In this document: positions 1 through 32,000 of the stretch, piece by piece
Numbering within the stretch: position 1 is the first letter of the stretch
How the letters are laid out: each line of letters begins with the position of its first letter
Origin: Candidatus Brocadia sp.
GTDB taxonomy: Bacteria; Planctomycetota; Brocadiia; Brocadiales; Brocadiaceae
Length of the DNA: 32,000 nt
Assembly (NCBI GenBank): GCA_021646415.1
Contig: SOEU01000031.1
Location: 1 to 32,000, forward strand
Direction of reading: 5' to 3'
Made by a program: the position numbers and the translations under genes
Notes under the pieces: generated by a model
Databases searched by the model: none
What the model saw: only the letters and a program-made list of their open reading frames with translations
What the model was told of the DNA's origin: nothing

Positions 1-2
1 TC

Positions 3-569
3 TATCTGTATGTCATTCTCGATATCTTCAGCCGTTATGTCGTCGGATGGATGGTTGCACACCGTGAACAGGCCATATTGGCACAACGGCTTATCTCCGA
101 TAGCTGTAAAAAACAGGCTATCAAGCCAGAACAACTGGTGATCCACGCTGATCGCGGCTCAAGCATGACATCGAAACCTGTGGCGTTTCTTCTGTCTGAT
201 CTGGGAATAACAAAAAGCCATTCTCGTCCTTACGTCAGTAACGACAACCCCTATTCGGAGGCACAGTTTAAAACCCTCAAGTATAGACCGGATTTCCCTG
301 GTAATTTCGGTTCAATTGAGGACGCCAGGGTATTCTGCAAAAGCTTTTTTACCTGGTACAACGGAGAACATCATCATTCCGGCATCGGTCTGCTAAAACC
401 AGAAGACGTCCACTATAGACGTACGGATCAAATTATGAAAGAACGCTCTCTTGTCTTAAAAACCGCCTTTGAAAATCACCCTAAACGATTCAAAGGAATT
501 TCACCTAAACCACCAAGTATGCCTGTGGCTGCCTGGATTAATAAACCAAAAACGGAATATACTCTATGA
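3..569 (+). mobile_element. IS3-family transposase OrfB (rve/DDE integrase core), 5' end cut by the window edge
   Basis: The frame is open from base 3; hand translation YLYVILDIFSRYVVGW precedes the listed Met. HADRGSSMTS and DNPYSEAQFKTLKY fit the second D and the E regions of IS3-type DDE transposases (pattern HSDxGxQYTS ... DNAxxESFFxxLK). The C-terminal HHSGIG...HPKRF...WINKP tail is also typical. Confidence 0.85.
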
Positions 570-597
570 TTAGAGTCTAAATTATTTTTAAAAGTGT

Positions 598-2277
598 CTA
601 ATTTTCATTGACATATTCCGCTTCCGTCAACTGTGAGATAGCAAGCTCTGCTATGCGTTGCTCAAAGCTACCTCTAGAGCCAATATTTACACCGTTGTCA
701 GTCAGTTCATCATACAATACCTTCCGATCCAACAGGTAGTTCTCAAGACAATACCTATCCCATTGAAGCACTCTCACAAGGTTCGTGCTTGCCAAGTTTT
801 CCGGGCGTCTGTCCAAATCAAAAATGAAACAATTGAGTTTATCTAATTCACCCTTACGCTCTGCATCTTGTAGTGTTGCGATCTCCTTTTCTACCTCTCT
901 GCGTCCACCCAAGCTTGTAATTTTATAGCCCATAACCTGGTCATAAAATCCCTCCTCCAATATAGCGGTATCATGCTCGCCTTCGACGAATATGTTTCCG
1001 CGAGAGAACAGAGTATCGGCAGCGGTTGTTCCTAATCGGCGAAGGGCTTCGAATATTTCCATTTGATCGCGTTCGTAAATCTTTGTCGCATCTTTATGGG
1101 AACGGAGATGATGAATACTACAGTCCTGTCTGTCAAAAGCAGCACCCAGAATATCAGCAGAATGGGTGCAGACCAGAACCTGTATATCATTGTCGGCAAT
1201 GATCGTGCCGCTGAGAAAGGGCACGGTGTTCTTACAGACAGCGGGATTGAGGTGTAATTCAGGTTCGTCGGTAAGAGCAATACCCCCACGAGCAAGGCTC
1301 CGCCGTAAGAGCATGAAAGTCAGAATTAATCCCTTTTCACCACTACTCATGCTATCTATGTCAAAGACTTTGCCTGTTGATGCCTCTCTGATAGCGACCT
1401 TGAGGGTTCCTACCGGTGTTACCGATAAACCTACGAGTTCCTTGCCAGGTAGTAGTTTTTCCAGTACCTGCCTAAAATCATCATGGACTTTTGATTGATC
1501 AAGTCCAGAGAATAGCAGATTATTAACGATAGTTTGCTTGAGGCGTTGATATTTTGTTGAGGCTTGACCGATATGAGCCTGAATCTGGTTATTTGCTTCC
1601 CCTGAACCGATTTGTACGTTCACCTCGCCCGTGGGGAAGGCTCGGTCTGCCGGGAAATAACTAAACAGCGCCTGGTGTGGTGGACATCGACGTTCGAGAA
1701 TGATTACCATGACTTGATTGAAGGGATCATCACCTCTGATCTGGCCCTTAGCTCCATCAATTGTCAACTGTATTGGTAAAATGAATGGTGCTTGGAATTT
1801 GTCTAGTCTTTCTCCTACTACCTTAATGGTACTTTCTAATCTCGATTTCCCTTCATTTGAAGACAGGTACTGCGTAAAAGCAAGCTGGCTTTGTTCATCC
1901 GAGCGAGCCATCTGTCCTCTTAAGAAATCAAGAGCAATTTGATTTCGGACACTCTTCAGATATTCAAGCTCATTGGCGTTCATTTCCAACTGCATCTGCA
2001 CACGCACCGCCTCGTTCGGTTCGCGGGCAAGGGCAGAAAAATCGATATAATTGCTTAATTGTGGATGAGGTGAAGTGGCCCCAAGAGATACCAAAACTTG
2101 CTGCCCTTCTTGGAAGTAACGAGGCATGAGTAATGCTTTTGTAAGTCGAACAGCTTCAAGAATTGTTGTTTTTCCAATGGCGTTGGGTCCTACGATTACA
2201 TTAGTTGGCTGGTCGAATTCACACTCAACATTGCTTAGACCGCGAAGATTCTCAATTTTAAGCTTACGAATTCTCAT
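598..2277 (-). CDS. ABC/SMC-type AAA ATPase fused to a C-terminal Toprim-like (OLD / DUF4435-type) domain; candidate anti-phage protein
   Basis: N-terminus RIRKLKIENLRGL followed by Walker A GPNAIGKT. Walker B region is ALTDEPELHLNP and the signature-like segment is VCTHSADIL. The last ~160 aa carry FVEGEHDTAIL (Toprim Glu), FIFDLDRRP (DxD) and CLENYLL. The listed ORF begins at a TTG (2307); I prefer the ATG at 2277, preceded by AAAGGAG. Confidence 0.8.
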   Translation of the reverse strand: MRIRKLKIENLRGLSNVECEFDQPTNVIVGPNAIGKTTILEAVRLTKALLMPRYFQEGQQVLVSLGATSPHPQLSNYIDFSALAREPNEAVRVQMQLEMNANELEYLKSVRNQIALDFLRGQMARSDEQSQLAFTQYLSSNEGKSRLESTIKVVGERLDKFQAPFILPIQLTIDGAKGQIRGDDPFNQVMVIILERRCPPHQALFSYFPADRAFPTGEVNVQIGSGEANNQIQAHIGQASTKYQRLKQTIVNNLLFSGLDQSKVHDDFRQVLEKLLPGKELVGLSVTPVGTLKVAIREASTGKVFDIDSMSSGEKGLILTFMLLRRSLARGGIALTDEPELHLNPAVCKNTVPFLSGTIIADNDIQVLVCTHSADILGAAFDRQDCSIHHLRSHKDATKIYERDQMEIFEALRRLGTTAADTLFSRGNIFVEGEHDTAILEEGFYDQVMGYKITSLGGRREVEKEIATLQDAERKGELDKLNCFIFDLDRRPENLASTNLVRVLQWDRYCLENYLLDRKVLYDELTDNGVNIGSRGSFEQRIAELAISQLTEAEYVNEN

Positions 2278-2400
2278 ATCAGAAGTTACTCCTTTTATCT
2301 GGTTCAAGCATCTGCTTCCAAAACTTATTTTTATCTCTATTCTATAATTATCAAAGTTATTTATGATATTTCAGATAAAACATAATCAATAAGCATTACA

Positions 2401-2499
2401 TTATTTGCTGAACTTACTTGCCACAAAGCATGAATTGTTTCCGTTGTATTCCATGATATTTATTATTGCATTACGGATTTCTTTTCTAAAAGGTTTTGC
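2401..2499 (-). pseudogene. Decayed duplicate of the 3' end of the KS-like gene (about 32 codons plus stop); no upstream coding continuation
   Basis: Hand alignment of 2401..2498 against 3077..3174 gives 76 of 98 nt identical with no gaps. The minus-strand translation KPFRKEIRNAIINIMEYNGNNSCFVASKFSK* parallels KPFRKEIHNALINTMDYDGNNSCLVISKFSKSH* at the end of the 3071..4312 gene. Similarity is lost upstream, and an in-frame TAA lies at 2527..2529. Confidence 0.7.
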
Positions 2500-2564
2500 C
2501 GCACTGTCAGGAGTTTCATCCTGCCATTACACTAATCGTCAAGTGAAGTGACTTGCTTGACGCA

Positions 2565-2786
2565 TTATGGGAAATACCTGTAAATCTCTTTTCTGTTCAG
2601 ACAGCGAACAAAGAACACCGTATTGTTCTCAATAGTTAGCCCGATTCGATATTCACCCACTCTGATGCAATAGAAGTTACTTCCACCCTTTAACTTTTTA
2701 AAATTAGATATGTCTTGCATGCTTTGTGCCTTCTCAACAGATTCAATGACTTCTTTGATTCGATTCAATAAGTTCTTATTTTTCAT
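2565..2786 (-). CDS. RelE/ParE-family type II toxin; N-terminal ~14 codons appear displaced into another frame
   Basis: KKLKGGSNFYCIRVGEYRIGLTIENNTVFFVRCLNRKEIYRYF matches the RelE/ParE (plasmid stabilisation) core pattern G...YRIRVGDYRI.Y.I.....V.I..V.HRKEIY. It lies directly downstream of a small acidic partner ORF. Confidence 0.8.
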   Translation of the reverse strand: MKNKNLLNRIKEVIESVEKAQSMQDISNFKKLKGGSNFYCIRVGEYRIGLTIENNTVFFVRCLNRKEIYRYFP

Positions 2787-2827
2787 GTTGCGGAGGTCTT
2801 TAGAAAAGCTGGTTCTAAATTAAACAT

Positions 2828-3034
2828 TCATGTCTTACCTTCAAGAAGTTTAAAAATTTCTTCTCGTTGGACTAATTCCATACTTTTACCTTCCTCAATA
2901 GCATGAGCAAGCGCCACATCCTCAATCGCTTCTTCAATTGCATCATGAAGCAAATCATGCCGTTCTTCAAGGACTTCGACTAAAGCAGTCTTGATTAGGT
3001 TCTTAAGTTGTTCCTGGTTTATTGATATTTCCAT
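2828..3034 (-). CDS. Putative antitoxin partner of the RelE/ParE toxin (68 aa, acidic, helical)
   Basis: Small ORF immediately upstream of the toxin. Its TGA stop is followed directly by an ATG that begins MFNLE. I prefer the internal ATG at 3034 (MEISINQEQ...) because GGAAGGA lies 6-7 nt upstream. No family motif recognised beyond position and composition. Confidence 0.55.
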   Translation of the reverse strand: MEISINQEQLKNLIKTALVEVLEERHDLLHDAIEEAIEDVALAHAIEEGKSMELVQREEIFKLLEGKT

Positions 3035-3070
3035 AATATCGTCCTTCCTGCTTATAAAAATAAAACACAC

Positions 3071-4312
3071 TCAATGAGATTTGCTAAACTTGCTTATCAC
3101 CAAACATGAATTATTTCCATCATAATCCATGGTATTTATCAACGCATTGTGTATTTCTTTTCTAAAGGGTTTTTCAAGGATAAGACTTAAGTTGATTTCC
3201 TGATCTTTGTTGCTATGATTGATGATGTGGGGTATTTGACTTGTGTTGATGGACATGACCGTTGAAATGAACTGTGCTGCGCCTGAAGCGCCGTAAGACT
3301 CCCCCACATTCGATTTGATTGCGGATATGGGGATTTGACTGCTCCCTGTGCCAAAATAAGATTGGATTGCCTTCGCTTCGACTGCATCCTGCATCTTGCA
3401 TCCGTTTGCATTTGCACTGATGAGATCAACCTCTTCTTTCTTTACACCAGCGTCTTCCAATGCATCATGCATGGCCTTTTCGGCGCGACGCACCCTTGCA
3501 TCTGACGGATGGCTTTTACCGCCCACGAAGGTATTCCCAAAGCCCTTTACCTCCGCATAGATATGGGCTCCCCTGTCCATGGCGTGCTGAAGCTCTTCAA
3601 GGATAACCACGTAACTGCCTTCTGACATGACAAAGCCATTTCTTGCCTTATCAAAGGGTAAACTCGCCTCTCTTGTGCCGTCAAGTCCGGACAGAAGGCC
3701 GCGCAGGTAAAATATAAGATACAAATCAATGGAAATCTGCTCTACCCCCCCTGCCACGATTATCTTTGCCATATCCCGCTGAATCATCTTAGACGCATCC
3801 GCTATGGCATCGGTACTGGACGTAAAACCAGCAGATATGGTGCGTGCAAGTCCCTTCATCTTGAAGATGACAGATACGTAATTGATGGAAGAATTTAATG
3901 CGACGTCATAACTGAGCATGGGTGACAACTCAGATGGATTATTCCTGATAATTTCGTAAAAATAATCCGTTGTCTCAGAAAAATTTCCCAGGGATGAGCC
4001 AATGACCATGCCCATCTGATTTGATAAGGAACCGTCCTGCGGTATCTTTGCGTCATCCAGCGCCATCTTAGCGGCAGACGCCAGGAAACGTGTACCTTTG
4101 TTCAAGTATTTTAAACCTTTACTACCAAGGTATATTTCGGGTTTGAGGTCATTTATTTCGCCGCCGAGCTTGCATTTATAAGGAGACACGTCAAAAGAAG
4201 ACATAGGGACAATGCCCGATTTTCCCGCAATAAGATTATTCCAGAATGCCTCTTTACCGCATCCAAGAGGTGATACAACACCAAAACCGGTAATAACGAC
4301 TCTTTTTTTCAT
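3071..4312 (-). CDS. Beta-ketoacyl synthase-fold protein lacking the Cys-His-His triad (chain-length-factor-like partner)
   Basis: Collinear with FabF throughout (MKKRVVITGFGVVSPLG ... IIVAGGVE ... DGFVMSEG). At the active-site positions it reads ISAGFTSS (Cys to Phe), SANANGC (His to Asn) and KSNVGESYGASG (His to Glu). Confidence 0.85.
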   Translation of the reverse strand: MKKRVVITGFGVVSPLGCGKEAFWNNLIAGKSGIVPMSSFDVSPYKCKLGGEINDLKPEIYLGSKGLKYLNKGTRFLASAAKMALDDAKIPQDGSLSNQMGMVIGSSLGNFSETTDYFYEIIRNNPSELSPMLSYDVALNSSINYVSVIFKMKGLARTISAGFTSSTDAIADASKMIQRDMAKIIVAGGVEQISIDLYLIFYLRGLLSGLDGTREASLPFDKARNGFVMSEGSYVVILEELQHAMDRGAHIYAEVKGFGNTFVGGKSHPSDARVRRAEKAMHDALEDAGVKKEEVDLISANANGCKMQDAVEAKAIQSYFGTGSSQIPISAIKSNVGESYGASGAAQFISTVMSINTSQIPHIINHSNKDQEINLSLILEKPFRKEIHNALINTMDYDGNNSCLVISKFSKSH

Positions 4313-4399
4313 ACGTTTTTGTTATACTTTATCCACAAAAGCTCAAAAACATGAAGGGAATGATATGTTCGCTTCGCACTTCGTACACTCAGGACAGGC

Positions 4400-5611
4400 T
4401 TAACTCATCCTACTAAATATTGTCGTAGCATTATTACCACCGAAGGCAAAGGAATTATTTAATACGTGATCCACTTTTAACTCACGTGCCGCATTGGGTG
4501 CATAATCGAGATCGCATTCCGGGTCTGGTGTTTCATAATTAATAGTCGGAGGCACTATTCCATGCCTCAGTACCAGACAGCAAACAACCGATTCTACGGC
4601 ACTCGCAGCGCCCATGAGATGACCAATCATAGATTTGGTGGAACTGCAGGGAATCTTATATGCGCCCTCGTTAAATACACGTTTTATAGCAATAGTTTCC
4701 GTCTTATCGTTATGGGGTGTACCCGTGCCATGGGCATTGATATAACCAATTTGTGCAGGAGAAAGCCTTGCCATCTTTAACGCATCACTCATGCATTTTA
4801 CCGCTCCATCTCCTTCAGGATGGGGTGCCGTCATGTGAAATCCATCACAGCTCAAGCCATAACCAGCCATTTCCGCAATAATCGTCGCCCCGCGTTTTTT
4901 GGCAAACTCGTAACGCTCCATAATCAGTATCCCGGCCCCTTCCCCAATCATGAGCCCCTGACGATTTTTATCGAAAGGCTGACAGCGATCAGGAGCTAGG
5001 GCTTTGAGGTTATGAAAGTGGGTAAATTCCGTTTGAGGAATCATGTCACCGCCGCCAACCATTACCACATCCACCTTATTGTCCACAAGGAGGTCATACG
5101 CCCATGCAATGGCGTGATTGCCCGATGAGCAGGCATTCAGCGAAATCATGGCCGGACCTTCAAAATCAAAATAGTGAGCGAGAACATTGGTAATCGAATT
5201 AGGCGGGTAAACTGCGGCAACGGTTTTATCAAAACCATTGTCTTTTTTCGAGGTATCTAACCGCAGGAGCCTTTCAAATGGCGTTAATTCGGCTGCCAAC
5301 GTTCCGATGGCAATACCAAACCGCTCCCGATCGGATTTCTTGTCATGTAACAAACCACTTTCCTGGAGTGCCTCTCTGGCTGCGTAGTAGACGTATTTAT
5401 GGATAGTGTTTTCCTTGATCTGATTCTCTAATGCAACATCTAAGTGAAAATCCTTTACCTCACAGGAACGATGCACCTTGTATTTAGAGGTATCAAAGGA
5501 CTTCATCTCATTGGCCCCGTTTCTGCCCTGGATAAACGATTCCCAGCTTTGCTTTACGCCAGTCCCGACGGGTGTAACTAATCCTAACCCTGTAATTACA
5601 ACCTTTGCCAT
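4400..5611 (-). CDS. Beta-ketoacyl-ACP synthase II family (FabF-like), catalytically intact
   Basis: SLNACSSGNHAI (active Cys), INAHGTGTPHND and STKSMIGHLMGAAS (both His), C-terminal NSFAFGGNNATTIF. The listed ORF starts at a TTG (5620); the ATG at 5611 gives MAKVVITGLGLVTP. Confidence 0.9.
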   Translation of the reverse strand: MAKVVITGLGLVTPVGTGVKQSWESFIQGRNGANEMKSFDTSKYKVHRSCEVKDFHLDVALENQIKENTIHKYVYYAAREALQESGLLHDKKSDRERFGIAIGTLAAELTPFERLLRLDTSKKDNGFDKTVAAVYPPNSITNVLAHYFDFEGPAMISLNACSSGNHAIAWAYDLLVDNKVDVVMVGGGDMIPQTEFTHFHNLKALAPDRCQPFDKNRQGLMIGEGAGILIMERYEFAKKRGATIIAEMAGYGLSCDGFHMTAPHPEGDGAVKCMSDALKMARLSPAQIGYINAHGTGTPHNDKTETIAIKRVFNEGAYKIPCSSTKSMIGHLMGAASAVESVVCCLVLRHGIVPPTINYETPDPECDLDYAPNAARELKVDHVLNNSFAFGGNNATTIFSRMS

Positions 5612-5746
5612 AGTGTTCAATCTTTAAATAATAGAGGTCAACTATTCACTCACATAATGCGAATAAGTTGACCTATAATAATTAATAAGTACGACAGCCC
5701 TTATGTTTTGCTCTGAAATACTATTGATAAGAGAATTATTCAGAAC

Positions 5747-7228
5747 TCAGGGTGATACCTCAATCGGTGTCAAATCCGCCTTTTTCCCAGCTCTTTTCGA
5801 TTGATTATATCGTTTTAATGCCTCTTCATAGAACCCAGATGTCTGCAATTCTTTTAGATTTTGGATCAGATGCTGATAAACGGACTGCCAATCCAAATTT
5901 ACCCTGAATGCAAACATGGCGGCATTCATATTATCCTTTAATATCTCTTTTGCATTCTGAAATCTCTGCCGCAATACCTCCGTGGCGTAAATCCTGTCAT
6001 ACAAATATTGAAAGCCATCAATAAGTTCCTGAAGAGACATGTTTTTGAGGATATACGTGAGGTGGTGAGATGTATAATATTTCCAGTCCTCCGGAAAGTT
6101 TGTCCTGAAAAGTCTTCCCTCTCCGTTCAACCTGTGATAAAGCGGCGTATTAATAAATGGACACAAAATGCCGCAGGTCATAATATCAACATGGGAATCC
6201 AGAACAAAATCGGCAACCTGCTTAAAGGTTTCCGGGGTATCGGCATCATTTCCAAAGACCATTGTCCCCCACACGGCAAGGCCGTGTTTGCGGATATTAG
6301 CGATGGCCTCAAAATAATTCTCAATAGAGATGCGCAAATTTACATTCTTGTTCATCGTTTTCAAGGCTTCTTCGTTGATGGATTCAATCCCAATTAATAC
6401 CCCAACACATCCACTTTTCATCATGTATTCAAGGGTTTCGTCGTCTTTATAAATATTAAGGGAGGTAAAACCAAACCAGTTCTGGTAAATACCCCTTTCC
6501 ACCATACCCTTAAAAAGGTCCCGGACACGCTCGTTGGACTTTTTGCTGTGCCCGTAAAAGTTTTCGTCCGTCAGGATCAAACCGCGATATTGTCCCTTAA
6601 TGGATTCGAACTCATCAAGGACATCCTCGATGGGTCTTTCACGATATTTCCTTCCCTGAAACTGAGGGACAGAACAAAACTCACAGCTAAAGGGGCATCC
6701 TGCTGTCGTTATGATACCTGAATATCGGTATTTATACTTATCCTTCAAATACTTTCTATCCGGACGCAATCCCTGATATAACTCCATGGGTGTCAGAACA
6801 CCATCGTATCTTTTTTGGAGACGGCCTTTTTCAAAATCACCAATGATCTTTTCCCATGTGGTTACAGCTTCCCTGGTCACAACACAATCCACATATTTTG
6901 CCGCCTCTTCCGGGTAACTTGTTGCGTGAATACCGCCCATAATCACCGGAATACCCCGCTTTTTACAAGCAGTAGCTATTTGATATGCACGATGGGCCTG
7001 ATAACTCACCGAAGTAATGCCAACCAGGTCAGCCCCCCCAAAAGTAATCTCCCCTGTATTTTCATCAATCGCAAGCTCCTGAGTTTCATCGATGATATCG
7101 ACTTGCCAGTGTTTTGGTGTTATTACCTTCAGATAGCCGAGATTCACCGGCATTTGGTTTAATACAGAAACATTTTCCTCACCAACATTTCCAATTGGAT
7201 GTGGATTGATTAATACAAGTCTTTTCAT
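5747..7228 (-). CDS. B12 (cobalamin)-binding domain radical SAM enzyme
   Basis: N-terminal Rossmann-like B12 domain (RLVLINP ... GADLVGITSVSY ... GIPVIMGGIHATSYPEEA) followed by the radical SAM cluster motif TTAGCPFSCEFCSV (CxxxCxxC). I prefer the start at ATG 7228 (MKRLV), with GAGGA 6 nt upstream. Confidence 0.9.
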   Translation of the reverse strand: MKRLVLINPHPIGNVGEENVSVLNQMPVNLGYLKVITPKHWQVDIIDETQELAIDENTGEITFGGADLVGITSVSYQAHRAYQIATACKKRGIPVIMGGIHATSYPEEAAKYVDCVVTREAVTTWEKIIGDFEKGRLQKRYDGVLTPMELYQGLRPDRKYLKDKYKYRYSGIITTAGCPFSCEFCSVPQFQGRKYRERPIEDVLDEFESIKGQYRGLILTDENFYGHSKKSNERVRDLFKGMVERGIYQNWFGFTSLNIYKDDETLEYMMKSGCVGVLIGIESINEEALKTMNKNVNLRISIENYFEAIANIRKHGLAVWGTMVFGNDADTPETFKQVADFVLDSHVDIMTCGILCPFINTPLYHRLNGEGRLFRTNFPEDWKYYTSHHLTYILKNMSLQELIDGFQYLYDRIYATEVLRQRFQNAKEILKDNMNAAMFAFRVNLDWQSVYQHLIQNLKELQTSGFYEEALKRYNQSKRAGKKADLTPIEVSP

Positions 7229-7301
7229 GGACATTCCTCGTTTAGATGCAGAAAACACAGAAAAATCAAATTCTTTTGTCTACGATATTTTCTGGTCGGA
7301 G

Positions 7302-7700
7302 TCAGTCACCAGACAAAACTTCTGGCATTGCCTTTGGTACTAACAAAACCTGGGCAATAGCGTAATCCTGACAGTGGGATAATGATACAGCTATAGTGTT
7401 GATCCGTTTCTTGTCTGCCAATTCTTTTACACTGCCATAAAGATTCAAATAGGGTCTGCCCATTTCGTCATTTAAGAGCTCAATATCCGTCCATTTCATT
7501 TTACCGACCCAACCAGTTCCCAGAGCCTTGAACATTGCCTCTTTCGAGGCGAAACGAGCTGCAAAATGTTGATATTTATTCTTCTTTTGTTTGCAGTACT
7601 CTACCTCTTTTTCGGTGTAAATCCTCTTTAAAAAATCCTCATTAGCAGAAAACAACTTCTCAATACGTCTTATTTCTATAATATCAATACCAACATACAT
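7302..7700 (-). CDS. acpS: Holo-[acyl-carrier-protein] synthase (4'-phosphopantetheinyl transferase, AcpS type)
   Basis: 132 aa. MYVGIDIIEIRRIEK, FAARFASKEAMFKALG and SLSHCQDYAIAQVLL fit the AcpS pattern GIDIVEI.RI ... RFAAKEA..KA.G ... S.SH....A.A.v. Confidence 0.85.
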   Translation of the reverse strand: MYVGIDIIEIRRIEKLFSANEDFLKRIYTEKEVEYCKQKKNKYQHFAARFASKEAMFKALGTGWVGKMKWTDIELLNDEMGRPYLNLYGSVKELADKKRINTIAVSLSHCQDYAIAQVLLVPKAMPEVLSGD

Positions 7701-7771
7701 AGCTATATCCAGTTATATTTACATTTATTGTAACTGCTTATAAAGCAAGTATCTGTCGCTACGTAGGAGGC

Positions 7772-7800
7772 ATTGTACAAGTTTGTAAATTCAATGTCAA
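7772..7800 (-). promoter_or_regulatory. Sigma70-type promoter candidate for the acpS operon
   Basis: The minus strand reads TTGACA (7800..7795), a 17-nt spacer, then TACAAT (7777..7772), about 70 nt upstream of the acpS ATG. Confidence 0.5.
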
Positions 7801-7917
7801 TGACAATTTCCCCTATTGATTTTACCTATGATAAGCAGGAAGGAAGGAACAAATTTGAACCGAAGGAATGTATCCGGATTGCCTGTTTTTTAAATATCAT
7901 AAGACGCAAAATCTTGT

Positions 7918-8181
7918 TTAACAAATCTTGATTTTTACACCCAGGAATTCCTGCACGTATCTTTTGCCAATATCTGCTACCATGTCATAGTCTGATTTTT
8001 TAAAACATAACTGACATTCAACATAATTATCGTTTTGCCGCAAACTAGGCAAGACACCGCTTTCGCCTACACGTACTCCCATTTCAGGAGATTGCTCAAT
8101 AACCTGAAAGTTACTTGTAAATATTTTAAATTTCTTTACATTACCACAATTGGGGCATACAAAAAATGTGTTTGTTGACAT
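7918..8181 (-). CDS. Hypothetical zinc-ribbon protein
   Basis: CPNC ... CQLC cysteine pairs. ATG at 8181 (MSTNTFF) is preceded by AAAGGAAC. No family recognised. Confidence 0.4.
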   Translation of the reverse strand: MSTNTFFVCPNCGNVKKFKIFTSNFQVIEQSPEMGVRVGESGVLPSLRQNDNYVECQLCFKKSDYDMVADIGKRYVQEFLGVKIKIC

Positions 8182-8229
8182 AGACAGGTTCCTTTCGCAA
8201 TACAATAGCAAATTTACAACAATACCATT

Positions 8230-8520
8230 CTAGAAAAATTGTATCTGACTATCCTTCATCTTTTGATATATGGATGACCAGGATCTTTTTGCATAGATGA
8301 TAGGTATCCCCCGATTGCCGGCAAATTTCTTTATCTTATAAGCCAGGTTATGATTAACAAAATCATACAGGAGAATAATAAAATCGGCCTTTTCTGGAAT
8401 TCTCCCACGGATCTTTTGCCCATTCCTACCAGTTAAATGCTGAATATCTGTTATCCCCAGTTTGTCAAGCTCTCTTGGGATACTTCCCAGATGATCACCC
8501 CCTACAATTATTACTGACAT
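8230..8520 (-). CDS. DUF2325-like small protein
   Basis: MSVIIVGGDHLG ... KADFIILLYDFVNHNLAYKIKKFAGNRGIPIIYAKRSWSS fits my recollection of the DUF2325 pattern (VGG ... aDlvvv.td.vsH ... ak..g.P.v...s.S.s). Confidence 0.55.
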   Translation of the reverse strand: MSVIIVGGDHLGSIPRELDKLGITDIQHLTGRNGQKIRGRIPEKADFIILLYDFVNHNLAYKIKKFAGNRGIPIIYAKRSWSSIYQKMKDSQIQFF

Positions 8521-8577
8521 TTTACATCTCATTTCATGAGTGTCCCATTAGACCAATTTTAGACAATTGTTCATTCA

Positions 8578-9735
8578 TCAAACTTTTAATAAAAGATTTT
8601 CTATTTCCCTTGAATTTGAAAAGTTCTCTTGCTCAAACTTAAATGCTTTTTCATTAAAAATAGCCAAACAAGCACATACCACATTAAAATCATAAAGTAT
8701 GCCTCTGTTGTGTGAAATTTCATTTAACGCCTTATCTAAAGGAAAGGGATGCCTATAAGGTCGGGGTGAAGTCATAGCATCAATAACGTCGGCCACACTG
8801 AGAATTTTTGCTTCCAGGTGAATATCTTTACCTGACAGACCAAAAGGATACCCGGAGCCGTTAACCCTTTCATGGTGTTGAAGCACAATTTGGGCAACCG
8901 ACCAGGGAAATTCTATTTCCTTCAATATATCATAACCTACCTGTGTGTGGTTCCTGATAACACTCAATTCAGCCTTAGTAAGCTGGACAGACTTATTGAG
9001 AATTTCTTCAGGTATGGATATTTTCCCTATATCATGGAGCAATGCAGCCAAACGAACCCCGGCAATCCTATCTTTTGAAAGAGACATCTCTTCCGCTATA
9101 CAACAAGCCAGGTGGGCTACCCGTTTCTGGTGGCCTGCTGAATAAGGATCCCTCGACTCAACTGTTAGCGCCAAAGTCTGAATAATACCTCTTAAAGACT
9201 TCTGCAGTTTCTCAATACTTTGTTTCGATTCATTCTCCTGCCGTTTCCGGGCATCGATTTCTCCCATTAATTCTTCATTCAACTCCATAAGCCTCGATGA
9301 ATGCTCAATCATTCTTTTCTCTAAAGATTCGTTCAGCACGAGTAACCCCTCTTCGGCCTGTTTACGAGCAGTAATATCCCTGGCTATCCCCATAACTCCA
9401 ATAAGCTTCCCTTTTTCATCCCTCAACGGAAAATTTCTATACTCACATAATATCTTTGTATTCTTAAAACAGAGTTCATATTGAGGACTCTCGCCTTTTA
9501 ATGTACTCGTAAAGGCATCCATCGCTTTTTTTAAGTTATCTTCGTCGAAAAGGGTTGCGAATGGTTTTCCGTAAAATTCCTCTGGTCTATGACCCGTAAA
9601 CTTTTCAAATATTTTATTTACAAATAAAACATTTCCCTCTGTATCATAAATGTAGGTAAGGTCTGTCACCCCGGAAAATAACAATCTCATCAGCTCATTT
9701 TCCATCAATTTATAAACAATCTTTGGCATTTCCAC
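8578..9735 (-). CDS. PAS-domain HD-GYP protein (probable c-di-GMP phosphodiesterase)
   Basis: N-terminal PAS (aa ~16-125), a coiled-coil linker, then an HD-GYP domain: HQKRVAHLA, LLHDIGKISIP, HHERVNGSGYPFGL. GTG start at 9735 lies 9 nt after GGAGG. Confidence 0.85.
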   Translation of the reverse strand: MEMPKIVYKLMENELMRLLFSGVTDLTYIYDTEGNVLFVNKIFEKFTGHRPEEFYGKPFATLFDEDNLKKAMDAFTSTLKGESPQYELCFKNTKILCEYRNFPLRDEKGKLIGVMGIARDITARKQAEEGLLVLNESLEKRMIEHSSRLMELNEELMGEIDARKRQENESKQSIEKLQKSLRGIIQTLALTVESRDPYSAGHQKRVAHLACCIAEEMSLSKDRIAGVRLAALLHDIGKISIPEEILNKSVQLTKAELSVIRNHTQVGYDILKEIEFPWSVAQIVLQHHERVNGSGYPFGLSGKDIHLEAKILSVADVIDAMTSPRPYRHPFPLDKALNEISHNRGILYDFNVVCACLAIFNEKAFKFEQENFSNSREIENLLLKV

Positions 9736-9787
9736 TTTGGCAATCCTCCATCTCCATAGTAAAATTTAACGGCATCTTCAAGCATCT

Positions 9788-10039
9788 TTATTTCAGTTTT
9801 TGTTGAAAATTAAAATATGCTTGCCATTTTGTTATACGAAGGAAAACGACCCATCCAATAACCAACGACAACAACGGGATTACTTTGCTCAATCCATTGT
9901 ACATATTTGTGCCAATGTGATCGCTTTTGTGGCAACAATGGACATCGTCATAATTTTCCCTTTTGCGAACTTACAAGAGTACTACCGCTGCCACAGAAAT
10001 CAAGATGCTGATTATCAGAAAGGTAAAAAAAATATTCAC
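9788..10039 (-). pseudogene. Small SD-led ORF (GTG, 22 codons, TAA) whose in-frame continuation stays open 60 more codons; CcoS/FixS-like, possibly nonsense-disrupted
   Basis: Hand translation of the minus strand: AGGAGG (10052..10047), 7 nt, GTG at 10039, then MNIFFTFLIISILISVAAVVLL, TAA (9973..9971), then VRKRENYDDVHCCHKSDH... to TAA at 9790..9788. A single N-terminal TM helix followed by V-R-x4-Y-D-D at residues 24-32 resembles the CcoS pattern W.VRSGQYDDL. Confidence 0.3.
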
Positions 10040-10363
10040 CCTTTGCCCTCCTTTTTTAAAAACTTTTCTTATAAAATATGCTATATCAAAATGTATGCCA
10101 AAGGCTGTGGGAAATAATTTTATTGCTTTTTAGCAATGAGGACTCTTCGTTCTCCAGTTTGCATGCAAAAACTTTTTTACAGATCCGAAAGACCATGACA
10201 TTGAAATTTCCAGGTATGAACTTATTATTTGCTGTTAATAAAAACTGATGCAGAAAGGCAGGGAGGGTTTTAAATAACTATTTTAATGCTATTGATTTTT
10301 TCTACGAGAAGAAAAAAGTTATGATCAAGTCACTATGAATTCATTCAGACCACATTAAAAAAG

Positions 10364-10411
10364 TGTGTCATGACACACAAGTGTGACGTCACACTTGTGT
10401 GTCATGACACA
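10364..10411. repeat. 48-bp perfect palindrome made of three 14-bp palindromes; intrinsic terminator of the response-regulator gene and/or operator array
   Basis: TGTGTCATGACACA-CAA-GTGTGACGTCACAC-TTG-TGTGTCATGACACA, checked by hand as its own reverse complement, centre between 10387 and 10388. On the minus strand it is followed by C + T6 (10363..10357). It lies 70 nt downstream of the regulator stop codon. Confidence 0.9.
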
Positions 10412-10481
10412 TAATAAAGAAGAAATTTGTGGTTAAATTTGTTTTGGAATGCGATTGCGCCGCACGAGGGAAGTTCTCGTA

Positions 10482-12182
10482 TCATTTATCTTGTATCCTT
10501 ATCTTGTACTCTTTCATTTTTCGATAGATAGTACGTCGGCTCATGCCCAACAGCCGGGCAGCCCTGGCCTTGTTCCATGCAGATCGTTCCAGTGCCCGAA
10601 GGATAACCTTTGATTCGTCAGGTATTACATCTTTGGGATGAGATTTAGTTCCAATTACGTCTTTAAAAGCAAGTGGCAGATGATCTACAGTAATTATGTT
10701 TTGATGGCAGAGGATAAATGCATGTTCCAGGGTATGTTCCAGTTCCCGAACATTACCTGGCCATGAATAATTCATAAATATTTTTTGGACATCAGCAGAT
10801 ATTGCGGCAATATCCTTATCTAGCTTTTTATTAAACTTTTTAAAAAAGTGTTTTACCAGTTGCGGTAAATCTTCCAGCCTGTCCCTTAACGGTGGTAGAT
10901 TCATTTCCACTACTTTAAGCCGATAATACAGATCTTCCCGAAACTCACCGCGCCTGACTTTTTCCCGAATATTCTGGTTCGTAGCGGCAACAACTCTGAC
11001 ATCCACTTTGATGGGATTCGAGTCTCCGACACGCTCAAATTCTTTTTCCTGTAATACCCTCAACAGCTGGAGTTGTATCCTGGGAGATATATCACCAATT
11101 TCATCCAAAAATATGGTTCCACCATCTGCCTTCTGAAATCTGCCAGCCCTATTCTGAGAAGCACCAGTAAAGGCACCCTTAACATGGCCAAAGAGTTCGC
11201 TTTCAAGTAAATTCTCTGACAAAGCTGAGCAGTTTACTTTGACCAGTGGTTTGTGGTTGCGTTCTCCGGTGTAATGGAGCGCCTCAGCTACCAGCTCTTT
11301 ACCTGTCCCACTTTCTCCCGTTATTAGGACTGTAGTCTGAACATCGGCAAGGTCTTCTATCAAAGAGTAAATCGCCTGCATCTTCTTACTTTTTCCTATA
11401 ATATTGTAGAATTTCCTGCGTTCTCTCATATCCCTTTCCAGATCAACCAGATGAGTATCGTCTCTTACCACTAAAACTGCCCCGGAAAAGATGCCTTTAT
11501 TATCCAAAAGTGGGTAGGTAGCAATGCTTACAACCTGCTGTGGATGAGAGTTGTGCTTGCATTCGAGATTACAAATTTCAATGGGTTGCTTTGTCCTGAT
11601 GGTTTCTTTAAGGGCATCGAGACACTTCTCATCACAATGTCTCTGAAGCAAACTCATTGATTTCCCAATAGAGACACGAGATAAGTCACAAATATTTTTG
11701 GCTGCTTCATTTAATTCGACTACTAACAAATCCTTATCAACGGTAATAATTGCATCCTTTACACTTCTGAATATTGCCTCAAGGTTTTTTCGATATTTCT
11801 CCTTTTCATCTGCCAGCATTTTATGCTGTAATGCTACCTTTGTAACACGCAATAAGGTATCTTGAAGCACGGGTTTAGGAATATAATCGAAGGCACCCAC
11901 CCGGAGTGCATCCGAAGCAGTCTCAATATCAGGAGCACCGGTAATCATGACAACCGGACAAGAGAGATTTTTTTCCTTAATATATCTCAGGATATCAATG
12001 CCACTTTTATCGTCTAAAATAATGTCTGCAAATATCAAATCAAAATCAGATTCATCAATCATTTCCAAGGCCTCGTTATAGTCCCTGGCAGTTGTCACCC
12101 CATATCCCTCATCTAAAAGGAAGCTTTCAAAGGTAAATCTGATATTCTCTTCATCATCGATTACAAGAATTCTTGCCTTCAT
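10482..12182 (-). CDS. Sigma54-dependent response regulator (REC-PAS-AAA+-Fis HTH; NtrC/AtoC family)
   Basis: REC: RILVIDDEENIR ... DLIFADIILDD ... PVVMITG. AAA+: GESGTGKE, GAFTGA loop (VKGAFTGAS), FLDEIGD. C-terminal HTH: AARLLGMSRRTIYRKMKEY. GGAGG lies upstream of the ATG. Confidence 0.92.
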   Translation of the reverse strand: MKARILVIDDEENIRFTFESFLLDEGYGVTTARDYNEALEMIDESDFDLIFADIILDDKSGIDILRYIKEKNLSCPVVMITGAPDIETASDALRVGAFDYIPKPVLQDTLLRVTKVALQHKMLADEKEKYRKNLEAIFRSVKDAIITVDKDLLVVELNEAAKNICDLSRVSIGKSMSLLQRHCDEKCLDALKETIRTKQPIEICNLECKHNSHPQQVVSIATYPLLDNKGIFSGAVLVVRDDTHLVDLERDMRERRKFYNIIGKSKKMQAIYSLIEDLADVQTTVLITGESGTGKELVAEALHYTGERNHKPLVKVNCSALSENLLESELFGHVKGAFTGASQNRAGRFQKADGGTIFLDEIGDISPRIQLQLLRVLQEKEFERVGDSNPIKVDVRVVAATNQNIREKVRRGEFREDLYYRLKVVEMNLPPLRDRLEDLPQLVKHFFKKFNKKLDKDIAAISADVQKIFMNYSWPGNVRELEHTLEHAFILCHQNIITVDHLPLAFKDVIGTKSHPKDVIPDESKVILRALERSAWNKARAARLLGMSRRTIYRKMKEYKIRIQDK

Positions 12183-12440
12183 CCTTTCCTCCTACGGTAA
12201 TAAATTAGGCTTTTGGCAACTTTTCGACACCAGTGTAGTGACAAGGCCTGCCTTGCCATTACAATTTCGTGGTTATTTTCAAGTCCCTGGCATTAAATGT
12301 TATTCTTTACTCAGCTCAGAATAATTCCAATGATATTCTATAATACTAGCAAGAATCACGCCAAAAGGATTGAATAAACCAACAACAATATCTTGTTGCC
12401 ATTTTGAAGGCATAAAGGTAACGAAAAATGTGAACATTTT

Positions 12441-15400
12441 TTAAATTCTATCAAAGTCAGGTATTGTGGGTAGGATAACTACAGCTTTGGTAAACTCTCC
12501 TTCAGCAGAATCAATCAAAAGCTTACCACCATACTTACTGATAACGCCGTGGCTGATGCTCAAACCTAGCCCGGTCCCTTTACCCCGTGGCTTCGTGGTA
12601 AAAAATGGATTCATCACCTTATCCAAAATGTTGGTTGGTATACCGGTACCCTGATCGTAAAAGGTAACCTTTACTGCCGGGGAATTATTCAGTGTTACTT
12701 CTTCACCTTGGATCTCAAGAATTTTCCTGTCATGTTTTCCCGGGTATTTACAATTCAAGGCATACCGCGCGTTACTTATGATATTTAAAAAGACCTGCTG
12801 GATCTGCTGAGGATGTACAATTATCCTGGGTAGTTCTTTTGGAATATCCACAATTAACTGAATACTATCCTTTCGTAACTGCGCATCTACAAGAACTAAC
12901 GTATCAGACAATATTTCACGTACATGGACAGCACTCCTTTGCTCTTTCCTGTCACTGGGCCTGGCAAAATGGAGAAGGCTCTTTACTATATTGGCTATGC
13001 GGTGCCCTTCTTTTACAATCCGATGAGCAACGTCATTTTCTCTGCTCCCCTTATGACTTTTATTGACCAGTATCTGGGCACAGTTGATGATACCCGTTAT
13101 GGGATTGTTGATTTCATGGGCCACACCCGCGGCCAGTTCACCTAATGATACCAGATGTCGTAAGCGTATTGCTTCCATCTGCAATGCCACCTTTTCGGTA
13201 ATATCCCAGAAAATACCTAATATGCCAATTATTTCGCCCCTTTCATCTCTTATTGGAGTTTTAACCATATGTATGGTCAACTCACGTCCATCCTTTGTAT
13301 ATTTTTCTTCGATGTCCTCCGTTTGTCCTAACCTCATAATTCTCCTATCATCTGCAATATACTTTTCAGCTAAATTTTTATGAAAAAAATCATAATCTGT
13401 CTTGCCAGTAATCTCATCCGGTTGAATATTTAAATCCCTGGCGTAGTTTTCGTTACAGGATACATAAATTGAATTTTTATCCTTATAAAATATTCTTTGC
13501 GGAAGATTTTCAAGCAGCATTCTATACTTCCTTTCACTCATTCGGAGCGTTTGCTCCGCTTGCTTGCGGGCAATACCAAGTGCAATAATGTCAGCTGCGG
13601 AGGCCAAAGCCCTGAAGATGAATTCGTTAAGCGATTTCCGGGCAAACATTGCTACAACCCCTACAAGGCGATCCTGTACAACCAGGGGAAATCCGGCAAA
13701 GGCAACCATTCCTTCCCGTTTTACCCAGTCTTTGTCGTGGATATATGGATCGTCGATAACGGAGTTTATCAAATAAGGCTTGCGATCCAGGGCTATAAGT
13801 CCGATCTTGAATTTGCCGACAGGGATTCTGCTATGAGAACCATTTTTATGAGTATACATCCCGGCGCTGGCCTGCAATTCCAGCACGTTTCCTTCCTCGT
13901 TCAGTGTCCAAATACGGGCGAACGCCGCATCGAGATTATTGACTATGGCCTCTGTACAATGGTAAAGAATTTCATGCAAGGTATCACCCTCAGTAAGGGC
14001 AATCCCTACATCCCTGACAAATGCCGCCAGACGCATTCGCTCCACCAATTCCTTAGTCCGCTTTTGCTCGGTAATATCGATCCCAAAAGAGATCATTCCC
14101 GTAACCTTCCCTTGCTCCCGCACCTCACTGTTCTGCCATGAAATGTATCTTTTTCTCCCTGCCTTCGTAAAAATGGTATTTTCAAAAGTCTTGGTCAACT
14201 GACCGTCTGACTGCCATTTGGTAAATTCCTGCCACACATGGGGATGCTTACCCCTGGGCACAAGTATTTCAAACCAATTTTTACCACTCACCTCAGCTTT
14301 TTTATAACCCGTAATTTCCTCGGCGACCTTGTTAAATATCTGAATATTTCCCATCACATCCAGCCCTACAACCATTACATTGGCTGTCTCAATAAGATTT
14401 TCAGCATAATCTTTTGCCTGTCGCAGGGCATCAATCATTCTTTGACGCTCTGTGATATCTCTGGCAGTACCGATAATCCCAATTATATTTCCGTTTTCAT
14501 CTCTCCATGGAAGATTTTTATATTCGCATAAAATTCCAGTATCTTTAAAAATTAGTTCATATTGCGGACTTGCTCCTTTCAATGTCATCGTGTAAACATC
14601 TGTTGCTTTTTTCAGGTTCTCTTCGTCGAAAAGAGGTGCGAATGGCTTTCCAATAAACTCTTCTGGTTTGTGACCGGTAAGTTTTTCAAAGGTGCGATTT
14701 ACAAACAATATGTTTCCGCCCGCATCACAAATATACGGCAAATCACTTATTTCAGAAATGAGTATCTCATATTTCTTTAGTTCAACCTTCGCCTTTTTAT
14801 GTTCGGCAATCTCCTCTTTGAGAAGTTTATTGGCATTTGAAAGCTCGACAGTCCGTTCAAGAACGCGCATTTCCAATTCACTGTTTGCTTCTCGCAACAT
14901 TTCTTCCATTCGTTTGTGTTCTAACGCATTAACAAATATTTCCGCCACCATTTTTAGCATGGCGATATCTTCACTCGTCCATGCTGTCTGCCTCAGAACC
15001 GAATCAAATCCCAAAAGTCCAACAAGTGATCCACCATAAATCATGGGAACGATTACAAATGATTGAACTGATTGTAATTGTCGCAGTTCTCTTTCGGCGC
15101 TTGCACAATCGGGCAGGTCACTTACCCGAGGAACATGAATAGTTTCGAACCGCTTCAGCTTCTCCATCCCCCATGGAAAATGATTAACAGGAATTCCCGT
15201 AAGATTTTCTATCTGTGGCAGAATGCCCTCCGCGCACCACTCGTGCGTATTGTCCATCCTCTCTTCACTGTCTGAGTACAGAAAGACATAACTGCGGTCA
15301 ACACCAGCGAATTCCCCGATCATTTTCAACGCACGGTTTATACCATCATCAACCTCGTTTGGTGCCAAGTTGATAAAGTTTGTTGATATGGTTGCAACGA

Positions 15401-16271
15401 GCTCTTCCATCTTTGCCCGATACCTCAACAACTCCTCCGCCCTCTTGCGTTCAGCAATTTCTTGCTTTAGTTCATCATAAGACGTCTTAAGTGAACTGGT
15501 CATCCGGTTAAAATTCATGGATAATTGTCCAATCTCATCTTTAGAATAGACCTCTATAGTACGTGTGAGATCACCTCTGGCAATATCAAGCGTAATATTT
15601 GCCATTTGTTGTAATGGTAAAACAATGTATTTGGTGAGAAAAACGGTAATACATATCCCGCCTAAAATTATGATCAAACCCATTGGGATAACACTTCGCC
15701 AAATAATCTGATGGATCCTTTTGTTCAATTTATGCGGTGATAAACCAATTTGTAAAAAACCCAGGGTATGTTGCCTTGTATTTACGGGGATTGCTTCGAA
15801 CACCTGTGCGGCAAATACCTCTTCTGAAAAAGTTTGTTCGAGAACAGGTACAGAAAAATCATAGAATGCCTCCCGTGAACAGGCAAGCAAGCAATCGGTA
15901 AGCAGTATATCCAGATTTTGTGAACCTTTTCCGGTGGGAATTTCTTTCATCTCGATGTCAAGCCAGGGTGCCTTCTCTTCATACAAGACCGACTTGATAC
16001 CTGATATACGCAAATAAGCAATTTCTTCTTCCCTGTCGAGAGCCTTTATCCTTTTGACAGGGGTATCAAGAAATGCAGGTTGTGAGTAACTCAGGGCGTA
16101 TTTGACTTCGATATCCTGTGCAAGCAGCATAACAAGGGATGTACCGAAACTTTTTAGCGCCACCTCCTGTTGCCTTTTTGCATGAATTAAAAAGAACAGG
16201 CAACTAAGCATGCCAATAATGATTACCAGTGAACTCATAAAAAGGATAAGTTTTGTACGGATACCAATCAT
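12441..16271 (-). CDS. Multidomain sensor histidine kinase (2 TM with ~160-aa extracytoplasmic loop, HAMP, GAF, PAS x2, GAF, PAS, HisKA, HATPase_c)
   Basis: TM helices near aa 8-30 and 193-215. HAMP: PLQQMANITLDIARGDLT. H-box: LGELAAGVAHEINNP. ATPase boxes: NIISNARYA, DQGTGIP, FFTTKPRGKGTGLGLS. PAS and GAF segments are inferred from repeated PAS-like ARDIT.. endings and GAF-like blocks. Confidence 0.9.
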   Translation of the reverse strand: MIGIRTKLILFMSSLVIIIGMLSCLFFLIHAKRQQEVALKSFGTSLVMLLAQDIEVKYALSYSQPAFLDTPVKRIKALDREEEIAYLRISGIKSVLYEEKAPWLDIEMKEIPTGKGSQNLDILLTDCLLACSREAFYDFSVPVLEQTFSEEVFAAQVFEAIPVNTRQHTLGFLQIGLSPHKLNKRIHQIIWRSVIPMGLIIILGGICITVFLTKYIVLPLQQMANITLDIARGDLTRTIEVYSKDEIGQLSMNFNRMTSSLKTSYDELKQEIAERKRAEELLRYRAKMEELVATISTNFINLAPNEVDDGINRALKMIGEFAGVDRSYVFLYSDSEERMDNTHEWCAEGILPQIENLTGIPVNHFPWGMEKLKRFETIHVPRVSDLPDCASAERELRQLQSVQSFVIVPMIYGGSLVGLLGFDSVLRQTAWTSEDIAMLKMVAEIFVNALEHKRMEEMLREANSELEMRVLERTVELSNANKLLKEEIAEHKKAKVELKKYEILISEISDLPYICDAGGNILFVNRTFEKLTGHKPEEFIGKPFAPLFDEENLKKATDVYTMTLKGASPQYELIFKDTGILCEYKNLPWRDENGNIIGIIGTARDITERQRMIDALRQAKDYAENLIETANVMVVGLDVMGNIQIFNKVAEEITGYKKAEVSGKNWFEILVPRGKHPHVWQEFTKWQSDGQLTKTFENTIFTKAGRKRYISWQNSEVREQGKVTGMISFGIDITEQKRTKELVERMRLAAFVRDVGIALTEGDTLHEILYHCTEAIVNNLDAAFARIWTLNEEGNVLELQASAGMYTHKNGSHSRIPVGKFKIGLIALDRKPYLINSVIDDPYIHDKDWVKREGMVAFAGFPLVVQDRLVGVVAMFARKSLNEFIFRALASAADIIALGIARKQAEQTLRMSERKYRMLLENLPQRIFYKDKNSIYVSCNENYARDLNIQPDEITGKTDYDFFHKNLAEKYIADDRRIMRLGQTEDIEEKYTKDGRELTIHMVKTPIRDERGEIIGILGIFWDITEKVALQMEAIRLRHLVSLGELAAGVAHEINNPITGIINCAQILVNKSHKGSRENDVAHRIVKEGHRIANIVKSLLHFARPSDRKEQRSAVHVREILSDTLVLVDAQLRKDSIQLIVDIPKELPRIIVHPQQIQQVFLNIISNARYALNCKYPGKHDRKILEIQGEEVTLNNSPAVKVTFYDQGTGIPTNILDKVMNPFFTTKPRGKGTGLGLSISHGVISKYGGKLLIDSAEGEFTKAVVILPTIPDFDRI

Positions 16272-16293
16272 ATGATTCTTAAATCAATCACAA

Positions 16294-17283
16294 TTATGGA
16301 TACAAGACTATATCATCGCGAGATTTAATCGATGAGAGATTTATCCCGATTATCTCAGCCGTTTGGGTGTTGAAGGTTAATGTTAATTTATCTGGTTGTT
16401 GAATCCCCAATGAAGTCGTCGTCGGGTCGCTTAATAACGCCTGTGCCAGTTGAGCCGCCTGCAAACCCGTGTATCGATAATCCGGAGAAATAGAAATTAA
16501 TGCGCCAGCCTTAACAATTGCGCTTGAAGTACAAAATGTCGGCAGGCGATTTTTCAAGGTTTTTTTGAAGATCGCATCGAGTGAATCTTTTGTAACAACC
16601 GTACCGTCTGGTACTATCCACAATGCATCAATTCTGTTGATGTTATTTTTTAATGCAGATACGACCTCTTTTTCGGACAAGACCTCTGTTTTGATAAGAT
16701 TGAATTCAAATTTCCCTGCCACTGCAGTCGCTTCTGAAATAATTTTTCCGGTTTTTGTTGGGTCATAAATGACCCCCACGTTCTTCTGTGCGCCAAGAAT
16801 CTCTTTCAGAATAGCAAACTGGTCTTCTAAGGATGCCTCTGAAGAAATACCGGTAACGTTTGCTCCCTGTAAATTGAAGCGCTCATGATTAATAACCATG
16901 CAAAATATAACGGGAATATCAGTAAATTGCTCTTTTGCGAGGGTTGCTGCAAGTACACCCACAGCCAGAATAAGCTTAGGTTTGAGTTCGTTGTTTTTGA
17001 TATTTTGAATAATCCTTTTACATTCTTCTGGATCCCCTTTTAAATCATAGATTGCCTTTATGGAGATATTTTTCCCTTTGCATCCTTCTTCAAAACCCTT
17101 AATTGCCTCATTATACGCCGCAATTTGCTGGCTTCGAATTATAATGACGGTATTTTCACTGGCATGAGTCCTGCCTGGCAGCGTAATTCTTTCTTTGGCA
17201 ATTCCCGCAGAAATCTGGAATGATACGGAGAAAGTAAATATGAGTGCAAACCGAAACACTATGGTCTTCCCATGATTTACCAT
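16294..17283 (-). CDS. Periplasmic substrate-binding protein, ABC_sub_bind (PF04392-like) family, no cognate permease or ATPase nearby
   Basis: Internal Met (MVNHGKTIVFRFALIFTFSVSFQISAG) gives a signal peptide. The body (LILAVGVLAATLA ... IPVIFCMV ... NVTGISS ... VGVIYDP ... DALWIVPDGTV ... GALISISPDYRYTGLQAA) fits the PF04392 pattern as I recall it. Confidence 0.7.
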   Translation of the reverse strand: MVNHGKTIVFRFALIFTFSVSFQISAGIAKERITLPGRTHASENTVIIIRSQQIAAYNEAIKGFEEGCKGKNISIKAIYDLKGDPEECKRIIQNIKNNELKPKLILAVGVLAATLAKEQFTDIPVIFCMVINHERFNLQGANVTGISSEASLEDQFAILKEILGAQKNVGVIYDPTKTGKIISEATAVAGKFEFNLIKTEVLSEKEVVSALKNNINRIDALWIVPDGTVVTKDSLDAIFKKTLKNRLPTFCTSSAIVKAGALISISPDYRYTGLQAAQLAQALLSDPTTTSLGIQQPDKLTLTFNTQTAEIIGINLSSIKSRDDIVLYP

Positions 17284-17682
17284 CGGGCAAATTGAACTCC
17301 TCACTTTACACAGAATAATAAAAAAGACAATAGATAGATTTTGTTTTTTGTCAAGTAATCCATCTGTTCCTAAGAACTTACCATTTCTCAATGCACAGTG
17401 TTAACTATTTCACAACCGTCTCTTGTGTATGCTAAAATTGATAGCTTAATCCAACAAAATACGTCCTTCCAGGCATGAGTAATTCATCCGTTAAAGAAAT
17501 TGGCATAGGTCACTATAGTCCTTATCAAACATAGGAAAAGGAAACATAATAAAATACTGGGATACAGGCAGGACAGAAACCATAAAACTTTCTGTTTTTG
17601 GAGCAGTTTGACACGGAAAGGCTCCTTCGCAAAGAATTTATCGATACGAGATTAGTACCGGTAATACTTCAAGACATGAACC

Positions 17683-18459
17683 TCATCGATCAGCGGTAAT
17701 TTTCTCTCTTTCCAATACTTCTTTCGCTAAATTTGTGTAATCTATGGCACCCGGACTATCCGGTGCGTACAGGGTAATCGGTTTTCCGGAGATAGGGCAC
17801 TCGGCAAGGCGGGTATTTTCTCTGATAATGGAATTAAACACCTTCTCTTTAAATCGTTCTTTAATCTGATTGAACACCTCATTACTGAGGTTTGTCCGAC
17901 CGTCAAAACGGCAGGCAATGATACCCGTCACCTCCAGGTTGTGATTCAACCTTTCCTTTACCACCTGTACGGTATTCATCAAAGTTACCAAACCATTTAA
18001 AGCCAATACCTTCGTTTCTAATGGAATAAAGACCTCTTTGACAAAGGTTAATGCATTAATGGTAATCAATCCCAGCGAGGGAGGGCAATCTAGCATAATA
18101 TAATCATATTTGTCTGCAACTGACAATAGGCGTTTGCGCAGAATGAGGTCTCTGCCTTTTTCATGGGCGAGAATCCGTTCAACCCCTGCCAATGCCACAT
18201 TGGCAGGCGCCAGGGTCATATTTTCAACACATGTCTTCGTAAGAATTTCTTCAAAATAGACCTCTTCCAAAAACACATTGTACATGGACCGTTCGAGGCT
18301 ATGGATATCAAGTCCTAACCATGAACTGAGATTTCCCTGGGGATCCAGATCAACTAAAAGTACCTTTTTGCCCATTTGAGCAAGGCAGGCACCGAGATTA
18401 ACGGTGGTCGTTGTTTTTGCCACGCCCCCTTTTTGATTTGTTAAAGCAATACTCCGCAT
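17683..18459 (-). CDS. ParA/Soj-family P-loop ATPase (no ParB partner in window)
   Basis: IALTNQKGGVAKTTTTVNLGACLA (deviant Walker A KGGxxKT), VLLVDLDPQGN, DYIMLDCPPSLG. Confidence 0.88.
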   Translation of the reverse strand: MRSIALTNQKGGVAKTTTTVNLGACLAQMGKKVLLVDLDPQGNLSSWLGLDIHSLERSMYNVFLEEVYFEEILTKTCVENMTLAPANVALAGVERILAHEKGRDLILRKRLLSVADKYDYIMLDCPPSLGLITINALTFVKEVFIPLETKVLALNGLVTLMNTVQVVKERLNHNLEVTGIIACRFDGRTNLSNEVFNQIKERFKEKVFNSIIRENTRLAECPISGKPITLYAPDSPGAIDYTNLAKEVLEREKITADR

Positions 18460-18460
18460 G

Positions 18461-19153
18461 TTATTTCATGTGTTTTTCAAAAGATTCAATATCCTCGCTG
18501 CTACCGACAACGACAAGAACGTCCCCTTCCTGAATCTTATAATCGGATGTAGGCAAAACCTTAACTTCTTTCTCTATTGTTTCTTCTATGTTTTCTCCCA
18601 CTTCAAAAACCTTTCTTTTTACAATCAGGACATTAATTCCATATTTTGTCCTCAAGTCCAACTCATTGATTGTGCGCCCAATACTTTCGCTTTTTGCCTC
18701 AATCTCTGCAAGGGTATAATCGGCGCCCAATTCAATATATTCCAGCACACCAGGCGAAAGGATGCTATTGGCTACACGAATGCCCATATCTTCTTCCGGA
18801 AATACGACACGGGTTGCACCCACCATCTTTAATATTTGGGCGTGAAGTGGTGTACATGCCCTCGCAATAATTTCTTTAACATCCAGGTTCTTCAGAAGCG
18901 CCGTTGTAAGAACGCTCGACTCAATATCCTCACCCATGCTTACCACTGCCACATCCACGTCTTTGATACCGCTGGCCCCCAGCGCCTTCTCATCAGTACT
19001 GTCCATCTGAATGGCCTTTGTGACAAAGTCGCTTACTTTTTCTACCAATTCCTGATTGCTGTCAATTGCAATGACAGGAGCACCTTTTTTCGCTAATGTC
19101 TCCGCTACCTTGCGGCCAAATCTTCCTAACCCAATTACGGCAAACTGTCTCAT
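18461..19153 (-). CDS. ktrA: K+ uptake system regulatory subunit (TrkA-N/RCK_N plus TrkA-C/RCK_C), KtrA type
   Basis: MRQFAVIGLGRFGRKVAETL (Rossmann GxGxxG); 230 aa two-domain layout; adjacent to ktrB. Confidence 0.85.
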   Translation of the reverse strand: MRQFAVIGLGRFGRKVAETLAKKGAPVIAIDSNQELVEKVSDFVTKAIQMDSTDEKALGASGIKDVDVAVVSMGEDIESSVLTTALLKNLDVKEIIARACTPLHAQILKMVGATRVVFPEEDMGIRVANSILSPGVLEYIELGADYTLAEIEAKSESIGRTINELDLRTKYGINVLIVKRKVFEVGENIEETIEKEVKVLPTSDYKIQEGDVLVVVGSSEDIESFEKHMK

Positions 19154-19362
19154 ACCTCATGTCTCCTCTTGTATACCTTTGCAAAAACTCCTTTTTTGTG
19201 CAAGTTTTTGTTCATAAAAAACCGCTAAATCCGAAGCATGAAATCGTTTGACTGAGCGCTCACGACGAAGTCCGAAATTCAAAACAATTTCAAAATTACA
19301 ACTTTACTAAAAAATAACACAATCGCTTAAACTAAGCAAAATAAAAAGGCGGTTATCCCTTA

Positions 19363-20736
19363 TTATCCTACCAACATTACACCTTCCGGATATTTAATCG
19401 AAACCAGCCTGCACTTGCCTCTGATGGAATATCCTATTGCGAGCGGACCCACCCTGCCGATTAGCATGGTAGCAGAAAGAACAATCTTACCCACCATACT
19501 TAATGAAGGCGTGATGCCCGTTGAGAGCCCTACCGTTCCAAATGCGGATACGGTTTCAAATACTATTTCCATAAAAGACGCATTTTCTGTTACAGACAGT
19601 ATTAAAACATCCAGCATGCTCAGTAAAACGGCAATGGTACAAATGACAAACGCCTTATCCTTTGTTCTGCTGGATATATGCCTGCCAAACATTATCAATT
19701 CGTCATGCATAGATACGACAGAAATAATCGATGAAATCAATAATCCAAAGGTAGTCGTCTTAACTCCACCACCAGTGCCACCGGGAGAAGCACCAATATA
19801 CATTAATAGAATCATCGTAGTTAACCCCATTGTTTTCATCGTTCCCATATCGAAGGTATTAAAACCAGTTGTGGTTGAAGATGATATAGCCTGGAATACG
19901 GAGGCTAAAAGTCTGTCTTTAAATGATGGCAATGGCGTAGACCATTCTGAAACGAATATTAATAATACTCCGGTAATCAGGAGAGCCGGAAGCATGATCA
20001 ACACCAGTTTGGTATGGGCTAAAAGTTTCTTCGGTGGCTCATCTTCCTTTGGTTTCCCAAAGATCGCATAATAGATATCATATATTACAATGAACCCAAC
20101 ACTTCCTCCGATACAAAGGACATCTATTGTCGTGTTTACGATAATGCTGTCACGATATGCACAGAGGTTGCCGGGAAACAAACTAAAACCCGCTGTACAA
20201 AAGGCCGAGACGGAATGGAACACCCCCAAATAGATGGCGTGTGTTACGGAAAATTCCTTCATCCAATAGAGACTCAAAACCGCGGCGCCCAAAAACTCTA
20301 ATGCAAAAGTAACAAAGATGATCATTTTACTGAATCGTACAACTTCTTCATAAGGTGGACTAGTCAACGATTCTTGCAAGATCAATTTCCCACTCAAGGA
20401 TAGCCGTATGCCAAGTCCCGACATGACCAAAACAATAAAGATCATGTATCCTAATCCCCCGATCTGGATTAGCGTGAGAATAACGATCTGGCCAAAAAGG
20501 GAATAAAAACTACCCACATCTACCACAGTCAACCCCGTAGTAGAGATAGCAGAAGTGGCTGTAAACAGGGCATCAATGAACGGCTGTGAACTGCCGGAAA
20601 CAGAAGCAACTGGAAGCGTCAGGAGGAAAGAACTTATTACAATGATAGAAATAAACCCAATGAGAATGAGCCGATGAGGGGAAAGGGTGGAATAGAACAT
20701 GATTTTTACGAAAAACCCGCTTATAGTATTTACCAT
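19363..20736 (-). CDS. ktrB: K+ transporter membrane subunit, KtrB/TrkH family
   Basis: FIDALFTATSAISTTGLTVVD, LIQIGGLGYM, SSTTTGFNT and AFGTVGLSTG are the repeated selectivity-filter-like glycine motifs of Trk/Ktr/HKT transporters. The start (20736 or 20700) is uncertain. Confidence 0.88.
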   Translation of the reverse strand: MVNTISGFFVKIMFYSTLSPHRLILIGFISIIVISSFLLTLPVASVSGSSQPFIDALFTATSAISTTGLTVVDVGSFYSLFGQIVILTLIQIGGLGYMIFIVLVMSGLGIRLSLSGKLILQESLTSPPYEEVVRFSKMIIFVTFALEFLGAAVLSLYWMKEFSVTHAIYLGVFHSVSAFCTAGFSLFPGNLCAYRDSIIVNTTIDVLCIGGSVGFIVIYDIYYAIFGKPKEDEPPKKLLAHTKLVLIMLPALLITGVLLIFVSEWSTPLPSFKDRLLASVFQAISSSTTTGFNTFDMGTMKTMGLTTMILLMYIGASPGGTGGGVKTTTFGLLISSIISVVSMHDELIMFGRHISSRTKDKAFVICTIAVLLSMLDVLILSVTENASFMEIVFETVSAFGTVGLSTGITPSLSMVGKIVLSATMLIGRVGPLAIGYSIRGKCRLVSIKYPEGVMLVG

Positions 20737-20786
20737 CAGGTGTCAAATAACTCTTATTGGTGCAAATGCCCAGTTATAGAAAGTCA

Positions 20787-20815
20787 TTGACACTACTTTA
20801 CACGTCTGATATATT
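20787..20815 (+). promoter_or_regulatory. Sigma70-type promoter candidate for the 20932 gene
   Basis: TTGACA (20787..20792), a 17-nt spacer, then TATATT (20810..20815), about 115 nt upstream of the ATG. Confidence 0.5.
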
Positions 20816-20931
20816 ACTTTTTAGTAATAATTTCATATTATCACGATGCGCTGAATAAATTACAAGATGTTTCTGTAATGTTATTTTGCAAAATATGTGA
20901 TGGTTTTACGGAAACGTAAGGAACTACACCT

Positions 20932-22716
20932 ATGGAAAGGATACGGCAAGAAAACACCGTCAAAGATATTATTGAAAAATTCCCTGTAACCCGCCGCATA
21001 TTTGAAACTTACGGCATTATGTGCGGTGGGAATATCCTCCCCGACAAACCCCTTTCCTTCTTTGCCAAGATGCATAATATCAGCCCTGCCAAACTGATTG
21101 ACGACATTCAAAAACTTATCGATGGAGAAATTGATTCAAACAGCGACGTCGCAATTACAAAACCACAAACCGATCATGTCTATGAGATTTTCGTAAAGAC
21201 GGCCATTATTATTGTACTTTCAACCGGGTGTCTTTATGGTGCATCACTATTGGCCTTCATGGCATTTAAAAATTCCCTAACTTCCGTATCCTGGATCCTT
21301 ACAGAAACACATGGCGATACACAGGTGTATGGCTGGGTCGGTTTATTTATCATGGGTATTTCATATTTTGCCTTACCCAAATTTTGGAACTCCATGCTCT
21401 ACAGCACACCGTTAGCTTACAAATCTTTTTTTTTGATGGTAGCCGGCATTTTTCTCTCCTTTGTCTTTAAAACGACTTCGTATTACTCAGGTTTGTTTTT
21501 CCTAAAGATCCCCGTTTTGTTTGGATGTGCACTTCAAGCCGCATCGATAGCTATTTTCATCTATGTTATTTGCAGGACGTATTTTTCCTCGGAAAAACAA
21601 AAGTTTGAAATTTATGAAGGGTTTCTCCTGTCCAGTTATCTCTGGTTCATTATTCAGGCCATTGCTTTTGTCGCTCTCTTTTTCCATTTTAATGTAGTGG
21701 GAAATACAGACATCCCGGATGTCTTTAAGAATCCTATCCGTCATATACAGATCATGGGATTTGCCTGCATGGTTATTATTGGAATATTTACAAAGACTTT
21801 GCCAATTTTCCTGGGCATCCAGGAACCCAACCAGAAAGTCAGCAGCTATGTGTTATATATCCTGAATGTTTCAATTGCATTACGGACGATCTCGGAGTTT
21901 TACAAGGAATATACCAGTAACCTCCATGGCTTTTTTACTGCAGTTTTTTGTATTGCAGGTTTCCTGGAAACATTTGGAGTATTTTTATTTATTTATAATC
22001 TGAATTTATTCAACAGAAAGAAAACGGTTAAAAATCCTACTAATTTACCAACTGGATTTAGAAAATATATCAGAGCCGCACTCGTTTGGTTATTTGTTTC
22101 CGAAGGTGCACTCCTAACCTTTACGGTCTATGAAACGCTTTCGGGAGAACGAGTTTCTCATGCCCTGTTTGGCGCATACAGACACGCCATTTTTGTCGGA
22201 TTTATTAGCATGATGATCCTGGGGTGCGCATCAAAGATGATTCCTTTGAGCAAAGGGGTAAAATTATGCAGTCCGAAATTACTCAACGCTACTTTCGTGT
22301 TTATAAATATTGGATGTATGTTCAGGGTAGCTGCTCAACCAATTGCCACTCATCTCTATCCACAAGTTTATCCTATTATGGGAATGAGTGGCTTTCTCGA
22401 ATATGCAGCCATGTTTTTCTTTGGTATAAACGCATGGAAAACCATGCAGCTCGACAGAGAAGAAGAGCCTACAGAACAAATCAAAATCGCAACAGCCAAT
22501 ACCAATGTTTATCAGCTCATCAAGCAATATCCCCAAACCCTGGACATATTAGTAGGTTTTGGGTTCAAACAACTGAAAAATCCCATCCTCAGGAATACCC
22601 TTGCCAGAACGATCAGTTTGGGACAAGCGGTGCAAATTAATCCTGTCAACCTTGAAGACTTATTGAAAGAATTAAATGCTGCAATAAAGACGTGTGTTGA
22701 GGTAAAAGTGGCTTGA
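20932..22716 (+). CDS. Polytopic membrane protein (NnrS-like core) flanked by N- and C-terminal DUF1858/ScdA_N-like domains
   Basis: N-terminus NTVKDIIEKFPVTRRIFETYGIMCGG ... ISPAKLIDDIQKLI and C-terminus NVYQLIKQYPQTLDILVGFGF ... NPILRNTLARTISLGQAVQINPVNLEDLLKELN both fit the DUF1858 pattern. About 12 hydrophobic helices lie between them, with THGDTQVYGWVGLFIMG and AYRHAIFVGFISMMILG resembling NnrS His-containing helices. The NnrS assignment is from memory only. Confidence 0.6.
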   Translation: MERIRQENTVKDIIEKFPVTRRIFETYGIMCGGNILPDKPLSFFAKMHNISPAKLIDDIQKLIDGEIDSNSDVAITKPQTDHVYEIFVKTAIIIVLSTGCLYGASLLAFMAFKNSLTSVSWILTETHGDTQVYGWVGLFIMGISYFALPKFWNSMLYSTPLAYKSFFLMVAGIFLSFVFKTTSYYSGLFFLKIPVLFGCALQAASIAIFIYVICRTYFSSEKQKFEIYEGFLLSSYLWFIIQAIAFVALFFHFNVVGNTDIPDVFKNPIRHIQIMGFACMVIIGIFTKTLPIFLGIQEPNQKVSSYVLYILNVSIALRTISEFYKEYTSNLHGFFTAVFCIAGFLETFGVFLFIYNLNLFNRKKTVKNPTNLPTGFRKYIRAALVWLFVSEGALLTFTVYETLSGERVSHALFGAYRHAIFVGFISMMILGCASKMIPLSKGVKLCSPKLLNATFVFINIGCMFRVAAQPIATHLYPQVYPIMGMSGFLEYAAMFFFGINAWKTMQLDREEEPTEQIKIATANTNVYQLIKQYPQTLDILVGFGFKQLKNPILRNTLARTISLGQAVQINPVNLEDLLKELNAAIKTCVEVKVA

Positions 22717-22862
22717 AATTTTACCATATATTCATTTGGGATGAAGCAGAAGCGCATCCTGCAAAACTACGACACCGATGGGTTCACTTTGTTTAACCCA
22801 TTTGCCCAACTTGATGATTCCTATTACAAAATGGTGAATCGTGACGAACGGTATTTAATCCA

Positions 22863-23609
22863 TCAATGATGGTAAGTCTGTTTTTCTAAGGAATGCCTGA
22901 AAATCAACTCCTTCATCTCTGAAACTGCCTTCCGGATCCCTGTAAAGACTGCCCGTGACACAATGCTGTGCCCAATATGCAATTCTTCAGCATCCAGGGA
23001 TTCTACGAGCAATCCAACGTTCTGATACGTCAGACCATGTCCCGCATTTACCCGTAATCCTAACTTTTGAGCGGCCTTCATGCCCATCTGAAGTTTTTCA
23101 ACCATGTTACTTCTGGAAATATCATCAGTTGCATTTGCATAATTTCCCGTATGGAGTTCAATATACTGTACACCTACTTCCCTTGCCGCAGATATCTGAT
23201 TTTCCTCCGGGTCAATAAAAAGACTAACGAGAATACCGGCATCCCTGAATCTTTTGACGACATCCACAAGTACCTTCTTTTGAGAAACAACATCTAACCC
23301 CCCCTCGGTTGTAACTTCCTGCCTTTTTTCGGGCACAAGGGTTACCTGCTCCGGTTTTGTTTCAATTGCAATATCTACAATCTCCCGTGCAACGGACATC
23401 TCGAGATTCAACTTGGTAAATACCGTTTCCCGCAGCAATCTCACATCACGGTCCTGTATATGCCTTCTATCTTCTCTCAGATGAACCGTGATGATATCTG
23501 CACCCCCAAGGATTGCCAGAGATGCCGCCGTCACCGGGTCTGGTTCGAATGTCTTTCGCGCCTGCCGTATTGTAGCAACATGGTCTATATTTACTCCCAA
23601 CTTTATCAT
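22863..23609 (-). CDS. pdxJ: Pyridoxine 5'-phosphate synthase
   Basis: [46 protein letters not shown]. Confidence 0.95.
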
Positions 23610-24610
23610 TTTACCTCCGCAGAACGTATGGTTTCCCGAATGTCTAAGTGTACCTCCGGTAATTTATCGACGAGTTCAACGTTTTTGGGTAGAATACATT
23701 TTACGGGTTGTTTATATGGCCCCGGTGGTTTTAATGAAGTAACGTCAATATATAATACGATATCTTCAGCATTCAATTTATCCAACAAAAGCTTAGGGCC
23801 TTTTACCCTCACATTGGAAAATTCATCCTGCAGTTTAATTGTGTAAGGGTACTCCGCAGGTCCTATTATCTTGATCTTCATTTTCTCAAATAATCTTGTA
23901 TCCTGCTGCTCCACAATCTGTAACCATACCCGCACATCCTCATTGCATACGACCGGCACTGAAATGGTTTTATCGCCACGTTTAACTGTTACCTTCTGGT
24001 CTATTTCGATCCGCCAGGGGAACGTACGGTTTTGCTCTCCGGTAATTCCACCAATATCAATAGGAACTGTATGAATAAAAGTGGCTTCTTTTAAAGCATT
24101 TAAGGGGCCTGTTACCTCCACTTCCCCCGGAAAGACAAATTCATTTGCGACAGCATATCCGATAGCCGGTTCACCTTTCTTTAGCAAATTGACTTTTAAC
24201 CTCTTTTTTTGTAATTTACCGAGCACTATATCGATCTTTTCAGGATATACTGAAACCAATTTAACGGCACTTGGCAGATCCAGGTGCTCCCCCGTTATGA
24301 AGATCGTTTGTTTGACCTGATCTTCAATCATATTCGGAGATTCTCGCACAATATACCTCGCCATAATTTTTCGATCCTTTATCATATCCGCAACCGTGTC
24401 AATCACATTTTGCGGACCTCGCAGATGTATGGTAATTTCCTCAAAACTTTGTTCCAGAACGGTGATGCCTTCAGGAACAGAAACGGTCAAGCTAACCACC
24501 TCCGTTAAATCACCTGTATGCCGGTTGATCGCGTATAACCAAAGGGCAACAGCCATAACCATTGCCATAAGCTTTGTGAGGATATTGCCGGTAAATATCT
24601 CTTTGATCAA
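23606..24610 (-). CDS. cdaR: YbbR-repeat protein, CdaA regulator type
   Basis: N-terminal TM helix followed by repeated beta-rich YbbR-like segments. It overlaps the cdaA stop by 4 nt, which is the canonical cdaA-cdaR arrangement. Confidence 0.75.
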
Positions 24611-25425
24611 ACCTGGGCACTCCTTGCAACTCCAAATCTTTCTGTGGATAGTTCATCAAGGATCTTTTTCAGTTCTTTTTCATCAACGCCCCGATTCAAT
24701 ACCCCTTTAAATCCGGTAGAAATCGTACCAGTTTCTTCTGATACAATGATAACCATAGCATCGGTTTCTTCCGTAAGTCCGATACCCGCCCTATGGCGTG
24801 TGCCAAGTTTCTTTGATAGTTCTGTATTTTCGGTAAGCGGAAGCAAACAGCCCGCAGCGCTTATCTTCTGCTCTTGAATAACAACTGCCCCATCATGCAG
24901 GGGAGATCCAGGCCAAAATATGGCATTGAGCAATTCACTCGATACATTCGCATTTAATTTCGTTCCCGTTTCCACAAAGTTATCCAGGCCAACTTCTCTT
25001 TCAATAGCGATGAGTGCACCAATTTTATTTCTGGATAAAATTTCAACAGCTTTTATAATTTCATTGGCCACCTGATATTCAGACTTTGCAAACATGCGAA
25101 AAACAGGATTTTGACCAAGCTTTAACAGTGCACGCCGGAATTCAGGTTGAAAAAGAATGATAATGGGAATGATAAATACGGGGACAAACTCTGTCATTAA
25201 CCAATCGATTGTGGAGAGCTGCAATTTTCGCACAAAAAACAGTACGCCAATGGAGATCAAAACGATAATGAATGCCAAACCTCTCAGAATGCTCGTCCCG
25301 CTGGTACCCTGCATGATTCGTAAAACAACATATACCACCGTAAAGATAAGAAATATCTCACCCAGAGACCTCCCTATCATCCAGACATTTACATTGTTAT
25401 ATAATTCAGCTATACTTTCTAACAT
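24607..25425 (-). CDS. cdaA: Diadenylate cyclase (c-di-AMP synthase), membrane-anchored CdaA/DacA type
   Basis: Three N-terminal TM helices, then a DisA_N domain: GALIAIERE, PLHDGAVVI, GTRHRAGIGLTEETDAMVIIVSEETG. Confidence 0.92.
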   Translation of the reverse strand: MLESIAELYNNVNVWMIGRSLGEIFLIFTVVYVVLRIMQGTSGTSILRGLAFIIVLISIGVLFFVRKLQLSTIDWLMTEFVPVFIIPIIILFQPEFRRALLKLGQNPVFRMFAKSEYQVANEIIKAVEILSRNKIGALIAIEREVGLDNFVETGTKLNANVSSELLNAIFWPGSPLHDGAVVIQEQKISAAGCLLPLTENTELSKKLGTRHRAGIGLTEETDAMVIIVSEETGTISTGFKGVLNRGVDEKELKKILDELSTERFGVARSAQV

Positions 25426-26327
25426 TAACTATTCCTGATTGCGTCACACATTGTTACGATTTGGACAGCTTCACGTACATCATGAACTCGCACAATGTGC
25501 GCACCATTCATGACTGCAATGGCAAGAGTTGCAAGCGTTCCATATAAACTTTCCTGAACAGAAAGTTTCAAAATAGTACCAATAAACCTTTTTCGTGATG
25601 TGCCAATTAATATGGGGAAGCCCATACTTCCCAACTCTCCCAGCCTCCTCAGGATTTCCATGTTATGCTGTACGGTCTTACCGAAACCAATACCAGGATC
25701 TACAATAATCCTGTTTTCCTGTATACCGGAATCCATCGCAACAGAGATAGATTTTCTGAGAGAAGACATTATTTCTGGTAATACATTTTTCCGCAGGGGA
25801 TATTTTTGCATCGTTCTGGGTGTTCCTTTTTTATGCATAATGACAACAGGAACTTTTGTCTCTGCAGCAATTTTTGCCATCTTTTTATCCATAAGCAATC
25901 CACCGATGTCATTGATAATCGATACCCCTGCATCAATCGCTTTTTCAGCAATCTTTGCCTTATAAGTATCAATGGAAACAGGTTTCCGTATCTGCTTTGA
26001 TAACATTTTAATCACGGGAATAACTCTTTTTATTTCTTCTGCTTCCGATACAGGATGTGCACCAGGCCTTGTAGATTCACCGCCAACATCAATAATATCT
26101 GCCCCTTCCTCTACCATTTTGAGTGCATGATCAACTGCATTTTCCAGTGTGTTATATCTTTCTCCGTCATAAAATGAATCCGGAGTTACATTCAGGATTC
26201 CCATGACATATGTTTTCTTACCGAGATGTAATATGCCATGTGGAAACGGCACATCGAAAAACCTCCTTTTAAAATTATCAGTAATATCTTCGTTTTTTTG
26301 TTCGTATTCGTATAGATTCGTGTTCAT
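25425..26327 (-). CDS. folP: Dihydropteroate synthase
   Basis: VMGILNVTPDSFYDG, IIDVGGESTRPGA, SIDTYKA, INDIGG, DPGIGFGKT, GTSRKRFIG. Confidence 0.95.
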   Translation of the reverse strand: MNTNLYEYEQKNEDITDNFKRRFFDVPFPHGILHLGKKTYVMGILNVTPDSFYDGERYNTLENAVDHALKMVEEGADIIDVGGESTRPGAHPVSEAEEIKRVIPVIKMLSKQIRKPVSIDTYKAKIAEKAIDAGVSIINDIGGLLMDKKMAKIAAETKVPVVIMHKKGTPRTMQKYPLRKNVLPEIMSSLRKSISVAMDSGIQENRIIVDPGIGFGKTVQHNMEILRRLGELGSMGFPILIGTSRKRFIGTILKLSVQESLYGTLATLAIAVMNGAHIVRVHDVREAVQIVTMCDAIRNS

Positions 26328-26476
26328 TTCAGTTGAAGATAAACAATTGGCAATTAACAGCAGGCAGGTAATGACAGATTTCCATTGTCAACTGCCTTCG
26401 GCTTTCTGCTTGCTAAATCATTTTCGCTGATTGTTACATCAACCCCTCAGGTTCCCAATGCAATCCCCTCGCCGCA

Positions 26477-27142
26477 TCACCAGTCCTCTTCCATCGCATC
26501 CACGATACTTTGAGCAACTTTTACAAATGCCTCATTACCGGAAGAAGTGAGTGTTTCGCTTCTGCGAACGATAAATTCTGTAGGTCTTTTGATGTTTCTC
26601 CGCTCAACAATGGTCCTTCCTGTCCTCTTATCTACCCATCGAATTTCGATTGACACCGTAACCCGGCTTTCAACGATATTATCCTCCCTGTCTTCAATCA
26701 ATACATTCTCGTCAACACCCGTGATCCTCCCAAACAAGATGGAATCTGCCTCATCCTTGTCAACAATGTTAAGACGCGTTCTGAGTAATAGCTGGTCACG
26801 AACTGCCTTGGTAAGGTCAAACTCATATCCTCTCCGAAAGGTATTGTTGTCAAAAATCGGGATATAGATACTCCGGACATTGGAACGGAGTAACGATTTT
26901 GAAGAATAGCCGCAACTCACAATAAAAATAGTAAAAAGTACCAACAAAGCGAGGTAAGCAAAAGACGTTATCGTATTACCCTGGAAAAAGTTTTTTTTAA
27001 AAAAGTTTTTTACCTCCCCATATCCCCTCCTTGCGAAGGAGGGAAAAGAGGGGTGGTCTATTTGGATGCAGTTGTGTCGTGTTATGTATTTACGTTTTAC
27101 CATATGGTCTGATAATAGGTGTTTAAAGCAATATTTCAACAT
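26477..27142 (-). CDS. LptE-like outer-membrane lipoprotein; start codon uncertain
   Basis: Hydrophobic segment ending FIVSCGY (lipobox-like), then IYIPIFDNNTFRRGYEFDLTKAVRDQL ... ADSILFGRITG ... ESRVTVSIEIRWVDKRTGR, typical of LptE as I recall it. Forty to sixty-six residues precede the Cys depending on the start chosen. Confidence 0.5.
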   Translation of the reverse strand: MLKYCFKHLLSDHMVKRKYITRHNCIQIDHPSFPSFARRGYGEVKNFFKKNFFQGNTITSFAYLALLVLFTIFIVSCGYSSKSLLRSNVRSIYIPIFDNNTFRRGYEFDLTKAVRDQLLLRTRLNIVDKDEADSILFGRITGVDENVLIEDREDNIVESRVTVSIEIRWVDKRTGRTIVERRNIKRPTEFIVRRSETLTSSGNEAFVKVAQSIVDAMEEDW

Positions 27143-27159
27143 AGTTAATTGTACTTCCT

Positions 27160-28089
27160 CTATTTTATTGCCTCAATCATTCTCAGGAACTCAATCCTTT
27201 CGTTAGCCCTCTCCGCCCATATTGTATCCGGAAAATCAGCCTTAACATATTCAAAATACATGACGGCCGAAGCAGGTTTTTTCACTCTCAGATAAAACTC
27301 TCCAATGTTAAATTCCCTTTCCGCCTCAATAATTCTTATTTCTTCAATCATTCTCTTTGCATCCTCTGCATGGATACCATGTGGATTTGAGACTAAATAT
27401 TCTTCAAAGCCTTCCCGAGCAGATATCAGGAGGCCATAATTGCGTTCCTGTTGCTTCTCATGATAAACTTTTGAAAGCGGTATCTGGTATTGTACGTAAG
27501 GAACCCATTCACTCTTTGGATAATTTTCCAAAAACTTCTCATAAGCGTCAAGGGCTTCTTCATATTGGCCAAGTTTAAAGTAACAATCCGCTATTTTTAC
27601 CTGTGCGTCAGAGGCAATAGGTCCTAAATGATGCTTTTCTATAATCTTTTCGAAAACACTTATCGCCGCTTCCTCATTCGTATCCATCTGTGCAATGCCG
27701 ACCTGATACTCCCGCCTGAGTATTTCCTCTGTCCTTTTTGTCCCCGGATATTTTTGTAAGACCTTCTCATAGGCCTTCAGAGCCCTTTTGTAGTCACCGT
27801 TGAGAAAATAGGCCCATCCAACATTTATCTGAGAAGCTTCCGCATATTCAGAATCAGGGGCGATATTCACAATCGATTCGAATTCTTTTACTGCAATGGT
27901 ATACTTTTGTTCAACCAGAAGAGAAAGGGCATATTTGTAACGTTGATCTAATGTAGAAATTGCAGTAGAAGGAGACTCCATCCAGCCCGTCTCCTTATTC
28001 CATACCCATTTTCCATAGGAAGAAGTCGCCGTCATACAGAATATGATACCTGCAAGAAAAAGATATTTTAATTTCAGCATGTTATTCAC
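27160..28089 (-). CDS. Secreted TPR-repeat protein, BamD/YfiO- or YbgF-like
   Basis: Signal peptide MLKLKYLFLAGIIFCMTATSSYG. Repeated TPR-like A..Y..vl..YP blocks (ALKAYEKVLQKYPG, ALDAYEKFLENYPKS, YFEYVKADFPDT). Sits next to the lptE-like gene. Confidence 0.5.
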   Translation of the reverse strand: MNNMLKLKYLFLAGIIFCMTATSSYGKWVWNKETGWMESPSTAISTLDQRYKYALSLLVEQKYTIAVKEFESIVNIAPDSEYAEASQINVGWAYFLNGDYKRALKAYEKVLQKYPGTKRTEEILRREYQVGIAQMDTNEEAAISVFEKIIEKHHLGPIASDAQVKIADCYFKLGQYEEALDAYEKFLENYPKSEWVPYVQYQIPLSKVYHEKQQERNYGLLISAREGFEEYLVSNPHGIHAEDAKRMIEEIRIIEAEREFNIGEFYLRVKKPASAVMYFEYVKADFPDTIWAERANERIEFLRMIEAIK

Positions 28090-28102
28090 TCAGAATATCC
28101 TG

Positions 28103-28852
28103 TTAGATCTTGATATATTTCCAGGAATTTAGCCCTTTGTTTAAGAGAGAACTAATATAATATCTCAGCATCTTTTCGATTTCAACACAAATAGATGATT
28201 GTATCCTGACACGTTCTAATCTCTGCAAATTAATATCCACGAATCGACCGGCAATGCGTATTGCACCAGCAGGAACAACAATCCCGTTTTTAAATTTAAC
28301 CTGACATTTCCTGCACAATACCCCCCCTTCTCTACCGTTAAAATGTACTCCGGATACCTGCGGAATGCTGTTTTTACAATTCACACAACACCCCCATTCA
28401 GGCAAATAACCCAGGACCTTCAGCATTTTTATCTCAAAGGCTAACAATGATATCATCGCATCGGTATCCGTTGCTATTCCTGCCAGCGTGTTTGCAAAAA
28501 TATCAAAGAGTTGTTCACTGGGATCATTTTCCCCGGTAAATTCATTAACGAGTTCTGCCGTACACGAAGCCATATAGTATCTATCCAGGTCGGTTCGTAA
28601 CAGGGGATAATTATTTTGTAAAACGGCCTCAGTAAGGGTATGAAGAGACGTATGCGCTTTTTTAATAAAGAGAATTTGATAGTATGTCAACAGGTCGACT
28701 GCTTTCGAACTGTACCTTCCCGATGTACGCTTGAATCCTTTTGCAAGGGTCTGGATCTTACCGTAGTCACGGGTATAGAAGGTAATTATCTGACTGGAAT
28801 CGCTGTAATCTGTCCTTCCCAGTGCAATCGCTTCTGTTCTGAAGATGGACAT
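28103..28852 (-). CDS. recO: DNA repair protein RecO
   Basis: N-terminal OB-fold pattern TEAIALGRTDYSDSSQIITFYTRDYGKI and zinc motif CVNC ... CRKC. Confidence 0.88.
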   Translation of the reverse strand: MSIFRTEAIALGRTDYSDSSQIITFYTRDYGKIQTLAKGFKRTSGRYSSKAVDLLTYYQILFIKKAHTSLHTLTEAVLQNNYPLLRTDLDRYYMASCTAELVNEFTGENDPSEQLFDIFANTLAGIATDTDAMISLLAFEIKMLKVLGYLPEWGCCVNCKNSIPQVSGVHFNGREGGVLCRKCQVKFKNGIVVPAGAIRIAGRFVDINLQRLERVRIQSSICVEIEKMLRYYISSLLNKGLNSWKYIKI

Positions 28853-28875
28853 ATTTTTATGTAAGTGACCGTTGT

Positions 28876-29337
28876 TCAGTTCGGCCGGGGAACGCTATAA
28901 CCAAAATTCGACAACAGTTCTCCTTCTCTCTGATGCATCTTTTTCGCATCTCCTTTCTGTTTGTCGTCGTACCCGAGCAGATGCAATAAACCATGAACCA
29001 GATAAAGGGCAACTTCCCCTTCAATTGAATACCCATGTTTTTGCGCTAGTTTAGCAGCCATTTCAACAGAGATGATAATTTCGCCGGTAATGTTACTTTT
29101 GAGGGAAGACTCATGATAATGAAAACTCAGTACATCGGTGGCATAATTATGTCCCAGGAAAGTTCTGTTAATTTCTTTTATCCTTTTGTTATCTACAAAA
29201 ACAACACTGAGTTCTGCATTTTTCTCCTCTCTCTCGGCTTTTAGAACGCCGGTAACAAGTTTTTTTATCTTGCCTTTATCAATAGGATAAAATTTTTGCA
29301 GGTCTGTAATCTCCAATTTCACAGAAATTTTTCGCAT
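28876..29337 (-). CDS. ybeY: Endoribonuclease YbeY (rRNA maturation)
   Basis: ATDVLSF and the metal site HGLLHLLGYDD (HxxxHxxGxxH-type). Sits between phoH and recO. Confidence 0.93.
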   Translation of the reverse strand: MRKISVKLEITDLQKFYPIDKGKIKKLVTGVLKAEREEKNAELSVVFVDNKRIKEINRTFLGHNYATDVLSFHYHESSLKSNITGEIIISVEMAAKLAQKHGYSIEGEVALYLVHGLLHLLGYDDKQKGDAKKMHQREGELLSNFGYSVPRPN

Positions 29338-29339
29338 CG

Positions 29340-30332
29340 TTATGATTCATACGCATCAACAATGTCCTGAACGAGCTTATGCCGGACAATGTCGGCTTTA
29401 GTCAGATATACAAAAGAAATGTTGTCGATGTTCATCAACCTTTCCTGGACATCAATTAATCCGGACATCTCCCCGGCAGATAAATCAACCTGTGTAATAT
29501 CCCCCGTTACCACCACCTTCGATTTAACACCCAGTCTCGTTAAAAAAGTTTTCATCTGTTTTACGGTGCAGTTTTGCGCCTCATCCAAAATGATAAAGGA
29601 ATCATTCAGCGTTCTTCCGCGCATATAGGCAAGAGGGAGAATCTCTATCAGGTCAGTTTCCAGATATTTTTTTACATGCCCGACATCCATCATATCTGCT
29701 ATGGCATCATAGAGCGGGCGCAGATAGGGATTTACTTTGGCCTTAATATCGCCGGGCAAATATCCGAGCTTTTCTCCTGCTTCTACGGCCGGTCTGGCAA
29801 GCACAATTCTCCTGATACGGCCAGTTTTCAGAAAAGAGAGGGCCATGGCTACCGCCAAATAGGTCTTTCCCGTGCCTGCAGGCCCTATGCAAAAAACCAG
29901 ATCATTTTTTTTAATTGCTTCTATGTATTTCGTCTGGCCATCTGTCTTTGGTTTTATAAAGGCGCCCCGTTGGAAGACGTCAATCGTTTGGGTGGTACCC
30001 TCACCTGGCTCGTTTTTTGCATCAACAATGGCTTGTTCCACGTCCTCTAGATCTAATCTTCCCGTAGAACGAACGATTTCCAGCAATCTGTTCAATACCT
30101 CTTTGCTGGTATCTACCTGTTCTTTTTCTCCTTCGAGTTTCAGGAGTCCATGACGGGCTACTAATTGTACATGAAAGGCGTCCCTGACAAGGCGCAGATG
30201 CCGATCGTGACTGCCATACAGGACGGATGCTTCTGCGTCGTTTTCGAGGATGAGTGTATTTTGATAGGTGAGAGGTTCTTGAAAATATTCTTTCTTTACA
30301 GGATGTTTTTGAATTTTAACTTTTTGATTCAT
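29340..30332 (-). CDS. phoH: PhoH-family ATPase (YbeZ)
   Basis: GPAGTGKTYLAVAMA (Walker A), FIILDEAQN (Walker B), VVTGDITQVDL; canonical phoH-ybeY pairing. Confidence 0.9.
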   Translation of the reverse strand: MNQKVKIQKHPVKKEYFQEPLTYQNTLILENDAEASVLYGSHDRHLRLVRDAFHVQLVARHGLLKLEGEKEQVDTSKEVLNRLLEIVRSTGRLDLEDVEQAIVDAKNEPGEGTTQTIDVFQRGAFIKPKTDGQTKYIEAIKKNDLVFCIGPAGTGKTYLAVAMALSFLKTGRIRRIVLARPAVEAGEKLGYLPGDIKAKVNPYLRPLYDAIADMMDVGHVKKYLETDLIEILPLAYMRGRTLNDSFIILDEAQNCTVKQMKTFLTRLGVKSKVVVTGDITQVDLSAGEMSGLIDVQERLMNIDNISFVYLTKADIVRHKLVQDIVDAYES

Positions 30333-30333
30333 A

Positions 30334-31179
30334 CTAAACTAATTTAAAAAATACGAAGAAATAATACGCAACCGGCATGCTGACCAATAAACAATCAATG
30401 ACATCCAGCACCCCCCCAAAGGCAGGTACCAGACGGCTTGAATCTTTTACATTCGCATCCCGTTTGAGAAGTGATTCTGCCAAATCACCCAACAGAGCAG
30501 AAAAACCCACGGTTACCCCAAACAACAAAGACCACGGCAAACTCATCACCCTCGCCTGCGGGGCGAGATTAAAAATCAGTGCTATTAAGATACTTGAAAA
30601 AAGTGAAAAGCAGGCGCCCTCTATCGTCTTATTCGGACTGATAACCTTTGCCAGCTTGTGTTTCCCATATTTTCGGCCAAATAAATAGCCTCCAATGTCA
30701 CCAAACTTGGAAACGAGCAAAACCAGAATTACTATACAAAGACCATTAGGGAAATGACGCAAGGCGATGGCAAAACTCAGGAGAAAGACCACGTAGAAAA
30801 TACCGAATAGAGTTACCGCAATATTTTTTATGGCATCTTTTGTATTACGGGTAAAAGCCTGGATTAACAGGAGCCAGAAGATGAGGATGACGATGGTTTC
30901 ATGCCGGAAAAAATGGTAATCAATGCCAGAATTTGTGCGTATAGATAACCAATATGACACAGACAACCACACACCTGCGGCAATACCGGATATGCGAAAT
31001 GGAGAGAAACCATTCTTGCTCGCAATATGGTAAAATTCATTTAAACCAATTCCACCAGCCAGGATAGCCAAACACCCGAAACCTATATCTGTGGAATAAA
31101 GAGAGTCTAATACAAGAATGCCAAAGAACATCGCGAACAGAATAACGCCGAATATGATCCTCGTTTGCAACGTACTCAC
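30334..31179 (-). CDS. cdsA: Phosphatidate cytidylyltransferase family (CdsA) with a deviant C-terminal signature
   Basis: Polytopic membrane protein containing SKFGDIGGYLFGRKYGKHKL, SPNKTIEG and GDLAESLLKRDANVKDSS, located downstream of uppS. The usual PGHGG.LDR.DS reads PAFGGVLDVIDC. Confidence 0.75.
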   Translation of the reverse strand: MSTLQTRIIFGVILFAMFFGILVLDSLYSTDIGFGCLAILAGGIGLNEFYHIASKNGFSPFRISGIAAGVWLSVSYWLSIRTNSGIDYHFFRHETIVILIFWLLLIQAFTRNTKDAIKNIAVTLFGIFYVVFLLSFAIALRHFPNGLCIVILVLLVSKFGDIGGYLFGRKYGKHKLAKVISPNKTIEGACFSLFSSILIALIFNLAPQARVMSLPWSLLFGVTVGFSALLGDLAESLLKRDANVKDSSRLVPAFGGVLDVIDCLLVSMPVAYYFFVFFKLV

Positions 31180-31892
31180 TCTCGCAACCCACCAAAACGG
31201 CGCTCCCGGCGTGCATAGTCTTTCATCGCTTCCTCAAGATGTTCCTTCCGAAAATCTGGCCAACAGATTGGGGTGACCCAAAGCTCTGTGTACGAAATTT
31301 CCCACAAAAGAAAATTACTTACCCGCATCTCACCACCCGTCCGTATGAGTAAGTCTGGGTCCGTCATTTCACCTGTATATAAAAATTTTTTAAAGGTCTC
31401 CTCCGTAATTTCTTCTAAACCCATCTTTCCCGTTTTAACACTTTTCGCAATATTTTTTGCCGCATCGACAATCTCGGAACGCCCGCCATAATTGAGTGCA
31501 AGACAGAGAACCATCCCGGTATTATTCTTGCTTTCTTCTATGCTGATAGCCAGTTCTCTCTGCACATCTTCCGGAAGACCGCTTATCCGGCCAATCGCCG
31601 TTAAACGGATATTATTTTCTTCAATCTCTTTCCGTTCCTTGATGAGGAACTCTTTCAGGAGTTTCATCAATAAATTAATTTCCCTCTTCGGTCTTTTCCA
31701 ATTTTCCTGGGAAAACGCATAGAGCGTAAGCTGTTTTAAATTTTTTTTCGCGCATTCACGCGTTATTTCTCGAACAGACTCAACCCCTTCCTGATGACCC
31801 CGGATTCTTACCAATCTCCTTCGCCTTGCCCATCGTCCATTCCCATCCATAATAATCGCAATGTGGGAAGGTACATGCCCATTTCCACTCAT
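31176..31892 (-). CDS. uppS: Di-trans,poly-cis-undecaprenyl-diphosphate synthase (isoprenyl transferase)
   Basis: HIAIIMDGNGRWA, LTLYAFSQENWKRP, IRTGGEMRVSNFLLWE, ERRFGG. Confidence 0.95.
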   Translation of the reverse strand: MSGNGHVPSHIAIIMDGNGRWARRRRLVRIRGHQEGVESVREITRECAKKNLKQLTLYAFSQENWKRPKREINLLMKLLKEFLIKERKEIEENNIRLTAIGRISGLPEDVQRELAISIEESKNNTGMVLCLALNYGGRSEIVDAAKNIAKSVKTGKMGLEEITEETFKKFLYTGEMTDPDLLIRTGGEMRVSNFLLWEISYTELWVTPICWPDFRKEHLEEAMKDYARRERRFGGLRE

Positions 31893-32000
31893 ACGAGATT
31901 CACAATCTGACCACGGTCCGGACCAACAGAAAGCATTTCTACCTTGATACCCAAAATCTCTTCGAGGGTATTTATGTAACTCTTCGCTTGCGAAGGGATA
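31889..32000 (-). CDS. purA: 3' end of adenylosuccinate synthetase (5' part lies outside the window)
   Basis: Hand translation of the minus strand gives IPSQAKSYINTLEEILGIKVEMLSVGPDRGQIVNLV*. This matches the conserved PurA C-terminus pattern LP..A..Y...IEE..G.P...IS.GPDR..T. Its TGA overlaps the uppS ATG (ATGA). Confidence 0.7.
   Translation of the reverse strand, partial: IPSQAKSYINTLEEILGIKVEMLSVGPDRGQIVNLV

Follow-up and report, generated by a model that had tools for sequence, protein, structure and literature searches.

A Candidatus Brocadia operon for a radical SAM enzyme and a ketosynthase pair as a probable second stage of the presumed ladderane pathway

Introduction

Which pathway is served by an operon that combines a radical SAM enzyme with one active and one inactive ketosynthase? 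The question is raised by four minus-strand genes of Candidatus Brocadia (Table 1), located in a 32-kb stretch of DNA that was analysed as a whole (the window). Their counterpart in Kuenenia stuttgartiensis, kuste2802-2805, is already known and has been a candidate cluster for ladderanes, the strained membrane lipids of anammox bacteria, since Rattray et al. (2009; PMC2649909). When it was expressed in E. coli, most of the protein was insoluble and no new fatty acid appeared (Javidpour et al. 2016; PMC4790861); the gene list of the Brocadia operon equals operons 3 and 4 of the same study. Another ketosynthase pair, amxFabF2/amxFabFmut of Cluster I (kuste3605/3606), the main candidate cluster, has been described as a heterodimer (Granatino et al. 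2026, preprint 10.64898/2026.05.19.726425; PDB 9s5h, 9s5i). The entries 9s5h/9s5i most likely represent this crystallised heterodimer, because the Val/Asn/Glu residues of chain C and the ACP chain of 9s5i fit the amxFabFhet structures of the preprint. Here we report that the ketosynthase (KS), dead ketosynthase (dKS) and radical SAM enzyme (rSAM) of the window are, as judged from their sequences, paralogues of amxFabF2, amxFabFmut and the Kuste3608-type rSAM of Cluster I, a relationship that is new here.

Results

All four co-directional open reading frames listed in a preliminary description of the locus were recovered, and profile searches matched the domains it had predicted. Its supposition that the host might be an anammox planctomycete agrees with the dKS, which is 100% identical to a protein of a Ca. 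Brocadia MAG. The dKS signature Phe163/Asn298/Asn300/Cys302/Lys328/Glu333 equals the Kuste2805 entry in Table 2 of Rattray et al. (PMC2649909), which confirms the suspected link to that ladderane candidate. By sequence, the locus is the Brocadia orthologue of kuste2802-2805, with which it shares the four genes, their order (ACP synthase, B12 radical SAM, FabF, non-canonical KS) and the dead-site residues Phe/Asn/Asn/Cys/Lys/Glu; the core genes differ in genus alone. Gene-by-gene identity to a Kuenenia hertensis locus (L028) is 70-87%. Of 39 Brocadiales genome loci in a survey of gene neighbourhoods, 30 have the order AcpS-rSAM-KS-dKS, with examples from Brocadia to Scalinduaceae, and it recurs in dozens of metagenome contigs, which is far above chance. 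Eight of the remaining nine loci are truncated, either at a contig end or at the edge of the retrieved sequence, and the ninth (L021) has a dKS without the other three genes. The intergenic gaps in the window are 73, 135 and 87 nt, and a scan of the minus strand found no terminator-like sites; a weak 9/12 promoter-like site (5763..5735) within the 135-nt gap before KS counts against a single transcript.

Table 1. Positions of the operon and its features in the window.
Feature	Position	Strand	Remarks
Four-gene operon	3071-7800	minus	Order AcpS, rSAM, KS, dKS, after predicted TTGACA-17-TACAAT promoter
Sigma-70-type promoter (predicted)	7772..7800	minus	TTGACA 7795-7800, 17-nt spacer, TACAAT 7772-7777
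5' leader element, 30 nt	7727..7756	minus	ACAGATACTTGCTTTATAAGCAGTTACAAT; between -10 box and acpS; candidate operator
acpS, AcpS-type holo-ACP synthase, 132 aa	7302..7700	minus	Orthologue of Kuste2802
rSAM, cobalamin-binding radical SAM enzyme, 493 aa	5747..7228	minus	Kuste2803 type ('rSAM-A'); Pfam, orthology
KS, active-type FabF-like ketosynthase, 403 aa	4400..5611	minus	Kuste2804 type; Pfam, NCBIfam, PDB, tree
KS Cys161, His294, His331	5129-5131, 4730-4732, 4619-4621	minus	Triad intact (alignment)
dKS, catalytically dead ketosynthase paralogue, 413 aa	3071..4312	minus	Kuste2805 type; triad replaced
dKS Phe163, Asn301, Glu338	3824-3826, 3410-3412, 3299-3301	minus	At alignment columns of KS Cys/His/His
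Relic duplicate of dKS 3' end	2404..2496	minus	Last 31 codons + stop; amino-acid match

The KS, which most likely starts at ATG 5611, and the dKS each carry PF00109 and PF02801, and the catalytic residues (Table 1) are those expected of one intact and one triad-less enzyme, as described before. The KS passes the broad subfamily model NF005589 ('beta-ketoacyl-ACP synthase II'; 413 bits, cutoff 387) but fails the fabF equivalog TIGR03150 (417 bits, cutoff 494). The best PDB match of the KS is amxFabF2 (9s5h_B, 417 bits; FabF at most 307) and that of the dKS is amxFabFmut (9s5h_C, 303 bits; FabF at most 244), with BLASTP identities of 47% and 39%. The KS has Ala110 and Met337 in common with amxFabF2, both of which FabF-like sequences lack, and the dKS keeps Lys330 and Glu335 of amxFabFmut. 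In neighbour-joining trees, window-type KS groups with amxFabF2 and window-type dKS with amxFabFmut, each clade at 100% bootstrap, and therefore both members of the pair were duplicated together; neither protein nests among the FabF-like outgroup sequences. The dN/dS of the dKS, 0.06-0.12, indicates purifying selection, so the gene is not a pseudogene.

As in Cluster I, the active and the triad-less KS are encoded by adjacent genes. In many loci (L033, L035, L040, L017 and L042, the last at 6335/6335), the stop of KS adjoins or overlaps the start of dKS, in parallel to FabF2/FabFmut in Jettenia (6228/6228). Charge counts of the interface segments gave no signal for KS/dKS, nor for the crystallised pair. 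The formation of a KS/CLF-like heterodimer, proposed in the preliminary description, is strongly supported by homology to amxFabF2/amxFabFmut. The window pair, known from its sequence, is nevertheless a different paralogue from the crystallised protein: the active-site Cys is replaced by Phe in the dKS and by Val or Thr in amxFabFmut, Ser135/Val138/Ala139 stand in place of the tunnel residues Phe135/Thr138/Val139, and the neighbouring genes are acpS and rSAM instead of amxACP, FabZ and PDH.

The most likely start of the rSAM is ATG 7228 and not GTG 7258, because the N-terminus MKRLVLINPHP then agrees with the orthologues, including MKRLVLIQPHP of Blastocatellia. Its assignment as a cobalamin-binding radical SAM enzyme is borne out by a B12-binding domain (PF02310), followed by a radical-SAM core (PF04055) with the CxxxCxxC motif CPFSCEFC (residues 178-185, window 6674-6697) and by DUF4070. 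This domain order is shared with BchE, HpnJ, PhpK and TIGR04072 ('lipid biosynthesis B12-binding/radical SAM protein'), but the rSAM lies well under all their cutoffs, and hence outside these families. Curated NCBIfam models score it at 81-98 bits against cutoffs of 360-600, with the PhpK methyltransferase family as best match (98 bits), followed by BchE and HpnJ (81-84 bits) and TIGR04072 (82 bits, cutoff 360), and the nearest solved structure is AprD4 (49 bits). A published similarity network groups Kuste2803 with BchE and HpnJ in its main cluster (review). With the Kuste3608-type enzyme of Cluster I, its sister clade in the tree, the rSAM shares 55% identity, and by sequence the two types form a family of their own without a characterised member. 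Among orthologues it is the most conserved of the four proteins (75-97% identity; dN/dS 0.02-0.04).

AcpS matches PF01648 (70 bits) and passes TIGR00516 (101 bits, cutoff 59.8), in agreement with its earlier annotation as a phosphopantetheinyl transferase; acpS has a dN/dS of 0.05-0.07. The further idea that it is dedicated to this pathway was not upheld. AcpS is probably a housekeeping enzyme, since Table 1 of Rattray et al. (2009; PMC2649909) names no acpS of K. stuttgartiensis other than Kuste2802 and the non-anammox clusters described below lack acpS.

The near-consensus promoter reported upstream of acpS is the sole 11/12 match and the best site in a scan of positions 2300-8600, where 9/12 sites were not in excess (24 observed, 17.6 +/- 4.1 expected from shuffles). 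It sits in a conserved block (7769-7809). Among 25 orthologous loci, 21 (of Brocadia, Jettenia, Loosdrechtia and Kuenenia) have TTGACA-17-TAnAAT with at least 10/12 matches at 51-75 nt before acpS, with diverged flanking sequence; two Kuenenia-type loci have TTGACT as the -35 box. This conservation is absent in Scalindua. The 30-nt leader element is likewise conserved in Brocadia, Jettenia and Kuenenia despite diverging flanks; RNAalifold found no conserved fold in it (0 pairs), and its sequence conservation makes it a candidate regulatory site.

The preliminary description had pointed out that the operon encodes no ACP, ketoreductase (KR), dehydratase (DH) or enoyl reductase (ER). None was found in a search of the 32-kb window, but the statement does not hold in general: as newly found here, the operon extends in Scalindua, Jettenia and some Brocadia into genes for a FadH/OYE flavoenzyme, a crotonase, FabG and a MIase-like protein. 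In the window, unlike in kuste2802-2805, the operon is interrupted immediately after dKS by a RelB-like cassette, a PARIS gene and a transposase fragment. The missing KR, DH and ER are a local accident, because mobile and defence genes were inserted here, whereas the operon continues in Scalindua, in Jettenia and in a closely related Brocadia lineage. The relic of the dKS 3' end matches dKS residues 381-411 with 77% amino-acid identity, and the adjacent bases 2325-2403 match the post-dKS sequence of the insertion-free loci L072 and L014; by these matches, the relic shows where dKS ended prior to the insertion of the RelB-like cassette.

All anammox families sampled, Scalinduaceae among them, have both Cluster I and the window-type module. 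The two are joined in one locus in some soil bacteria, represented by MAGs of Blastocatellia and by contigs that are probably from Binatia, so the gene set is not specific to anammox bacteria and the two modules probably share one pathway, a connection that is new here. In locus L048, amxACP, FabZ, FabF2, FabFmut, PDH and rSAM are followed on one strand by KS, dKS and a further rSAM; L054 (with L049/L042), L047 and L050 have related fused layouts. Both the acidobacterial ACP (129 bits vs at most 33) and FabZ (181 vs 110 bits) are of the amx type. The carriers outside anammox are MAGs with a GC content of 0.49-0.50 and 0.68-0.73, and such relatives are rare, with a handful ranking above anammox proteins among billions of sequences. 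The term 'stand-alone', initially applied to the operon, does not fit a paralogous triplet of Cluster I that is physically fused with it in these MAGs.

Discussion

We consider it probable that the operon provides a second elongation and radical-tailoring stage that acts on amxACP in the presumed ladderane pathway, i.e., the second of two paralogous stages of KS, dead KS and B12-rSAM in one specialised lipid pathway. AcpS would most likely be the general holo-ACP synthase that transfers phosphopantetheine to all ACPs, including amxACP encoded elsewhere. KS and dKS would most likely form a heterodimer like amxFabF2/amxFabFmut, in which the KS would elongate the ACP-bound acyl chain by decarboxylative Claisen condensation and the dKS would line one side of the acyl tunnel and thereby set the chains accepted. 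The dKS has Ser and Ala at the mutagenesis-tested positions Phe135 and Val139 of amxFabFmut and Val at the tunnel-lining Thr138; because of these replacements its pocket may be wider and admit longer or bulkier intermediates than the Cluster I dimer, which prefers C6-C8. The rSAM would most likely activate a C-H bond of the carrier-bound chain by radical chemistry, for C-C bond formation or methyl transfer, and in other genera beta-carbon processing could fall to the operon's own FabG, crotonase and FadH/OYE reductase.

The same enzymology on amxACP could instead yield a non-ladderane product, a specialised acyl lipid or polyene common to anammox bacteria, some Blastocatellia and Binatia, with the ladderane rings formed by genes encoded elsewhere or only with additional genes. 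We know of no report of ladderanes from Blastocatellia or Binatia, and the complete amx-type set with the window-type module in such MAGs weakens the equation of these genes with ladderanes. The PDH-like desaturase, the dienoyl-type FadH/OYE reductase and the crotonase would suit polyunsaturated intermediates, and the literature, as stated in the preliminary description, holds no demonstrated pathway, i.e., no experiment that ties kuste2802-2805 or Cluster I to ladderanes or to another product. The occurrence of both modules in all anammox families sampled and their rarity beyond them nevertheless argue against this product, and the MAG-only carriers could make ladderanes as well; we regard it as the less likely outcome, but as the strongest competitor.

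Anammox bacteria have mid-chain methyl-branched fatty acids, e.g., 10-methylhexadecanoic acid, and the rSAM might be the cobalamin-dependent C-methyltransferase that forms them, with the KS pair elongating the methylated chain. Characterised B12-rSAM enzymes are mostly methylases, anoxic methylation of an unactivated carbon would require this chemistry, and PhpK is the best curated match, albeit far under the cutoff. BchE and HpnJ, which form or contract rings without methylation, score about equally, however, and are the companions of Kuste2803 in the published network; moreover, a single methylation would not account for a cluster that combines two paralogous rSAM/KS/dKS triplets with a private ACP, FabZ and a desaturase, which makes this explanation improbable. 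Highly improbable is a housekeeping role in FAS II, with the KS as a FabF isozyme on one transcript with acpS, the dKS as a decaying duplicate and the rSAM unrelated to lipids. It would accommodate the NF005589 match and the housekeeping nature of acpS, but the KS groups with amxFabF2 apart from FabF-like sequences and falls short of the fabF equivalog, and a canonical FabF (Kustd1386) is found elsewhere in anammox genomes. The dKS, conserved as described, has been retained since before the split of Scalindua and Brocadia and also in other phyla, and the rSAM accompanies the KS pair across phyla.

The proposed heterodimer has the architecture of type II PKS KS/CLF systems (actinorhodin, PDB 1tqy; ishigamide Iga11/Iga12, PDB 6kxd), in which an active KS and an inactive KS-fold partner are encoded by adjacent, often translationally coupled genes. 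By sequence, KS and dKS resemble FabF more closely than PKS KS/CLF, the KS with 307 bits vs 276 for Iga11 and 229 for the actinorhodin KS, the dKS with 244 bits vs 165 for the actinorhodin CLF. Aromatic-PKS CLFs have Gln where the dKS has Phe. Unlike in type II PKS, the product of the window pair is likely a reduced acyl chain. The KS also matches the AmcF model of cispentacin AmcF/AmcG (NCBIfam NF058662), at 220 bits (cutoff 325) and well below its FabF scores. AmcF/AmcG is a KS-fold heterodimer that works on a stand-alone ACP and reportedly builds a small carbocycle; by comparison, the likeness is one of functional analogy and not of family membership.

Operon structure and host

ORF listing, domain scans and a promoter scan bore out the arrangement given in the preliminary description: four co-directional minus-strand genes behind a candidate promoter, encoding an AcpS-type phosphopantetheinyl transferase (PPTase), a B12 radical SAM protein (rSAM), a ketosynthase (KS) with an intact Cys-His-His triad and an adjoining KS-fold paralogue without one (dKS; see table). 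The profile search suggested there (PF00109/PF02801, PF02310 plus PF04055, PF01648) placed the AcpS and rSAM domains above their cutoffs. AcpS, about 130 aa long with PF01648 as its only domain, scored 70 bits for PF01648 (cutoff 25), 101 for the equivalog-domain model TIGR00516 (59.8) and 107 for TIGR00556 (45), as is typical of AcpS-type holo-ACP synthases. The rSAM protein scored 37 bits for PF02310 and 73 bits for PF04055; with its N-terminal B12-binding domain and CxxxCxxC core it is a predicted class B (cobalamin-dependent) radical SAM enzyme. The most probable starts of rSAM and KS are the ATG codons at 7228 and 5611, and sequence comparison showed the rSAM N-terminus to be kept as far as Acidobacteriota.

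The absence of ACP, ketoreductase, dehydratase and enoyl reductase genes, described earlier for the operon, extends to the whole 32-kb window. FabZ, PDH, a second rSAM and the FadH/OYE-type (DCR), crotonase (ECH), FabG and muconolactone-isomerase-like (MIase) genes were also searched for across the window and not found; its remainder consists of unrelated housekeeping and signalling genes.

Features of the window operon, its surroundings and related loci (positions without a prefix are those of the window; L numbers denote loci or contigs from the genome and metagenome searches)
Feature	Position	Strand	Remarks
Integrase-core fragment	51-569	+	window edge
PARIS anti-phage defence gene (fused AriA-AriB)	598-2307	-	569 aa; AAA_15/DUF4435
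Relic copy of last 31 dKS codons	2404-2496	-	then sequence normally 3' of dKS
RelB-like antitoxin cassette	2828-3034		between relic and present dKS stop
dKS (second KS-fold protein)	3071-4312	-	Phe163/Asn301/Glu338 at triad columns
KS (FabF-like)	4400-5611	-	intact triad Cys161/His294/His331
rSAM (cobalamin-type radical SAM protein)	5747-7228	-	PF02310, PF04055, DUF4070
rSAM CxxxCxxC motif	6674-6697		CPFSCEFC, residues 178-185
AcpS	7302-7700	-	PF01648; passes acpS model TIGR00516
acpS leader block	7727-7756	-	30 nt, ACAGATACTTGCTTTATAAGCAGTTACAAT
Candidate promoter	7800..7772	-	TTGACA-17-TACAAT; sole 11/12 match in region
Small Cys-rich ORF	7918-8211	-	CPNCG...C..C; no family match; 5' of promoter
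DUF2325 protein	8230-8532	-	5' of promoter
PAS/HD-GYP-type protein	8578-9735	-	5' of promoter
Extension gene 1, FadH/OYE-type Fe-S flavoenzyme			674 aa; PF00724 + PF07992
Extension gene 2, crotonase			PF00378
Extension gene 3, FabG			passes TIGR01830
Extension gene 4, muconolactone-isomerase-like protein			103 aa
Four-gene extension	L019:11227-15320; L033:11214-15376		also L072, L073, L084-L093
Fused Cluster I + window-type module	L048:624-15135; L054:7937-14338; L042:5133-11467		also L047, L050, L122-L135
DUF374 protein (PF04028)	L042:9220-9921; L048:12871-13572; L049:11424-12125	-	

The dKS protein is 100% identical to one from an NCBI 'Candidatus Brocadia sp.' MAG, and the loci nearest to the window all belong to Brocadia or Brocadiaceae, which identifies the host as an anammox bacterium (Brocadiales). 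In Kuenenia stuttgartiensis, kuste2802-2805 encode an ACP synthase, a SAM radical enzyme, FabF and a non-canonical KS (Javidpour, PMC4790861). At the columns of Phe163, Asn298, Asn300, Cys302, Lys328 and Glu333, listed for Kuste2805 in Table 2 of Rattray (PMC2649909), the window dKS carries Phe, Asn, Asn, Cys, Lys and Glu, as do its Kuenenia and Jettenia orthologues. The gate column reads Tyr in our alignment against the listed Phe392 (PMC2649909), which is probably an alignment difference. The window locus is thus the orthologue of kuste2802-2805 and, as had been suspected for an anammox host, one of the few ladderane candidates, of a type known since 2009 and functionally unsolved. In essence the preliminary interpretation is correct.

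Distribution and operon extension

The genome scan, with one genome per species, yielded 40 loci, 39 of them in Brocadiales (Brocadia, Wunengus, Jettenia, Loosdrechtia, Kuenenia, Scalindua and Scalinduaceae); the fortieth is an ordinary Flavobacteriaceae FabF (33% identity). The neighbourhood survey recovered the order AcpS-rSAM-KS-dKS in 30 of the 39 Brocadiales loci, including those of Kuenenia (L028, L030), and eight of the other nine are truncated, either at a contig end or at the limit of the retrieved stretch. Identity to the window across loci was highest for rSAM (75-97%), followed by KS (67-95%), AcpS (63-93%) and dKS (57-90%). The array tolerates splitting, as several Brocadiaceae loci show: in L021, dKS stands alone with no partners within 9 kb upstream, in L020 an insertion of 4.5 kb separates KS and dKS (L020:5541-10001), and the L007 and L029 operons have gaps of 0.7-1.1 kb. 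Loci L100, L101, L103, L109 and L112 (GC 0.50-0.57), with the arrangement AcpS-rSAM-KS-dKS-DCR(-FabG-MIase) and 50-73% identity to the window, presumably represent a deep Brocadiales branch.

In Scalinduaceae, Jettenia and locus L038, four further genes lie directly 3' of dKS, and in two loci of this set the next gene overlaps the dKS stop. The resulting eight-gene array was found on metagenome contigs of many Scalindua-type loci, of Jettenia and of one Brocadia lineage (L072, L073) whose dKS is 87-88% identical to that of the window. The four genes belong to the ancestral operon, and insertions after dKS account for their absence from the window. They are outside the list of 34 candidate genes on which work has so far relied (Rattray, PMC2649909), and the extension appears to be absent from the searchable literature.

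The relic of dKS and the native downstream sequence behind it show that insertion of the RelB-like cassette hit the 3' end of dKS and duplicated the last part of the gene. The same cassette is common to loci L003, L029, L061 and L062. The product of the PARIS gene matches PADLOC PDLC02981 over its full length (344 bits); the lipid operon is broken by a mobile/defence islet that consists of this gene and the integrase-core fragment.

Paralogy with Cluster I

In a search against all PDB sequences, KS best matched 9s5h_B (417 bits; FabFs at most 307) and dKS best matched 9s5h_C (303 bits; FabFs at most 244). We infer that 9s5h and 9s5i are the structures of amxFabFhet, the amxFabF2/amxFabFmut heterodimer of Cluster I (kuste3603-3608), since chain C has Val/Asn/Glu at the triad columns and 9s5i also holds an amx-type ACP. 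The corresponding preprint (Granatino et al., 10.64898/2026.05.19.726425) describes crystal structures of a KS/chain-length-factor-like heterodimer whose decarboxylation activity needs both proteins and which prefers C6-C8 probes; the kuste2804/2805 pair is left untreated. In a neighbour-joining tree of amx-type and FabF-like sequences (100 bootstraps), the window-type KS and amxFabF2 formed one clade and the window-type dKS and amxFabFmut another, each with 100% bootstrap support. These paired clades indicate joint duplication of an ancestral KS/dead-KS pair. It is on this ground above all that the window KS and dKS are predicted to form a heterodimer of the KS/chain-length-factor kind, as originally proposed. 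The KS stop abuts or overlaps the dKS start in many loci, and the same holds for FabF2/FabFmut in Jettenia. Values of dN/dS were 0.06-0.12 for dKS, indicating purifying selection, 0.03-0.045 for KS and 0.02-0.04 for rSAM. Net-charge counts for the helix-loop-helix 110-140 and the partner helix 196-206, intended as a check on the electrostatic rationale for the heterodimer, did not recover the published asymmetry even in the crystallised pair.

In amxFabFmut, Phe135, Thr138 and Val139 line the substrate tunnel, and exchange of Phe135 and Val139 for Gly altered or abolished chain-length discrimination (preprint 10.64898/2026.05.19.726425). All three residues are invariant in the amxFabFmut-type proteins examined. 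The window-type dKS has Ser/Val/Ala at these positions in all anammox genera examined (Brocadia, Jettenia, Kuenenia, Scalindua), Ala/Met/Pro in Blastocatellia and Gly/Ala/Ala in a high-GC lineage. This would give it a more open pocket than that of amxFabFmut, suggesting a later or bulkier substrate.

The chain-length factor of aromatic type II PKS has Gln in place of the active-site Cys. This identity was rejected for dKS, in which the residue is Phe; dKS scored 165 bits with the act chain-length factor (1tqy_B) against 244 with B. subtilis FabF, so that PKS KS-beta is not its nearest relative.

The window rSAM and the Cluster I rSAM of Jettenia, an orthologue of Kuste3608, share 55% identity, and in the rSAM tree the window and Kuste3608 types are sister clades (99% support for the window type, 89% for the two joined). 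A PDB sequence search returned only remote matches, AprD4 (49 bits) and TsrM (40 bits), which offer no mechanistic guidance. The next relative (P0123, 43% identity) has a neighbourhood without KS or lipid genes; the link of rSAM to KS pairs thus ends at about 50% identity.

For AcpS the earlier assumption of a dedicated PPTase has to be revised. Kuste2802 is the only acpS listed for K. stuttgartiensis (Rattray, Table 1, PMC2649909), and no acpS was found in the Blastocatellia and high-GC clusters described below. AcpS is therefore better read as a putative housekeeping enzyme that was put at the operon head in the anammox lineage; acpS also holds this position in a deep lineage of GC 0.50-0.52.

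Fused loci outside anammox bacteria

In an exhaustive rSAM profile search, the best representative was a 52% identical protein from a 'Blastocatellia bacterium' MAG. The Blastocatellia-type loci have a GC content of 0.49-0.50. Those designated L042/L043 encode a KS with intact triad (50.5% identical to the window KS), a dKS (40%; ISAGFTS, in which Phe stands for Cys, and a Glu in place of the second His), an rSAM (59%), a DUF374 protein and a second rSAM. The 123-kb contig L048 carries a complete Cluster I on one strand, namely an amx-type ACP, FabZ, an amxFabF2-like KS (67% identical to 9s5h_B), an amxFabFmut-like dKS (53%), a phytoene-desaturase-like flavoenzyme and an rSAM, and about 1.8 kb further on, on the same strand, a window-type KS, dKS and rSAM. 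In L054 with L049/L042 the two blocks are about 6 kb apart, with a molybdopterin-oxidoreductase operon between them. The acidobacterial ACP is 76% identical to amxACP of Jettenia and scored 129 bits with amxACP structures versus at most 33 with other ACPs; FabZ scored 181 bits with amxFabZ versus 110. In the Blastocatellia clusters a conserved DUF374 gene, encoded on the other strand, separates the two rSAM genes; anammox loci lack it.

A second, high-GC lineage (0.68-0.73; L047, L050 and eight soil metagenome contigs) has Cluster I-like genes, two to three rSAM paralogues and window-type KS and dKS, followed by crotonase and FabG. A neighbouring POR gene clusters at 90% with proteins of 'Candidatus Binatia bacterium', and these contigs are tentatively assigned to Binatia.

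Physical linkage is an argument for placing the window operon and Cluster I in one pathway. Cluster I has been viewed in print as unique to ladderane producers; the fused loci mean that the gene set is not 'unique to ladderane-producing bacteria', unless their carriers make ladderanes. For non-anammox bacteria, the searchable literature yielded only generic antiSMASH 'ladderane' calls and no description of the fused synteny. Neither the cluster fusion in Acidobacteriota and probable Binatia nor the triplet paralogy with Cluster I appears to have been described in it.

Proposed pathway and alternatives

Ladderane lipids were discovered in 2002. To our knowledge, their biosynthesis has remained unsolved since then; anammox bacteria have no genetic system, and no pathway has been reconstituted. 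When kuste2802-2805 were proposed in 2009, Kuste2803 was picked as a possible cyclisation (ring-forming) enzyme (PMC2649909). Expression of the four genes in E. coli in 2016 gave mostly insoluble proteins and no new fatty acid (PMC4790861), and reviews up to 2026 treat the biosynthesis as unsolved and discuss only Cluster I.

It is possible, although rather doubtful, that the window operon is one half of a portable two-stage set whose Blastocatellia and probable Binatia carriers make ladderane-type or related strained-ring lipids. As read from the sequences, the set comprises two paralogous triplets of KS, dead KS and B12-rSAM, together with amxACP, amxFabZ and a desaturase-like flavoenzyme. 

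In the mechanism considered most likely for the operon and Cluster I, AcpS would activate the carrier proteins, the Cluster I heterodimer would prime and extend short chains on amxACP, and the window KS/dKS heterodimer would then handle chains of another range. A separate B12-rSAM would serve each stage, acting on the carrier-bound chain by radical chemistry; FabG could provide keto-reduction, the crotonase dehydration or isomerisation, and the FadH/OYE-type enzyme (di)enoyl reduction. Priming by the Cluster I heterodimer has been demonstrated in vitro (preprint 10.64898/2026.05.19.726425), and all other steps are drawn from homology and synteny.

The soil carriers imply either that ladderane-type lipids are made there or that the 'consensus' ladderane cluster is insufficient for ladderanes. 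The presence of the amx-type set and the window-type module in Blastocatellia and probable Binatia also favours a pathway whose product is not a ladderane, an alternative that we regard as conceivable if somewhat improbable. A methyl-branching role for rSAM appears unlikely. Neither the window-type nor the Kuste3608-type rSAM reached any curated family cutoff. This includes TIGR04072 (rSAM_ladder_B12, 'lipid biosynthesis B12-binding/radical SAM protein', cutoff 360 bits), which was rejected as the family of the window rSAM at 82 bits; the Jettenia Kuste3608 orthologue scored 90 and the Blastocatellia orthologue 78. Assignment of the operon to housekeeping FAS II is highly improbable, since KS (417 bits) and dKS (324 bits) fall below the cutoff of the FabF equivalog TIGR03150 (493.75 bits), both amx-type KS clades stand apart from the FabF-like sequences, as anticipated in the preliminary description, and the dN/dS of dKS indicates purifying selection. 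For KS, the sole cutoff exceeded is that of the broad subfamily model NF005589 (413 bits versus 387).

The paralogy, the fused clusters and the operon extension make the ladderane pathway problem easier to test. As the window operon is a paralogue of the KS, dead KS and rSAM core of Cluster I, reconstitution of Cluster I by itself probably omits a whole stage. The fused non-anammox versions, a set of about a dozen genes, offer alternative and possibly more tractable enzyme sources. Should the soil carriers indeed make ladderanes, the use of these lipids as anammox-specific biomarkers would need revisiting.

Promoter and upstream region

Consensus promoter matches by themselves carry little weight, and conservation across loci was used instead. 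A match of at least 10/12 to TTGACA-17-TAnAAT, located 51-75 nt 5' of acpS, was found in 21 of 25 orthologous loci; two Kuenenia-type loci read TTGACT in place of TTGACA at -35. The candidate promoter is kept in Brocadia, Jettenia, Loosdrechtia and Kuenenia as a conserved island between diverged flanks, and showed no conservation in Scalindua. No terminator-like sites were found between the operon genes on the minus strand, so co-transcription is likely.

The leader block is common to Brocadia, Jettenia and Kuenenia. RNAalifold predicted 0 pairs for the acpS leader; the block is conserved at the sequence level only and may be the operator of some regulator. The Cys-rich ORF, the DUF2325 gene and the PAS/HD-GYP-type gene accompany acpS in Brocadia and Jettenia, not in Kuenenia and Scalindua, and a paralogue of the PAS segment (56% identity) lies inside a 1276-aa histidine kinase at 12441-16271.

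Follow-up and report, generated by a model that had tools for sequence, protein, structure and literature searches.

A 48-bp perfect palindrome beside a sigma-54 regulator gene in Candidatus Brocadia is a putative three-site enhancer

The spacer downstream of a sigma-54 regulator gene in Candidatus Brocadia sp. contains a 48-bp perfect palindrome, which lies at positions 10364–10411 of the window (the whole 32,000-nucleotide stretch of DNA analyzed here). Comparison of this element with its counterparts in other genomes leads us to regard it, with good probability, as an upstream activating sequence (UAS, or enhancer) composed of three dyad sites with the arrangement GTGTGnCATGnCACAC-2 nt-GTGTGACGTCACAC-2 nt-GTGTGnCATGnCACAC. 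The product of the adjacent regulator gene, or a close paralog of that protein, is a likely binder of the array. The element appears to be a bEBP enhancer of a known kind that is subject to an unusual dual constraint and is associated with an interesting regulon.

Results

Sequence and geometry of the palindrome

All 48 bases of the element (TGTGTCATGACACACAAGTGTGACGTCACACTTGTGTGTCATGACACA) are identical to their own reverse complement. The sequence is laid out as TGTGTCATGACACA-CAA-GTGTGACGTCACAC-TTG-TGTGTCATGACACA and contains three 14-bp perfect palindromes (10364–10377, 10381–10394, and 10398–10411) with centers at 10370.5, 10387.5, and 10404.5, a spacing of 17 bp. The self-reverse-complement check of 10364–10411 confirms the earlier note, which had described a palindrome built in just this way. 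The runner-up among perfect palindromes in the 32-kb window is 14 bp long, and the chance of encountering one of 48 bp in 32 kb is ~1e-10 (32000 x 0.25^24). The left unit grows to a 16-bp palindrome (10363–10378), and with its flanking bases the array adopts a 16-2-14-2-16 architecture across 10363–10412. The presence of three palindromes amounts to one independent extra fact only, because any palindrome has a palindromic center, and once its left end is palindromic the right end must be identical. That sole independent fact is the self-complementarity of the outer 14–16-mer. The centers of the half-sites in the outer units are ~11 bp apart, and the resulting three tandem dyads would be fit for binding of HTH dimers. 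The features of the array are as follows.

10364–10411, strandless: three-unit array and putative enhancer (UAS), a 48-bp perfect palindrome; the same architecture is found in orthologous and paralogous loci
10363–10378: outer unit 1, GTGTGTCATGACACAC, a GTGTG-N6-CACAC dyad that is promoter-proximal on the minus strand; family consensus GTGTGnCATGnCACAC
10381–10394: central unit, GTGTGACGTCACAC, a GTGTG-N4-CACAC dyad; its unforced right half (CACAC or ACAC) is kept in scanned arrays
10397–10412: outer unit 3, GTGTGTCATGACACAT, regulator-proximal
10357–10362, minus strand: T6 tract after the hairpin on the regulator-sense strand; possible terminator U-tract, although A/T runs flank most arrays whatever their context

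In the minus-strand reading, a C (10363) and the T6 tract (10357–10362) come directly after the palindrome, and the element begins 70 nt past the stop codon of the 566-aa sigma-54 regulator ORF (10482–12182, minus strand). Both details had been pointed out in the earlier note and are confirmed in the window sequence.

Two explanations that would make the palindrome spurious were considered and rejected. Independent Logan contigs that together contain both arms, as well as equivalent palindromes in finished Brocadia genomes (CP091279, AP021856), rule out an assembly artefact. A fold-back chimera is ruled out by the flanks of the palindrome, which are not complementary. Each of the two independent Logan contigs, both of run SRR8731049, contains a single arm and breaks off inside the palindrome (L001 ends at window position 10382 and L002 starts at 10393). 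Such breaks are the behavior expected of a k-mer graph.

Rfam and tRNA scans of the window identified nothing at or near the element. A search of the 32-kb window for further copies of either 14-mer, allowing up to 3 mismatches, returned chance-level matches only, which indicates that the units do not belong to a local repeat family. When the search for the units was extended across ~280 kb of neighboring Brocadiaceae loci, copies were found at the orthologous position only.

Organization of the locus

The palindrome is located within a 746-bp spacer that separates the regulator gene from a gene encoding a PAS-HD-GYP protein. The genes and signals of the locus, all on the minus strand, are listed below.

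12441–16271, minus strand: sensor histidine kinase, HAMP-GAF-PAS x3-GAF-PAS-HisKA-HATPase, 1276 aa, proposed cognate kinase in the same operon as the regulator (Pfam, synteny)
10482–12182, minus strand: NtrC-family response regulator, REC-PAS-AAA+ sigma-54 activator-HTH_8, 566 aa, candidate binder of the array (Pfam)
10085–10100, minus strand: sigma-54-type -24/-12 promoter TGGCATACATTTTGAT, 264 nt downstream of the array, on which the enhancer is proposed to act; kept in orthologous spacers
9971–10039, minus strand: 22-aa hydrophobic small ORF VNIFFTFLIISILISVAAVVLL with a GGAGG Shine-Dalgarno sequence, conserved, proposed first gene of the activated unit
8578–9735, minus strand: PAS-HD-GYP protein, predicted c-di-GMP phosphodiesterase, proposed downstream target (Pfam, synteny)
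8230–8532, minus strand: DUF2325 protein, co-directional and syntenic with the HD-GYP gene (Pfam, synteny)

The regulator shares 90% identity with a protein of Candidatus Brocadia sinica, which assigns the window to an anammox planctomycete. The promoter in the window carries GA at -12 in place of the canonical GC; inspection by eye and with a regular expression revealed no convincing sigma-54 promoter closer to the array, between 10364 and 10100. The window spacer contains no c-di-GMP riboswitch at the Rfam gathering score.

Conservation of the array in orthologous spacers

In eight Brocadia lineages (the window, B. sinica, AMX1, CP091279, GCA_026647515, B. pituitae, DTUAMX2, and WS118), the array is found 46–78 nt past the regulator stop codon and before the HD-GYP gene. 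The element occupies the same position in every Brocadia lineage examined, within a spacer that is largely unalignable. Only three conserved islands emerge from a 5-way alignment of the spacer: the array, the -24/-12 box TTTGGCATACATTTTGAT (10100–10085, minus strand), and the 22-aa small ORF. The promoter type seen in the window is also present in the orthologous spacers L048, L114, L131, and L128. The array of B. sinica reads GTGCCATGACACAC-TT-GTGTGACGTCACAC-AA-GTGTGTCATGGCACAC; its outer units have lost their self-symmetry and the whole is still a perfect palindrome. Other paired changes are found in the arrays of other Brocadia lineages.

Jettenia provides two informative variants. In one array (L013b), units 1 and 3 are direct repeats, and both the long stem and the T-tract are missing. 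Elsewhere in Jettenia, one paralog of the regulator precedes a different repeat, GTGTC-N6-GACAC-TTTT, whose number of units is 2 in some strains and 3 in others (L014/L015). Regulator orthologs associated with arrays hardly vary in their HTH_8 recognition helix, WNK..AARLLGMSRRTIYRKI, and the Jettenia paralog that precedes the different repeat has an altered helix, WSR..SRSTFYRK (n=1 altered case). Anammox genomes encode several close paralogs of the regulator each.

Distribution of the array across phyla

The species genomes of GTDB were searched in a single pattern scan with TGTGNCATGNCACA-N3-5-TGTGAC, for which we estimate ~50 matches by chance. The pattern itself imposed unit 1 and the TGTGAC of the central unit. 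At least 120 stretches matched. Among the matches listed, every anammox genome represented contains several copies of the array, and the unforced third unit (GTGTGnCATGnCACAC) is present at the expected distance in nearly all anammox copies. Brocadia genomes contain at least 5–8 arrays each; the complete B. pituitae genome has at least 5, and B. carolinensis and Brocadia AMX1 have at least 6 apiece.

Outside the anammox bacteria, 14 of the ~51 matches listed have the array next to a regulator ortholog, at its 3′ end. These regulator-adjacent arrays come from Desulfobacterales, Smithella, Geobacter, Thermodesulfobacteriota, Nitrospirae, and Gammaproteobacteria. Adjacency to the regulator was not selected for, since the scan started from the pattern and not from the regulator. 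The distance from the end of the tblastn match is 10–45 nt in 12 of the 14 loci (about 10–60 nt past the stop codon) and 184–194 nt in the other two (L094, L135). The matched regulators are 53–68% identical to the window protein by tblastn, and a match to the histidine kinase lies upstream in 8/14. In other phyla (L037 and L124 are examples), the arrays have the identical 16-2-14-2-16 architecture without the long stem.

The array of Scalindua is found in a divergent spacer, ~40–50 nt from the 5′ end of the regulator gene, and therefore cannot be the terminator of that gene. Together, conservation across phyla and placement on the 5′ side fit a binding site for a conserved regulator and not a terminator sequence. 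The polarity of the array with respect to the promoter differs between phyla (L037 compared with L100), and for this reason we do not propose a directional model.

Association with sigma-54 promoters and c-di-GMP riboswitches

Sigma-54 promoters that point away from the arrays are strongly enriched. The pattern TGG[CT]A[CT]-N5-TTG[ACT], directed outward and within 600 nt of an array, occurs 54 times in 136 kb, compared with 24 times in 1669 strand-kb elsewhere in the same loci, a 28-fold difference. A cruder consensus score places 43/121 arrays above threshold, compared with 4.9% of null windows. The distances between array and promoter cluster at 65–185 nt, and a distance of 99–101 nt recurs in several phyla. 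The 264 nt measured in the window is matched by 250–300 nt in its closest orthologs (L048, L114, L131), compared with ~100–145 nt in most other copies.

Most Brocadia copies that lie outside the regulator spacer share a further arrangement in which the array is followed by an A/T-rich box (CATAAGTAATTGAAATTTAA-like), a variant -24/-12 box, and a highly conserved RNA. This RNA is a c-di-GMP-I riboswitch at the Rfam gathering score in 17 of the 18 Brocadia loci tested. The genes behind the riboswitches encode large proteins without Pfam domains, a subtilase, an autotransporter beta-domain protein, and another EBP. At the same score, no c-di-GMP riboswitch was detected in the non-anammox loci, where the genes downstream of the array are varied (Rieske plus cytochrome b, PilJ-domain proteins, CheA, an MFS transporter, and an M50 peptidase). 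The coupling to riboswitches is specific to anammox bacteria and to copies of the array other than that of the window. Within one genome, the flanks of the array differ from copy to copy.

The combination of an HD-GYP phosphodiesterase as the putative target in the window and c-di-GMP riboswitches behind the sister promoters suggests that the system probably couples the signal sensed by the kinase to c-di-GMP-dependent surface or aggregation genes.

Evidence for a hairpin constraint at the regulator spacer

The RNA transcribed from the element is predicted to fold with an energy of -45 kcal/mol (z = -7.6 compared with shuffled sequences) into a stem of about 20–24 bp, with a loop that consists of the palindrome center only. 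The stable hairpin and the C + U6 that follows it, 70 nt past the stop codon on the transcribed strand, are hallmarks of a terminator. The T-tract is not diagnostic of termination, however, because A6/T6 flanks are likewise found on arrays between divergent genes (L105), and we have dropped it as proof of termination.

Palindromy itself is more informative. Arrays in spacers between the regulator and the HD-GYP gene (or a paralog) contain 0, 0, 0, 0, 2, 2, 2, 2, 7, 7, 10, and 12 non-palindromic positions out of ~50, compared with a median of 10 in 41 other anammox arrays (Mann-Whitney p = 9e-5, calculated on related sequences that are not phylogenetically independent). At the free positions, defined as the variable N6/N11 of the outer units and the 2-nt linkers, the two arms are complementary at 30/32 positions in the spacer arrays and at 47/120 elsewhere (Fisher p = 1e-8, again on related sequences). 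In other arrays, the left and right linkers are mostly identical (AA..AA), which follows the logic of direct repeats, compared with inverted linkers (AA..TT or TT..AA) in the spacer arrays. In L128, one base has been lost from each linker, symmetrically. Altogether, at least 5 different compensated states are found among the spacer arrays.

An enhancer alone needs no complementarity between arms at positions that the protein does not read, and the complementarity of the spacer arrays points to a second, hairpin-dependent role. The number of compensated states indicates that a constraint on a hairpin or cruciform, or a mutational process that perfects palindromes, acts specifically on this copy; perfect palindromes can also persist neutrally through template-switch mutation. 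Because complementarity of the whole array is maintained by compensatory changes at this locus only, an added role as a terminator or 3′ hairpin is probable. That the window copy in fact terminates or 3′-stabilizes the kinase-regulator transcript has, judged from these comparisons, about an even chance. Compensatory changes occur within Brocadia at this locus, and the primary sequence is also kept far beyond what a terminator needs.

A model for the action of the array

We infer the following sequence of events. Dimers of the regulator encoded by 10482–12182 (minus strand) would use their Fis-type HTH domains to bind the three sites. Phosphorylation by the neighboring HAMP/GAF/PAS histidine kinase would then allow the three dimers to form an active AAA+ hexamer, which would loop to sigma-54 holoenzyme at the promoter TGGCATACATTTTGAT (10100–10085, minus strand), 264 nt downstream. 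Transcription of the 22-aa small ORF, the PAS-HD-GYP phosphodiesterase, and the DUF2325 gene would be switched on as a result. The regulator-sense transcript, in turn, may end in the 22-bp hairpin and U6, which would serve as an intrinsic terminator or a 3′-stabilizing hairpin of the kinase-regulator operon; as a terminator, the hairpin would insulate the sigma-54 promoter from read-through. With centers spaced at 17 bp, neighboring dimers would not sit on the same helical face. This spacing, together with the shorter distance between half-sites in the central unit (N4 compared with N6), makes a picture of three equivalent dimers a simplification.

It is tempting to speculate that one sequence performs two jobs, acting in double-stranded DNA as a platform for three dimers of an uncharacterized NtrC-family regulator that spans phyla and in RNA as the terminator hairpin of the regulator's own operon, and that a previously undescribed Brocadia regulon wires sigma-54 promoters in series with c-di-GMP-I riboswitches in front of surface or secreted proteins. 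We hold this combined proposal tentatively and consider it somewhat doubtful as a whole. If it is true, the HD-GYP phosphodiesterase adjoining the locus would feed back on c-di-GMP, and anammox bacteria would gain a two-input switch (phosphorelay AND c-di-GMP) for aggregation or biofilm genes.

Discussion

The earlier note had proposed that the palindrome comprises three dimer sites and could be a UAS through which the neighboring EBP acts on the small ORF/HD-GYP unit. This proposal gains support from the occurrence of the array beside regulator orthologs across phyla, from the sigma-54 promoters that face outward, and from the conserved islands of the spacer. At the level of sequence, the locus has the properties of an enhancer: tandem dyads, an outward -24/-12 promoter within the ~70–300 bp usual for enhancers, and a nearby EBP gene with which the motif co-occurs.

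It is highly unlikely that the element does nothing but end the kinase-regulator operon as an unusually long Rho-independent terminator, with incidental dyads and a sequence that no protein reads. The hairpin with its C-T6 70 nt past the stop codon, the very stable predicted fold, and the long stem kept by compensatory changes in Brocadia orthologs are what such a terminator would look like. However, a terminator would not account for the retention of primary sequence and 16-2-14-2-16 architecture beside regulator orthologs in phyla that lack the long stem, for the many further copies in each genome (some of them in divergent spacers or at the 5′ sides of genes), for the 28-fold enrichment of outward sigma-54 promoters, or for the Jettenia array L013b, in which direct repeats replace the stem and no T-tract follows. 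The simple terminator reading raised in the earlier note is disfavored as a sole role, given the sequence conservation across phyla and the copies in divergent spacers, but survives as a probable superimposed role, given the compensatory changes at this locus.

The enhancer reading also has to be weighed against operators for a different dimeric regulator, such as a repressor or a protein of the CRP/FNR family, and against a repetitive extragenic palindrome of the REP/MITE kind, selfish or structural, that is present here by chance. Another regulator is an unlikely owner of the sites, even though half-sites resembling TGTGA/TCACA are present and anammox genomes hold several regulators and several paralogous EBPs. 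CRP recognizes TGTGA-N6-TCACA and FNR recognizes TTGAT-N4-ATCAA, and their operators are centered near -41.5/-61.5 of a sigma-70 promoter. The geometry of the array (TGTGA-N2-TCACA in the central unit and GTGTG-N6-CACAC in the outer units) does not fit that of CRP, and the associated promoters are of the sigma-54 and not the sigma-70 type, 65–300 nt away. We have therefore set aside the CRP/FNR-like interpretation of the half-sites that was offered earlier. More generally, the arrays are accompanied by sigma-54 promoters located as far away as an enhancer would be and, across phyla, by orthologs of this specific regulator, whose HTH recognition helix is conserved together with the motif. A REP/MITE-like origin is exceedingly unlikely. 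Multiple copies per anammox genome, a palindromic structure, and assemblies that break at the element would all be expected of such repeats, but the copies are not randomly scattered: their placement is tied to -24/-12 promoters and also, in Brocadia, to c-di-GMP-I riboswitches. REP/BIME elements, in contrast, occur in high copy number at otherwise unrelated intergenic sites, typically after 3′ ends, and are not tied to promoters. Moreover, flanks differ between the copies of a genome, no second copy is present in the 32-kb window or in the ~280 kb of neighboring loci, orthologous positions are conserved, and across phyla the element lies beside one regulator family. The earlier note had counted identical palindromes throughout the genome, as generic terminators or REP-like repeats, against its own proposal. 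Several copies per genome do exist, but they are promoter-linked sites of a putative regulon and not generic terminators or REP elements.

To our knowledge, anammox bacteria are not yet amenable to genetic manipulation, and almost nothing is known of their regulation. Granulation and biofilm formation, which are usually under the control of c-di-GMP, are central to anammox wastewater technology. The present analysis supplies a well-defined DNA motif (GTGTGnCATGnCACAC-nn-GTGTGACGTCACAC-nn-GTGTGnCATGnCACAC), a candidate regulator in the form of a REC-PAS-AAA-HTH_8 two-component system, and a candidate regulon. The latter comprises the small ORF and HD-GYP gene of the window and, elsewhere in Brocadia, genes in which a sigma-54 promoter and a c-di-GMP-I riboswitch precede large surface or secreted proteins, a subtilase, an autotransporter, and another EBP. 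The pairing of motif and regulator extends to sulfate reducers, Geobacter, Nitrospirae, and others; a single experiment would thus annotate a widespread regulator family. In addition, the perfect palindrome, kept at one locus by compensatory substitutions and symmetric indels, offers a clean natural example of a putative protein-binding array that is also under a hairpin constraint.

Several characterized systems resemble the array. The NorR enhancer at norR-norVW in E. coli reportedly contains three GT-N7-AC dyad sites, all of which are required for activation. These sites presumably serve as a scaffold on which three dimers form a single AAA+ hexamer that activates a nearby sigma-54 promoter. 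As in the array described here, three tandem dyad sites for an HTH_8-type bEBP lie beside the gene for the regulator. The two differ in motif (GTGTGnCATGnCACAC / GTGTGACGTCACAC here) and in sensor input, which is a REC-PAS two-component system here and GAF-NO in NorR. Furthermore, the sites in Brocadia abut at 17-bp spacing, are located downstream of the regulator gene and not in a divergent spacer, and form a perfect 48-bp palindrome. Upstream of glmY, GlrR (QseF) is said to recognize three TGTC-N10-GACA boxes that are conserved across species. That system likewise has a REC-type regulator of the NtrC family and places three dyads of the TGT..ACA type ahead of a sigma-54 promoter, but the boxes differ in spacing and half-site sequence, are separated and not contiguous, and do not form a hairpin from the whole array. 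The NtrC sites at glnAp2 are a further classic multi-dyad bEBP enhancer, a design that the present array matches.

Comparative genomics of Desulfovibrio vulgaris identified EBP motifs composed of TGT and ACA half-sites next to sigma-54 promoters and co-localized with the EBP gene (PMC4641369). The array resembles these motifs in its TGT/ACA half-sites, sigma-54 promoter, and co-localized EBP, and the logic of inference is the same. The D. vulgaris spacers measure 9, 11, or 12 bp (PMC4641369), compared with the TGT-N8-ACA contained within GTGTG-N6-CACAC here, and a string search for the array motif in that sigma-54 regulome paper (PMC4641369) gave no match; a Geobacter paper does not contain the motif either. 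In the literature searched, we found no description of the motif, of the regulator, or of the anammox arrangement of sigma-54 promoter and c-di-GMP riboswitch, which is not proof of novelty. Finally, the array shares with Rho-independent terminators a stable hairpin and U-tract shortly past a stop codon and a stem kept by compensatory changes within the genus. It differs from them in the length of its stem (22–24 bp), in a loop that consists of the palindrome center only, and in a primary sequence that is conserved across phyla and recurs upstream of promoters in non-terminator contexts.

Arrays coupled to c-di-GMP riboswitches in Brocadia

A pattern scan of GTDB species genomes located three-unit arrays at Brocadia loci outside the regulator spacer, the interval between the regulator gene and the HD-GYP gene. 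In 17 of the 18 such loci tested, a c-di-GMP-I riboswitch, called with RF01051/RF03167 at gathering score, lies downstream of the array (L021, L022, L024, L038, L041, L053, L054, L056, L072, L076, L077, L087, L104, L105, L110, L113, and L133). The order of elements in these loci is array, A/T-rich box, variant -24/-12 promoter, and riboswitch. The A/T-rich box is CATAAGTAATTGAAATTTAA-like and is possibly an IHF site. Genes behind the array-riboswitch units encode large proteins with no Pfam domain, a subtilase, an autotransporter, and another sigma-54 enhancer-binding protein (EBP). The literature searched yielded no description of a sigma-54 promoter placed in series with a c-di-GMP riboswitch.

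Regulator and array in other lineages

Outside the anammox phylum, the same pair of regulator and array precedes quite different genes:
L037, L124: Rieske and cytochrome b (respiratory)
L067, L107: PilJ-domain proteins (PilJ-type sensor domains)
L095: CheA (chemotaxis kinase)
L059: MFS
L031: M50 peptidase

This comparison of sequences indicates that the regulator and its putative site are conserved across phyla and that the output has been rewired. Six loci from Verrucomicrobia (L019, L023, L040, L063, L079, and L126) carry a conserved variant motif, TGTGCCATGTCACAG-N-GTGTGACAT..., at a distance of exactly 69 nt from a canonical TGGCAC-N5-TTGC promoter. The 8-kb block showed no detectable ortholog of the Brocadia regulator, so in Verrucomicrobia another EBP may use these related motifs. 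In two Jettenia assemblies, a paralogous regulator with an altered HTH recognition helix is followed by a different repeat, GTGTC-N6-GACAC-TTTT, which is present in two units in one strain and three in the other (L014 11768–11800 versus L015 11768–11818), a copy-number polymorphism of ~18 bp.

Features surrounding the palindrome in the window

9971–10039, minus strand: small ORF of 22 amino acids, strongly hydrophobic (VNIFFTFLIISILISVAAVVLL), with a GGAGG Shine-Dalgarno sequence
9900–9950, minus strand: second conserved stretch (equivalent position in B. sinica L003; columns about 640–730 of spacer alignment A1)
3071–7700, minus strand: gene cluster (L002 2694–7323)

The small ORF, located downstream of the sigma-54 promoter and ahead of the HD-GYP gene, is kept in B. 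sinica (MSIFFTFLIISILISVAAVVLL; L003, about 12118), Brocadia AMX1 (L016, about 6500), and Jettenia (MLIFTVLVFVSILISLTVVICL; L014, about 12182), and probably encodes a real single-pass membrane micro-protein. Between the small ORF and the HD-GYP start, the window and B. sinica share the second stretch, in which there are a TGGCAC box (TTGGCACAAATATGTACAATGGATTGAGC) and what may be an ORF of 20 amino acids (MTMSIVATKAITLAQICTMD).

Contig ends in short-read assemblies (Logan and some MAGs) recur inside or right beside the palindrome. Logan contig L001 ends at window position 10382 and L002 starts at 10393; L011, L012, and L017 also break there. In anammox metagenomes the palindrome systematically breaks contigs.

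The gene cluster immediately follows the HD-GYP/DUF2325 unit and shows synteny in Brocadia and Jettenia. It comprises two genes for ketoacyl-ACP synthases, one for a B12-binding radical-SAM protein with DUF4070, and one for a 4'-phosphopantetheinyl transferase. We take this cluster to resemble the sets of genes that have been proposed to make ladderane lipids in anammox bacteria.
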